Shown: positions 1 to 64,000, counted from the stretch's first letter. The stretch is DNA of 64,000 bases from an uncultured Nitrososphaeraceae archaeon (GCA_963779615.1 CAVZZA010000003.1:480001-544000); one strand, 5' to 3'. Notes: generated by a model not told the origin, from the letters alone. Translations and numbers: made by a program.

Positions 1-269
1 TATCCGATACAAAAACAATATTCAATAACCCTTTACACCCTTACACCCAAGCACTAATAAAATCAATTCCAAGCATTAAATCGACAAAAAAAACCATTCA
101 GTTCATTAGAGGAGATCAGCCTAATTTATTAAACATAAAACAAGGGTGCAGATTCAAGGACAGGTGTCCACAGGCACTTGATATTTGCGAAAATGACCCT
201 CCCGATATAACCATAGAGGGAAACCAGGTAAAATGTTGGCTTTATGACGACAAAACTAAAAACAAATAA
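1..269 (+). CDS. C-terminal part of oligopeptide/dipeptide ABC transporter ATP-binding subunit (OppD/OppF-like), truncated by window edge
   Basis: Frame from base 3 reads SDTKTIFNNPLHPYTQALIKSIP...GCRFKDRCP...C...VKCWLY to TAA at 267-269, showing the HPYT motif and Cys-rich tail of this family. Confidence 0.85.
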   Translation, partial: SDTKTIFNNPLHPYTQALIKSIPSIKSTKKTIQFIRGDQPNLLNIKQGCRFKDRCPQALDICENDPPDITIEGNQVKCWLYDDKTKNK

Positions 270-343
270 ATATAAAATGATAAATTTTAACGAAACTGCA
301 CATATTAGATTTATATCTTAAATTGCATAAATAGAAAACAGTA

Positions 344-1588
344 ATGCAAGCGCTGTTGGATGTTCATAAAATAAGACAAGATTTTCCTATTTTAAAAAGA
401 ATTTTAAAAAATGGAAAGAAGTTGGTATACCTAGACAATGCTGCAACCACCCAGAAACCCATACAAGTTATAAATGCAATTTGTAAATATTATTCAGAAT
501 ACAATTCAAATATTCACAGGGCTGTTTACCAAATAGCTGAGGAGGCCACTGGAGAATATGAAAAAACAAGAGACAACATTCGCAAGTTCATAAATGCGAG
601 ATACCCTGAAGAGATTGTTTTTACACGGAACACCACAGAATCCATCAACCTGATTGCGCATTCTTGGGGTAAAAACAACATCAGGAAGGGAAATAAAGTA
701 ATTTTAACAGATTATGAACACCATAGCAACATAGTTCCATGGCAAATGTTGTGTAATGCAAAAGGAGCAAAAATAAATTACACAGATACCGATGATAACG
801 GATATTTAAATTTAGAATCATTTTCAAATCATATAAAGGCTGGGGGGAAAACCAAACTCATCTCCCTTAGTCACATGTCAAATGTCCTGGGGACAATTTA
901 TCCCGTTAAAGAGATTATAAAAATAGCTCATGAAAAAAGCATTCCCGTTGTTTTAGATGGGGCTCAATCGGTTCCACACATGGAAACTGATGTTCAAGAT
1001 ACAGATTGTGATTTTTTGGCATTTTCAGCTCATAAAATGTTAGGCCCCACAGGAGTTGGAGTTCTCTATGTAAAAAAAGAGATACTAGAATCCATGCCTC
1101 CTTTTATTACAGGGGGAGACATGATAAAAGAGGTTCATAAAAACAATACTGTTTTTAATGATTTACCATACAGATTTGAAGCCGGTACGCCTAATGTTGC
1201 AGATGTGATAGGATTCAACGCCTCCCTAGAGTACCTAAATGGAATAGGGATGAAAAACATAAGAGAGCATGAAACAGATCTTATAAAATACCTTTACAAC
1301 AATATCAAAGATATAAAAAATATCAAAATCTATGGGCCTGAAAATATCAAAGATAGAGGGGGATTAATATCATTTAATATTGATGGTGTTCATCCTCATG
1401 ACTGTGCCACAATTTTAGATGATTTCGGGATAGCCATTAGGTCTGGGCATCATTGTGCACAAGTTTTGATGGAAAAATTAGACATTGTTGCATCCTCAAG
1501 GGCCAGTATATACATTTACAACACAAAGGAAGAAGTTGATATATTTGTAGATGCTTTAAATCATGTTAGGAGAATACTCAAGGTATGA
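344..1588 (+). CDS. sufS: cysteine desulfurase, SufS family
   Basis: YLDNAATTQKP, EHHSN, PLP-lysine motif SAHKMLGPTGVG, and RSGHHCAQ catalytic Cys motif of group II desulfurases. Confidence 0.95.
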   Translation: MQALLDVHKIRQDFPILKRILKNGKKLVYLDNAATTQKPIQVINAICKYYSEYNSNIHRAVYQIAEEATGEYEKTRDNIRKFINARYPEEIVFTRNTTESINLIAHSWGKNNIRKGNKVILTDYEHHSNIVPWQMLCNAKGAKINYTDTDDNGYLNLESFSNHIKAGGKTKLISLSHMSNVLGTIYPVKEIIKIAHEKSIPVVLDGAQSVPHMETDVQDTDCDFLAFSAHKMLGPTGVGVLYVKKEILESMPPFITGGDMIKEVHKNNTVFNDLPYRFEAGTPNVADVIGFNASLEYLNGIGMKNIREHETDLIKYLYNNIKDIKNIKIYGPENIKDRGGLISFNIDGVHPHDCATILDDFGIAIRSGHHCAQVLMEKLDIVASSRASIYIYNTKEEVDIFVDALNHVRRILKV

Positions 1589-2013
1589 GCGAGGACATTT
1601 ATAGAGAAATGATATTAGATCATTACAGAAATCCAAGAAATAAGGGCAAGATAGAAGAACCTGATGTTCGAATACATGACAGCAACCCCTTATGCGGCGA
1701 TGAGATTTCCATTGATCTAAAGGTTGAGGGAGATACTATCAAAGATATCAAGTTCGACGGAAGGGGTTGTGCAATAAGTCAAGCCAGTGCTTCGATGCTT
1801 ACCGAGATGGTGTCAAACAAGCCTTTGACAACAATAAAGGACATTACAAAAAACGATATTCTTGAGAATATTGGTTTAACCAATTTGGGACCGGCAAGAA
1901 TAAAATGCGCGTTATTATCTTTAAAGGTATTGAAGCTCGGGATGATTAAGTACTATACTGACAAGGATCCCCACTCTGCCGAAAAACTAAAAGAAGAATC
2001 CAAGGTTTTATAA
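1585..2013 (+). CDS. sufU: SufU/IscU-like Fe-S scaffold or sulfur acceptor
   Basis: ILDHYRNPRN, NPLCGD, GCAISQASAS and RIKCA motifs; start overlaps the sufS stop (ATGA). Confidence 0.9.
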   Translation: MSEDIYREMILDHYRNPRNKGKIEEPDVRIHDSNPLCGDEISIDLKVEGDTIKDIKFDGRGCAISQASASMLTEMVSNKPLTTIKDITKNDILENIGLTNLGPARIKCALLSLKVLKLGMIKYYTDKDPHSAEKLKEESKVL

Positions 2014-2068
2014 AAAAATTAACAGTCAAAACCGATTTTCAATCAGGAAAAAAACATACTAACAAACT

Positions 2069-2770
2069 ATGAGTCAAAAAAGCAATACAGATATTAAACA
2101 TAATCCATTTTGGAATGTAAAATACGCACATATTTTAATATTTTTTTTATGTTTTTTGACAATTACACAGCTAGCCGTCACCGGCCTGATTAAAAACATT
2201 GATGTCCCTATCTCAAAGTATTTTGAAAACATAATAAGAAATGGACAAAGCGATTTACTAATTATCGTTATAACAACTGTTTCAGACACAATAAATCTGA
2301 TAATTGTAGGATTTGTTTTAACAATAATTAAGAAAACAAGACGCTTTGGCATGATAATGCTAATTTCACTAGTTGCAAGTACTATACTAGTAACATATGT
2401 CAAACCCCTTATCGCAATAAACCAACCACCATATACTTTTAAACCCATTGTCAGCCTTCCGGAGAAATTTAGTTTAGAAAAAGACAGTTTTATGCCCTTT
2501 GCTCAAAACTATTCATACCCATCCAATCACTTGGTGTCTACAACCGCATTTAGTTTTATTATTGGGGGATTGGTTTACTATAGAGCACCTTATCTTGCCA
2601 AAGGTTTTGTGATATTTTTTCCCACCATAATAGGAATTACAAAACTATACCTTTTACAACAATATTTTTCAGATTTAATTGGTGGGTGCATTTTGGGACT
2701 GATAATATCATGCCTAATACTAAAATTATTAAAAATAGAGTCAAAAGTACAAAAGGAAGACATCAAATAA
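2069..2770 (+). CDS. PAP2-family membrane phosphatase
   Basis: Several hydrophobic helices and an SYPSNH motif. The third motif is degenerate (TKLYLLQQYFSDLIGG, lacking the usual Arg and His). Confidence 0.7.
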   Translation: MSQKSNTDIKHNPFWNVKYAHILIFFLCFLTITQLAVTGLIKNIDVPISKYFENIIRNGQSDLLIIVITTVSDTINLIIVGFVLTIIKKTRRFGMIMLISLVASTILVTYVKPLIAINQPPYTFKPIVSLPEKFSLEKDSFMPFAQNYSYPSNHLVSTTAFSFIIGGLVYYRAPYLAKGFVIFFPTIIGITKLYLLQQYFSDLIGGCILGLIISCLILKLLKIESKVQKEDIK

Positions 2771-2828
2771 TAATAAGAAAACATATTTGAAAAACAGAAC
2801 TAACAGACGCTGAAGATAGAGAGTAAAT

Positions 2829-3337
2829 GGCTCTGTTAACTTAAGGAAAATCCTATAGCTGAAGATACTCCATCTCTTTTTGTCATGCCTATTAAAAGAA
2901 ACAGAACACCCCTCTTCAAAATACATTGGCTATGGATTGTATTTGTACTTTCTGGGTTTATCCTAAAGGGACACAACCAAAGCATTGTCCCGGTTTGCCA
3001 GGAGAAGTCATGTCCAATGAGGGAAACATGCTGATTGGAGAACAGTTTATCCTGTCATCGATAAACAAATGTGGAAAGCACCCTGTCTCCACAGGCGGAG
3101 GAGGAACGCGGTATCCTCAAGTATGCAGATTCCTGATTCCACACCATCAAGCCCATTCTTCACATGGAAAAAGTCTGATGGAAAGATCCATCCAGCATAT
3201 CAAAGACAGAATTGAAAGTTTCGATGATTATTTTCTTTGCGGGTTGAAAAAATTTTAAACTAAAGCATGTACAGCAATGGTCGAATATGTCCATTGACCA
3301 GCATAAAGGACAATTGATGGCTCAAGTTAACAATTTC
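2829..3337 (+). mobile_element. decayed, internally deleted IS6-family element
   Basis: Left end GGCTCTGTTAACTTAAGGAAAATCCTATAGCT nearly matches the end of the IS6 at 48782-49457. ORF 2926-3258 carries GKHPVST..YPQ..KSLMERSIQHIKDRIESFDDYF. Degenerate right IR AAGTTAACA near 3324. Confidence 0.8.
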
Positions 3338-3391
3338 GAGGAAAGGCGAGAAAAGGTCAAACACACAAATTGAAACTGATTGAAAAAGGAA

Positions 3392-3733
3392 TCAAACCAA
3401 AGTTTCATAAACCGATGGATCGATCAACAACCAACCAAAATGATCATCATCATGTATATATCGAAACTCACGAATATGAGGCTTTAATTTTAACTTCTTT
3501 ATTCCGATTAAAAAATCATTTTGAATCTGGAATCCTAATTTTTTGGTGTTGTTGTTTACCGTTTGCGAGTCTTTTGAACGTGGTAACAGAATTCTAAAAC
3601 TAAAATTATGATCTGAATAGGATTTCGAATAAACTTTTACCATATTTTCAACCAAAATGGGAATACCTTCAAAATCATAAATTTTTTCAGTGCCCTTTGC
3701 TTTAAATGATATAATATCTTTGACATTTACCAA
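3392..3733 (-). CDS. hypothetical protein (start uncertain)
   Basis: 113-aa ORF with plausible globular composition and no recognised motif. Confidence 0.5.
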   Translation of the reverse strand: MVNVKDIISFKAKGTEKIYDFEGIPILVENMVKVYSKSYSDHNFSFRILLPRSKDSQTVNNNTKKLGFQIQNDFLIGIKKLKLKPHIREFRYIHDDDHFGWLLIDPSVYETLV

Positions 3734-3962
3734 GTAGATAAAAAATGATATTTGGCATCTATTAATATAGATTTATTGTTATTTCCTGACAACAAAAACC
3801 TAGATATTTTTTTCTTGGTTTAAACTTACATTCATATGAATGCGTCCTCATCCACCACAACATTTTTTAAATAAAGTTAAAATTCAAATAAAATTAAACT
3901 AAATAAAACAACTCGCAGAACTTTTCATAGCGTTTGCATTTGTAACCACAGACAAAAAGATT

Positions 3963-4121
3963 TTATTCTTTTTTAGTCGCCGCGCTTTTAGACTTGAATT
4001 TAGTTTTTAGTTTATTTAGGCTTGTTGATAATTCCTTTATTTTGGTTTCAATTTTTTTTATTTCGTTCATAGCTGAATTATCTTTTTTATCTTCGGGTTT
4101 TTCCGGTTTTTTTGAGCTCAT
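3963..4121 (-). CDS. small Lys-rich, coiled-coil-like protein (52 aa, below the ORF track cut-off)
   Basis: ATG at 4121 reads MSSKKPEKPEDKKDNSAMNEIKKIETKIKELSTSLNKLKTKFKSKSAATKKE to TAA, with an AT-rich TATA-like segment just upstream. Confidence 0.45.
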   Translation of the reverse strand: MSSKKPEKPEDKKDNSAMNEIKKIETKIKELSTSLNKLKTKFKSKSAATKKE

Positions 4122-4478
4122 GTTAGGTATTTATCAATAACTATTAAATACAATATGTTTCTTACTATAATAATATAGTATCATTTCAAATCTCTTTAAA
4201 AAAATTATCCTTTATTCAGACTAAAATAACAAACATAAACATTTTAATTAATTTTTTAAACTACTATACACCCCAACATTTTAGCATAAACAAAAAAAAA
4301 CAAAACAAATATTTAAAATGACAATCATAATGCAAACAAAACTCCCCTTTGAAAACACCCTACAAGTTTATAAGCTGACATGAATTAATATTTACAAAAT
4401 AAATATCATTTGTTTCTTTATTTTTATGGATTTTAACAACAATAAAAAGCAATCACAATAATGTAACCCATATTAATG

Positions 4479-4493
4479 AAAACTTAAATAGAT
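4479..4493 (+). promoter_or_regulatory. putative BRE/TATA promoter of gdhA
   Basis: Purine run followed by CTTAAATA about 25 nt upstream of the ATG at 4514, matching archaeal leaderless-promoter spacing. Confidence 0.35.
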
Positions 4494-4513
4494 AAAAATT
4501 TTTTAGGTTTGTA

Positions 4514-5788
4514 ATGTCAAATTCCGGAAATGGCAATAATTTAACTTACGACGCATATAAAATGGCACTAAAACAACTAGAAGAAGTTGCAAAACTGATA
4601 AATCTTGATCAGGGCATTCACAAGATTCTTGCAAAACCAAAGCGGGTACTAACTGTGTCTCTGCCGGTAAAAATGGATAATGAAAAAATAGAAGTGTTTA
4701 CAGGGTTTAGGTCCCAACACAATGACGCACGAGGTCCCTACAAGGGAGGGATAAGGTACCATCCCCAGGTTTCAATTGAGGAGGTGATGGCCCTCTCCAT
4801 GTGGATGACGTGGAAATGCGCTATTGTAGATATTCCCCTTGGCGGAGGAAAAGGAGGCATAATTTGTAATCCAAAAGAAATGTCTGAAGGGGAACTTGAG
4901 CGGTTAACAAGAAGGTATGCATATGCGATTTCAGACATTATAGGCCCCTATAAAGACATTCCAGCCCCAGATGTCTACACAAGAGGTGAGGAAATGGCAT
5001 GGATAATGGACACCTATTCCACTCTGAAAGGAAACTATTTGCAGCCCGAAATCATTACAGGTAAACCAGTCTCTATAGGAGGATCGCTAGGAAGAAATGA
5101 AGCAACTGGGAGAGGGGTAGGTTTTACGGTCAGAGAAGCATCTAAAAAACTAAACATCCAAATGAATGAAGCAACAGTAGTGGTCCAGGGATTTGGCAAT
5201 GCAGGTCAATTTGCTGCCCAACTAGTAGAGGAACAGGGCGCCAAGATAATAGCAGTATCAGACACAAAAGGCGCCATACTAAATAAAAATGGTTTTTCTG
5301 CAAATGAATTAATCAAGTATAAAAATGAAAATAAAACAGTAAAAGGATTTCCAGGTTCGGCAGAAATAACCAATGAAGAATTGCTCACAACTGGATGCAC
5401 TCTATTGATCCCAGCCGCACTAGAAAATCAAATTACAAAAGACAATGCTTCAAAAATAAACACCAAAATAATCGCAGAAGCTGCTAACGGACCCACAACT
5501 CCAGAAGCCGATGACATTCTCCACCAAAACAAAATTCTGGTAATTCCGGATGTCCTTGCAAATAGTGGAGGTGTAATAGTATCGTATTTTGAATGGTTAC
5601 AGAATTTGCGAAGGGAGTATTGGACAGAGGGGTATGTAAATGAGAGACTAGATGGCATACTGACAAAAGCATTTGGCGAAGTTTACAATGCACATTTACA
5701 ATATAACACCAACATGAGAACAGCCAGCAATGCATTGGCAGTTAAGAGAGTAGCGGAAGCTGTACAAATCAGAGGAATTTGGCCGTAA
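4514..5788 (+). CDS. gdhA: glutamate dehydrogenase (Glu/Leu/Phe/Val dehydrogenase family)
   Basis: GPYKGGIRYHP, GGGKGG, DIPAPDV, VQGFGNAG and EAANGP motifs. Confidence 0.95.
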   Translation: MSNSGNGNNLTYDAYKMALKQLEEVAKLINLDQGIHKILAKPKRVLTVSLPVKMDNEKIEVFTGFRSQHNDARGPYKGGIRYHPQVSIEEVMALSMWMTWKCAIVDIPLGGGKGGIICNPKEMSEGELERLTRRYAYAISDIIGPYKDIPAPDVYTRGEEMAWIMDTYSTLKGNYLQPEIITGKPVSIGGSLGRNEATGRGVGFTVREASKKLNIQMNEATVVVQGFGNAGQFAAQLVEEQGAKIIAVSDTKGAILNKNGFSANELIKYKNENKTVKGFPGSAEITNEELLTTGCTLLIPAALENQITKDNASKINTKIIAEAANGPTTPEADDILHQNKILVIPDVLANSGGVIVSYFEWLQNLRREYWTEGYVNERLDGILTKAFGEVYNAHLQYNTNMRTASNALAVKRVAEAVQIRGIWP

Positions 5789-5898
5789 ATAGAAAACTAA
5801 CCCCCACATACCTTTCTTGTGAATGCATGATTATGATATTTGACAATAAGTGTAAAAAAAATTGGGAGTTAAAATGAAACCTTGTTTGTTTTAAAAAA

Positions 5899-6250
5899 TT
5901 ATTCTGTGGAGAACGAATGTCCACATGAGCAGCTTTTTGTTACATTTGGATTAGATATCTTAAATCCTGAACCCATTAAACTTTCGATATAATCAACATT
6001 AGCCCCTTTTAGGTACTTTTGACTATAATTATCTACTAAAATTTTAACACCGTTTTGTTCCAAAACGACATCATCTTCATCTGGATTTTCTTCAAAACCC
6101 ATTCCATAAGAGAGTCCAGAGCATCCTCCCCCTGTAACATATACTCTCAAAAAGAGACTGTCTTTACCTTCCTGTTTCATAAATTCAATAACTTTTTCGG
6201 CAGCTTTTGATGTCACATCGACGACTTGAGATTGTTGAGCACTTTCCATG
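5899..6250 (-). CDS. erpA: A-type Fe-S carrier (ErpA/IscA/HesB)
   Basis: GGGCSGLSY and CSCGHSF motifs; likely start MESAQQ at 6250 (ORF track begins at 6291). Confidence 0.9.
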
Positions 6251-6317
6251 ACATAATACAATAGGTAAACAAGTCTATTAAGTTTTTCCAAAGGGAGTTC
6301 AAATAAAAGAAAATAGA

Positions 6318-8435
6318 TTATTTTTTAGACAAATGAGACCATCTTGCCAAGGAACCTGCTGCTGTTGCCCACGTGTTGACAGATTGATAAACAGGAACTT
6401 TATTTTCTTCTAATCTAGTAGCCATTTTTTGCGTAAATGGACCGCCCAATGCACCTACCAATATGGGCTTTCTCCTTTGTTTGTTAAAATCGGATAGAAT
6501 TTCTACTATGGTTTCTTCCAAAGGGTCATCCTGGAATACAAACCACGGCATTATAATGTCAACATTAGGATCGTCCATAAAGGTCTGAATTGCGAATTTA
6601 TAATCAGCAGCATTTGCGGATCCTGTGACATCACAAGGATTGCCAATGACATAGGTAGGCGGATAGTGAGACTTGAAAGTAGATATGCTTTGTTCACTTA
6701 GGTTTGCCACTTCGAGTCCAAGTTTTTCAAACTGATCTATAGCAGCAATTATGGGTCCAGCTCCATTTGTTACCATCGCTACCTTATTTCCGTTAGGAAT
6801 AGGTTGCCATGAAAAAGATTTTAACGAGGCAGTTAGTTCATCGTAACTGTCTACGGATATAATTCCGCTTTGAGAAAAAGCTCCTTTAACAACGGTAAAT
6901 GTTCCACCCAATGAACCAGTATGAGAGGCAGCTTGTTTTGCGCCTCTGATAGTTCTCCCATTTTTAAAGACAATAATGGGTTTTTTTCTTTCATTGATTA
7001 CTTTTTTAGCAGTATTAACAAATTTTCTACCATCCCCAAGCCCTTCTACATAAAGACCAATAACTTTTGTTTGGGGGTCCTCCGACAAATACCATATCAT
7101 ATCCGCCTCATCAACATCGGATCGGTTACCATAAGATATCATTTTACTCATACCAAAAGGCGATGAATGCTCCATAAAGGCAATACCAATAGTGCCGCTC
7201 TGAGAAAGAAATGCCACATTTCCATTCTTGGGCCGCAGCATTCTTTCATGACCTTGGAATGCACAATCTAGCCTATTTTCGCCGTTAAACATACCAATAC
7301 AATTAGGTCCGATGATACGTATATCCAACTTGGCAGACAAATCTTTGACTTGCTGCTCTATTTCTGCCCTTTCCCCACCTAATTCTTTGCCCCCACCTGA
7401 GATTATAACCACATTATGAATTCCCTTTTGTCCACATGTTTTCAATAAATTTGGAACAAACTTGAGATCCACTGTAACAACTACCACGTCAACTGGCTCG
7501 GATATTTCATCCAGGCTTTTATATGCTTTTATTCCCATTATTTCTGGGTACCCTTTGGCATTTACAGGAAAAACTTTTCCTTTATAGTCATGTTTAACCA
7601 ATGCCTCCAACACAGAGTTACCAACTTTACCTACCTCTGGTGAAGCACCTATCAGTGCCACAGATTTAGCATTGAAGAATAAATCCATGTATTTTGAATT
7701 TGGCTGTGCAACAGATACAATATCATATTTTGGACGGTCGGTCAACAAGATTTTTGCATCGGCAACGTAATAACTATCAGGATATACAATAATAGGATTA
7801 AAGTCAATGCTTTCGTAAAAAGATGAAATATCAAACCCCAAATTTCCTATATTAACTAGGGCATCACACAACATATCCAAATTTATAGGTTGAGAACCCC
7901 TATAACCTTTCAGCAGTTTTTTACCTTGGAGTTCCTCTATCATTTCCAAGGCATCAATTTTTGTGATTGGGAGAACTCTAAAAGATACGTCTTTGAAAAG
8001 TTCTGTAAAAATGCCTCCAAGCCCCACCATAATAACTGGTCCAAATTGAGGATCATTTTGCAAACCCACGATAATTTCAACTCCTTTGGGGACCATTTTT
8101 TCCAGCAAAACACCTTTTACATCGTATTTTTTAGACAACCTTCCATACATATCATTAAATGCAGATTTAACATCATCCTCATTTTTAAGATCTATTTTAA
8201 CACCCCCTACATCGGTTTTATGCAGAATTTGTGGAGATACAATTTTAGCAACAAGAGGATAACCAATTGAATTAGCTTCTTTTACAGCTGTTTCGACGTC
8301 TTTGACTAAAGCAAACTGGGGCACTTTGATATTATACGCAGTAAGAATATTTTTTGCAACCTCCTCTGTGATTACTTTTGTTTGGGTTTTAAAGGCATCT
8401 TCAAATATTGATTGTACATTTTTTTGATATGTCAA
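6318..8435 (-). CDS. ADP-forming acyl-CoA synthetase, most likely 3-hydroxypropionyl-CoA synthetase of the thaumarchaeal 3HP/4HB cycle
   Basis: 705 aa with N-terminal ATP-grasp ([20 protein letters not shown]) followed by CoA-binding and ligase domains (IGAS, GPNCIG, SQSG, ASHTGSL). Domain order and N-terminus recall Nitrosopumilus Nmar_1309. Confidence 0.85.
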
Positions 8436-8587
8436 TAAAATCTGTTTGTGCGATAGGATTTAAAAATTTTCCCTAGTTTTCTCCTATATAAGTATTGATT
8501 GAGCATTAATGATTTTTTGTATGTTTAAGGTAAATAGAAGTATACTCACCGTATAATCACACACATACTACACCCTTTAAAAATTGC

Positions 8588-9304
8588 TCATTTGTAGGCA
8601 ACAACAACAATTGCCCCACCTAGGAATTTCTTCTTAAAATCAATTTTAGAAAAACTTTTTGATAACAAGTTGTATAATTCATTATTTTTTGGCCATCGCA
8701 AAAAGGTGCCGTAAAGCGTTCTGAATGGAATCCCTTGTTTTCCAGCAACCGAAAAAGCAAGTATTGCCAGGAAATATTTTAGATACATTGAAACTAAAAT
8801 TCTTAATATGACATTATCTGGTTTTCCCAAATCCACGATTACCAATCTACCATCTTTCTTTAAAACCCGATGTAACTCGCCAATTGCAAGATCAAGATCT
8901 ATAGCATCTCTCAGTGAATAACCACATAAAACAGCATCGAATGTATTACTTTTAAAAGGAATATTTTCAAAAATTCCACTGCATAAATAGAATCTAAATG
9001 GTTGTGTATGTATATTGACATCATCTTTGACCTTGTGCAACATTTCATAAATAGGATCATAAAAAAAAATGGTCACATCTCTAGAAACGTTGTCTAACAC
9101 TGTTTTTGACATATTTCCAAATCCCGAGCCAGCGTCAAGAATAACATTACCTGAACGGACACTTTTTACAACACCTTCCTTTCTAAAAGCATCATCTTTT
9201 CCCAATGAAACAACACTGTTTACCTTGTCATATACAGGAATGATATTTCTCAATACATCAATGACTTCCTTCCAGTAAGAGCTTCCCAACCCATTAATCT
9301 TCAA
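8588..9304 (-). CDS. class I SAM-dependent methyltransferase, UbiE/MenG-like
   Basis: YDKVNSVVSLG, ILDAGSGFG, IPFKSNTFDAV and ELHRVLKKDG motifs; likely TTG start at 9304 (ORF track begins at 9442). Confidence 0.8.
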   Translation of the reverse strand: MKINGLGSSYWKEVIDVLRNIIPVYDKVNSVVSLGKDDAFRKEGVVKSVRSGNVILDAGSGFGNMSKTVLDNVSRDVTIFFYDPIYEMLHKVKDDVNIHTQPFRFYLCSGIFENIPFKSNTFDAVLCGYSLRDAIDLDLAIGELHRVLKKDGRLVIVDLGKPDNVILRILVSMYLKYFLAILAFSVAGKQGIPFRTLYGTFLRWPKNNELYNLLSKSFSKIDFKKKFLGGAIVVVAYK

Positions 9305-9388
9305 GACGATTAATTTGTAAAGAAACCCGATATTGAGTTTTTGCGTTAAAGATATAAAAATATAAAAAATAACCAATTCATTAAACAA

Positions 9389-9976
9389 TTGAAAGGAAAA
9401 AATGGAGAAGGAAGTGAAGAAAGACGCATCAATGACATGCATGATTATGGAGAATTAAAGGTAATGATCAAAGGGTTTTTTCTTTTAGATAACAATATAA
9501 AGAAATTGTATGGTTACCTTAAATCTAACCATAAAGATGTCAACGTTGTGATTGTAAATTCCAACATTGTTTTTGGATTGGAGCATATTTTTGGCATCTT
9601 ACGGATTATACACACCGAAATGAAAATTGGAAAAGAAAGGGAAATAAAAAACTTTGAAATTGAATTCTTGTTAAGAATTTGTTATACTGATCAAATTTCA
9701 AACGCCTTTAATATCCTAAATGATAACGAAAACTACGGCTTTATTTGCATTTTATTTTCCAACTGCCTATCAAGCATCGAAAACACATATTTACACTTAA
9801 AAAACTATGGAATTGAAAACAGCAGTCTGATTCAAACCTCAGAGGCTAAAAAATCACACATTATCCAGGTTTTTTTCAAAAATGACCTAAAGGATTTTAA
9901 TAGCCAACTTATAAAGGACGACCAAAAGTTTCAGCAATTTCTCATTGAAAGATCCGCAATATCCGTAAACAAATAA
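9389..9976 (+). CDS. cgi121: KEOPS complex subunit Cgi121-like protein
   Basis: VFGLEHI...EIEFLLRICYTDQISNAF and terminal LIERSA match the Cgi121 pattern; sua5 lies nearby. Confidence 0.7.
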   Translation: MKGKNGEGSEERRINDMHDYGELKVMIKGFFLLDNNIKKLYGYLKSNHKDVNVVIVNSNIVFGLEHIFGILRIIHTEMKIGKEREIKNFEIEFLLRICYTDQISNAFNILNDNENYGFICILFSNCLSSIENTYLHLKNYGIENSSLIQTSEAKKSHIIQVFFKNDLKDFNSQLIKDDQKFQQFLIERSAISVNK

Positions 9977-10020
9977 CATGTTACAGTTAAAATATTAAAA
10001 GAAACGCCTAATTGCAATGA

Positions 10021-10554
10021 TTATTCCAAAGAACGTTTCTCAATCATTGAGCTAAATAAAAAATCAGGTTTAATAACAGAGACTCCGGCATATCTTCCTA
10101 TTATTTCTATCAAAAGTACCCATATTGGGGTAGTCAAATCAACTCTTTTAGATAAAAATGGAGCTATTTCACTAATAATATCAATTTTTTTTAAATTGGT
10201 ATGCCTCTTTTCAATTTGGATTTTAAAAGACTCACCATTTGGTACTTTATTCATCAATTCAATAGAAATATCTTTCAGTTCCGAAAGACTAGCCAAAACA
10301 ACTTTTTCGATAGGGATAAACCTTAACAGATACCTAATATCCCAGGGGGCATCCTTTAATTTTTCTCTCAAAAAGACAATAAAGTCAATGGGATCCTTTG
10401 AACATAGCCCTACAACAAGACCATCTATATTGGTTGTCCTAACAGTGGTGTACGAGTCTCCAAATTCATAAAACAGTTCTTTTAGTTCATCCATAAGATC
10501 ATCTTCCTTGAATCTAAAGGTTGTTGCAACAAAATTAAATTCCAAAATCATCAC
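10021..10554 (-). CDS. THUMP domain RNA-binding protein
   Basis: LRFIPIEKV, SFKIQIEKR and VDLTTPIWVLLIEII are THUMP signatures. Confidence 0.85.
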   Translation of the reverse strand: MMILEFNFVATTFRFKEDDLMDELKELFYEFGDSYTTVRTTNIDGLVVGLCSKDPIDFIVFLREKLKDAPWDIRYLLRFIPIEKVVLASLSELKDISIELMNKVPNGESFKIQIEKRHTNLKKIDIISEIAPFLSKRVDLTTPIWVLLIEIIGRYAGVSVIKPDFLFSSMIEKRSLE

Positions 10555-10569
10555 TTTTCCTTCTTTTTA

Positions 10570-11208
10570 TTAATAAAGTCCTTTTAAAACTGTAAAAATC
10601 CTTTCTTTTGAAATCACTCCTTCTCGCATTATTTTTGGATTGCCGACTTCAACAAGATCTGCGATGGTAGACACTCCATTTATAGAATTATTCAAAACCC
10701 CCCCGTCAACTACTGCATCATAGCCGTGTAGGTTGCTAAATTCAAGTTCTTGAGTATCAACAATAGGACAATGCGAAGATAAATTGGCGCTTGTGCCCAC
10801 CAGGAATTTACACCTTGTCATGTGTATTAAATTAATAGTGCATGTGTTATTAGGAATCCTAATAGCAACAGTTTTATCAAAAGTGTATTTGGGAATCAAA
10901 GAATTTTTTTTTGTTTTTAATATCAATGTTAATTGACCTGGCCAAAACTGTTTAATCAGAGCAGCTGCTTCTTTTGTAATCTCGACAAATGCCGAAGCAT
11001 CTTCTACACCCGTAGTCAAAATAGGCAAGTATTTATCCAAAGGTCGATTCTTAATTTTGTAGAGCCTCAAAACAGAATCATCATTAAAAGGATCACAGCC
11101 TATACCATACACAGTATCTGTAGGGAACACAATGATTGAACCATTATCTATAAGAGAGGCACATTTTTTTAGATCCATGTCATTGTTACAATTAAAATAA
11201 AAAACCAC
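10570..11208 (-). CDS. sua5: L-threonylcarbamoyladenylate synthase (Sua5/TsaC)
   Basis: FPTDTVYGIGC, KNRP, FWPGQLTLI, AIRIP and TSANLS motifs. Confidence 0.92.
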   Translation of the reverse strand: MVFYFNCNNDMDLKKCASLIDNGSIIVFPTDTVYGIGCDPFNDDSVLRLYKIKNRPLDKYLPILTTGVEDASAFVEITKEAAALIKQFWPGQLTLILKTKKNSLIPKYTFDKTVAIRIPNNTCTINLIHMTRCKFLVGTSANLSSHCPIVDTQELEFSNLHGYDAVVDGGVLNNSINGVSTIADLVEVGNPKIMREGVISKERIFTVLKGLY

Positions 11209-11579
11209 AAAAAGATATTCAAATCATTTCAATTTATTTGTTGTAAAATAGTATAATTAGAAGAGGATTCAAATCTACTGTAAGGCATCATTAATAATTA
11301 AAACCATTATTTCCCCCAATGAACAAAGTCAAGTCTGTTGACAATACCGATTAATACTGCCTTAACCACTACAACTAACAATAATTTCTGCTGTCTATTA
11401 CTTTTTTAAAATATTTGCTTTTATTTCTAACAAAACAGTACATAGAATAACAAAACCGAACCGTCAAATCACCCAATTCCAAAAAAGTCCAAACGATAAG
11501 ATGAAGGAATGCAGAATCAACAATAAGTATTTTTATTTGATCCATTCATAATAATTTCTATAAACAAAACAGATTTAAA

Positions 11580-12193
11580 ATGGTTGAAGAAAATATTTGG
11601 AATAAAAAGAAATTAGGCTACAGTTATTATGATGATGGATCAAATGAGTTTGATAAAACAATTAATGGATATTATCGACTAATAGGTGGAGATGATAACA
11701 AATACGATAAGGAAACCAGCAGAAGATTGGCATCATTTGGAGATGAACTTTTAAGGAAAAGATCCTATGAAAAATTTACTACATTCAAGGCAGACCATGA
11801 TGACATGATCATAGGGAACCATTTGCGGTTATTTTCGTTTTGTGAACATCATTTACTTCCGTTTTTTGGCGAGGTCGCCATTGGATACATACCAGATAAC
11901 AAGATTTTCGGACTATCAAAGTTTCAGAGACTCATAGACAAAGTTTCCTCAAGGCCGCAGCTGCAGGAGAGACTGACATATCAAATTCTTGAGGAAATCA
12001 AAAACAGACTAGCCCCAAAAGGAATAGGAGTTGTAATAAAAGCTATACACACCTGTGTATTTGCCAGGGGGACCCAATCCAGTCCACAGCTGAATTTACT
12101 ACATCTGCAGTAGATGGCATATTCAAGGAAAACATAAACACTAAAAATGAATTTTTCTCCATAATAAATGCAAATGGAAGATTACGCATATGA
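11580..12193 (+). CDS. folE: GTP cyclohydrolase I (frameshift near 12080)
   Basis: SFCEHHLLPFFG, GLSK, QLQERLT and HTCVFARG motifs. The C-terminus STAEFTTSAVDGIFK...RLRI continues in another frame to TGA at 12193. Confidence 0.88.
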
Positions 12194-12334
12194 TTTCTAA
12201 CCGTCGCGTCTTCACCTGTTTTTTAAAAAGTTATTTTACAATACATGAAAACAGGTGTAGCATTATACAACGTTGGCAATCATATAATAAAATACGATAT
12301 ATTTTAATTAGATAGAGTAGCGAGAAATTTTAAG

Positions 12335-13191
12335 TTGATATCTGCAGCCAATACCAATGCCACCAGCAATAGCAGCAGCAGAAATACCCGGAGCAATGCT
12401 ACAGAGTATTTAGATTGGAATGACTCTTTAAATATACTAGATAAGGCATATAAACTAGGGTTATTTGTTTTAATTATCGGGCCTAAAGGCACAGGAAAAA
12501 CAGCCCTGGTAAGGAAATTTGCAAGTCAAATAAATAAAGAACTGGTTTCCATCAATTTTAGCCTTAGAACTAGAGAATCGCATCTGATAGGAACAAACAC
12601 CATTGACAACGGCCAAATAAATTTTGTGAATGGAATTTTAGTTCGATCAATGACTGAGGGCAACATACTCTATTTAGATGAACTTAATGCAGCAGAGCCT
12701 GATGTATTGCTAAGATTAGATGAAGCGCTGGATGACAGAAGACAAATAGTCTTAAAGGAATCAGAGGGTCAAACCATCATAGCAAAAGAGGGACTGGTTT
12801 TCGATAGGCACCATAAACCCATTGTCGCATGTCGGAACAAAAGAATTACCCCCTCAGATAATCAGCAGATTTCCAATCAGAATAATGCTGGATTACCCTC
12901 CAGAGGAAACAGAGTTGGAAATAATAAAAAAACACGTGAACTATGACTTTTAACGATGAAGAATTAATAACAAGTGCAATAAAATTGGCTAATAATTTAA
13001 GGAAAGCAGCATCACTTGAAGAGATTTTTTACAGCCCCAGTATAAGGGAAACCATAGCATTTTCAAAACTTGTCACCAACAATACCAATCCAAAGGATGC
13101 TGCGGAAATAGTATTTGCAAATGTATACCACCAGTGGGGAGAAATAGAATACAGAAAAGCGATGGACATTATAACTTCAATTTTCATTTAA
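12335..13191 (+). CDS. MoxR-type AAA+ ATPase (CbbQ/NirQ/NorQ-like), split by frameshifts
   Basis: Walker A GPKGTGKT and Walker B LYLDELN. An alternate frame near 12800 gives TINPLSHVGTKELPPQIISRFPIRIMLDYP; the C-terminal piece contains SPSIRETI. Confidence 0.85.
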
Positions 13192-13197
13192 TCGAGA

Positions 13198-14948
13198 TGA
13201 GATAAATTGTCGATTTTCTGGGAACTCAAATGAAAAAGGAAAAGGAAAAGAGGACAATAATAATAAGATCAGCAATGAAACAAAGAATGGCATAAAAACC
13301 CCGGATACTGAAATTGACGATGCTAGCATAAGAAACGATGTATTGATTAGAAATTTCAACTTTTTTGGCAAGACGATGGTCAAATAATAATAGCGTAATC
13401 TGTTCTAATATCACAGGAGAATAAAACTTATACAAATATTAGAAAAAAAGAAAATAACATTGCCCCAATTGGAATATTTTCATGGCAATACATTTCAAAA
13501 ATACAGACAATGGAGAACATTATTATGGCATGAATCAATGAGATTGAGGTATTCGTTTAAAATATACGATACTGACATAGCATTTGGACATATTTTCAAC
13601 ATATTAGAAACTAAAAGAGTGGAAATATTTGGGTCTATGACGAATGGAAAGGCATGATCAAAGAAATAATATATTATGAAGCATTGTCGGGCAACAACAA
13701 ACCTCTTTTAAATTCTCTTCATGGAAAGCAAAAATCATTGAAGCTTTCTCCCAGTTTTTTTTGACGGGTTTCATTAAAGGTGAAATTTATGGTGGAGAAA
13801 GTGAGAGAATACTAAAAGCCTCAGAGGATGCAAAAAACTTTAATAAAAGAATACGTTTCGAAAAATATGAAAACAATAAAAAAATTTTAACCCCACAGAA
13901 GACCAAAAATGGCTTGAAAGTGAGACAAGGCAAATAATAAGAATACTTACAAATAGATTCGTTAATGTCTATGCCTCCAATTCCCATCATCATGCCTAAA
14001 AACAAGATTGGCCTTTCAATAAGTCATGAGGAGGAGAACTTGTCAAATCAAATTGAGAAGATATTAAAATTAAAAAACAAGGAACCAGGATTAGAAAAAA
14101 CAAACAATGAAATAGAGCAAGGAAAAGACATAAAAGAAGAATTTAAGGCCATTGTGAAAGAAAGTAAAAAAAATGACAACAAAGGTTATGAGACTACAGA
14201 GAATCTTTCAATTGCAATACCAGAATATGATATGGAAATTGACGAAAATAAAATATATGATTTGATTTGATAAATAAAGCAAAAACAGCATTAAAAGAAT
14301 GGAAAACAGGATGGAAAGAAAAATATGATTACCAAGGTGAAGAATTAGAGATTGAAAATCACATAGAAAGACAGCCAAAAGTTTTCATAAATGATAAAAA
14401 GATTTCAATAAATGTTCAAGATTTCAATACTATTAGATCTTTCGAGCAGTATAGAGGATAACGAAATAGAATACAAAAAGGCAGCAGTGGCTCTTTGTGA
14501 AGGACTAGATTATCTAGGTATAAAATTTTCAATCTATGCATTTAACACAGAATCACGCGCTATCAAATGTTGGGCCATTAAACCTCAAAATGTTAGATGG
14601 GGATCAATTTATGCGAAAAGACTAATGCAGATAAAACCTCTAGGTGGAACCCCATTAGCTGAGGTTTATAAAATATTACAACCAACCATCAATTCTTTTA
14701 AGCCAGATATTTTTGTAACCCTAACGGATGGAGAACCTTCCGACATGGATGCAGTTAGATTAGCAGTCTTATCATACAAAAGATATGGAATAAAAATGAT
14801 AGCAATAGGTTTGGGATCGGATATAAATGATGCAATAGGTATCGGATATAATTTAAAATACCTAAACTATCAGAAAACTTTGACATTATCTAAAAAAAGG
14901 CTTCAGGATTTACCAAAAAAAGTACTTGGTTTGTTAACACTAAATTGA
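13198..14948 (+). CDS. VWA-domain partner protein (NorD/CbbO-like), broken into several frames
   Basis: C-terminal VWA with LLDLSSS, GGTPL and TLTDGEP. Upstream fragments include LWHESMR and FNILETKRVE. Lies directly after the MoxR gene. Confidence 0.75.
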
Positions 14949-14989
14949 GCACACAAGAGAGGGGGAAAACAAACAAAAAATAAATAATT

Positions 14990-15653
14990 AAAACCGTAAA
15001 TTTGGAAACCCTTTTTTCACTTTTTCCCAATCAGCCAAAAAACATCCAGGCCCTTATCAGTTAGCGAATGATGAATCATTTTTTGAAGTATTTCAGGTGG
15101 CAAAGTAACAACATCAGCACCCAATTTTGCAGACTCGATCACATGAATAGGATGACGGACACTGGCAACAAGCACCTGTGTGGATATATCGTAGCTCTGC
15201 AAATATCTGTACAATATCACTGATCAAGGTTAATCCATCATGACCAATATCATCCAACCTGCCAATAAACGGACTGACGTATGCTGCACCAGCTTTTGAA
15301 GCAAGTAATGCTTGATTTGCTGAGAAAATCAGGGTCACGTTTGTTTTGATGTTTTTTTTAGTTAGCGCATTGACAGCCTTTAAACCTTCACTAGTCATTG
15401 GAATTTTCACCACGACATTATCCCCATAATTAGCAAGTTTCAACGACTCCTCCATCATTTCATCAAATCCGGTTGCAACAACCTCCAGACTAACAGGGCC
15501 ATCCACAAGTTTGACAATTTTCTTCATTGCGTCAACAGGATCACTATTTTCTTTGAACAGAAGAGTAGGATTTGTGGTAATGCCATCCACTATACCAAGT
15601 TCAAGGTATTTTTGTATTGATTCAAGATTAGCCGTATCCAAAAATATTTTCAT
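14990..15653 (-). CDS. tal: transaldolase / fructose-6-phosphate aldolase (frameshifted)
   Basis: MKIFLDTAN, GITTNPTL, VVKIP and YVSPFIGRLDD; VLVASVRHP...GADVVT continues in the second frame. End coordinate approximate. Confidence 0.9.
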
Positions 15654-15656
15654 TTT

Positions 15657-16628
15657 CTATCGCTTTTTTTTAGATTCAATCACATTCTTTACTATTTCTT
15701 TTGGAGACAAGCCAAATTTATCAAATAATTGGTCTATTTCATCATCTCTTGCAGATTCACCGAATATATCACTATACCTAATTTTTTCACAAAAGTTGGG
15801 CAACACTCAGAGGTAACTTCAGAAATAGAAGAGCCTAATCCGCCTATAACACTGTGCTCTTCCACCGAAACAATAGGACCAGTTTCTTTGACACATTTAT
15901 AGATAAGATCCCTATCAATGGGTTTTATAGAATACATATCAACAACCCTACATGAAATACCATGTTCTTTTTTTAATATATCACTAGCATTTATGGAAGA
16001 GGACACCATTGTACCGCAAGATAACAAACTCAAATCGTTTCCATCAATTAGTATGTTCCCCTTTCCGATTTGAAATTCAGAACTAGGAGAGTAAATTTCC
16101 TGAGTTGATGGGCGTGCCAACCTAACGTAAAATGGACCATGTAATATCCGCTATTTGCCTTATCAGATTTTCAACCGTGATAGAATCAGAAGGAACTAAA
16201 ACTTTTAAATTTGGAAGAGATCGCATTACAGAAATATCCTCTATTTGCTGATGGGTGGCACCGTCGGGTCCTACAGATAAACCGGCATGGGATACCACAA
16301 TTTTCACGTTAAGGCTTGGGTAACAAATTGCATTCCTAATCTGATCCAAACATCGGCCCGGAACAAAAGCAGCATAGGTGCTTGCAAATGCAATTTTTCC
16401 CGCGATTGCTAAACCTGCAGCTATTGAAACCAGGTTAGCTTCTGCTATTCCCACATTAAAAAGCCTATTAGGGTATTTTTCCCCAAATGCTTTTGTTTTT
16501 AATGATTCAGTAGTGTCACCACCGACACAAACAACATTTGGATTTTCACCTCCCAACCTCACCAAGGTTTGTCCGTATGCCGACCTCATCTCAGAAATAC
16601 GTATATCATTACTCAAAGAATATGACAA
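15657..16628 (-). CDS. tkt: transketolase C-terminal (pyrimidine-binding) subunit (frameshifted)
   Basis: NVGIAEANL, VGPDGATHQQIED and VEEHSVIGGLG spread across ORFs 16122-16628 and 15734-16120. Confidence 0.88.
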
Positions 16629-16677
16629 TATTATTTACCCACGTTTGCTGTAATGGTTTTTAAATCGCCGTTTATAA

Positions 16678-18296
16678 TTATTTTTGTTCCCATAATTCTT
16701 TAACCACGCTATACCGATTTAGAATACTTTTTCTGTTTTTTATCCAATCTTCTTTTATGCCAAATGAATCTGATTCTCACAATAACTCTTTTTCAAGAGT
16801 AGAATCCAATAAATATTTTGTATTTTTGATTGTTTCAATAATATTATCAGAACCAAAAATAGCATTCCCCATAACAAAAATCCTACAACCAGCCTCATAA
16901 CAAGCGGATATAGTTGACAAATCAATACCCCCATCAGCTTCAAAGTATCCCCCATATCCATTTTCCCTAAGTCTCGGTATCATGCCTTTCATTTTATCCA
17001 GAGATGAGGGGATAAACTTTTGGCCCGCAAAACCAGGATTGACTGACATTATTATCATTACATCCAAACAATTGAGATAGCGGTATACCCATTCTGGCAA
17101 TTCGGTATTTGGGTTAATTGCCAGACCAGGGCTTACACCACTAGAAATTATCTTTTTATGGATTTTTTCAAATTCCGATTCATCCTTACAGGCTTCAACA
17201 TGAACAGTAATTATATCACAGCCTGCATCAATATATGAATCCAGAACAGCATACGGATTGTGCACCATAAGATGAGCATCAAACGGCAATTTAGTAATCC
17301 CACGTAGTTTTTTTATTGTATCGTGAAAAAATGTTGTATTGGGAACAAATTTTCCATCCATAACATCAAGGTGAATCATATCACAGCCGAATTTTTCAAC
17401 TACTTCAATTTTTGATTCAAAACTCTCCTTACTCCCCCCTGCAATAATTGAAGGCGCAATCATATAATCGCCTTCCAACTCCTTTATTAATACCGGAAGA
17501 TGTTTTTTGGAAGGCGCCCTGCCATGCCACTGGGGGTTATTTGCCATATGTTTGATTCCGTTTCCTTTTACAGTATTAGCTATTATCATTTTGGGTTTTC
17601 CCGAAGGCTTTGTTTTGAGCTCGTGTATTAGTTGTTCTATCCTATGACCATTTATTTCGACTACGTCCCAGTTAAAAGATAACCATTTATCTTTAACGGG
17701 ATCGATAGGCATGATATCATCGGTAAATCCGTCTTGCTGGATTCTATTCCTATCCAATATAGCAATTATATTGTCAAGCTTAAACTTAGCAGCAGCCATT
17801 GCGGCTTCCCATATCTGGCCTTCATTAACTTCCCCATCACCTAGCAGACAATAAATCATATTATTTTTACCATCAAGACTGTTTGCAAGACCGATACCAA
17901 CAGAGATTGACAAGCCTATTCCTTCAGATCCCCCAGAATACTCTATTCCAGGAACACTGTGATGTTTTTGCAATTCACTATATCTAACAGGATGTCCCTG
18001 TAATCGAGAATTTAATTTTCTTAATGTTTTTATTTCTTCTTTTGGAAAGGAACCAGATATAGATAACGTCGCATAGTAACCAGGAGCAGAATGAGCTTTA
18101 GAGTTTATAAAGTAATCACGGTTTTGAAAGAAAGGGTTTGCGATATCCACATGCATAATTTGAAAATAAAGAGATCCCATGATTTCCGCAGCAGAAAAAG
18201 AAGCGCCGGGATGGCCAGAACCAGCTTCAGTTATCCCTGTAAGGCCAAAATTCTTGCTTCTTTAATTTTATTTTTAATCGATAGAAATCTACTCAT
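16678..18296 (-). CDS. rpe: transketolase N-terminal (TPP-binding) domain fused to ribulose-5-phosphate 3-epimerase
   Basis: GSGHPG, LQGHP and GDGEVNEG, then in the same frame IAPSI, HLDVMDGKFVPN, DAHLMV, MSVNPGFAGQ and EADGG. A frameshift lies near 18238 and an in-frame TGA at 16777-16779. Confidence 0.85.
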
Positions 18297-18322
18297 AGTT
18301 GTGCATCTTTTTACATTCACCC

Positions 18323-18735
18323 TTACCATATCATAATACCACAGTGACAATCAAACAACAAAAGAGAAAAAAAGAAGCCATTTTTATTGCAATTATGCAT
18401 TATGGCATCTTTATCAATATCTGACAAGATTGAATCTAAATCATCACTGGTCAGCCCTACACCCATTCTTGCATCCCTTCTACTTTTAATAGATTTGTTT
18501 GAAAAACTGATTAGAGTAGGTACAGCAGTAATATTATACTCTATCCCACAAAGGATTGTCATCATCATTTAGTTTAACTCCCCCAACCAAAATGTGAGGA
18601 CTTGCTTTTTTTTCAGCTCTCCTCAAAAACTGGTATAAACCGACTGCAATAAGGACACCAATCGGCATAGAACATGACAAGGGAATTTGAATTGTTTGTA
18701 AGCAGGTCCACCTCGTCCAAACCATAATCTTTCAT
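18323..18735 (-). CDS. thioredoxin family protein (frameshifted)
   Basis: From ATG 18735: MKDYGLDEVDLLTNNSNSLVMFYADWCPYCSRF; later frame YNITAVPTLISF. The true 3' end is uncertain. Confidence 0.8.
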
Positions 18736-18875
18736 ACCACATCTATCATCAAAACAATAATTAAAAAATATTTATAATTTATTTCAAGAACAAAATTCTC
18801 AGACAGAAAAGAAGAGGATGATGATGACAAAGAAGAAACCAAAAGAACAGCAACACAATAATATATGCTGAAGAA

Positions 18876-20280
18876 TTATCCGGGAGCCCTGAAATCAGGT
18901 AGCTGAGGGAGTTTGAAATCAGGTAGCTGAGGCAGTTTGAAATCAGGCAGTTGAGGCAGTTTGAAATCAGGAAACGGGGCATAAGGATTGTTGTTTGGAC
19001 CAGAAGGTGACGAGGAAGAAAGGTCATCCTGCAAAGACAATGTAGGCCTGGGGCTAAGTATAGATGTCAATTTTAATATCTGTCCATTCCTATTAACAAC
19101 CAAATTAATTGAATCTCCTACCTTTTTATTTATATCCAAATATGATATAACATCATCTATTCGTGTCACAGGCACATTGTCAACACCAATAAGAATATCT
19201 TTGTCGATAATTTGTTGACGCCCGTCCCTAGCAACCTGAATAGTCATGCCATTCAGTCCAGCTTTGTCTGCTGGTCCATTTTTTACCACATTATCAATTA
19301 CTACACCTTTATAATTTCGAGTAAGTCCAAAACTTTCAGACAAGTCAGGAGTCAGTTTGAATCCGGAAATGCCAAGCCAAGGATGTTGATAAGATCCGCT
19401 TTTTATCAATGAAGGAACTATCCTAATCACATCATTGGAAGGAATTGCAAAACCAACTCCGGCATAAGCGCCCGTATTTGAGAAAATCGCAGTATTCATC
19501 CCCACAACATCCCCATTTAAATCAATCAAAGGGCCACCGGAATTTCCAGGATTTATTGCAGCGTCTGTTTGGATCACATTAGGAATGGAATATCCCGAGT
19601 CGGAATTAGGCAATAGCCTGCCAATCTGGCTTACAATTCCAAAAGTTAAGGTGTTGTCCAAACCATAAGGATTCCCAATAGCAAGCACAGGATCACCTAC
19701 CTTTAAATTTAGTTGAATTGGAAAACACTACAGGTACCAGGTTTTCCTCAGATGGATCAACTAATTTGATTACTGCAATGTCTCCATATGGGTCTGCCCC
19801 AACTAATTGTGCAGAATACGTATTCCCATCGTTAAATGTAACTATAATATCAGTAGCAGAACTAACAACATGATAATTTGTTATAATGTAACCTGACTTA
19901 TCATATACAAACCCAGAACCAAATTTTGCAGGTATAGGACTGTTAGTGCCGGTGTCAAAAAATGGATTGGACGAATCGGCAGACCTGTATTCTGTGGCAA
20001 TTTGAACAACTGAATCCTTTGCCTTGTTAAATACACCATTTAGCACAGAATTGGCACCGTTACCAAACAACCCCAAACTCTTTTGTGTTGAATTTTGGCC
20101 ATATACACACAAGGAGTTTACGGAAACACCTGATATCAGGAGCAAACTAAAAAAAAACGTCATGTTCTGTTTATTGTTAAAAAAAATAAGCATCATGTAA
20201 CATAGCATCATTTTATATTTATGTTTTAACATGTTTTTAATAAACAGCATAACATATAAGAGGTTAAAAAAATTCACCAA
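18876..20280 (-). CDS. htrA: HtrA/DegP-family serine protease with PDZ domain (frameshift near 19700)
   Basis: [34 protein letters not shown], a PDZ segment (WLGI...GPADKAGL) and a C-terminal PDFKLPQL repeat. Confidence 0.9.
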
Positions 20281-20335
20281 ACGAACAGAACTACAAAAGA
20301 TAAAAGATAGTTACGTATAACCTGATCATAAAATA

Positions 20336-21091
20336 ATGTCCATCACAAATGAAAATGATAATAATATAGTAACCATAAAAAACTTGGATTTGAAGAGCAA
20401 TTCAGACATTATTTTAGATGACATTTCATTTGAAATTAATAAAGGAGACTTTTTGGGAATAATAGGGCCAAATGGAGCCGGAAAAACCACGCTTTTTAAA
20501 TGCATGCTAGGACTGAATAAAGATTATTCAGGAACAATAAAGATTTTCAACAAAGAGATAAAGAAAGACTTTAAAAAAATATATAAAAAGATAGGATACA
20601 TACCCCAATCCAACAACTTTGATCAGAGATTTCCCGCGACAGTAAAGGAAATAATACAATTCGGCACGATAGGGAAAAAGGTCGATAGGGAAAAAATTGA
20701 TAATCTTTTAGAATTAACAGGCATTTCAGAATACCTCAATAGGAGAATAGGAGACCTATCAGGAGGTCAACAGCAAAGAGTCATGATAACCAAGGCATTA
20801 ATCCATGAGCCCGAACTTTTAATACTAGATGAACCCGCTACAGCTATTGACGCAAATATATTAAAGTTATTCTACAAACTATTAATAAAATTAAACAAGG
20901 AAAAAAATATAACAATAATTTGGTCTTCGCACGATCTTGATGCAGTTAATCTTCTATCAAACAAGGTAGCATGCATTTACAAGAAACTATTATTTCACGG
21001 TCGATCTGAAGAATTTTTTAGCGACGAAAATAACTTAAAAAAATTTACAGAATCAGCAATGCATATCCACATTAAGAGTCATCACCACTAA
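20336..21091 (+). CDS. metal (Zn/Mn) ABC transporter ATP-binding protein
   Basis: GPNGAGKTT, IGYIPQ, LSGGQQQRV, LILDEP, SHDL and a His-rich tail. Confidence 0.9.
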   Translation: MSITNENDNNIVTIKNLDLKSNSDIILDDISFEINKGDFLGIIGPNGAGKTTLFKCMLGLNKDYSGTIKIFNKEIKKDFKKIYKKIGYIPQSNNFDQRFPATVKEIIQFGTIGKKVDREKIDNLLELTGISEYLNRRIGDLSGGQQQRVMITKALIHEPELLILDEPATAIDANILKLFYKLLIKLNKEKNITIIWSSHDLDAVNLLSNKVACIYKKLLFHGRSEEFFSDENNLKKFTESAMHIHIKSHHH

Positions 21092-21193
21092 CCTTAACAG
21101 ATATGGCATCAAAACAATTGAACTTGAAGAATGAAAGAATAAATAATAAAGTCGCTAAAACACTGAAGTAATTGTAAAGGATAAAGAAAAAAC

Positions 21194-21793
21194 TTGAATG
21201 AGGAAAATGTCAATGAAAATAAAACAGGAAAAACAAGAAGCATTACATTTAGGTTGGAAAGCTCTATAATCGAGGAACTGCAAACAGAGGCAGAATACAG
21301 AGAAACATCATTAAATGTTCTGATAAATCAAATATTACGCAGATATTCAAATTGGGAAAGATATGAAAGCAAAATGGGTATGATACCAATTCCGAAAATA
21401 ATGCTGTCTAGCATAATGGATGAGGTAATCAAGATTGGCAAAGATGGCGGAATTGAAGATGTTGCGAATTTTAGAAATAGACTAATAAAAGAACTTTCTC
21501 AAATAGCATTTGCGTTTTTGAAGGATTCTGTATTACTCATAAAAAAAAATTACAACCTATTAGTTGTTTTAGAAGTTTTGGAGCAATATATGAAGGTAGT
21601 TGGCATTAATTCGGACCACAGAATTGAGGATGACGGTAAACACGTTTACGTGATTCAGCACAAGCTGGGTGAAAATTGGTCATTATTCATTAAAGAATTT
21701 TTGATATTAATATTTGAAAACCTCGGCAAAGTTAAAGTAGACATTTCAAGCACAGAAAACACCACAGTCGCAAAAGTCTTTATTGACTTTTAA
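21194..21793 (+). CDS. putative ribbon-helix-helix DNA-binding protein
   Basis: N-terminal SITFRLESSIIEELQTEA...SLNVLINQIL fits the beta-alpha-alpha RHH pattern. Confidence 0.65.
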   Translation: MNEENVNENKTGKTRSITFRLESSIIEELQTEAEYRETSLNVLINQILRRYSNWERYESKMGMIPIPKIMLSSIMDEVIKIGKDGGIEDVANFRNRLIKELSQIAFAFLKDSVLLIKKNYNLLVVLEVLEQYMKVVGINSDHRIEDDGKHVYVIQHKLGENWSLFIKEFLILIFENLGKVKVDISSTENTTVAKVFIDF

Positions 21794-22295
21794 TTTTAGA
21801 CGCTCCACCACTATCAACAAAATTGACTTTCAAAATAAAAAATCAAGGACAAGCCAAAATCATAAACATAAAAAAGAGACTATTTTTTTAATTGTGACTT
21901 TTACCCCATAAAAAAAGGTTTTTTAATTTGGCTATCTTCAATGAATGACAACCAACCGTTTTTTTATGTATCAACGACAATGATATTATTTAGAGTATCT
22001 TCTTACGACACTTGCCAACGCATGAAGTTTGAATTTTGCAACCAAAAAAACTGTTTGGAATGTTTTCAGCAACATGCAATACTGTTATGATGCTATTGGT
22101 AACACGTTGAATTTTTTACATCAAGTACTAGTAAGGGAATAGATTGACAAAATAAGAAAATTCATTTTTATTGGAACACCATACAGTACATGTTAAAGAC
22201 AAATCCGGAAGGACTTGAAAAAAAAGAATTGGTTGTATATTCGGGTAGATATCAAATATCACTAATGGTGTTGCATCAAAAAAAAGAAAAACAGA

Positions 22296-23870
22296 TCAAT
22301 ATATTTGTCCTAGTGCAATGTTACCCTCATTAATTTGGTTCTGGAAACTAACATTGTTGCAAGAAACTATTGCATCTTTTCCAGAAACACACTGGACGTT
22401 TTGCACATTGCTTTGGGCCTGGTTTATCGCAGGGTCGGCTGAGTTGCCGCCGCCGTTGCCGCCGCCGCTACCATCGTCACCGTCACCGTCACCGTCACCG
22501 TTGCTGCTTCCCCTTCCGTTTCCGCCATCCTGGGCTAAAGCAACATTTCCCTTATTGGCAAGGTTTTGGCTATTGTAGTTAAAGCAAGAGTCATCTATGC
22601 CTCCCCCAGAAACACACTGGACGTTTTGCACATTGCTTTGGGCCTGGTTTATCGCAGGGTCGGCTGAGTTGCCGCCGCCGTTGCCGCCGCCGCTACCATC
22701 GTCACCGTCACCGTCACCGTCACCGTTGCTGCTTCCCCTTCCGTTTCCGCCATCCTGGGCTAAAGCAACATTTCCCTTATTGGCAAGGTTTTGGCTATTG
22801 TAGTTAAAGCAAGAGTCATCTATGCCTCCCCCAGAAACACACTGGACGTTTTGCACATTGCTTTGGGCCTGGTTTATCGCAGGGTCGGCTGAGTTGCCGC
22901 CGCCGTTGCCGCCGCCGCTACCATCGTCACCGTCACCGTCACCGTCACCGTTGCTGCTTCCCCTTCCGTTTCCGCCATCCTGGGCTAAAGCAACATTTCC
23001 CTTATTGGCAAGGTTTTGGCTATTGTAGTTAAAGCAAGAGTCATCTATGCCTCCCCCAGAAACACACTGGACGTTTTGCACATTGCTTTGGGCCTGGTTT
23101 ATCGCAGGGTCGGCTGAGTTGCCGCCGCCGTTGCCGCCGCCGCTACCATCGTCACCGTCACCGTCACCGTCACCGTTGCTGCTTCCCCTTCCGTTTCCGC
23201 CATCCTGGGCTAAAGCAACATTTCCCTTATTGGCAAGGTTTTGGCTATTGTAGTTAAAGCAAGAGTCATCTATGCTTCCAAAGAAGCCTTTGATCCCACA
23301 CTTTATATTTTGCACATTGCTTTGAACCTGGTTTATCGCAGGGTCGGCCGAGTTGCCGTCTTTTACACCAATTCCAAGTCCAACCTTTCCATAATCACCA
23401 TTTTGAGAGGCCAAATTTTCTCCATTATTGGCAAGGTTTTGGCTATTGTGGTTAAAGCAAGAGTCATCTATGCTTCCAAAGAAGCCTTTGATCCCACACT
23501 TTATATTTTGCACATTGCTTTGAACCGGGTCTATTCCCAATTTGGCAGGGATACCACCATTGCTGGAATCTATGTTGTAACCTATTTTTTCACAATCAGT
23601 TGACTTTTTGTCACCTTCGGCAGAATTAAAATCCTTTATTGTGTCTACACCCTTTCCGCATTTAAAAGAATCAGCTCCAAGGTCACCAAAGAGAACATCA
23701 TTGCCATTTTTACCATCTAACCTATCACCTTCAGATGTTCCTACAAGATTATTATTGTTATTATCACCCTTAACATTCAATGAATATGCATCCATATTCA
23801 AAGAACCTGCCATAACCGTTCCAGTTATTAAAATGGTACATATAAATAGCAGGTAAATATTTTTAAGCAC
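22296..23870 (-). CDS. secreted repeat protein with RTX-like Ca-binding motifs and N/Q/G-rich Cys-paired repeats
   Basis: Signal-like N-terminus, GKNGNDVLFGDLGADSFKCGKGVDTIKDF RTX-type segment, then 75-aa repeats. Confidence 0.8.
   Translation of the reverse strand: MLKNIYLLFICTILITGTVMAGSLNMDAYSLNVKGDNNNNNLVGTSEGDRLDGKNGNDVLFGDLGADSFKCGKGVDTIKDFNSAEGDKKSTDCEKIGYNIDSSNGGIPAKLGIDPVQSNVQNIKCGIKGFFGSIDDSCFNHNSQNLANNGENLASQNGDYGKVGLGIGVKDGNSADPAINQVQSNVQNIKCGIKGFFGSIDDSCFNYNSQNLANKGNVALAQDGGNGRGSSNGDGDGDGDDGSGGGNGGGNSADPAINQAQSNVQNVQCVSGGGIDDSCFNYNSQNLANKGNVALAQDGGNGRGSSNGDGDGDGDDGSGGGNGGGNSADPAINQAQSNVQNVQCVSGGGIDDSCFNYNSQNLANKGNVALAQDGGNGRGSSNGDGDGDGDDGSGGGNGGGNSADPAINQAQSNVQNVQCVSGGGIDDSCFNYNSQNLANKGNVALAQDGGNGRGSSNGDGDGDGDDGSGGGNGGGNSADPAINQAQSNVQNVQCVSGKDAIVSCNNVSFQNQINEGNIALGQIY
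22381..23530. repeat. coding tandem repeat: about 4 near-identical 225-bp units plus 2 divergent units 198 bp apart
   Basis: CCAGAAACACACTGGACG recurs at 22381, 22606, 22831 and 23056; AAGAAGCCTT recurs at 23281 and 23479. Confidence 0.95.
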
Positions 23871-24492
23871 AATTTTGAGTTAAATTTTTATGGTTAATAA
23901 ACTTTAAGTAACATTGTTAATTTAAGTTACTTTTCAGAAAATCGATACTTAATAAATATCAAAACATCGATTATTTTCGCTTTTTAAAATCTATTCAAGG
24001 ACGGTGATGATAGTTCTTTTAATAGGCATGTCAATCGAATATTTAAAAACACATAATCACCTTTTCTCCCGTTTATTCTTCTCCCCCCTTTGAAGGTAAA
24101 TTTTCGCCAAGTTTCTTTGTGATGCGGTCTGTTAATTCAGATAGCAAATCACAGGTTATCGGGGTCAATAACATAATCAGGCTAACAATCTGCAAATTTT
24201 TTTGTTTTTTATTAAAAAAAGGAAGAAGATGTATTACAAATATTGATGGAACAAACCTCTTGACCGGGCAATTGTCTTAACAAAAAGGTTGTACTGCCCA
24301 TTGATTTTTATTAAATTGCCATCCAAGTTATTTTCATTTTATCATGTTTTGCAGAAAAAAATAATAGCACTTCTATAATCCCGTTTTTTTGTAAATCATT
24401 ATCATTTCATTTCACGAAATCAAAACAGTATTTATAACAGGCAGTGTGGAAAACAATATTAAATTCCAACCACAAACTAATGTTGAAATTTA

Positions 24493-24876
24493 TTGTTTTG
24501 GCGGATATATTATGCCATAAAAAAGAATAACTACTTAAAAATTTCAACCTTGTTGATATTCACATTTTCTATTTTTGCCACCATTTTAAATATAGAGGGA
24601 AGTAATTGCCTGATAAAGATTAACTCATTGATAAATGAGCAAAAAACGAATAAAACAGGCGGGAGCTTTCAGCATCAACTTCAACAACAGCAAATGCAAA
24701 ACCAAAGTGAAAGAGAGTCAAGAGAATCGTTTGAGCTCATCAGGTACTGTTTCCTCGTTACCAATCTATATGTTTATTCGCTATTTGGGATAATAATCGG
24801 CATAGTAATTATTGGGGTATGGTACATCAAATACAAAAAAATTTGGAGCAACAGATTTAAAAAAATAGACAAATGA
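24493..24876 (+). CDS. hypothetical membrane protein with Gln-rich loop
   Basis: Two hydrophobic segments flanking QHQLQQQQMQ. Confidence 0.55.
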   Translation: MFWRIYYAIKKNNYLKISTLLIFTFSIFATILNIEGSNCLIKINSLINEQKTNKTGGSFQHQLQQQQMQNQSERESRESFELIRYCFLVTNLYVYSLFGIIIGIVIIGVWYIKYKKIWSNRFKKIDK

Positions 24877-24992
24877 CTGTGAATTAGTTGTCACAGATTT
24901 TGCGTTATCCTATAACCCCGTCAAACAACCAACCATCCACATAAATTCCATAGATTTTTAAATAATCCAAATGTAAAATAACATCATAAAGA

Positions 24993-26723
24993 TTGTCTGA
25001 CAAGGATTTTGCATTAGAACTGGTTAAATCATCTTATTCAAATGCTCCGGCATATAAAGAGGGGTATTGTGGAGTGCCAGAAAATTATAAAAACATCACA
25101 ACTTTAAAAGAACTCCTAGAAATCAACTACAAATACCGCCCAACTAAAATCCAACTAAGGGAAAACTTAATATCAAAAATAAAAAAGAATGAAAACCCGT
25201 TTGCAGGCATAATAGGTTTTGAAGAAACTGTAATCCCTGCAGTAAAGAGGGCGTTATTAGCTGGCCATGACATATTATTTATTGGCCATATAGGCCAGGG
25301 AAAAACAAAATTAGCTGAAATATTATCAGAAAATCTTCTCTCCCCAATCCCAATTGTAGAAGGAACGATAACAAATGACATCCCGACTGAAATTCCATAT
25401 TCTCAACTTGTCAATTTGTTGCAAGACAAAGACATTCACAGGGTATTGCCTGAATTTTACGTTTCAAAAGATTGTGAGGAGATTATCAAAAATAACAAAC
25501 TCGATACAAGGATTAAATGGATTGATGGAAAATCAAGATACAGATACATTTTGGCAACACCAGACATTTCAGTAAAAGATCTGGTTGGCCAAATAGATGT
25601 CGTGAAAGTAATAAAAAAGGGTATAGGGGTATTTGACATAGACTCATATTCACCAGGATATCTTTTGCAAGCAAGATATGGCATATTATGCTTAGATGAG
25701 CTACCCGTGCTTGATCCCAGAAAACAGGTAACACTGCTAAGTGTTTTACAAGAAGGCAGATTTACGACCGGCGCGTATCCGGTATTTTTTAAACCAGATG
25801 TCAAAATAATTGCAACTGCAAATCCGATAGACTACACCCATTCTGGAAAGATAATCGAGCCCCTTGCAGATCGTTTAAGAAGCCATATCGAAACACACTA
25901 TCCAAGAACACTAGATGACGAAATGTTAATTTTAATACAGGAGATCGACATGCTATCGAGAAGGAATACATTTTTACCTGTTTTCATATTAAAAACAATT
26001 GTAAAAATTTTCCAGTCCTTGAGAACAAACCCTGAAATAAATAACGAGAGAGGGGTCAGCGTTAGGTCAACAATTCACTCTTTAGAAATAATAATAGGTG
26101 AAGTAGAAGTAACAAGGTCCATAATTAACAGTGCAATAACCATTCCTAGGTTTTCAGACATCTATTGCATATTCCAGTCATCCAAATTTGAGCTCGACGA
26201 CATAGAGGACACAACTGAAAACAAACTAAAGTTTTTGAACAACACGATTGTTGAAATTATCAAGGAAATATCCAAAGAATATTTTGCCAAGTTTGTCAAT
26301 GCAGAAGACCTTATAGCCATAAAAAACGAGTTTAAAGGTAAAACATTTACGGTATCGCAAAATCAATACCAAAACCATCAACATCAAAACACTGCTTTAG
26401 AATCAAATTCAACGGATCCAGTCATCAGCAACAATTTGCTTTATGTGGAGCAATTAAAACAATTTCCATTCACAAAAAAAATTGTAAAAAAAGCCATAGA
26501 AAAAATAAAGGAGGAACAAACAGAATACATCAAAAAAGCGCAAAAACACAACATTTTCACAAATCTTGAATATTTAGGACACAACAATGGAACTATTGAC
26601 GAATTTGACAAACAGGAGGAGGCCATAGCCACAGTAATCGAATTATTTTTAGAGTACCTCAGACTCTCAAATCCTCCAACACTGGAGAGAAAAGAAAACA
26701 GGTTTGAATATGTGAAGTTTTAA
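24993..26723 (+). CDS. AAA+ ATPase, Mg-chelatase subunit/MoxR-like
   Basis: AGHDILFIGHIGQGKT Walker A, LCLDELP Walker B, ATANPIDYT..G.IIEPLADRL..HIETHYP. Confidence 0.85.
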   Translation: MSDKDFALELVKSSYSNAPAYKEGYCGVPENYKNITTLKELLEINYKYRPTKIQLRENLISKIKKNENPFAGIIGFEETVIPAVKRALLAGHDILFIGHIGQGKTKLAEILSENLLSPIPIVEGTITNDIPTEIPYSQLVNLLQDKDIHRVLPEFYVSKDCEEIIKNNKLDTRIKWIDGKSRYRYILATPDISVKDLVGQIDVVKVIKKGIGVFDIDSYSPGYLLQARYGILCLDELPVLDPRKQVTLLSVLQEGRFTTGAYPVFFKPDVKIIATANPIDYTHSGKIIEPLADRLRSHIETHYPRTLDDEMLILIQEIDMLSRRNTFLPVFILKTIVKIFQSLRTNPEINNERGVSVRSTIHSLEIIIGEVEVTRSIINSAITIPRFSDIYCIFQSSKFELDDIEDTTENKLKFLNNTIVEIIKEISKEYFAKFVNAEDLIAIKNEFKGKTFTVSQNQYQNHQHQNTALESNSTDPVISNNLLYVEQLKQFPFTKKIVKKAIEKIKEEQTEYIKKAQKHNIFTNLEYLGHNNGTIDEFDKQEEAIATVIELFLEYLRLSNPPTLERKENRFEYVKF

Positions 26724-26724
26724 T

Positions 26725-28321
26725 TTGAATTCGACCAATAAAAAATTCATTTATTTCGCAAGACCGCTCCAAAACGATGACAACAATGAAAAGTGGAATG
26801 GCGAACAACAAGACTTGAGTGGGCGGGACATCAAAACCCACAAAAACAGCAATAGCGACCTGTTAAAATACTTTTTTCCAGACATCCTAAAGGCATTGGG
26901 CAACAGAGCAATAAAAGACAGCACACCCTCCCTTCAGGAACTAGAGCAGTATTTGCAAAACCATCTCCAGGAACTAATGGCAGAAGACAGGAACAGAAGG
27001 AGAGCAATCGAAAGAAAAGAGAGCAACAACAAAAACTACCCAAATCCACTAACAGAGGAAGACGCCAAAAAAAATACACAGCCGTCACCAAAGTACAAAA
27101 ACAGACAGCCGATTTGAGCAATGGGATGGTGACGGCAGGAAAAACACCAGTAACGGTTCTGGCCTATCCTCTCAAGGCAATTTTAGGCTAAACTTTAATT
27201 TCAACAAGACGCCACTCGCAGGCGATAGCCTTCCGATAGTTGCACAACTTATAGAAAGAGGGTATTTGGTTGACTCAAACAAATGGTTAAAGAAAAAGGG
27301 GTTTTTAAGGGTTGGCCAAGAGATACTGTCTGAAATAATAAAGTCCCTAAAAGCAGACAAGTTAGGAATGCATGAGGCTCATTTCACTGGCAGTGGGAAC
27401 ATAATCCAAGAAAACTCCAAAAAATACGAGTTTGGAAACGAGATTTCAAACGTCAACATCAACTCAACCATCATGAACCTTGTAGAAAGGAAAGTCAAGA
27501 ACAAACAGGACACAATAGGATTTCCATTAGATATCGAATACGAAGATTTAGAAATTTATGAAACACTAGAAGAAATACAAGTAGCAACAGTTTATTGCAT
27601 TGACCTTAGCTCCACAATGAAATATTCCTCGATGTACAATGATTTGAGCAGATTGGAGGCCGCCAAAAGAGCATTATGGAGCCTGTATATACTCAATAAA
27701 AAATACTTTCCCCTAGACTCCATATACCTGGTGGGGTTTGGATCGGTTGCCTCAATAATAGACACTTTTGATATCCCTTTTTTAAAAACATTTGAAACAA
27801 ATGCCGATTTTTTGCACTACACAAACTATCAGTCTGCCTATAGGCTTGCGAAAAAAATCCTAAAGAAAAATGGAGCCAAAAACAAAAGAATAGTAATGAT
27901 TACCGATGGCCATCCCAGCGCGTGTTTCATAGACAACATAGACGAGAAGGACAAGATAATGAAACAAAGGCCATATTCTCACTTCTACCTTCCCAACCAG
28001 CAGGCAATAAACCAACAGTACACAAAAGTAAACAACATCAAACTGGAGATCAAAGACAAGCAAATTGTATATTTATGCTACAGGTACCGACAAATCGATC
28101 AATACATTGGCGAGCAGACAATAAAGGAGGCTAAAAAAACATTCAAAGAAGACATCAACATAGACACGATAATGGTCAGTGAAGACGACACACTGCTGGA
28201 TTTTATAAATGAACTTGCCAAATCAGTAAACGGAAAATCAATCTACATAAATCCAAAAGACATAGACAAGGTTTTGATAAAAGATTATCTGTCCAACAAA
28301 AAGAAAACCATCAGAAAATGA
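26725..28321 (+). CDS. VWA-domain protein (one frameshift near 27060-27110)
   Basis: CIDLSSTM, YTNYQ and MITDGHPSA MIDAS motifs. An open frame from about 27110 (RFEQWDG...LIERGYLVDS) joins ORF 27266. Confidence 0.8.
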
Positions 28322-28510
28322 AAAAAAATATTGAGGTTTTGATTTACGCTCAAATTCTAATCCTACCGTTATTTTATCACCATTAACCATTTTGCGGGGT
28401 TTGTCATTGGATTGTTTGTGTCCAAACAAGGTTTATCGGTTGCGGCTGCCGCGGCGGGAATTCATAGCACCGAAGGTGAAACTCGAATCTTTAACCCCTT
28501 TCCACTCACC

Positions 28511-28572
28511 ACTGCTGCTGCTGCTGCTGCTGCTGCTGCTTCTTCTTCTTCTTCTTCTTCTTCTTCTTCTTC
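28511..28572. repeat. compound trinucleotide microsatellite (CTG)n(CTT)n
   Basis: About 9 CTG units directly followed by about 10 CTT units. Confidence 0.95.
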
Positions 28573-28734
28573 TGCGGCCGTCAAAGTTGCCATCAGCGAA
28601 TGAATCAGCAGGGAATAAAGTGTGACAGAGCGACCGGATTTTGGTGGTGGGGTTTTATTTTAAAAGTAAATTAGTGGCTCAATCAATACACATTGAACAG
28701 TTGCATTCATCCTCTACCCGCTGCTCTTGTAGGG

Positions 28735-30261
28735 TTATCTTGTAGAACTGCCTGGAAGCTCAAGCAACCCCATAATGCCATTTAATGATTTTTCCAAAGA
28801 CTCACGGACACTTCCGTTGTTAAAACTGGTGGCGTTGCCTGCTGCAGCGCCTGAGTTACTGACATTTCCTCCAGATCCAACACTGCTGCCATCACCACTA
28901 CCACCAACAACAACACCACACACCTTGGACAGCAAAGGAAGATGGCAAACTTGTTCCATCGTTTGAGACGGCAATGAGGATTGAGGGGGCAATGATGGAG
29001 TCACCAAAGATTTGTTGATTTCACTCTTGGAGCTGTTCAGGATGTTGTTCACAGAGTTTGTGAGGGAGGTCTTTAGGCTGCTAAGGACGTTTGCCGGAAC
29101 CTGATTTCCCGAGCTGTTCAGGATGTTGTTCACAGAGTTTGTGAGGGAGGTCTTTAGGCTGTTCAAGTCGCTTGACGGAACCTGATTTCCCGAGCTGTTC
29201 AGGATGTTGTTCACAGAGTTTGTGAGGGAGGTCTTTAGGCTGTTCAAGTCGCTTGACGGAACCTGATTTCCCGAGCTGTTCAGGATGTTGTTCACAGAGT
29301 TTGTGAGGGAGGTCTTTAGGCTGTTCAAGTCGCTTGACGGAACCTGATTTCCCGAGCTGTTCAGGATGTTGTTCACAGAGTTTGTGATGGAGGTCTCCAG
29401 CTTGTTCAAGATACCTGACGGTTTGTTTGAAAGATCATCCAACTTAAAATAAGACAGTATGCTGCCTAAAAACGATCCAGTTGATGCAGTAGAACTAGGA
29501 TCAGGCTCAGAGCCAAACTGCTTTAGATTGGAAGTGATTGGAGCCAGTTCATTTATGTCAAAAGACTGAATAATTGCGCTAGAGACAGGAAGAGAATTGA
29601 AATAATTTGACAGTTCTGTCATGTAATTTATCGAATAGTGTTTATTGTTGAATATTGTCCCAATCTGCACATCAATTATTGCGGAATTATTATAATACGA
29701 TTGGGTTACCAACTTATAGGCAGGATGCCCGGAAAGCAACGTGTTTGTAGATTTTTCAATGATAGCAATGTCCTTATTACCCCGTTGTATAGAATTGGCA
29801 AGGCTTTCGGCATATGTCTCGATGTTAAGATTTGACGCATGTGATGGTGTGGCATAGGGAGATGAAGAGGAATTATTAGATATAGGATTTAGCGCCTGAA
29901 TAAAAACACCCATCCATAGAATTGGATGTTCAGGAGTCATGCTCGTGTTAGATGGTGGAAAAAAAACTATCTGCTGCAGTTTTTCATCTGAATTGCCATC
30001 ATCTATTAAAAAGTTTGAAGGATACTTTAATGTTATGCCAAGGTCACTGTTTTCATACCTGTTAAACTGAACTGTTTCGTTGGTATCACCCCCTGCTGGT
30101 GCTGGTGCAGATACAGAGCCATCAGTTGATGGGGCAAATGTTTGGGCAAAGGAATTGTTATCAAAAATATCAAATCCAGAAAGCACACCAGACAAAAGTC
30201 CTGAGGAAACCAAAACAACAGCAACAATTAGCGAATATGCGAACAATCTATTTCTAGTCAT
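28735..30261 (-). CDS. secreted or membrane-anchored PsbP-like domain protein with 27-aa repeats
   Basis: Likely start MTRNRLFAYSLIV at 30261; RYENSDLGITLKYPSNF...LSGHPAYK...IIQSF PsbP-like domain; SLKTSLTNSVNNILNSSGNQVPSSDLN repeats. Confidence 0.7.
   Translation of the reverse strand: MTRNRLFAYSLIVAVVLVSSGLLSGVLSGFDIFDNNSFAQTFAPSTDGSVSAPAPAGGDTNETVQFNRYENSDLGITLKYPSNFLIDDGNSDEKLQQIVFFPPSNTSMTPEHPILWMGVFIQALNPISNNSSSSPYATPSHASNLNIETYAESLANSIQRGNKDIAIIEKSTNTLLSGHPAYKLVTQSYYNNSAIIDVQIGTIFNNKHYSINYMTELSNYFNSLPVSSAIIQSFDINELAPITSNLKQFGSEPDPSSTASTGSFLGSILSYFKLDDLSNKPSGILNKLETSITNSVNNILNSSGNQVPSSDLNSLKTSLTNSVNNILNSSGNQVPSSDLNSLKTSLTNSVNNILNSSGNQVPSSDLNSLKTSLTNSVNNILNSSGNQVPANVLSSLKTSLTNSVNNILNSSKSEINKSLVTPSLPPQSSLPSQTMEQVCHLPLLSKVCGVVVGGSGDGSSVGSGGNVSNSGAAAGNATSFNNGSVRESLEKSLNGIMGLLELPGSSTR
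29030..29400. repeat. coding 81-bp tandem repeat (about 4.5 copies)
   Basis: GAGCTGTTCAGGATGTTGTTCACAGAG at about 29030, 29111, 29192, 29273 and 29354. Confidence 0.95.
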
Positions 30262-30364
30262 GAAGTGTAATAAACATAAAAACATATATAATATTTTTCT
30301 AATCGGAATTTTTACAAACGAATACCTTTTTAAAATTGCATCCACTATCAAAAGCATCAAAGTC

Positions 30365-30991
30365 ATGGCAAAAAAAAAGGATTCATTTATCACTGATATC
30401 ACACAAGGCAATGAATTAGACGAGATTAGAAAAATTGCCGAAATGCTAAACCCCGATGAGAAGGTTCTGCTTGTCGCAAGGCAATCCAGGATTAAACCAG
30501 GAGGCTCAAAATTCTCGCCCAATACAATTTACGCCACAGACAGGAGAATAATACTAAGGGACCCAAGCATGCTTGGCCTAAAGCAGGAGATAATAGACAT
30601 ACCATACAACGTGATAACAAACGCACATCTAGAAAAGGGAGTGTTCTCATCCAAGATAATTTTTAACGCCCCAGGTTTGTTCAATCCCAGCATTAGTGAC
30701 AGGATCCCCGGAATCAGGAGGTTGGCCATCAACGAACGTGGGGAAAACGGAATAATAGACGCAATTCCAAAAGAAAAGGGAGACAACTTGATCGAGATAA
30801 TAAGGAACGGAATAACGCAGATTAGGGCAGGTCAGGGTTTAAGCACCGGTGTTGGAAACAACTATAATACAGCAGGAAAGGCGTCAACGCTAGAAGAGTT
30901 ATCCAAACTCGCAGGTTTAAGAGAGAGGGGAGTCATATCGGAAGAAGAGTTTATTGAAATGAAGAACAAGCTATTGGAAAACAATAGCTAA
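30365..30991 (+). CDS. bacterial-type PH domain protein with C-terminal SHOCT domain
   Basis: LNPDEKVLL...YATDRRII...IPYNVI (bPH) and LEELSKLAGLRERGVISEEEFIEMKNKLL (SHOCT); likely ATG at 30365. Confidence 0.8.
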   Translation: MAKKKDSFITDITQGNELDEIRKIAEMLNPDEKVLLVARQSRIKPGGSKFSPNTIYATDRRIILRDPSMLGLKQEIIDIPYNVITNAHLEKGVFSSKIIFNAPGLFNPSISDRIPGIRRLAINERGENGIIDAIPKEKGDNLIEIIRNGITQIRAGQGLSTGVGNNYNTAGKASTLEELSKLAGLRERGVISEEEFIEMKNKLLENNS

Positions 30992-31656
30992 TTTTAACAG
31001 AATCAAAAAAAAGCGTAAAGATCCCGCTGAAAAGAATGTGACCAAGGTCTCAAAAGAAAAAGACAGTCCAGTGCGTTTTCTTTAGATGTTTAGATAAAAA
31101 AAGAAGAGAGCAAAACAAATAAACAAGATAACACGTCGGCAGTGGCTATGACGTCACAAGCGTAAACACATACTTTTAATTCATTTCATGGTTTTAAGCC
31201 CTTTAACCCACGTTTTTAGCCAAAACCGATACTGGTGCATAAAAAGATAAAGTCTTCCTGGTTTGCTTGAACAACCCTTTTACCCTTTTTGAACAAAAGA
31301 CATGTATTTCCTTTGCAAGGTCACCGTCCCTTAAAACAGTTACGTTTTCTTTTCCAATTCGAGCCCAGTTATGACCTGCCCCACAATCATTGATGATGCA
31401 TCACATATCTTTTAATGCAATTAGTTTCAATCCTGTGTTACTCCAAGCAACCGCCATCATCATTTATGCACACGCATAATAACGTTGTCACCATAAAAAA
31501 AGTGAGGGGTTTATTTCGCATGATTTTTTCTGAAGTTCAGGAATAACATGTTCGTCATCTCTATTGCCTATGATGACACAGCTGCAATGAGGCATAAAAT
31601 GAATTTGATTGAGTCTTCGCATCTATTTAAAAATCACCCATTCTAAAAGATATCCA

Positions 31657-32181
31657 ATGTCTAATTGTAATAAAAACGAAAAAGATGAAGAGACGCTTGG
31701 AAGAACCAGGGAAAAAGAGGAGTGGAAGGACGAGGATAAAGATACATGCACCAACGACGTTTCAGCCGCAAATAACAAAAATATTGACCCACATCAAGGT
31801 AAAAGGCAAGACGGCGACAGCGGCGACAAGCTGGATTTTCTTTTTAAAAAACAAAGCGAACTTTTCAAAAAAGACATAGTGGACTCTGAGAACAAAATGA
31901 GAAACCTCTATCATGTAAAAGAGCCTTTCGACGGGTACCGTGTTTTCATGTTGTCAACAGCCCTTGTGCATGAGGCAATTGAGCTGCAAAGGGAAACAAA
32001 TTGGAAATGGTGGAAAAAGGAAAGCACAGTCAATCATGAAAAAATACAGGAGGAGATAATAGACATATGGCATTTTTTGATCCAACTATCCATAGAGTCG
32101 GGCCTGGATTCCAAAAAGGTAATGGAAAAATACATGGAAAAAAACGAGGAAAACGTAAAAAGGCAGCTAAATGGGTACTGA
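31657..32181 (+). CDS. dimeric all-alpha dUTPase / MazG-like NTP pyrophosphatase
   Basis: EAIEL..ETNWKWWK, EEIIDIWHF and KNEENVKRQ.NGY motifs. Confidence 0.85.
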   Translation: MSNCNKNEKDEETLGRTREKEEWKDEDKDTCTNDVSAANNKNIDPHQGKRQDGDSGDKLDFLFKKQSELFKKDIVDSENKMRNLYHVKEPFDGYRVFMLSTALVHEAIELQRETNWKWWKKESTVNHEKIQEEIIDIWHFLIQLSIESGLDSKKVMEKYMEKNEENVKRQLNGY

Positions 32182-32195
32182 TTTATAAAAAAGGA

Positions 32196-32594
32196 TCATC
32201 CAAGCAACTCCACCTCATCGTAAAGTCCCTCGACGGCCAGAACAAACAAGTCATCCTCAAATATCAACAACCAATCGCTGACTCCCACGACAGGCAGTTT
32301 TCTCACCAATACCCTTGAATCCTTTAGCATAGTCTTTATGTATACATGCGAAGGCATATCCTTGCTATCGCTCTTCAGGCGACACAGGTCTTTTTGCAAT
32401 TTCACACCCCTTTTCCCACCCTGTATGTTGAGCTTTCTTGTGATACCATCCCTATCCACTATTTCGGATGTAACATAGCTTTGACCGATATCAAAATCAA
32501 GGGAAAAGGAAATCTTTATTTTTGACAGGTTGCTGTTTGGGATTTCCTTAAACAGGATTCTGGATTCCTCATCGAAAAAAACCTTATCTTTCAT
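32196..32594 (-). CDS. hypothetical protein
   Basis: 132-aa ORF with ATG start and globular composition. Confidence 0.6.
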   Translation of the reverse strand: MKDKVFFDEESRILFKEIPNSNLSKIKISFSLDFDIGQSYVTSEIVDRDGITRKLNIQGGKRGVKLQKDLCRLKSDSKDMPSHVYIKTMLKDSRVLVRKLPVVGVSDWLLIFEDDLFVLAVEGLYDEVELLG

Positions 32595-33058
32595 AAATCC
32601 ATATGATGTTGAGTTAATTTATTAAAACTTTTCATAGCACATCTACTTTTCAGATTCAAGCCCGACTAGAAGGTTATATTTAACCGCGTAAAAACAAGAA
32701 CAAGAGCAAGAACAAAAATAACTGATTTGTCCTGGCGGTGATTTCTTTTCTACAAAATTAGGTTGTGATGACCATCAGGGTTATTACACCAAAAAGGCTT
32801 TCATCCAAACAACAAATTAACGAATTTTGTGTTTTTTAGTTGGTTAGCAGATGTTTTTGGGATATGCGCACATTGCAGTGTTTTTAGAGTCGATGAACAA
32901 CACTGTCATCCATGGTCCGATAGGTTTCAATTTCTTGAGGATATTTTCACGGACATGCAAAAATCAAAAAGACCAATATCGCATAACATCTTACTCGATC
33001 AAAACAAACCCCCTTTCACTAATTAACAATATAACTTTGTCTTGATATTGCAACCTGT

Positions 33059-33661
33059 ATGTCCCAAGGTATTGGAGGACCTATCAACAATTATGAAAAA
33101 ATCATAATCGAGATTGGGTCAGGAGACGGCAGGCTATTAACCAATCTGGCAAATCTCTACGATAAAGGGAATACCCTTTTGATAGGCATAGAGATAGACC
33201 AGTCCCAATATACCAACTCGTGTGTCAGAATAAAGGGAAGAGAGAGAAAAAACACCATACAGTTTGTCAATGAACCATTTGAAAATGTATTGGCAGGTTT
33301 TCAAGACAACACAATAGACACCGTGATATCCGTTTTGCCGCACCCCAACTACATAGACAAGTCAAATCAGGACATGTGGATACCAATTTATAAGACCATT
33401 ATAGGCAAAATGAAAGTCCACGGCGATTTCATACTGGTAACTGAAATAATTGACGAGCTGCTTCAGCCTGTCTCACCATCCAACTACAGGGTTTGGAAAA
33501 AATGGCTTGCTGAAACCTTTAGTTCAATTGGTTTTGACTTGCTTACAGTTATTGATGATGGAGCCCCCTCCTGCTTTTCCTCACACTATCTGGATAAGTT
33601 TATGGATGACCCAGAAAGGATAAGAATCATGACTCTCGTGTTGACAAAAAAACAAACATAG
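33059..33661 (+). CDS. class I SAM-dependent methyltransferase (TrmB-like fold)
   Basis: IIEIGSGDG and LIGIEID motifs. Confidence 0.7.
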   Translation: MSQGIGGPINNYEKIIIEIGSGDGRLLTNLANLYDKGNTLLIGIEIDQSQYTNSCVRIKGRERKNTIQFVNEPFENVLAGFQDNTIDTVISVLPHPNYIDKSNQDMWIPIYKTIIGKMKVHGDFILVTEIIDELLQPVSPSNYRVWKKWLAETFSSIGFDLLTVIDDGAPSCFSSHYLDKFMDDPERIRIMTLVLTKKQT

Positions 33662-33907
33662 CAGTTCCACACCAACATCCTCACTCTACCTACCCAGTTA
33701 ACCTTTCATTTTCTATCCAAAAGACAACAAATCAGCGATGTGCTTTTAATTTTAAATCCCGTTACTAAACTAGAATATTTAGTGTGTTTTTACCATAGAG
33801 TTTATCAATAGCAAACAAGGAAATAAAAAACAGTATAGATTCTAGGAACATAAAAAAAATTTTTATGTTTGCGTTAAACACCCTTTTATCCCGAATCAAA
33901 CAATAAT

Positions 33908-34090
33908 TTATTTGAAATTACTTTGCCGTTTTGTTAATTTTTGTTCCCTGTTCAATACTATCATTATAAGAACGGGAAAGACAAAACCCATCAGAAGCAA
34001 CACCTGGATTGTAATCGCCACAAAGAAACCCATCATAATCAACCAAACATAACAAATTGTAATTATATAGTCATAGGTACTCTTTAGCAT
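33908..34090 (-). CDS. small membrane protein
   Basis: 60 aa, long hydrophobic stretch and basic tail. Confidence 0.4.
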   Translation of the reverse strand: MLKSTYDYIITICYVWLIMMGFFVAITIQVLLLMGFVFPVLIMIVLNREQKLTKRQSNFK

Positions 34091-34501
34091 TTGTTATAAT
34101 TTACCCTACACTCGATAGATAATAAAATTCTATAGTAATGTTGTTTGGTGAAAAAACACATGCACCATTGCCCATCTTTGTTGTTGTGGTGCAGCACATC
34201 CATTAGTTTTGCAGTTTTGAACCCACATACAACCATAGCGATGCAAAACCATCACCCTCAAGGGACCGAAAACCATTTTTATTTTGTTCATCAAGTAAAG
34301 ATCCGGACCAAATTGCAAATCAAAAGCAAAACATCAATTATTTGCTTCACTCAAGTAACACAGGTAACAAACAAAATGGAAAAACCACAACAAAACAAAG
34401 ATGAATCAACACCAAACACCATTGACAAAGCCATCATGAAAAAATGTAATTAAACCCATTTTCAAAATAAAAAGTTTATTTACAAAAAAGAGTACAACTA
34501 C

Positions 34502-34954
34502 ATGCATACACTGATGTCCTTTTCCCCACCCTCCAGCAAATTCCCCCAACCACTTCTCATTTACGATGACAAATGCTCATCATGTACGAAATTTGCTAAG
34601 GCTGCAGAAAAGCTATCCAGGGGATGGATACGCATTGCAGGTCACTATTTTTCACAAGAAGCAATAGACACAAAGAAAATGGTTTTTCCTCCCGACTATG
34701 ATCCAACAAAAATGTTTTGGCTAATCAACAAGAAAGGCGCCTACGGGGCTCGATCAGGCCTCTTTCAGACCATAATGGAAATCATCAGAGGGAATTTCAA
34801 AGGCATGTCAAAAAGCAAACACGTGAAAGACTATGACGGCAAAGTAGCAACAACAGAATGCAACTACAGCGACAAGGAATCATGCATGTCTACAAGAACC
34901 ACACTAAACCGCATGTGCAGCATGATGAGAAACAGTGACAAGTTTGATTTTTGA
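34502..34954 (+). CDS. DCC1/DUF393-like thiol-disulfide oxidoreductase
   Basis: N-terminal LLIYDDKCSSC (DxxCxxC) motif. Confidence 0.7.
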   Translation: MHTLMSFSPPSSKFPQPLLIYDDKCSSCTKFAKAAEKLSRGWIRIAGHYFSQEAIDTKKMVFPPDYDPTKMFWLINKKGAYGARSGLFQTIMEIIRGNFKGMSKSKHVKDYDGKVATTECNYSDKESCMSTRTTLNRMCSMMRNSDKFDF

Positions 34955-35398
34955 TTTTTGGCGGACATGCCACACATCAAACCAACAACACTACCGTGAC
35001 ACAGTAGCAACTTGGTCTCCCACAGAACAAACAAAGTCCAACAACAACCAATTTCGGTAGCACGAGTTTTTTTACCAGATCCCTTCCCTGCTTTATCAAT
35101 GAAAACAAAACAATGTTGTTCAAACAAGGGCTTTCGGCCATAAGCAACACAACCCATTTGTACCCCTTTCCCTGACATGGCCCACAGGTACCAATTACAA
35201 AAACATCAAAAAGCACAACAATTTCATGTTTTTGAGGACAATCACCACGATACTGTCATTATCTCCATTTAATAATTTGCAGATCAAAAAGAGCAACGCT
35301 AAACCTCATATAGAGACAACCTCATTTTTTTGCAAAAAAAAACAGGAAGATGGATATTAATAGATAGCCAATAAAGAATATACAACAAGTAAGACAAG

Positions 35399-36838
35399 TT
35401 GGAGGAATTTGACCTTATAGTTATTGGAGGAGGCTCGGGATTGGATATTGCCAATGCTGCAGCCCAACAGGGCCTCAAAGTGGCAATTATCGAGAAAGGC
35501 AGGCTGGGTGGCACATGCTTGAACAGAGGATGCATACCTTCCAAACTGCTCATACACAGTGCAGACATAGTTGAGACGATAAAAAACGCAGGTGTGTTCG
35601 GCATAAGCGTAAACGGGCTGTCCATAGACTTTCAGAAAATAATGAGCAGGGTCAATGAAATTACCGATGCGGAATCAGATGGAATAAAAGATGGATTGAT
35701 GCAATCAGGCAACCCAAAGCTCTTTGCAAGAGAATGCAGGTTTATAGGCGAAAAAAAAATCGCACTGCTAGCAGAAGGCAAAAAAGACAATGGAGACATT
35801 ATCACTGCCGAAAAAATTGTGGTTGCAGCTGGAGCAAAACCCAAAATACCCAAAATAAACGGCCTCGCGGAATCGGGGTTCATAACAAGCGACGAGGCGT
35901 TGCGCCTTCAAAAACAACCCCGCGCTCTAACGTTTATTGGTGGCGGATATATCGCTTGTGAGCTGGCGCATTTTTTTGGCAGCCTTGGGACCAAAATCAA
36001 CATCATACAAAAAAACAGCCTTTTAATTCCCCATGAGGATAAGGAAATTGCCGAAAAACTCACAGGGATTTTCAGCAAAAAATTCAATGTTTATTTGGGA
36101 TGCGACCCTCAATCAGTTCTCAAAGTCAAAAACAATTGTGATGGTAACGATGGCCCCAATGATGCGATCACTAACGGCAATGATGAAACATTCCGTGTCT
36201 TGGCAACAACTCCTGATGGGGACACCATCAAGATTGATTCGGACAGTCTGATTGTTTCCATAGGAAGGGAACCAAACACCCATTCACTTGATTTGGAAAA
36301 AACGGGGGTCACGGTCAACGAAGGGGGCTTCGTCAAGGTGGATGAATACCTTGAGACGGCAAAGAAAGGGGTTTTTGCGATAGGGGACGTGGTTGGCAAA
36401 TACCAGTTCAAGCACAGCGCAAACCTTGAAGCTCAATACGCATACAACAACCTCATGGACAACAGCAAAAAAATGGCGGTGGACTATACCGCAATGCCAC
36501 GCGCAATTTTCAGCTCACCCCAGGTTGCCGCCGTTGGTTTCACAGAACAGGAGCTAATAGAAAATGGGGTAGACTACCTGAAATCCTCATACCCATACAT
36601 CAAAACAGGCATGGGACAGGCGATAGAGGACAAGGATGGGTTTGTCAAGTTTCTTGTGAACAAGAAGGACAGAAAAATCCTTGGGTGCCACATTCTTGGG
36701 ACAGACGCATCCGTTTTGATTCACGAGGTTTTGGTCATCATGAGATCTGGGGACAATGTGATAGACAACATCCTCTACACAGTGCACATTCACCCATCCC
36801 TTTCAGAGGTAATAGCAAGGGGGGCCGGCACCATCTAG
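35399..36838 (+). CDS. class I pyridine nucleotide-disulfide oxidoreductase (dihydrolipoamide dehydrogenase / mycothione reductase-like)
   Basis: GGGSG FAD motif, GGTCLNRGCIPSK redox centre, GGGYIACE, and C-terminal HPSLSE. Confidence 0.9.
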   Translation: MEEFDLIVIGGGSGLDIANAAAQQGLKVAIIEKGRLGGTCLNRGCIPSKLLIHSADIVETIKNAGVFGISVNGLSIDFQKIMSRVNEITDAESDGIKDGLMQSGNPKLFARECRFIGEKKIALLAEGKKDNGDIITAEKIVVAAGAKPKIPKINGLAESGFITSDEALRLQKQPRALTFIGGGYIACELAHFFGSLGTKINIIQKNSLLIPHEDKEIAEKLTGIFSKKFNVYLGCDPQSVLKVKNNCDGNDGPNDAITNGNDETFRVLATTPDGDTIKIDSDSLIVSIGREPNTHSLDLEKTGVTVNEGGFVKVDEYLETAKKGVFAIGDVVGKYQFKHSANLEAQYAYNNLMDNSKKMAVDYTAMPRAIFSSPQVAAVGFTEQELIENGVDYLKSSYPYIKTGMGQAIEDKDGFVKFLVNKKDRKILGCHILGTDASVLIHEVLVIMRSGDNVIDNILYTVHIHPSLSEVIARGAGTI

Positions 36839-36919
36839 GAAAAAGTCAGTCTCCCAGGCAAACGGTCATTTTTTCATCCTTTTTGTGCACCTGTAAACTC
36901 AAGGCATCCTTTTGAAGTA

Positions 36920-38722
36920 TTGCATTTGATGTCCAATAAGCTTTTATACCAACACGCAAAGATTCTGCTGTACAATTTGACAAAACCCAATCCGGAGCAA
37001 AATACTGAATGTTTCAAGCCTTCTGCCAGATCAGGCATTTTGATTGCAGGAAGGTTATTTACACCCCACCCATTTATCATTGCGTCAATCCTAATCCTAT
37101 CCACAATAACAGTTTCAGCAACCACCAGCGTTACCGCAACAGCTCAACAAAACGTTCCCAGAATTACACATGGTATAGCAAGCGGCGATGTGACAAACCA
37201 CAGTGCGGTGATATGGTCAAGGTCAGATGGAGACTCGATGATGAACGTCAAATATGACACAAACCCAAATTTCACCAATCCAACTTTATCCAATGGCTCC
37301 GTTTTGGTCAGTAAAACCACAGGTTACACAGGACAGGTAAAACTGGACAACCTAAAGCCAAATTCCCAATACTACTATCAGGTGTGGCTCTCAGACCCAA
37401 ACAATAAGAGTGCCTTATCTGAAACATCCCCAACTGGCCTGTTTCACACAGCACCTGATACCCTTCACCAAAAAGAGGCCATCAGTTTTGTGGTGGGCGG
37501 AGACCTAGGCGGTCAAAACTATTGCAAAAGGGTTGACCTTGGATACCCGATTTTTTCAGTCATCAAGGCACTGTCCCCTGACTTTTTCATATTCAACGGG
37601 GACCAGGTTTATGCGGATGGCGACTGCAAAGCCAAAGGCCCAGATGATGCTACCGGGTGGCACAACATACCAGGAAACTTTTCAAGTGTATTAGACAAGA
37701 ATGTGAACTGGAGTGACGCGAACAAGGTGCGCGAAACATATGAAAAGCACTGGGACTACAACAGGGCAGACAACCACCTGCAGGGCTTGTTGAGCAACAC
37801 CTCCCTTTATTCGCAAGCAGATGACCACGAGGTCATCAACAACTACGGGGGGAACTGGTCTAACTGGAGCAACCAGACAAATGACAGGGAGGGATTCAAG
37901 AACCTGGCAAAGGCTGGAATAGAAACTTTTTTTGACTACTCCCCGATAGACAAAAAGAACAAGGCCTATCCAGAGCACATTTACCGCAACTTTAGCTGGG
38001 GAAAGGACATGGATCTCTTTATCTTGGATGCTCACACATACAGGGACAGAAACGATCTCCCGCAAATTTCAGGTATTATCAACAGCAATAACACCAACAT
38101 CAAAAATCCATTAGGTGCAGATACCAACACCACCACTGCTACCGACAGTTCCCCAACCAACACTTTTAACAAAACACTGTTGGGCAAGGAGCAGCTTCAA
38201 TGGCTGGAGCATGGGTTGCAAAGGTCCAACGCCACCTGGAAAATAGTCTCAAATGATGACCCCATTTTCATTCCAGAGTGCCGGACCTTTGACCAATTTT
38301 CCCCTCTGGGCTGCGACAACTGGGCAACTGACGGAAACACCACGTTGAACTTTGTGAACGAGAGAAACGGATTTCTCAAGTTTCTGGATGACAACAGGAT
38401 TGACAACGTTGTGTTCATCACCACCGACGTTCATTTTCCGGCCAACATAGTGCTGAGTCAGGACTTTAACAGTGACGGTAACAACCTCACCTTGCATGAA
38501 CTTGTAAGCGGACCAATCAGTGCATGGGGACCAGCTAGGGCAGATCCCCTGGACCCGACAGTTAATGCAAAATACCTCTACAACGAGGTCAAGATATTCA
38601 ATTTTGGGTACTACAAGGTTCAGAAAAACACAGTGGACGGGAAGGCTCACTTTATCTCCGAGATACGCGGTGCAGATGGCTTAACAAGGCCCGGCTCCCA
38701 ACTGGATTTGACACCCCAATAA
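36920..38722 (+). CDS. phoD: alkaline phosphatase D family protein
   Basis: HGIASGDV..AVIWSR, FNGDQVYAD, DDHEV, LLGKEQLQWL, WKIV and TTDVH motifs; start codon uncertain. Confidence 0.9.
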   Translation: MHLMSNKLLYQHAKILLYNLTKPNPEQNTECFKPSARSGILIAGRLFTPHPFIIASILILSTITVSATTSVTATAQQNVPRITHGIASGDVTNHSAVIWSRSDGDSMMNVKYDTNPNFTNPTLSNGSVLVSKTTGYTGQVKLDNLKPNSQYYYQVWLSDPNNKSALSETSPTGLFHTAPDTLHQKEAISFVVGGDLGGQNYCKRVDLGYPIFSVIKALSPDFFIFNGDQVYADGDCKAKGPDDATGWHNIPGNFSSVLDKNVNWSDANKVRETYEKHWDYNRADNHLQGLLSNTSLYSQADDHEVINNYGGNWSNWSNQTNDREGFKNLAKAGIETFFDYSPIDKKNKAYPEHIYRNFSWGKDMDLFILDAHTYRDRNDLPQISGIINSNNTNIKNPLGADTNTTTATDSSPTNTFNKTLLGKEQLQWLEHGLQRSNATWKIVSNDDPIFIPECRTFDQFSPLGCDNWATDGNTTLNFVNERNGFLKFLDDNRIDNVVFITTDVHFPANIVLSQDFNSDGNNLTLHELVSGPISAWGPARADPLDPTVNAKYLYNEVKIFNFGYYKVQKNTVDGKAHFISEIRGADGLTRPGSQLDLTPQ

Positions 38723-39918
38723 ATGGGGAAAAGAAGAATTTTCTCTTCATACAAATATTTAAAATTTCTGTTACTGTCATAGGAACCAGACTCGAATAAA
38801 ATTGATTTATCTCCAACACATTCACTGCATTGGTTTAAAACATGATCAACTATATTTCATTTTCTTGCAGCTATCATGTACTTTTTCATCTGTAACCTCT
38901 AAATCAAGTATATCCATGGTTTTATATTTACTGCTGTAACACGGGTTTTAAGTAGTATTTTTTCTTATTTTATACATTCCATTCACCATACATCCACAGG
39001 CCTCTTTTCGTTACCTTAATTCCTACACTATCTACCACTATAACAATATCATCGTCATTATCAGCATCATTCAATCAACCGTTGCTGTTACATATTTTCA
39101 GAACGTCATATTTTCTGCCAATCTACAAATAACTTGGATTAACTGACAAGTTTTTACCTTTGACTTTTATGATACTTTCTTGGGTTTGTCTATGCGGTAG
39201 TTGAAGGTTAACCATGACCTAATCAATAAATAAAACAAAAGAATCAATATATAGGTAATATCTGTAGCCTTCCATATTTTCATGCATCTTTTAAATCTTG
39301 TCATGCCAACATACATCTAGAAAAGCAAATTAAAAATCACCCCGCCGCTCAGGCGAATCGTTACTGAAGGCCATTGCATCACAAATGGCGGATTAACCTT
39401 ACCCCCTCTAAACAGATTGAGTTATACAACAAAACAAAATAAACAATCAGAAAATCAATAAACAGTTCAGAGCTAGAAGGCTGTCATCATTACTGCTTGC
39501 AAAATAGGGTAGGCACCACTAAATAAAAACTTTTTTGACCACCAACACAAAGAAAAATGAAAAAGGCAAGAATTTGCAGCAAATCGACACAAGGAAAAAA
39601 ATATTTATCTATTATTTGTTTATTTTAGCATGCAGAATTAATATTTCAGTAATTTTAAATTTTATCATGTTACCAAAACTCAATGCACTTTGCCAACTAT
39701 TTTTTAAAAACAAAAGTTATACAGAAATGGCATTTAGACGTTTATTTGTTACACATTCACAAGAAACTCCAAATCTGGAGGATCAATCAGTCTTAATTTA
39801 AAGAATAGGTGTTTTCAAAAAATTCATTATTTTGAACATAAATCCATTTCTAATCCACTTTTGGCATTAAATCCAAATTAAAAGTATATAAACAAAGGCA
39901 TATCTAAATGGGTTATTC

Positions 39919-42015
39919 ATGTTCAATTTTCTCAATTTTAATACCAAAAATATAGTTACTCTACACATCATCATTATTTTCTTGGCAGTTTTTAGTAACT
40001 CTTGCAGCATTTATGGCCAAAACAATCAAAACCAAACTGATAAAGATAAAATAAAAAATTTAACTGAATCCAACAAGATCCTACAATTAAGGTTAAATGA
40101 AAGTGACAGACAATCACCTAACCAAAGTATACCAATTAACACACAAATCATCAACAGTAATCCGAACAATAACACAGGCGCTCTTGGTCCACCTGTTGGG
40201 AATGTAACTGATCTATTTGGAGATGTCGGCCTATGGCTCCCAGTATATTTCTTAACAATAGTCGCCATAACTATGATGATACCGTTAGTAATCGACATGA
40301 TCTTGGCATATAAACGGAATTCAAAAGGAGAAAAGGTAAACCTAAAGCGCCCGCCTATTGGGATGGAAGGATTGTATAGGACCTTGATGACCTTTGGGGT
40401 CGTACTATTAGCTGGTATAGTACTCTTATATCTTCTCCTATTGATTACCGTATACAATAACCAGGCACTCATCGACACGTTAAGAAATCTTTCGACCATA
40501 TTAGGAACTGGACTGGCAACAATAATCGCATTCTATTTTGGAACAAGGGGATCTGAAAGTGCAGTTGAGAAAGCCGCAAAAAGACTGGCACCCCCAGGAA
40601 CAATAGGGGATTTGTCCATTCCTTCGGTAATAAAGACAAAACCAGTTGATGATTTAAAAAATGTTCCTATTAAAACAGACATTTATGCCAAATTTAGCGA
40701 GCCAATGGATATCACCTCTATCAATAAAGGCACTTTCACTATTATTGATTCAAATAACAACGTTGTTGATGGAGAAGTCAGTTTTATTGAAAATAACACA
40801 AAGGCATTATTCAAGGTAACAAACAAAAGTCAAAGCCTAGACCCAGGTACTGACTATACAGCTACTATCGAGTCAGAAGTAACAGATGTAGAAGGCAATC
40901 CCATGTATGAAGACAAAATATGGAGCTTTACCACCAAGGGGGAAGAACCGCCGAGCCCCGATGACAAAAATCCAGCCATACCAAAGGAATCAAAAAAACC
41001 CTCAGAGGGTCAGGTGGATGTTGAATTAAACCCTGCGGAGATTTCCTTTACATTTGACAAGGACATGGATAAAGGCACCATTACATCCACAACTATTCAG
41101 TTTTTAGAAAAGGGTATTGTGTTAGCACAAACACCCGATATCAAGTTTGATGAAGCAGGCAAGAGAAAAGTTACCATAGATCCCAAAAAAAGCCTTTCTC
41201 CAAAGACACAATACACAATCAAGGTTGGCCCAGGTGTAAAAGACACAACCGGAAAGCCATTGGAAAGTGAACAAAGTTGGAGCTTTACCACCAAGGGGGA
41301 AGAACCGCCGAGCCCCGATGACAAAAATCCAGCCATACCAAAGGAATCAAAAAAACCCTCAGAGGGTCAGGTGGATGTTGAATTAAACCCTGCGGAGATT
41401 TCCTTTACATTTGACAAGGACATGGATAAAGGCACCATTACATCCACAACTATTCAGTTTTTAGAAAAGGGTATTGTGTTAGCACAAACACCCGATATCA
41501 AGTTTGATGAAGCAGGCAAGAGAAAAGTTACCATAGATCCCAAAAAAAGCCTTTCTCCAAAGACACAATACACAATCAAGGTTGGCCCAGGTGTAAAAGA
41601 CACAACCGGAAAGCCATTGGAAAGTGAACAAAGTTGGAGCTTTACCACCAAGGGGGAAGAACCGCCGAGCCCCGATGACAAAAATCCAGCCATACCAAAG
41701 GAATCAAAAAAACCCTCAGAGGGTCAGGTGGATGTTGAATTAAACCCTGCGGAGATTTCCTTTACATTTGACAAGGACATGGATAAAGGCACCATCAATA
41801 TAGCAAATATCCAAGCCTTTGAAAACACCAAACTACTAACAGCATTAGAATATGACATCAACGTAGATTCAACGGACAAGAAGAAAATCATCTTAAGCCT
41901 GAAGAGGCAACTCAATCCAAAGACACAATACACAATCAAGGTTGGCCCAGGTGTAAAAGACACAACCGGAAAGCCATTGGAAAGTGAACAAAGTTGGAGC
42001 TTTACCACTAAATAA
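39919..42015 (+). CDS. membrane protein with four Ig-like (Big_5/SbsA-type) domains
   Basis: N-terminal hydrophobic segments, then FSEPMD...YTATI...WSFTT and three 119/120-aa FDKDMD...YTIKVGPGVKD...WSFTT units. Confidence 0.85.
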   Translation: MFNFLNFNTKNIVTLHIIIIFLAVFSNSCSIYGQNNQNQTDKDKIKNLTESNKILQLRLNESDRQSPNQSIPINTQIINSNPNNNTGALGPPVGNVTDLFGDVGLWLPVYFLTIVAITMMIPLVIDMILAYKRNSKGEKVNLKRPPIGMEGLYRTLMTFGVVLLAGIVLLYLLLLITVYNNQALIDTLRNLSTILGTGLATIIAFYFGTRGSESAVEKAAKRLAPPGTIGDLSIPSVIKTKPVDDLKNVPIKTDIYAKFSEPMDITSINKGTFTIIDSNNNVVDGEVSFIENNTKALFKVTNKSQSLDPGTDYTATIESEVTDVEGNPMYEDKIWSFTTKGEEPPSPDDKNPAIPKESKKPSEGQVDVELNPAEISFTFDKDMDKGTITSTTIQFLEKGIVLAQTPDIKFDEAGKRKVTIDPKKSLSPKTQYTIKVGPGVKDTTGKPLESEQSWSFTTKGEEPPSPDDKNPAIPKESKKPSEGQVDVELNPAEISFTFDKDMDKGTITSTTIQFLEKGIVLAQTPDIKFDEAGKRKVTIDPKKSLSPKTQYTIKVGPGVKDTTGKPLESEQSWSFTTKGEEPPSPDDKNPAIPKESKKPSEGQVDVELNPAEISFTFDKDMDKGTINIANIQAFENTKLLTALEYDINVDSTDKKKIILSLKRQLNPKTQYTIKVGPGVKDTTGKPLESEQSWSFTTK
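40921..42010. repeat. coding 357-bp tandem repeat (2 identical copies plus 1 with a replaced middle)
   Basis: TGGAGCTTTACCAC at 40921, 41278, 41635 and 41995. Confidence 0.95.
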
Positions 42016-42063
42016 AGAGAGACACCACCAGTCCAATCCTTTTGATATCAATAAAAACACATT

Positions 42064-43068
42064 GCTTTGCTGCATGATTCTCAAAATTTTGCGATTCTAT
42101 TATATATTTTGTCTAAATGGATATTGTTTTGTTGTATAGTGACGCTTTTAACGCCATTTCTTTCACCATGTTTTCAAACTTTACTGAATAAACATACTCT
42201 CCAAACATCCTCTTTATAGATGAGAATACCGTTTCTACAATCCATCTCTTTCCATAGCTTACGCTATCCTTCCATTTTTGCAATTCATTTTTCTGGTCTA
42301 TGACTAACAGGTTTCTAAGGATATATTCAGTTTTTAGTCGAACTCTGGAATTCTTTCTTAGTTTGATACAAGGTATGACTCCATTGTCCGACAGACATCT
42401 AAAAACATCAATACTGTCATAGGCACCATCAGAAAATAGTTTGCCGACTGCGGCTGTTATTTTTCTATTTGGTTTTATGACATCAACAACCAATTCCAGT
42501 AACGTTTTGCCATTATGAACTTGCTCACCGGTTACCTTAATGGAGAGAATTTTCTTGCTCGTGATGTTGACTGATATGTGGATTTTCAAATATCCTTTTT
42601 TTACATGCCATTTATTACTTAACCATTGGCCTCTGTTCGTAACATTGATTCCTGTAATGTCTATTGCAATGACAAGGTAATTTTCTTTGAATTCCTTGCT
42701 ATCGTTATCTTCTACTTTGATGTCTAACCTGTTTATTCTCCTGCTAATTGTACTGTAGTCCGGGATAGAGGGTACTTTTCCTTTACCATGTCCTTGTGCA
42801 ATTCCTTCTTTGGTTTGCCGATAGGGAAGGTGAAAGTACGCTTTGGCATACCCAAGTAAAAGAAGAAATTTGTCGGGACAGTGAAATGGCTCTCCAACCT
42901 TGTCTTTGTTCATCTCTTTTAACTCCATATACCAATTGTCAATAACGTCAAACCCCAGCAGTATTTCACCACGTATGATCTGAGATTGGTTGTAGTTTGA
43001 CCATTTCACTTGGTTTATTGAAAGATGTCAGCTAACTGTATTTGGAAAAAGGAATCATGCAACAAAGC
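42064..43068 (-). mobile_element. IS5-family insertion sequence
   Basis: IR GCTTTGCTGCATGATTC (42064-42080) versus the reverse complement of GAATCATGCAACAAAGC (43052-43068), 16/17 match, enclosing a transposase. Confidence 0.9.
42113..43009 (-). CDS. IS5-family transposase
   Basis: WSNYNQS..RGE, PDYSTISRR, IAIDITG, DGAYDS and Y.KRWIVETVFS motifs. Confidence 0.9.
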   Translation of the reverse strand: MKWSNYNQSQIIRGEILLGFDVIDNWYMELKEMNKDKVGEPFHCPDKFLLLLGYAKAYFHLPYRQTKEGIAQGHGKGKVPSIPDYSTISRRINRLDIKVEDNDSKEFKENYLVIAIDITGINVTNRGQWLSNKWHVKKGYLKIHISVNITSKKILSIKVTGEQVHNGKTLLELVVDVIKPNRKITAAVGKLFSDGAYDSIDVFRCLSDNGVIPCIKLRKNSRVRLKTEYILRNLLVIDQKNELQKWKDSVSYGKRWIVETVFSSIKRMFGEYVYSVKFENMVKEMALKASLYNKTISI

Positions 43069-43249
43069 AAAAAATACAACACTTTTTTTTAAATCAAACA
43101 TATAAAAAACTTGACCATAAAAATATTATTTAACAAAGACGATAGTTAATAATGACAAGATTTAAGCTGAAAATTTAGACGGATCAATTATTAAAACATA
43201 TATAAATTATTGTAAACGACATAGAAGATGCAATAGAAAGGTAAAACAA

Positions 43250-43324
43250 GGGCTGATGGTTCAGCTTGGCACGAACGTTCGATTCGCAATCGAAAAATCG
43301 CGGGTTCAAATCCCGCTCAGTCCA
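43250..43324 (+). tRNA. tRNA-Ala (anticodon CGC)
   Basis: Acceptor GGGCTGA/TCAGTCC with G3:U70 and discriminator A; anticodon arm TTCGA-TTCGCAA-TCGAA; T arm GCGGG-TTCAAAT-CCCGC; CCA not encoded. Confidence 0.95.
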
Positions 43325-43743
43325 TCGACATAATTTAGAAAGGTTTCGGCAGGTTTTAGGTTTGGAAAACCAAATTGTTAACAAAAAACTGGAAGTTTAG
43401 ATCCAGTGTAATATGAAATAGTTAACAAATTTGTTAGCATAAAAAAACGGCCAATAAGGAAAAGCGAAAAATGTGTAAACATACCAAAATATTTGTTAAC
43501 ACGGCTGTTTTCGATATCAACTAGACAGGAGAATCATATTTTTACAATAACTTCCGATTCTTATCAACAAGCACTAGATTTTCTAAGAAATTTAAACAAA
43601 AAATTTCATATTAAAATTTATTTAAAAACATTGAAAATACTGAAATCAATATTCAATATTCAATAGATAGAATTCAATTATAGACTTTATATAAAGGTAA
43701 TTTATTTATAAATAATTGCTATCCTTCATAATCATAGAGTTAA

Positions 43744-44427
43744 TTACTTTATAATCTGAAAAGAATTAATCATTTTTTGCGCAATTGTCCAGTATTTATG
43801 ATAATGATTTTCTGGGCCGCTATATCCAATCGAATATGCCTTGTCATTATATAATGTCCACATATTCATCACTTTTATAATAAAAGGAGGCATAGATTCT
43901 CCAGGTATTCCAGAAGTTTGTACATTTGAAATTATTTCATGAGCTTCATTACCATCTAAAGTAGTTGCATTGGACTGAATTATTGTAATTCCCGACCAAC
44001 CCAAAGGCATTGTATTGTTATTAATGTTGATATTTTCTTTAGTATATTGATTTATGGTCGTATTTGGGGCCAACTTATCTATTATTATTGCCAAGTTAAC
44101 GTCTTTGGATGGTGCGAAAAACATAACAACAGTTTTGTTGTTGCCGAAAAGATCAAGACCTTGATCTAGTTTTGTCCAATCACCAGGATATTTGATTTTT
44201 ATCCCGTAGGTAGGATTTACATAGGTTAAGAAATCACTTAAGATAGAGCCATTTCCTTGATGTGGATTTGCAATCTGAGCGATTGCTTGTGGGATATCAC
44301 AAAATAATAAAATAATGGATATTGAAGAAAAAGTTATCAGTATAAGTGAAACAGGAATATATAAAATTAAAAGTTTATCATGTTTTTTTATTAGTTCAAG
44401 TATTTTATACGTATTGCACATCATCAC
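43744..44427 (-). CDS. PsbP-like secreted or membrane-anchored protein
   Basis: Hydrophobic leader; FLTYVNPTYGIKIKYPGDW...TLDGNEA...AQKMINSF. Confidence 0.75.
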   Translation of the reverse strand: MMMCNTYKILELIKKHDKLLILYIPVSLILITFSSISIILLFCDIPQAIAQIANPHQGNGSILSDFLTYVNPTYGIKIKYPGDWTKLDQGLDLFGNNKTVVMFFAPSKDVNLAIIIDKLAPNTTINQYTKENININNNTMPLGWSGITIIQSNATTLDGNEAHEIISNVQTSGIPGESMPPFIIKVMNMWTLYNDKAYSIGYSGPENHYHKYWTIAQKMINSFQIIK

Positions 44428-44611
44428 CTTACTACTTTCTGAAAGTTTTTATACATTGTGATGGCTATTTTTTTGCCATCAAAATATTATGTCTCAAAAT
44501 GATAATGTTTGATGGAATAATCCCGTCATCACGATAGACATTAAATAAACTCTTACCTACCAAGGTTATTAGTAGATACCAATTTTGATTTTGTAAATTG
44601 AAATTAGGATT

Positions 44612-45904
44612 TTGAATCAGAAAAATCTTATTAACTGTATTAGGGCATCATATTCATTGTATTGGCAACAATACCAAATCTTATTTTTTCTCTTTTTTGC
44701 TTTTATAATAATAATCTCCTTCTACAAATTTTTTCCTCATTATGTACTTGGTGAATCACCATCATTTTCACGTCAGGTCATTAATAATTTGCAACATAAT
44801 TGGGAAATTCAACCTGAGTTAAATGGGATGAACTGTACGGGAATTCAAGATCGAATCCCATATCCTCAGATGGAAGCCGTTAGTTATTTCAGTGATGGAA
44901 AAATTTTAAATGCTACAATCTGGCTATCAGGTCCACTTGATGAACATCCGCTTCCTGCATATCGTTCGCCAATATATGCAATGGCATTAACTATCATTTC
45001 ACCTAATAAAATCGATTCAGGAGACCCTGATTATGCAGTTATGATTTCATGGAATAATACAAATCAAGAGTGGGACAAAAAGTTTGTTGAATATTCAAAG
45101 TCAAAGTCAAATCATTCAATAGTTACACCTATGTATAACATTTCTTCTGGTTTTTTTAGCAATGAGCCCATATTCTATGGGAATGGAGGAAAGGCTCATA
45201 TCAATTTTTCACTGGATTTGAGTAAAGTAACATCTCCTAGCCAGTACATGGTGTTATTTGGCATACAAGATAATTTTCTTAATATTGGAAATGGAAATAA
45301 TTTTAGTTCATGTATGGTGAGAGATTTTGGCAATAATATTGCATATATTCCTCCTCCAAAATTCAGCATATCAACAGCGCCTAGTCCTCTGATTTTAAGA
45401 CCCGGAGACCAAAAAAACTTGGAACTGAGTGTAAATTCTAGCATCCTTGGAGCCCCTATAATCTCTTTCTCTACAAACCAAAGTAAATTAATCGGATTAA
45501 ATTTTAGTCCTAGTGAAGAACATCTTACTCCAGAAGGCATAACTGTATCAAATTTAAACATACATGTTTTTGGAAATGCTACAGCAAAGCCATATACACT
45601 GCCTATATTTGCAACTATAACTTTTCCTAGTCTCAATATACAAAAGATTTTTACGCCCTTCACTCAGCCCAGCATTCGGTCTGATAATCAGAGTGAGCAA
45701 AATGCAAATATGATTCTAAGACCATCATATTTCACGGTAACAGTACAAGAACCATTAACGTGGCAAGAAAACTTTTCTAACATTTGGTCAGTTTGGGGCG
45801 GTTTTATCAATTTAGTCGGAGGAGGATTCGCTGCAGGTTTTGCAGCACTAGTGTTAAATAGGTTTAAAATAGATCGAAAAAAACAAACGAATGAATCTTC
45901 TTAA
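44612..45904 (+). CDS. hypothetical surface protein with N- and C-terminal membrane segments
   Basis: Beta-rich extracellular region with many N-x-S/T sequons and a C-terminal hydrophobic helix followed by basic residues. Confidence 0.7.
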   Translation: MNQKNLINCIRASYSLYWQQYQILFFLFFAFIIIISFYKFFPHYVLGESPSFSRQVINNLQHNWEIQPELNGMNCTGIQDRIPYPQMEAVSYFSDGKILNATIWLSGPLDEHPLPAYRSPIYAMALTIISPNKIDSGDPDYAVMISWNNTNQEWDKKFVEYSKSKSNHSIVTPMYNISSGFFSNEPIFYGNGGKAHINFSLDLSKVTSPSQYMVLFGIQDNFLNIGNGNNFSSCMVRDFGNNIAYIPPPKFSISTAPSPLILRPGDQKNLELSVNSSILGAPIISFSTNQSKLIGLNFSPSEEHLTPEGITVSNLNIHVFGNATAKPYTLPIFATITFPSLNIQKIFTPFTQPSIRSDNQSEQNANMILRPSYFTVTVQEPLTWQENFSNIWSVWGGFINLVGGGFAAGFAALVLNRFKIDRKKQTNESS

Positions 45905-46469
45905 TCAATCGAGTTTATAAATAATCATTCCACTCTCTACCCTTATCTTTGGAATTGCATCAGTTGCGATTGATAAAAAACGAAAGAAAAGGTAGAAATG
46001 AGTCACTCCGAGTCACTCTCTAAACATAATGATAATTATTACCATATATGGTCGTACTAGATGCAAAAAAACATTTCACGGATATAATTTTAATATCGAA
46101 TATAAATATTATTTCTAGATTGTCATATTTGGGTTATATCAAAGACAAAGAAAATTAATTTTTACTGGTTTTGTTTTTTTAATATAGATTTTGTCTCATC
46201 TTCACATTTTACTTCTGTCCATTTATCGAAGAGTCCATAAGATTGAGAAATGTCTAGATACCTAAGCGTGGCTGCCATGGCACCAGGATTCATACCTTTT
46301 GCATGTAATAGGCTACCAGTATTGTTGGGTTCTTTTGAACTTATATCACTGCTCATGTTTATTAGAAGGAACTTTATATGTATAAGATTTCTTAAGCTTG
46401 GCATTTATATGCATAAACCAATCAGACTAATTTTAGATGACCGATTTCTGTTTTGATATTTATTATTAG

Positions 46470-46620
46470 ATCCCAAGAATACCCCATCTTTTATACGGCT
46501 TGATAAATTCAACAAATACAGAATTGGCGGATTGAAAGATAAATCAAAAAATGGCAGACCTGCAGGGATTTTAGAAGAGTTAGTTTACCAGATAAAAAAG
46601 GAATTATTATCTGAATATTA
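46470..46620 (+). pseudogene. IS630-like transposase HTH fragment
   Basis: Reads NKYRIGGLKDKSKNGRPAGILEELVYQIKKEL, the GLxDxxxxGRP linker of IS630-type transposases; no full ORF. Confidence 0.5.
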
Positions 46621-46980
46621 AAAGTGTCACCTTGAGTAGTCCTTTAGATTGGAATATCTTTGATCACTACGATAGTTCACGGATATTTTGTAGTAATAAT
46701 GATTGCAATAAAGTAACCGAATTGATTATAGTATCTGATTATACTATTGAAATCAATAAATCGTTAGAACACTAATTCATCAGTATTAACCAACAAAAAA
46801 AAATGGTGTAACAACTGGACAAATAAAACAGGTTCCTGATAGCAACAATAAATTTGTATTTAATGTGAAATATAATGATCTAGCCAGGACCGGATATTTT
46901 TATTAATTCTGGAAATGAAGATCTCCGATAAAGTTTTTTATACACATTAATTAGTTCATGATCATAGTCATTTAATCACA

Positions 46981-48313
46981 ATGAACTCCAAAGATATACA
47001 GACATTAAACAATTCGGGTTTGGAACATTATAATCAGGGGGAAAAAAATCATGAGAAAGACGAAGTTAAAAAATCAATAGAATATTTTGATAAAATACTT
47101 AAACTAGAACCAAATAATGTGGTTGCATTAAAAAATAAAGGCAATGCACTTATTTACTTAGATTGGAATGATGAAGCTATCAAATGCTTTGATAAAGACT
47201 TTGGAAATTAATCATTCATCTGCCGATTTATTGAATAATAAAGGCAATGCTTTCTATAAGGCAAATAAATTTGAAGAGGCAAATTACTATTATGATAAAG
47301 CTCTAAAGATCAATGCTAAATTTAAAGAAGTATGGAATAATAAAGGCAATGCTTATGCCAAAATGGTAAAATTTGATACAAATGCAGAAGGTCAAAATTA
47401 TAGATATGCTAAAGAATCTTACGAGAAGGCGATTGAAATAGATGATGAATATTATACTGCATATAATAATTTTGCATTATTAGATGTAATTGAATCCAAG
47501 ATATTTGAAAATAAAGGAAAATTACAAGACGCTAAAGAGCACATTGAAAAATCATATAAAATAAAAAGTGACAATCCAGAAACTTTGGATAATTATGGTG
47601 TAGTTTATTATCACCTTAAAGATTACGATAAAGCTCTAGAGTTTTTCAATAGAGCTAAAGAAAAAGACAATAAATCTGCAATAATAATGTATCACATAGG
47701 AAGAACTAACGTCAAAAAAGAAAATTATATAGAAGCCCTGAGTTGTTTTGATAAATCTTTAGATATCGAGCCTAAATTTGCCGAAGCTTATAATGGGTTA
47801 GCTTTTGTCTATAATAAACTAAAAGACTTCAACAAGGCTATCAAATATGCAAGGAAGGCATTAGAAATAAAGCCTGAACTAGAAGTTGCAGATTATAACC
47901 TCGGAAAATTAGCTTCAAGCGATTTAATTAAAAAACACGGTGATTTTTGGGAATTTTGGACATCTTCGCCTTTTAAAAAACTAATAGTGTTAGTAATTTT
48001 ATTATTAACTTTTGTTTTTGTATCTCTCTATGCAATTCATATTTTCGGTTTTTTCAATCTCAATGAAGTTACAACAACTAACACCACTACAGCAAATAAA
48101 ATAGTAAATACTACAATACTTACCAATTCGGGAAGAGATGTACCTGAAACATATTTTATTATCATAGGTGTATTGCTATTTATTTTACTACTACCTGAAA
48201 TAAGAAAGGCTAAGATGGGCCCGGTTGAATTTGAATTAGATGAATCTGACAAACATCATTTTGAAAATGAGCCTAGTCCGAGCGGTCAAGAAGATGGAGA
48301 TGAAGAAATCTGA
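46981..48313 (+). CDS. TPR-repeat protein with two C-terminal transmembrane helices (frameshift near 47200)
   Basis: Repeated NNKGNA...A...YDKAL.I TPR units across ORFs 46981-47211 and 47168-48313; hydrophobic helices near the end. Confidence 0.85.
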
Positions 48314-48517
48314 TAATGCATACTATATCCAATTAATTTACTTTTTAATCCTTTGTCAATATTATATAATAAGATTAAAATCAGAAAATTTACCAAGTAT
48401 CATTCGCATACAAAGGTTAATTTGCATTCCAAGTTGATTTAAAATACATATAATATATAAGCAAAGCAATTAAAAAATAATTAATCGTAAAATGGTATTA
48501 TAACCCCTTTACCACAA

Positions 48518-48544
48518 GGATTTAAAACCCGCTCAGTCCATCGA
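48518..48544 (+). repeat. att-like copy of tRNA-Ala 3' end
   Basis: GGATTTAAAACCCGCTCAGTCCATCGA versus tRNA GGGTTCAAATCCCGCTCAGTCCATCGA. Confidence 0.85.
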
Positions 48545-48781
48545 ACAACCTTCGGCAGAAATGCCCGTGAGTTTTTATGCTTATTTTTATGAAATAGTTG
48601 ACCATCAAATCCATGAATTTTGGATGGAAAATGGCAAAAAAGTTGACTATATGGTTGACCATCATAGCAAGTAAATCCTCTTTGAATGTTTAAATTGGAT
48701 TTGTCTTTATCAAAGAAAATGTTTTTACTCAAAGTAATTGCATCTACATTATCATTTTTTAAAATTTTCGAGGTTTTATCA

Positions 48782-49457
48782 GGTGCTGTTAACTCAGGCG
48801 TTTATCACCTTCATGTTATGCATTTTTGCAAACAGGTTGAACCAGTTTTTGATATGGCGGAAGTCGCACACCGCTTTTCTGCATGGAAAATAGTCGTCAA
48901 ATCCTTCTGTCCTGTCCTTGATGTACTGTATTGTCCTTTCAATAACACTTTTCTAAAATGTGGAATGAATATGATGCTTCAGTTTCAGGAACAGAAAGGC
49001 CTGCGGATACCATGTGCCTCCGTCAGTTGAAACAGGATACTTTCCGTGAGCCTTGACCAGGCCAAAGATAAACCTTTCCGCAACAAGCATGTTTCTCTCT
49101 TTGGAGATTGACAGTGCGAGAATCTGCCTGTCTTTTGGCTCGATGGCAACCCAAAGCCACACCAATTCCGAACCTGTCTTAACAAGTGTTTCATCCACAA
49201 CATATTCTGAAATCCTTTTCCTTGATCCCGTCTTCCTTCCAGGCCTATATTTCTGAATCCACTTCCAGATTGCAACATGGCTTCTCTTTACAATGTGCAG
49301 GTAAGACAACGCCTTGGCAACGTTTCTCAATGACAAACCAAGAAAGTAAAGATACAAACCGTGGCCAATGTGTTTTGAAGGTGTCCTATTTCTCTTATTG
49401 CGCATACAGGAAATGAGCATCCTCAAGCTATAGGATTTTCGTTAAGTTAACAGGGCC
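48782..49457 (-). mobile_element. IS6-family element with 8-bp target duplication; transposase carries a nonsense codon
   Basis: IRs GGTGCTGTTAACTC and GGCCCTGTTAACTT; TTTTATCA at 48774-48781 and 49458-49465. ORF 49426-48794 has VDET, WLWVAI, STDGG and IERTIQYIKDR, with an in-frame TAG at 48953-48955. Confidence 0.92.
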
Positions 49458-49465
49458 TTTTATCA

Positions 49466-50242
49466 TTAGTATAAATTTTTATAATCGAATTAGATCTAAA
49501 ATCAAAATGCTCGTCATGCTTTTCAATTGTAGGATCTTTTGTTGACTTCAAGGCATATAAATCTGAATTTCTAGATAAAGAAAAAGTCGATATGGGTCCA
49601 TTATAACCAAATGAAGCAATTTTATTAAATCAGGATTTTTTTTGTTTTCTATTGTTAAGTAACATTGAATGTTTCGTTACATCATTAAAGATATTTGCTC
49701 CAACAATAAAATCCAAAAAATCAAGGTTACTTGTGATGTTATCGTCATCATTAATGTAGATTTGTTTTTCTTGCACAATTTTTTTTAACATACTGTGGGA
49801 ATTGGTGTTTTGAAGGCTTTTAGGTTTTGTATAATAAATATAATCTCCATCACCTTCATTATTTTTAACATGATAATCTAGTTTATTATTATCACCATAT
49901 TCAACACCTACTGATTTTAATAGAAAATTTTGTAACTCACTTTCTTTAGGTTTTAAAAAGAGTCGAAACTCTAATGTTAAGATTAAAGACGTTCAAATTT
50001 GTCTTGCTTTTTTTATGTAAGGTATTAGGTGTAATCTTTCGAAAAAATCAATAATTTGCTTATCGGAAGGTAACCCCACAGGATCTAAAAACATTTTAGA
50101 ACATTATAACGTCCTACTAGATTTTTTTCAACATTTGTAAATAAAAATGGCAATGCATATTTTCTATTTTTAATTAACTTTAACAATGAAACAGATACAA
50201 ATTAAAATCAATATTGAATTCTTTTTTGTAATCTTTATCCAT
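49466..50242 (-). pseudogene. decayed gene of unknown function interrupted by the IS6
   Basis: Long open stretches with scattered stops. Removing the IS and one TSD joins IKIYTNDK to TSKILKNDNVDAITLSKNIFF (ORF 48481-48732). Confidence 0.4.
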
Positions 50243-51006
50243 GCTTAAATATTTATTTTTATCCTGAACTTTGTGGTTAATTTTAGGGCCATTTCCTGCT
50301 TTGGTGGTCAAGGGCTATCATTATAGTTTACAAGAGCCCGTAGATTATATTTATCAAATTCAACTGTAGTAGAAGGCAACAATGTTATATTAAATAGTGG
50401 CTTATGTAGGATTAACACAAATATTAAGCAATATTCATTACTGTAAACAATATTATTTATAATGATAAATAAAATAAATTTTAATCGATGCTAAACATTG
50501 TAGACAATTTCAAACTAATTTATGCTCCCCTTTTCTATCTAGCCCCTTCTTATGGATTTTGGAAATTTCATTACAACAACTTTGTCTTTCATTGTGAAAT
50601 AGGTTCAATATTCCTTATCTAGACCAATTGGATTGAAATGAAATAAAGGCTACCTCTTCATAAATTTTTTCGATAGGGTAGCGAATACCTAATCCAGATT
50701 ATGTAGATCCAAATTAAATTTATTTTGACATTTCGGACAGGTTATTTTTAAACTTTCATTAAAATTTATTTGCGGATACAGACCCCAACGTTAAAAAATG
50801 GCTAGAGGAACATAATATGGATATCAATAAAATGAGAGTTGACCTAGTCAATACATCTAAAGAGATCAAAGACCTTTATGATCCATCAAAAAAACCTTCA
50901 ATAACCATATCAAATACCGTTGATAGAACGCTTTCAGAACTAGATAAAAAAACCAAGGTAACTACTTCCTGACTCATAGAAGGATATTTCAAGAAATAAA
51001 ATAGTT

Positions 51007-52181
51007 GAGCATGGGTCATAATTCATTTTAATAATTTAGTCATTATTTTCGGAAGACAAATCAGCATCCTATCATGTACTTAATTGCTTTTGGAATGTCT
51101 TTCTGCATTTTGCAGTTATAATAAACAAGTATTTGATAGAGTAACACGGAAAGAAGAACAACTGCACATACCTTATCATATCCTCTCACAGGTAATGGGT
51201 CCATTCTAAAGACTGATTTGATGTGCTCAAACAGCGGTTCTATGGATTTGCCTCTCTTTGAGTATATGACCTATCCTAGAGCGGATTCATAGAAATCAAC
51301 AATTAGATTTATCCTTTCTGATGGGGTATTTCTGTATCGATGGACTGGACATACAAGTTGAAATCCCAAATCCATGCTCAAGTCATACAGGTTTTGGTCG
51401 TCGTATCCGGGGTCTGCAGTCATGTAATACGTTTTCCTTATTGTTGTAGAATGTAAACTGGATGTTAGTTCTGGAAAGACCTGGTTGTCATATACATTTG
51501 CTGTTGTAGCATCAGCTGATAGGGGTAAAGCAATGGAACCAGTACCTACATACCATGTGCAACTTGTATCCAAATACCCAACCTTTGGTATGACTGAAAC
51601 CCCATCTGGCGTCTGTGTCAATACCCGGACGTGGTACTATTCCTTTTTCCATTGAGGATTTATGCCAGACATGACCTTTTGCTTTGATAGGTGTGCTGTC
51701 TATTGCGAGGATATGTGGTCTGACCAAACCTTCTGAAACAAACAGACATCCCATTGTTGCAATCCTTTCTTTGATGTCGATAGAGATTGTCTTCAACCGC
51801 CTGTCAAAGGTGCGCCTGCTTGGCAACTGCGGTTCAGACAATCCACAGGCTTTCGTCACCTTTTTGTTGTAGGGCAGGTCGATGGAAAGATATTGATGCA
51901 GTGCCCTGTTTGAATCAAGCCGTAACCATATGCGTACTATAAAGCATCTCAAAATTGTGGTGGCAGAATATACACACGGTCTACCGCGGCGGCTGCGGCG
52001 ACAATGATTTTTTGTCTGATTGTCACCGCATGACCAGTCAATCAATCCAATGATATGCAAAATGCTAATTAGAATGGATGATGAACAATTTGTTGCTAGT
52101 CTTTTAGGTAGTACCTTGTTTCACCAAAATACGATACTCCTCTAGGCTAGCTTTATTTGTTATGAATTCTGACCCGGGCTC
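51007..52181 (-). mobile_element. IS element with DDE_Tnp_1-type transposase (frameshifted; family uncertain) and 8-bp target duplication
   Basis: IR GAGCATGGGTCATAATTCAT versus GAGCCCGGGTCAGAATTCAT; AAATAGTT at 50999-51006 and 52182-52189; LAIDSTPI, D.DARWG, GYKLH, ADPGYD motifs. Confidence 0.9.
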
Positions 52182-52261
52182 AAATAGTTATCAAATCGCC
52201 AAGATATATTTTATTATTTGGTAAACAGTACATATAGAAGAAATAAATAAACTTGTCACTA

Positions 52262-52426
52262 AAAAGAAGAATTCTTCGACGAGGGGTACCATTCGGTCCA
52301 CCGTTAGGTCAAGGAAATTGGGTACAGATATTAAAACTAAAGGATTTTTATTTATATCGTATCCAGGGTCAATTGAAGACCAATTTGAATTTTTAATAAG
52401 AAGATGGACTAATAGCATTGGATAAA
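52262..52426 (+). pseudogene. Dyp-type peroxidase C-terminal fragment
   Basis: Reads RRILRRGVPFGPPL then, after a frame change, GFLFISYPGSIEDQFEFLIRRWTNS, matching the DyP motifs around the distal Arg. Confidence 0.65.
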
Positions 52427-52546
52427 CCATCTTGCTCGGAAGATATTTGTGAGGCGGCATTCTGTGTGGTACATTATCCCAATTAAACCATTTAATGATA
52501 GCCAACTATCCAACATTTCAATAGATATTGATAATTAAAGTAATTA

Positions 52547-52894
52547 ATGGGTATAAATTGTATATCATTAGCAATATTTATTAATATCGCTTTTTTAATT
52601 AAAGAAATGTCATTTAAAGTCATTCTAAAACATGCAAGTACAGAGGGTGATGAACACACATATTATGGAATCGTTTTCCTTAAATCTGGTCAAAATCAAT
52701 CAAAGAGGCTTGAATTTTCAGAATCAGAAAACATATTGAAAGCTACATTTACTTTTGACGGTCACCCTGTAGAATCCGGAGAGAATTACTTGGCAGTTTT
52801 GATTCCAGTGAACGAAGGCGAGAGAATTGACAATCCAGAATTTAAAATACAGTTTAATTCTCCAGCACCTGAACCAGAAATAGTTAATTTTTGA
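52547..52894 (+). CDS. hypothetical protein
   Basis: Beta-rich ORF, probable start MSFKV at about 52607; no motif recognised. Confidence 0.55.
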   Translation: MGINCISLAIFINIAFLIKEMSFKVILKHASTEGDEHTYYGIVFLKSGQNQSKRLEFSESENILKATFTFDGHPVESGENYLAVLIPVNEGERIDNPEFKIQFNSPAPEPEIVNF

Positions 52895-53138
52895 AAAATT
52901 AAAATAAGTTCCACCATTCAAAACCAACCAACCTTTTTCTTTAATTAAACATCATATTATAGATTATTATTCATAAAACATGAGAATAAAATTCATTTAT
53001 AGGGTACAAATAACATATTGTTTTATTAAGATAAACAACATTTTAAACTAATATGGAAATATTAATAATTTACTAATTGATAAATTTTAGGATAGTAGAA
53101 CATTACACAAAATAGTAATCAACTGAAAAACATTCCTA

Positions 53139-53152
53139 GCTCAGTCCATCGA
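53139..53152 (+). repeat. second att-like copy of tRNA-Ala 3' end
   Basis: GCTCAGTCCATCGA is an exact 14-nt match to the tRNA end, and 15 nt match the 48531 copy. Confidence 0.75.
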
Positions 53153-53660
53153 ATAGTGACCGAAAGGCACTTCTCCATACGATGAAAAATAAAACCTTTT
53201 TGATCTATTCAATTTTTGGTGGATATTATAGTGAAGGTTATAGGTGTTAAAATAGACCTATTTTATTAAATCGCTAAAACTATTTTCCCAAATCACAGGA
53301 TCCCATAGATATGTTTACACAATCATTTAATGATCTTTCTAAAAATTGGGCCAGTGCTTCAAAGAAATTTGAGTCCATGTACTCTTACTGCAAGAAAGGA
53401 AGTCATGTGAAAGGGATTGATGAAAAAGACGGAGGGGTTGGTGGACGAGAATCCAGAGCATTTTACAAAACGTTCCCAGAAGGGAACAAAAGTATCTTAA
53501 AAACCAAACATGGACACAATTCGTCTCACACCAGGTTGCCTAAACATCTAAAATCATATTTAGATCGCAAAAAGACAACGACATACTTGACAACTCTTTA
53601 TGGGATGTTATTGCAAATTATTGACATATAGATTTAATACATCCCAATATATATTAAATT

Positions 53661-55320
53661 ATGAATACTTTATTTGCATTTCATCCAATGAATGCTACAT
53701 TACAAGTGCCATATTTGACTACAGTCAAGATTGGCGATAATCAAGTCAACGTCGCAGAACCCGCAGAGATTTATTTACGTCATGTTTCCGAAGACCGCAA
53801 GATTATCGCACAACTTGATTTGATCCACTCATTTAAACCACTGACTGAACCAAACTCTTACAGCTTGGCCATGTGGCAGACACCTATACGTAACCAAGGA
53901 GGTAGGGGGACATGCTATACTTTTGCTTGTATAGCCGCAATGGAGGCCATGTACAATCGTGCATTTGGACGGATACTCGACCTTTCCGAGCACTACGCAT
54001 TTCAATTAGGGAAAATTGGTGAGTTATACCCAGATTACATGACCAACGCGCTTCCACATGAAAGTAACACGAGCTACTGGGGAGGCCAAGGAAACAGTAC
54101 CTTTCTTAAATATGATTAGTCGATGCGCCGTGCCCATAGAATCAGAGTGTCCTTATCTAAGTCAGGGAGATTTGGAAAAAATTCGAACATCATTAGGGTT
54201 ACCACCAATGGATGACTTTGAGACTATTACACAAGAAACCATTGATGAATTTGAGTTTGATGAAAAAAATGTGTCAGTTGCGGCACGCAGTCAGGCTGTA
54301 TATCAAGGTACTGGTTACGCGATAATAGGCATTGAGATTGCAGATATCGAAAATGCGATTGCTTCAGATCACGAGGTTGTTTTGGACATCTCGACAAACT
54401 GGTTTACAGATTCTGGTGGCGTATGGCAGTATAGGGCTGATCCCTCTGCACAAGGTCACACAATCTTAATCGTAGGCTATAATCGAGATTCTAAGATCTT
54501 CACGTTCAAGAACAGTTGGGGATCTGGAGGCCTTGACTCTATGAGTTATGATTGCTTTTCAAAAATAGCTGCAGGTGCTTGTACACTTAATGGTGTTGTG
54601 AGTCCTCTTCGTGGTCCTCAGGTCTTGTCACGATGGCTTGGTAAATGGAATTCCGATCATGATGGCTGGCGCGGTAAACTCACGATTCGACGAGTCACGA
54701 ACTTTCGGGACAGCGGTACTAGTGCTCCAACAAAGATAGGCAATTGGTATGCTCCAGATAATACACGTCGTGACATAAATGGTTCCTTCCATGAAAACGA
54801 TTTGCAGTGTATTTATTGGATGGCTTCAAACTCTGACAAGGTGCGACCTGGTCAGATCATAGGACAACCCTTTACTGTCGAGAATTACTCCTGGGAAGCG
54901 ACTAAATGTGCCGGTACGACGGTCTGGGGCGATTCTAGTTTTGGAGTAATCCTTGATAGATCCGGGATCCCCATCAGTTCTAATAACGGGGACTCCAAAG
55001 AGTGGATAGGAAGCTGGTCAATGAATCATGATGGCTGGCGCGGTATTCTTACAGTTAGTGATTTTATAAACATACGACTCCCACCAGGTCTCACCTTAAC
55101 TATTGTACGAGCAAGTTACAAGGGAGCTGATGGTACTATATATTCAGTAGCGGGATTGCGTGACGCAAGCAATTCACATCATTTATCGATTACTATTGCA
55201 TTTCCAGACAATAACCAAACTTTTGACCTTTATCTTTTCAGCCAAGAACTCGATAAAGCAGCAGGAAACACTGTCTGGTCAGACAAAACCTTTGGTGTTC
55301 AATTATACAAGATCGTCTAG
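53661..55320 (+). CDS. papain-like (C1A) cysteine peptidase with duplicated C-terminal beta domain (frameshift near 54110)
   Basis: TPIRNQGGRGTCYTFA (oxyanion Gln, catalytic Cys), DLSE, GHTILIVGY (His), FKNSWG (Asn); two W.G.W...HDGWRG.LT repeats. Confidence 0.85.
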
Positions 55321-55788
55321 ATGTATCGTTACTCATGATGATATGAGATATTCCTATAGAAAGCAGGAGACAAATGGTACTCCCTAATACAGGCCCGTAA
55401 TTTGAACATGCGGTGAAGAATATTCAAGCGCGTATTTCGGGTAGGGATTACTCTACCTGTTGGGTAAATATGCTTTTTATCTTTAATTGAACTGTCATTC
55501 TAACATCAAGTGCAAATCAATAAAAATGATATAATATCTATATTAAAAATCAAAAATCACCCTGCTTTGATATTCCGGATAATAAATAGAATGCAATAAT
55601 ATTAAAATTTAAAACCACCCTTTAGATATACATCAATAGAATATATAAGAAAGAAACAAATGATTTGTCTCCATGTTTTTCGTTAGGCTGCAATTCCTAC
55701 GAAATTGAGTGGTATGATTTATTTAGAAGTTTTCAAATGTTTTGTTGAATCATAAAAGAGAAAAATCCAAATATAGATAGATATACCA

Positions 55789-56855
55789 TAGATCTCTTGC
55801 GTAATTGCCACTAAACAGCTTTATGACCATCAGTTTCTCATTAACCTGTACTTTCTTTGCTCTCGTATCACAGTTTATCCAGAAAACCATTGCTTTTCAA
55901 GTCATTCCCCGATCTGACGGTAAAGGAGTTTGATGAAATTTATGATAAGGGGATTGCAAAAAGACACGGCAAGCATGAGATCGTGTTTATCCAAAAGAAA
56001 AGATATTATAGAAAGAAGGCTCGGTGCAGGCAGACATTTCAAACGGGATGTCAAAAACAGGTTTCTGACGCTTTTGGTCTGCTACTGCCGTCTTTACATG
56101 ACCTACACGTTGGCTGGTTTTTTGTTTGACTTGTATCATAGTAACATCTGCAGGGATGTATAGAAGATTCAACCGCTGGTTCGAGTGTGTGCCAATTCCA
56201 CAAAAGATGCACAAAATAACCAAAAGGCTGCGCACACCAGAAGAAGTTGAAAAGCATTTCCAAGGCTTTCTGCCTTTCACCTATTGGACAGAACAACAGA
56301 TGCCACGGCCTGAAAACAGGAGAAGAAAAAAGATGTGTTATTCTGGAAAGAAGAAGAAAAGGATGTTGTAAAGACACAGCTTATGGTTAACAACCAAGGC
56401 ATCATTATTCATAAAACAGGCCATAAGAAAGGAGGGATGCATTATTATAATATTTGCAGATATAAAACGAATCATCCTGTAACTCCCCAAAAAAATTGCA
56501 AATGTTAACGTGTTTAACCTTGGTTAAATCGGAGTTGAGAAAGAATTTCCTGAACAAAGATCATCTATACCAAACAAAAAATAAGAGAAACCAAAAAGAT
56601 CTGTCTCAAGAAGAAAAAGAATACAATCAACACCATTCTAGGAAGAGGATAGTGATAGAGCAAGTCATTTGCAGAATGAAAAAGTACAGGATAATTATTG
56701 AGGATGTTTTCCGAAAAAGGCTCAAAAAGTATGATAGGGAATAAGATATAGTATCAGGACTGGTAACTATAGAATTATGAAGCGCCTTTATTAGATGGCA
56801 AATGCAAATGTCATCCGGAACGGTATTTTGGATTTCTAATTATGCAAGAGGTCTA
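55789..56855 (+). mobile_element. decayed IS5-family (DDE_Tnp_4-type) element
   Basis: IRs TAGATCTCTTGCGTAATT and AATTATGCAAGAGGTCTA; fragments FKSF..LTVKEF, YSGKKK and RIVIEQVICRMKKYRI in several frames. Confidence 0.85.
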
Positions 56856-57009
56856 CGATAGGACATACTTTGACTATGCAGCTAACTAAATATTCCCATT
56901 TGTATTATTTATCATAATAACCAAGAATTTAATATGTATTGAACAATCAATAAATCATTCAAAAATAACTACTATTAGTTTTCATTTACTAACAATCATA
57001 TTAACATAC

Positions 57010-58203
57010 TCACTTATTCTCCCTTAAGAAAAAGGAAAAAATTTTTTTAAAGTTGAGAGATAGAAACATCTTTACAATGTTTAAAAACGAAAATTCCAGA
57101 TTCAATTCTTTACGCGATTTTGTGCCAAAAATTGTTGGCGAATTTTTTAGATAGGGAACATATTCCCATTTCCACAAGTCATGATTATTATCACTTCCCG
57201 ACATTGCGTGATTAGAGGTATTTATAAAAATAACGGGATTAAAATAATTAGATGATAAATATTTTATGTTTCTGTGAAGCGCAGGATGGGGATCGAAATG
57301 GGCAGAATCATATTCTATCTCAAAGTCTTTAGAAAAAATGTTCTCAAAAACAAAATGTTTGTTGTTTTTATTGGGTTGTTGATCATCCATACAAATTTTC
57401 AAAGTTTCTATATCAGCAACCCTGTGGTACATCAGTAATCTAAGTTTCTCATATGCAAAATTTAAGATCTTGTGTCGCCTTAACACTTCATTGTTAAAAA
57501 TAATGGATACTTCCCAAATATTCGGCCCTGTATGTGCACAATGAATTTGTCGAACATAGTTTTTTAAAGAATCCAGTGCAGGCTGATATATTACAGGAAT
57601 AACAGGTATTTTTTTTTGTGTAATTTTTTCGTTTATTTCATCTTTTGATACACCAAGATCGAATAATCCTTTTTCAAGTAATTCTGAAGAGTCAATACTC
57701 AATTTAATGTATCTATAAACTTCATAAATCCCACAGTTCTCAACGTCTTTCCCATCGTACCAATCCCAAATCCAAAATTTTCTATTACCATCACCATCAA
57801 GCTGAAAGCCAATTCTTTGTTTTTTCTTGTTTTTTTCTAATGGAATATCCAAGTTTTCTCTAACATTATAGTTATCATTAGAAAGAGCATAGTCTTCGAT
57901 TTTAATCGGATCAACACGTTTTATATCAATTCCCAACATATATCTAATACCAACAGTCATGTTTCCCCTGTATTCACTATTTTTCATTGTTGTGCTACGC
58001 AATATTATTCTAAGTTCATCTTTTGTTATTTTTCCTGCTATATCCATTGTACAGTTATCCCAATCTAATCTTACAATTTTGCCTGTCCTTTTGACTTTTT
58101 TAATGCTATAATTTTTGAGATTATTGTTATGTATCTCTTTGATCTCGTAAAAATTAACGTCATGTGTGAACCAGAATTTAACGCTTTTGGCAGTAATTAC
58201 CAT
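57010..58203 (-). CDS. hypothetical protein
   Basis: Intact 397-aa ORF; no family recognised. Confidence 0.7.
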   Translation of the reverse strand: MVITAKSVKFWFTHDVNFYEIKEIHNNNLKNYSIKKVKRTGKIVRLDWDNCTMDIAGKITKDELRIILRSTTMKNSEYRGNMTVGIRYMLGIDIKRVDPIKIEDYALSNDNYNVRENLDIPLEKNKKKQRIGFQLDGDGNRKFWIWDWYDGKDVENCGIYEVYRYIKLSIDSSELLEKGLFDLGVSKDEINEKITQKKIPVIPVIYQPALDSLKNYVRQIHCAHTGPNIWEVSIIFNNEVLRRHKILNFAYEKLRLLMYHRVADIETLKICMDDQQPNKNNKHFVFENIFSKDFEIEYDSAHFDPHPALHRNIKYLSSNYFNPVIFINTSNHAMSGSDNNHDLWKWEYVPYLKNSPTIFGTKSRKELNLEFSFLNIVKMFLSLNFKKIFSFFLRENK

Positions 58204-58499
58204 AAATCATTTACAAAAACCAATTGTAAAAGGTTTGCTATTTTCACATGACAATAAACCCCATTTCTGCAGGTATTTGTCAAATGCAAATACTTGAAAA
58301 TAAATTTGATATTTTTGCAAATTATTTAATGACCTGTAGAGTAAAAATCAGTTGGTTAAGAAACCCATTATAGAAAAATATTTCTTAACTTGGTAATAAT
58401 GCAATTTATTCTGTCATTTGGCGAATCATACCTTTATCCTATATTTTAGACATTTATACCCCAAGTTTAACTATAGGCAAACATTAATGCGGAACATGA

Positions 58500-59100
58500 T
58501 AATGATTCTGAACAATTTACATAAAAATAACCGCTCAGTGCACTTTAGGTGGAGCTCAATTCTTATTATGTCTAGTAATATCCGAGGCACTGTATCCAGG
58601 CTATAGCCTTTCAGAACAATTCGTAAGCGATTTAGGTGCAACATTCAATCCGGGTTGCGTGATTTATCAACCCTCTTCCATTGTTTTCAATACATCTGTC
58701 TTTTTATTGGTGGTTATTGAGTTTGATTAAATCATCTTTATCTTTCAAATCCATTATCGTCTTTTTGCAATCCTTTTATGATAGGAAGTACAGGTGCAAT
58801 TGGGGTAGGGATATTCCCTGAGACAGCAGGATTGATTCACATCATATTTGCATTTATAGCGTTTCTTTTCATGGGACTTTCTGCAATTTCTTCCTATCAT
58901 ATAGCTCCTACCCTATGTCTTACTTCTCGTTGATCTTGGGGATAATGATCTTGATAACACTCTTTTTGTCGTCCATGGGATTAACTCTCGGTTTGGGAAC
59001 TGACGGGATTGAAAGAGTCATTTTGTGTCCTAGTATTATTTGGATCATTGGCATAGGCGCATATATGCTTGGGAGGACATCATCAGCAGTTACACTATGA
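58500..59100 (+). pseudogene. DUF998-family membrane protein, disrupted
   Basis: GGAQFLLCLVISEALYPGYSLSEQFVSDLG, GVGIFPET..IHIIFA and GLGTDGIERVIL across broken frames. Confidence 0.7.
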
Positions 59101-59317
59101 TGTCAAGCGATGTATGACATTCGTAGTATTACGTAGTTATTGGTATAACAAATCATCTGTGATAAGAAAATCAATAAGGATTAAAGATTAACTTTTATTT
59201 CTATATTACCATATGCAAAAGAATCTAAAGAAATTTAGTAGTTATTATATTTTAAATATCATAACGTAGAAATATGTTAAAATTCTTTATATACTAAACT
59301 TTATTTCTAAAAATTTA

Positions 59318-59875
59318 ATGAAAAGTAATACTCATTTAATTGTTATTACTGCCAGTCTTATTACTATATTTATATTAATCGAAGTCATTAGTTTTAGTCC
59401 TTTATCCACAGCAAACCTTGACTTTGAAAAAGAGATGTTTTTGTCAGTTTGGAACAAAACTGGATTTCATTCCGAATTTGATTCATATGTAGATTCTGAA
59501 CCCTATGGATATGGTGCTTATGATGTACATCAGACAAATTTATTCAACAGAGGGGACACACTCTTGCTTTATGTGGAGCCAGCAGGCTTCAGCCACAAGC
59601 GTTTAGTTAGTGAAAAAAATGATACCTTATATTCAATGAACTTCACAGCTGATGTTTTAGTTTCCAACAATGGAGGGAAATTAATTGCAAGTAAAGAGAA
59701 TATCCCCATAAGGGAAATAGTATCTCATCATAAAAATACAGAATTGTATTTAACACTAGCAATAAATCAAACTATACCTTTCCCAACAGGCGATTACACT
59801 TTTCAGTATTTCATAACAGATCAGAACTCGGGAAAGAATTTTAAAATAGTAAAAGATGTTCGGATCAGTATCTGA
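59318..59875 (+). CDS. hypothetical secreted protein (beta-sandwich-like)
   Basis: Signal-like N-terminus; GDTLLLYVEPAGF...GDYTFQYFITD. Confidence 0.7.
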   Translation: MKSNTHLIVITASLITIFILIEVISFSPLSTANLDFEKEMFLSVWNKTGFHSEFDSYVDSEPYGYGAYDVHQTNLFNRGDTLLLYVEPAGFSHKRLVSEKNDTLYSMNFTADVLVSNNGGKLIASKENIPIREIVSHHKNTELYLTLAINQTIPFPTGDYTFQYFITDQNSGKNFKIVKDVRISI

Positions 59876-60095
59876 AAAACGTGGCATGTATAGATTGATT
59901 TTGCCACATATGCCAAACATAAGGAATTAAATCTGTTACTTGAAACATTTGATTATATAGTAACTCAAATTGCTAGTCAGACAATATATGTGGCTAATAA
60001 ATATAATTACCATATATATTATTAAGGCTGATTATTTAATGCCGTTCTGAAGTTATATAGTAGTGATCTTAACTATAACTGGTCTTGCATAAAGT

Positions 60096-61997
60096 TTGCA
60101 ATATAAAAAGATAATAATGATTTCAATAATTGCTTTATCTCTGATATGTACCCTAATATGTACATCTTTGATGGTATTCAATACTAATTTGAGATATGTT
60201 CATGGTTCAGAGTTTAATAACAATTTGCCGGAGGAACAAGGCAACGCGGCCGTCAACAATTTGCCGGAGGAACAAGGCAACGCGGCCGTCAACAATTTGC
60301 CGGAGGAACAAGGCAACGCGGCCGTCAACAATTTGCCGGAGGAACAAGGCAACGCGGCCGTCAACAATTTGCCGGAGGAACAAGGCAACGCGGCCGTCAA
60401 CAATTTGCCGGAGGAACAAGGCAACGCGGCCGTCAACAATTTGCCGGAGGAACAAGGCAACGCGGCCGTCAACAATTTGCCGGAGGAACAAGGCAACGCG
60501 GCCGTCAACAATTTGCCGGAGGAACAAGGCAACGCGGCCGTCAACAATTTGCCGGAGGAACAAGGCAACGCGGCCGTCAACAATTTGCCGGAGGAACAAG
60601 GCAACGCGGCCGTCAACAATTTGCCGGAGGAACAAGGCAACGCGGCCGTCAACAATTTGCCGGAGGAACAAGGCAACGCGGCCGTCAACAATTTGCCGGA
60701 GGAACAAGGCAACGCGGCCGTCAACAATTTGCCGGAGGAACAAGGCAACGCGGCCGTCAACAATTTGCCGGAGGAACAAGGCAACGCAACTATACCTTAT
60801 TCTACTCCTATGTATGGACCAACATTCTACTCCGGAGATTCAATGGACAGTATTGGTGAAAATGGCGCGGGTGGCGTGAATACAACATCTGGTTTTGGTG
60901 GAGGCACTGGCGCGGGTGGCGTGAATACAACATCTGGTTTTGGTGGAGGCACTGGCGCGGGTGGCGTGAATACAACATCTGGTTTTGGTGGAGGCACTGG
61001 CGCGGGTGGCGTGAATACAACATCTGGTTTTGGTGGAGGCACTGGCGCGGGTGGCGTGAATACAACATCTGGTTTTGGTGGAGGCACTGGCGCGGGTGGC
61101 GTGAATACAACATCTGGTTTTGGTGGAGGCACTGGCGCGGGTGGCGTGAATACAACATCTGGTTTTGGTGGAGGCACTGGCACTGGCGCGGGTGGAGGCA
61201 CTGGCACTGGCACTGGCACTGGCGCGGGTGGAGGCACTGGCACTGGCACTCATGGCGCGGTGAGGCACTAGCACTGCGCGGTGAGCATGGCACTGGCGCG
61301 GGTGGAGGCACTGGCGCGGGTGGAGGCACTGGCACTGGCGCGGGTGGAGGCACTGGCGCGGGTGGAGGCACTGGCACTGGCGCGGGTGGAGGCACTGGCA
61401 CTGGCGCGGGTGGAGGCACTGGCACTGGCGCGGGTGGAGGCACTGGCACTGGCGCGGGTGGAGGCACTGGCACTGGCGCGGGTGGAGGCACTGGCACTGG
61501 CGCGGGTGGAGGCACTGGCACTGGCGCGGGTGGAGGCACTGGCACTGGCGCGGGTGGAGGCACTGGCACTGGCACTGGCACTGGCACTGGCACTGGCTGG
61601 CACTGGCACTGGCGCGGGTGGAGGCACTGGCACTGGCGCGGGTGGAGGCACTGGCACTGGCGCGGGTGGAGGCACTGGCACTGGCACTGGCACTGGCACT
61701 GGCACTGGCACTGGCACTGGCGCGGGTGGAGGCACTGGCACTGGCGCGGGTGGAGGCACTGGCGCGGGTGGAGGCACTGGCACTGGCGCGGGTGGAGGAA
61801 ATGGAAATCAGTGTTTATCTAGTCAACATAGGGATGTTGCTGATAGGTGTGCTCCTGACGCATCTGCGGAACACACAAAAACTATACAGGGTAACACAGT
61901 GCTACTTGGTAACATGAGTATCATCACAGTCAAAGGCAACATTGGAATATCTTCAGGAAATATCATATCTATTAAAACCCCAATTATATTGCCATAG
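60096..61997 (+). CDS. secreted low-complexity repeat protein, probably one gene broken within the Gly/Thr tract
   Basis: Signal-like N-terminus, 16 x [12 protein letters not shown], 7 x [15 protein letters not shown], a long GT/GAGGGT tract, and a unique C-terminus in ORF 61281-61997. Confidence 0.75.
60219..60788. repeat. 36-bp perfect tandem repeat, 16 copies
   Basis: AACAATTTGCCGGAGGAACAAGGCAACGCGGCCGTC from 60219; last unit starts at 60759; no spacers. Confidence 0.97.
60864..61178. repeat. 45-bp perfect tandem repeat, 7 copies
   Basis: GGCGCGGGTGGCGTGAATACAACATCTGGTTTTGGTGGAGGCACT x7. Confidence 0.97.
61179..61798. repeat. mixed GGCACT / GGCGCGGGTGGA low-complexity repeat
   Basis: 6-, 18- and 24-bp periodic units, with corrupted units at about 61250-61290 and 61595. 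Confidence 0.95.
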
Positions 61998-62168
61998 TCT
62001 ATAGAATTACTTTTTTTCTGATTTTGCGGCATATTGAGTAATTAATTTCTGTGATGATAATTTGTTAATGCGAAAGGACTACTGCGGATATATACCACTT
62101 CAATCGAATGATATTGCATCTATATGCAATATTTTGATTTTGTCAGCCTATTCTATATGGCAATTGCA

Positions 62169-62903
62169 CTAAAACCCGACAATGTGTGATGCTAGGATAG
62201 CCTGTATAAAACCATCCTTTCTATTTTCCATATATTCTTCTAAAAAGAGCCAGCTGTTGATATAGCGGAAGGATTGGTTGTTCTGAGCCAATTCCTTGTG
62301 AACTAAAGCATTCCAATCAATACCAACATCATTGTTATTACTATGATCCTGACCTATTGGTTGTTCTTCAATGTTTTGGCAGCCATACTTCACCAGATCC
62401 GTCATATTGATGTTGTTAGGATTGTTATGTGCTAAAATCGGATCGTTAGTTATGATGTATTTTTGAATATTAAATACATGTTTTATTCTTAGGCATATTT
62501 TGTCATTATAATTGGCATCTTTTTGTGAAATCTGTGCATTAAGCTGGACAAATTCCGTTAAGACATCGGATAAGTTATTCCAATTCTGTTGGATTTGGGG
62601 GTTTGGAAAGTAGGACTGTATCTTTGAACCAATGGTTGCCTTTGACATTTCCCATTCTACAGAGGCAGATCCAAAATCCATCTGGTTCGAAAAACCTGGG
62701 ATTTGAACTAATCTGGCGGTGATGATTATGTTGGATATGGCCTTACTGATCTCACCGGCGACATCCGTCTTTAGTTCAAGCTCTTTCTGATAGTCTTGCC
62801 ATTGGCGGGTATAATAAGGGATTATGAGGCTGGAAATTATTGCCCCTATCACTAAAAGCATAAAAGGATGGGCAAGTGCCTTTGCAATTTGAGTTTTGGT
62901 CAA
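62169..62903 (-). CDS. hypothetical protein with N-terminal transmembrane helix
   Basis: HPFMLLVIGAIISSLIIPYYTRQWQ followed by a helical region. Confidence 0.7.
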   Translation of the reverse strand: MTKTQIAKALAHPFMLLVIGAIISSLIIPYYTRQWQDYQKELELKTDVAGEISKAISNIIITARLVQIPGFSNQMDFGSASVEWEMSKATIGSKIQSYFPNPQIQQNWNNLSDVLTEFVQLNAQISQKDANYNDKICLRIKHVFNIQKYIITNDPILAHNNPNNINMTDLVKYGCQNIEEQPIGQDHSNNNDVGIDWNALVHKELAQNNQSFRYINSWLFLEEYMENRKDGFIQAILASHIVGF

Positions 62904-63122
62904 AAGGATGTTTATTTTACTTTTTAACTTCTACTTATCAGTTTATGATTTGCGTTTATTTTGCTAAATGTAAAATACATGAAATAGGAGATTAAAAGTT
63001 ATTTCTATGACCTGCAAGTTATATTAAATGACTAACATGAGACATGTTTTATGTATTGACATATGAATCAGTATATTGTTTCACAAAACCCAAATTAAAA
63101 CCGATTTTCAAAATCTATGTAC

Positions 63123-64000
63123 TAGAATCTCTTGCATAATTAGAAACAGTATGCTTTATCAGTATGGCAATGACCGATGATGCCCATCTAAAAAGTTTAC
63201 AATGTTCTGTAGTTTACGAGTTCGGCTTCCATATCTGATACCTTGTCATGCTATCTCATCTTGTTGTTGAAAATGTCGCCCATTATGCTGCATTTTTTCA
63301 TTCTGCAAATGGCATGCTCTATCACTATCCTTTTTTTGGAGTGATCCTGGTTGTAAATCTTTTTACTCCTGAGCCAACCCCTTTTGGTTTCTCTTTTTTC
63401 TGTTTGGCACTGATGAATTTTGGTCAGGAAATTCTTTCTCAACCCCAAGATACCCACGGTCAAACACACGCTTACAGCTTGCTTTGGAGTGACAGGGTGA
63501 TTCTTTTTAATGTCATATTCATGCCGATGTCCTTTCACGTATTTTGTTTTGTGGATGATGACACCCTGGTTGTTAACCATGAGATGTGTCTTTACGGCGT
63601 GCCTTTTCTTCTTGCCTGAATAGTGCATCTTCTTTCGCCTCTTGTTTTCAGGTCGTGGTATCTTTGTTCCGTGCAATAGGTGAAAGATAGAAAGCAAGGA
63701 AAATGCCTTTCAGCCTCTTCTGGTGTGCGCAGCCTTTTGGTTGTTTTGTGCATCTTTTGTGGAATTGGCACGCACTTTCTTACCAGCGGCTCAGCCTTCT
63801 GCATATCCCTGCAGATGTTGCTCTGGTCCAAGTCAAGCATAAAGCCGGCCAACGGGTAGGTTGTGTAAAGGTGGTAACATGCAAAAAGCACCAGAAATCT
63901 GTTTTAACAGCCAGTTTGAAATGCCTGCCTGATGCACCCATGGATCATTACCTGCTGTCTTTTCTTTTGGATAGCCGCCTGATCTCATGCCTGCCGTGTC
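63123..64000 (-). mobile_element. second decayed IS5-family (DDE_Tnp_4-type) element, truncated by window edge
   Basis: End TAGAATCTCTTGCATAATTAGAAA matches the right IR of the 55789-56855 copy; CVPIPQKMHK..KRLRTPEE and YSGKKKRHAVK fragments. Confidence 0.85.

Follow-up and report, generated by a model that had tools for sequence, protein, structure and literature searches.

The tRNA-Ala(CGC) locus and its core repeats

The DNA analysed (the window) is a stretch of 64,000 nucleotides from an uncultured Nitrososphaeraceae archaeon (genome G000); positions marked C3 are in contig numbering. Its sole tRNA gene, as identified by ARAGORN, is an intact tRNA-Ala(CGC) (Table 1). The final 10 nt of this gene plus TCGA form a 14-mer, GCTCAGTCCATCGA (the core), and the tRNA is followed by a tandem array of segments bounded by further copies of it. 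The DDE_Tnp_1 transposase gene on the other side of the tRNA lies outside the array and marks a plastic neighbourhood.

Table 1. Features at the tRNA-Ala(CGC) locus, in window coordinates.
Feature	Position	Strand	Evidence or remark
IS transposase gene, 298 aa, DDE_Tnp_1	42113..43009	-	Pfam PF01609, E 5.9e-21; just upstream of tRNA
tRNA-Ala(CGC), intact; attachment target (attB/attL side)	43250-43324	+	ARAGORN; Rfam RF00005, 62.6 bits
Core copy 1	43315..43328	+	Exact; last 10 nt of tRNA + TCGA
A arm of segment 1, proximal part	43329..43521	+	79% identical to copy-5 arm; 89% to a G016 arm
2.55 kb block interrupting segment-1 A arm	43522..46071		Copy-5 A arm aligns on either side
PsbP-like gene inside the block	43744-44427	-	Pfam
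430-aa ORF, no family, inside the block	44612-45904	+	Pfam
A arm of segment 1, distal part	46072..46195	+	75% identical to copy-5 arm positions 238-362
TPR-repeat genes, 76 aa and 381 aa, overlapping frames; segment 1 cargo	46981..48313	+	Pfam TPR_1, E 8e-32
X arm, right end of segment 1, TAACCCCTTTACCACAAGGATTTAAAACCC; degenerate copy of tRNA T-arm	48501..48530	+	Aligns with 8 other X arms
Core copy 2	48531..48544	+	Exact match
B arm of segment 2	48545..48664	+	84% identical to copy-6 arm
IS6/IS240-type transposase fragment, segment 2	48953..49426	-	Pfam PF13610, E 2.8e-07; many genome copies
DDE_Tnp_1 transposase fragments, two overlapping ORFs, broken IS, segment 2	51271..52060	-	Pfam
Core copy 3	53139..53152	+	Exact, 14/14; preceding bases neither X nor Y type
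Segment 3, first 10.8 kb (full 17.4 kb, to window-equivalent 70501)	53153..64000	+	Next core C3:550502
Papain-like protease fragments, segment 3	53661-55320		Pfam
Secreted repeat protein in 61-64% G+C patch, segment 3	60096-61271		Composition, TRF, translation

The matches to the tRNA 3' end reported by the sequence-only reading were re-read with the same values: 48518-48544 is identical to 43302-43328 at 24/27 positions, and 53139-53152 matches the core at 14/14. Core spacings of 5216 bp (copies 1 to 2) and 4608 bp (copies 2 to 3) agree with the segment sizes of about 5.2 and 4.6 kb given there. At up to two mismatches, four core matches were found in the window against 0.12 expected, and none of 100 shuffles reached four. 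A match with two mismatches inside an IS fragment (51337-51350, minus strand) was taken as chance.

The genome-wide search that had been proposed for the 14-mer yielded six exact copies in 3.17 Mb, three in the window and three past its end (C3:550502, 557175 and 560863, equivalent to window positions 70502, 77175 and 80863). All are in direct orientation within 37.5 kb downstream of tRNA-Ala(CGC). No exact copy was found elsewhere in the genome, so the core is not a dispersed word; one copy with one mismatch was found on a different contig. The array thus runs beyond the window and is bigger than first described, with at least five stacked units. The five segments bounded by exact cores measure 5.2, 4.6, 17.4, 6.7 and 3.7 kb. 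Degenerate core-plus-arm copies at C3:612668 (B type) and C3:618541 (A type) are consistent with older distal units. The original proposal of an integration hotspot with at least two successive insertions is thereby extended to five segments and these distal copies.

Breakpoints in a related genome, a check proposed by the sequence-only reading, fall on the repeats. The G016 sequence aligns to G000 through the tRNA as far as C3 base 523328, where the 14-mer ends, and its flank re-aligns immediately after core copies 2 and 6. Sites without core repeats, which had also been sought, were found in G012 and G041, where another flank adjoins the tRNA and the 9-mer CYCAGTCCA does not recur within 40 kb. 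Between the tRNA and a ferritin gene lie 94 kb in G000, against 23 kb in G012 and 15 kb in G015; the closest genome is about 80% identical in flanking genes, which is too distant to show a difference of a single unit. The array design is repeated within G000 at tRNA-Gly(CCC).

Architecture of the units

Each unit shows the same three parts: a left A or B arm, cargo, and a right arm ending in the core. The left arm, of 120-400 nt, lies directly after each core copy; counted from the core, its three spaced sites, of type TTGTTAACAA or GTTGACYAT, fall near +50, near +95 and farther out. The register between arm and core was identical in 20 non-identical junctions (six genomes and seven metagenome contigs), and when they are aligned, the first TTGTTAAC site is among the best conserved columns. 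A arms contained 16 sites in 680 nt against 0.13 expected and B arms 8 in 659 nt against 0.02 expected; because of the homology among the arms, the counts cannot be treated as independent. Clusters of at least three TGTTRAC in 150 bp occur nine times genome-wide, five of them in arms by repeated tRNA 3' ends.

The proximal A arm of segment 1 has TTGTTAACAA at 43375-43384, TAGTTAACAA at 43419-43428 and TTGTTAAC at 43493-43500. Sites of the GTTGACYAT type were located at 48595-48604, 48640-48649 and 48652-48661 in the B arm of segment 2, which is 81-87% identical to the sequence abutting the intact tRNA in G011, G016 and G018. Arms of G000 and G016 are 84-89% identical, as against 70-81% for syntenic coding genes upstream of the tRNA. 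No two arms exceed 89% identity, which gives no hint of a very recent spread.

Right arms are shorter. An X arm of 30-45 nt precedes two of the five non-tRNA cores in G000, a Y arm precedes one, and neither type is present at the other two. The X arm was aligned across nine examples, integrase-bearing right ends in G015 and G002 among them, and is thus alignable between units with and without integrase. The Y-core-A module is the sole similarity of G000 to three other contigs, even at the protein level.

Cargo comprises one to about 10 genes per unit (3.7-17.4 kb in G000), on both strands and unrelated between units, mostly of secreted, TPR, NHL or oxidoreductase classes. No gene family common to all five G000 segments was found. 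Within the window, segment 3 also holds IS fragments and a 397-aa ORF. Signs of erosion are the IS fragments of segment 2, a dispersed repeat that cuts the copy-4 arm and the 2.55 kb block in the copy-1 arm, where the copy-5 A arm aligns first to 523340-523521 and, beyond the block, to 526072-526195 (C3 numbering).

Integrase in the array and in related genomes

The sequence-only reading had seen neither an integrase nor an SSV-type split fragment in the first two segments, and this was borne out over C3:520-625 kb: no integrase and no remnant of one was detected with Pfam (including PF00589, in and beyond the window), with PHROGs or by tblastn queried with five integrases of the genus. With E values up to 10 over 100 kb, tblastn returned three matches only, of 22-29 aa (E 0.011-0.75). 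No split N- or C-terminal integrase fragments were found beside any core. Ten of 12 complete core-bounded segments were without integrase (five in G000, two in G016, one in G021 and two metagenomic), three of these ten being single-ORF units of 0.996, 1.7 and 2.17 kb.

The two segments with integrase are from G015 and G002. Here tRNA-Ala(CGC) is followed by a tyrosine integrase gene (437 aa in G015), and the element closes with X arm and core after 10.9 kb (G015) or 17.9 kb (G002). An integrase adjoins the same tRNA in G048 and, truncated, in G020. The integrase ORF of the autonomous elements begins about 55-70 nt past the core and stays whole. The 437-aa protein scored below the PF00589 cut-off (E 0.002) and matched a PHROG integrase (E 5.7e-4); a paralogue of 27% identity exceeded the cut-off (27.5 bits). 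R181, K209, Y297, R300, H301, W322 and Y332 (R, K, YxxRH, W, Y) were invariant in an alignment of four sequences, and we take these residues to be catalytic. The protein has a C-terminal zinc ribbon, and a PDB sequence search with it gave zinc-ribbon matches only. It is predicted to be a tyrosine recombinase, and appears cognate to this tRNA and to the X arm and core. The integrase gene begins just past a tRNA in 37 of 80 related loci, the tRNA being Ala(CGC) in three of the 37.

No intact cognate integrase was found in G000. Its nearest homologue (C4:252101-253388) is frameshifted and lies beside tRNA-Arg(TCT), and many other integrase fragments adjoin tRNAs outside the array. Genomes with an integrase at tRNA-Ala(CGC) (G015, G002, G048) had no integrase-less array, and those with arrays (G000, G016, G021) had no integrase on the array contigs; in this small sample the split runs contrary to the simplest helper-dependent prediction.

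Origin of the array and comparison with known systems

On balance, the locus is probably an integration hotspot where integrative cassettes without integrase genes were inserted in trans and now stand in tandem. The features of the units suggest that they were stacked by an enzyme supplied from elsewhere. In the proposed mechanism, a Nitrososphaeraceae-specific tyrosine integrase of about 437 aa, encoded by autonomous elements, would act on the core of a circular cassette (X/Y arm-core-A/B arm), recombining it with either an existing core or the 3' end of the tRNA. The repeated arm sites would bind the arm-binding part of the integrase or an accessory protein. Every new unit would be inserted so that older ones are displaced distally. 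Since G000 is without an intact cognate integrase, the array is probably frozen now unless a helper element arrives.

The sequence-only reading had left a choice between non-autonomous cassettes and eroded islands. Cassettes are better supported, by the conservation of the arms and their fixed register to the core, by the X arm and core common to units and integrase-bearing elements, and by the existence of cassettes of 1.0-2.2 kb. We consider it unlikely that the segments are former autonomous elements that lost integrase and backbone through deletion and IS activity. Relatives do have autonomous elements that share this core and X arm, and the truncated integrase at the same tRNA in G020 indicates that decay in place occurs; segments 2 and 3 contain IS fragments and broken genes, and fragments of integrase genes are numerous beside tRNAs elsewhere in the genome. 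Random deletion, however, predicts variable junctions or integrase fragments, whereas the A/B register is shared by all 20 junctions and the 100 kb searched are free of remnants. Single-ORF units moreover keep both arms intact, and the five non-tRNA cores are all exact at 14/14 while arms are 75-89% identical.

Rather improbable is a second alternative, in which the tRNA's original flank existed in allelic forms, now seen as the A and B arms, and the array grew by homologous recombination or segmental duplication between such flanks, with imported DNA in the intervals and no site-specific integration of the integrase-less units. Both arm types share their architecture, and the intact tRNA directly meets B in G011, G016 and G018 and A in G000 and G004. 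The B arm past the last exact core is followed by genes for 370 and 306 aa, as is the B arm of G016:C78, and the same pair follows an A-like arm after attR in G015; the arms could therefore be old alleles of the native flank. An integrase element lies between the tRNA and an A-like arm in G015 and G002, and a second copy of a junction plus a 190-aa zinc-finger gene lies on another contig without any tRNA. Against this, the X arm also ends integrase-bearing elements, which is the signature of an attP and not of a flank, and in G016 a complete [B...X] unit lies between tRNA and core. The cargo between repeats is unrelated, which argues against duplication, and the cores are exact where the adjacent arms have diverged.

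Chance recurrence or an assembly artefact can practically be dismissed: the core is only 14 nt long, and of 36 metagenome loci matched by a pattern based on it 28 were unrelated, but the shuffles never attained the observed count, all six genomic copies are direct, clustered after the tRNA and furnished with homologous arms, comparable arrays exist in other genomes, and the contig is 1.2 Mb long with a 14-mer too short for misjoining of reads.

Integrase-less cassettes inserted in trans are thus the preferred reading for this locus. As a tentative extension, which we hold to be possible but doubtful, the genus may run an integron-like, tRNA-anchored system of integrase-less units of 1-17 kb. 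Their conserved bipartite ends would be made up of an X or Y arm, a tRNA-derived core of 14-17 nt and an A or B arm in which TTGTTRAC occurs three times in phase. If so, the 437-aa zinc-ribbon integrase would act in trans to capture, stack and reshuffle cassettes at tRNA-Ala(CGC) and tRNA-Gly(CCC). Arm types GTTAACAA and GTTGACCA would correspond to two classes of specificity of a single accessory DNA-binding protein, and these soil ammonia-oxidising archaea would possess a pool of secreted, surface and oxidoreductase genes open to exchange.

Several known systems were compared with the array. CIMEs (cis-mobilizable elements) are described as deletion derivatives of ICEs in bacteria: stretches of DNA that have a helper's att sites at their ends, encode neither recombination nor transfer functions, lie in tandem at the tRNA or other gene which that helper targets, and are subject to accretion-mobilisation with ICEs or IMEs in Firmicutes. 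Units flanked by att sites and without integrase are shared with the present loci (10/12 complete units). The units differ in sharing no backbone or cargo with integrase-bearing elements, in having arms of their own, in being in some cases single-gene and in their archaeal host. TPR repeats were the only match between the G015 element and the G000 units, and the left ends are unrelated (A/B arm as against the integrase start of autonomous elements); derivation of the units from the helper by deletion was rejected on the missing common backbone and these left ends.

SSV-type integration in Sulfolobales (PMC7253208), in which the integrase gene is split on integration, likewise targets tRNA 3' ends and leaves integrated copies without an intact integrase. 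It was rejected here, no integrase fragments flanking the units and the integrase ORF of relatives being whole and starting after the core. Integron cassettes, including archaeal ones (PMC9668308), are small units, mostly with a single ORF, that stand in a row; as in the present array, they are without a recombinase and end in a recombination site, and the recombinase would act in trans from the array head. In size the units here are mixed: three of the ten without integrase have a single ORF in 1.0-2.2 kb, the smallest being about 1 kb long, and the five of G000 measure 3.7-17.4 kb with genes on both strands. The present array differs in having no IntI, in its anchoring at a tRNA 3' end and in its many multi-gene units in both orientations. 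No attC-like hairpins were found at the five junctions (z -1.14 to +1.76 against 200 shuffles each). With a head that consists of tRNA and A arm, no integrase in 100 kb and no attC folding, an integron proper was rejected.

Tycheposons of Prochlorococcus have an integrase, and many have replication genes; their islands, too, abut a full-length tRNA and have partial tRNA copies that separate elements and are strewn across the island, newer insertions push older ones inward, the cargo is niche-adaptive and most DNA is outside recognisable autonomous elements (10.1101/2020.12.28.424599). The array units are without integrase or replication genes, have conserved A/B and X/Y ends and belong to another domain and another integrase family.

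Tandem arrays of tyrosine-recombinase integrative elements at a single tRNA site are known from archaea and bacteria. A survey of Thaumarchaeota, in which the word Nitrosocosmicus does not occur, gives a median att of 17 bp for integrative elements, located partly via their integrases (PMC6563490); the core common to tRNA 3' end and units is 14-17 nt here. Direct repeats of the tRNA 3' end that bound units, short att sites, re-use of the site and, in autonomous relatives, an intact integrase adjoining the tRNA are all shared with the arrays in that survey (PMC6563490). The rule that each element encodes an integrase does not hold in G000, where five of five units are without one but have conserved non-coding arms with iterated sites. 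The array is a variant of the known tandem tRNA-integration arrays, from which it differs in these respects.

Direct repeats of the tRNA-Ala(CGC) 3' end

The 14-mer that consists of the last 10 bases of tRNA-Ala(CGC) and TCGA (the core, GCTCAGTCCATCGA) occurs exactly three times in the window, always in direct orientation. With up to 2 mismatches, four matches were found in the window against 0.12 expected, a number reached in 0 of 100 shuffles. The fourth, which has 2 mismatches and is on the minus strand, falls within an IS fragment and was set aside as chance. Read directly, the second copy agrees with the tRNA in 24 of 27 bases, as far back as the T-loop, and the third agrees with the core in 14 of 14, both as described in the sequence-only reading. 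The two segments of about 5.2 and 4.6 kb proposed there measure 5216 and 4608 bp. The window corresponds to C3:480001-544000 in a genome of 3.17 Mb and 5 contigs. A search of that whole genome for dispersed copies gave exactly six exact cores and a single copy with 1 mismatch, on contig C5. All six are direct, downstream of the tRNA on one contig, so the repeat is locus-specific. The suggested hotspot with at least two insertions was thereby extended to five core-bounded segments, the third of which runs beyond the window end. The exact-core array spans 37.5 kb and ends at C3:560876. Coordinates are listed in the table.

Features of the tRNA-Ala(CGC) locus and of comparable loci (plain coordinates, window positions; C, contigs; G, relatives of the genus)
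Feature	Location	Strand	Remarks
tRNA-Ala(CGC)	43250-43324	+	Sole tRNA gene in window; Rfam 62.6 bits
Exact cores 1-3	43315; 48531; 53139		Direct
Exact cores 4-6	C3:550502; 557175; 560863		Direct, downstream of the window copies
Segment 1			5216 bp; PsbP-like gene, 430-aa ORF without family, TPR genes
Segment 2			4608 bp; short ORFs, fragments of two IS
Segment 3			17363 bp; papain-like protease fragments, inverted IS copies, secreted repeat protein, GMC oxidoreductase
Segment 4			6673 bp; C2H2 zinc-finger, TPR, NHL and PT-repeat proteins
Segment 5			3688 bp; 453-aa ORF, DyP-type peroxidase
Diverged core + B arm	C3:612668		Core GCTCAGTCCgTaGA
Diverged core + arm	C3:618541		A-like, very degenerate
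Diverged core + arm	C3:188.4-188.6 kb	minus	
Diverged core + arm	C5:840966		tRNA absent nearby
tRNA-Gly(CCC) array	C3:1116660, 1124042, 1138827 (minus); C1:184858		tRNA 3' part repeated, about 30-45 nt
tRNA-Arg(TCT) array	C4:252018, 267756, 277472; C1:186955; C5:226415		3' end repeated
Tandem cores, G016	C31:54082, 63467, 69503		2 segments, 9.4 and 6.0 kb; integrase-less
Segment, G021	C185		1.7 kb; lone 480-aa glucose/sorbosone-dehydrogenase-like gene; integrase-less
Segment, metagenome contig			2.17 kb; A arm, 453-aa gene, X arm; integrase-less
Segment, metagenome contig			0.996 kb; B arm, 146-aa ORF, X arm; integrase-less
Segments, G015 and G002			1 each; integrase present

The degenerate copies at 612.7 and 618.5 kb have ordinary-looking neighbours (PTH2, MFS, ferritin). 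Matches between the flank of the relative G012 and positions 560-600 kb here are limited to IS and to rearranged ParB-like and response-regulator genes. A single continuous island of 95 kb is not claimed, because the distal copies lie amid ordinary-looking genes and the G012 flank gives no exact boundary. The ferritin gene (617.7-618.1 kb) shares 79-81% protein identity with those of G012 and G015, and its distance from the tRNA is 94 kb here, 23 kb in G012 and 15 kb in G015.

Conserved arms and unrelated cargo

Conserved sequence adjoins the cores on both sides. On the 3' side, an A arm follows the tRNA (copy 1) and copies 4 and 5; the copy-1 arm is 79% identical to that of copy 5 over about 190-210 nt and 89% identical to that of copy 4 over 80 nt. 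A B arm follows copies 2 and 6 (83-84% identity over 120-166 nt), and the weak arm after copy 3 is of a separate kind. On the 5' side, copies 2 and 6 are preceded by an X arm (TAACCCCTTTACCACAAGGATTTAAAACCC at copy 2), a degenerate repeat of the tRNA's T-arm region, and copy 5 by a Y arm about 310 nt long. The 5' sides of copies 3 and 4, two of the five right ends in this genome, are neither X nor Y.

Both 3' arms contain iterated sites. In the A arm the palindrome TTGTTAACAA lies at +47 and again at +91, with a third site, TTGTTAAC, at about +165; the B arm carries GTTGACYAT-type sites at +51, +96 and +108. The A-arm word was counted 16 times in 680 nt against 0.13 expected and the B-arm word 8 times in 659 nt against 0.02 expected, counts that are not independent trials because the arms are homologous copies. 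Clusters of TGTTRAC (at least 3 within 150 bp) number nine in the genome: five belong to arms that adjoin repeated tRNA 3' ends, one falls in a coding tandem repeat and three are unrelated. An alignment of 20 non-identical junctions of the A or B type keeps a single register starting at the core, with the first TTGTTAAC site among the best-conserved columns. A Y-core-A module of about 720 nt is 80% identical between this genome and contigs of G016, G021 and G005, and is all that it shares with those contigs, protein level included.

Folding of the junctions as single-stranded DNA gave no hairpins (z-scores -1.14 to +1.76), which leaves an attC-like nature unsupported. Rfam (E up to 1, positions 43000-54000) returned the tRNA and three sub-threshold chance matches, and no known RNA family in the arms. 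RNA structure in the A arm was set aside; its one obvious hairpin (GGTTTGG-AAAA-CCAAA) is lost in 4 of 11 arms.

Two A arms are interrupted. That of copy 4 is cut at C3:550566-550603 by a 38-nt dispersed repeat, probably a MITE or IS end, which occurs at about 20 other places in the genome in copies 92-97% identical. In segment 1 the arm contains a block of 2.55 kb (43522-46071) with the PsbP-like gene and the 430-aa orphan ORF; the matching gap in the copy-5 arm is 43 nt.

No gene family or element-encoded protein is common to all five segments, and only TPR and NHL paralogues recur. Within segment 3, a patch of 61-64% G+C (60096-61798) in a genome of about 33% G+C encodes a signal-peptide protein of perfect tandem repeats (15.8 x 36 bp, 7.1 x 45 bp, then Gly/Thr-rich 6/24-bp repeats). 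The repeats are 100% identical, which suggests very recent expansion. This gene is flanked, in a composite-transposon-like layout, by an inverted duplication of about 2.4 kb (55789-58203, and 63120 to C3:545617), whose copies are 66-76% identical in nucleotides and each hold an IS (DDE_Tnp_4) fragment and a 397-aa ORF or its homologue. Just after the copy-4 A arm lies the gene for a 190-aa protein that has a C2H2 zinc finger at its N-terminus (C3:550837-551409, minus strand). At C5:840224-840796 this gene is duplicated together with the arm, a 1-mismatch core and 160 nt upstream (83-84% identity, tRNA absent), and weaker paralogues occur at five further places. The protein was rejected as an arm binder, since it accompanies a single array junction and the duplicate of that junction on C5.

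Integrases and the site in relatives

The segments had been described as lacking an integrase and any SSV-type split integrase fragment, and searches within and beyond the window bear this out. Three integrases in the genome match PF00589 at default thresholds, and these adjoin other tRNAs (Val-TAC, Arg-GCG and Ala-TGC). When these three and two Ala(CGC)-type integrases from relatives were used as tblastn queries, C3:520-625 kb gave nothing except three matches of 22-29 aa (E 0.011-0.75) in or near array loci. Pfam on 95 ORFs (522-624 kb) and PHROGs on 28 unassigned ORFs found no integrase, resolvase or replication protein; IS transposases were among the matches. The term integrase-less therefore holds. 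Genus-specific integrase queries in tblastn recovered many more full or partial copies beside tRNAs in this genome than the three of Pfam, and surveys at the Pfam cut-off will undercount elements in the genus.

An integrase does follow tRNA-Ala(CGC) in some relatives. In G015 a 437-aa ORF begins about 55 nt after the tRNA, in an element of 10.9 kb that ends with an X arm and a core in the host's own allele (CCCGCCCAGTCCAT) and carries a TPR protein, an HNH-domain protein and a DNA methyltransferase. G002 has the same layout in an element of 17.9 kb. The X-arm consensus, GAACCCcTTTaCCACAAGGAATTtAATCCC, aligns over these two integrase-bearing elements and seven integrase-less junctions. For the 437-aa protein the best E-values are only 0.002 with PF00589 and 5.7e-4 with a PHROG integrase family, and the protein is 27% identical to an integrase of this genome that passes the Pfam cut-off. 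Invariant in that alignment are R181, K209, Y297-x-x-R300-H301, W322 and Y332, which we take to be the tyrosine-recombinase catalytic set. A CxxC...CxxC zinc ribbon is also visible in the integrase alignment, and a PDB sequence search with this alignment matched only zinc-ribbon ribosomal proteins.

This cognate family is matched in 28 of 34 genus genomes, on none of the contigs that bear integrase-less arrays. Nearly all of its best 80 loci in the named genome collection are Nitrososphaerales records; a tRNA lies just upstream in 37 of these 80, of many kinds, three being Ala(CGC). Integrase homologues in G016 on C96 and C16 were rejected as array members, the Ala core being absent nearby. 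Here, the nearest copy is frameshifted (C4:252101-253388, beside an intron-bearing tRNA-Arg(TCT)), and an intact one is absent. In this small sample, genomes with an integrase at tRNA-Ala(CGC) have no integrase-less array and array genomes have no integrase there.

The tRNA was found in 33 of the 34 genomes and the exact 14-mer in 8, with six copies in G016 and two, 1.7 kb apart, in G021. Genes upstream of the tRNA are syntenic across this genome, G016, G018, G012 and G041, and the downstream flank varies. It is a B arm in G011, G016 and G018, an A arm here and in G004, an integrase gene in G015, G002 and G048 (truncated in G020), and unrelated sequence starting CTTTT in G012, G041, G044, G046 and G024. 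A second copy of the core 9-mer was absent within 40 kb in G012 and G041, both complete genomes. Breakpoints in relatives fall on the repeats, as had been anticipated. The G016 tRNA region matches this genome up to C3:523328, the final core base, and its B flank re-aligns directly after copies 2 and 6; such a break at the core is the signature expected of insertion there. Arm identity between the two genomes (84-89%) exceeds that of adjacent syntenic coding genes (70-81%). In G010, the first 50 nt of tRNA-Ala(CGC) recur (C183:16345-16394) 5.6 kb upstream of the intact gene (21948-22022), which suggests another element type using the tRNA 5' half.

Complete core-bounded segments lack an integrase in 10 of 12 cases, including all five here. 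A metagenome scan for the core followed by RAAGG gave 36 loci, of which 28 were dropped as chance; none of the 8 genuine ones has an integrase within 2 kb. An IMG/VR scan with AATCCCGCYCAGTCCAT found no free viral or plasmid form, and six loci were rejected as unrelated high-G+C coding sequence with tRNA and integrase absent. A scan of this genome asked, for each of its 38 tRNAs, whether the last 12 nt plus 2 recur elsewhere. The 3' end of tRNA-Gly(CCC) recurs twice in direct orientation, 14.8 and 22.2 kb downstream, and once on C1, and after each copy comes a conserved arm (TTGGCATTTGAAATGGGTGATTTGTTGAC...) in which TTGTTGAC is frequent. No integrase was matched in the array interval, and the design is the same as at tRNA-Ala(CGC). 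At tRNA-Arg(TCT), an integrase gene starts after each core (the tRNA-proximal one is frameshifted), and this reads as a conventional array of integrase-bearing elements. With both kinds in one genome, the integrase-less design looks like a class and not an accident.

Origin of the units and known systems

The locus-specific array of direct tRNA-derived cores, the conserved arms with iterated sites, the unrelated cargo, and an array without an integrase, whereas relatives have a cognate one together with the shared X-core ends, lead us to infer non-autonomous integrative cassettes, which would have been inserted in trans by the cognate integrase family. Exact cores beside diverged arms fit cores reset at each recombination and arms that diverged before insertion. 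Observations that run counter to insertion in trans include the missing intact cognate integrase, the separate occurrence of arrays and integrases at this tRNA in the small sample of genomes, and the two right ends of neither type.

The A and B arms may instead descend from an old native flank. Behind the copy-6 B arm lie two genes (370 and 306 aa) with homologues after a B arm in G016 (C78) and after the A-like arm next to attR in G015. Copy 6 is for this reason probably the distal end of the young array, and cassettes could be born from flank DNA between two cores. Simple erosion of elements that once carried an integrase is less favoured, although decay is evident (IS fragments, the interrupted arms of copies 1 and 4). 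The junction register is constant and no integrase remnant is present, even though in autonomous elements about 55-70 nt separate the core from the integrase start. Some units measure 1-2 kb and have kept both ends whole. The five non-tRNA cores are exact at 14 of 14, against 75-89% identity in the adjoining arms (as illustrative arithmetic and no test, the chance of an unchanged 14-mer would be about 0.07 per copy at about 83% identity).

The genomes of Nitrosocosmicus-like ammonia oxidisers are large and plastic, and where their accessory genes come from is little understood. CIMEs, found in bacteria, are units that lie between att sites and lack recombination genes. Here, 37.5 kb of accessory DNA resolves into discrete units bounded by recombination sites behind one tRNA gene, none of them predicted to be self-mobile. 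The conserved arms and core are concrete substrates for tests of an archaeal integrase family missed by current Pfam thresholds, and integrase-first survey methods would miss such arrays entirely. In literature outside subscription journals and supplements, no description of integrase-less, arm-bearing cassettes at archaeal tRNA genes was found. Tyrosine-recombinase elements are known to form arrays at a single site, and the att sites of Thaumarchaeota are typically short (PMC6563490, a paper in which the name Nitrosocosmicus is absent). The sections consulted of a paper on skin Nitrosocosmicus mention integrase-flanked islands and not tRNA arrays (PMC13245735). In Prochlorococcus, islands built by tycheposons are described, in the part consulted, with partial tRNAs between and beyond the elements (bioRxiv 10.1101/2020.12.28.424599). 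If mobilised in trans, the present units would explain the spread of single adaptive genes among these archaea and would be, as far as our searches show, the first archaeal counterpart to be described for the cis-mobilizable elements or cassette arrays of bacteria.
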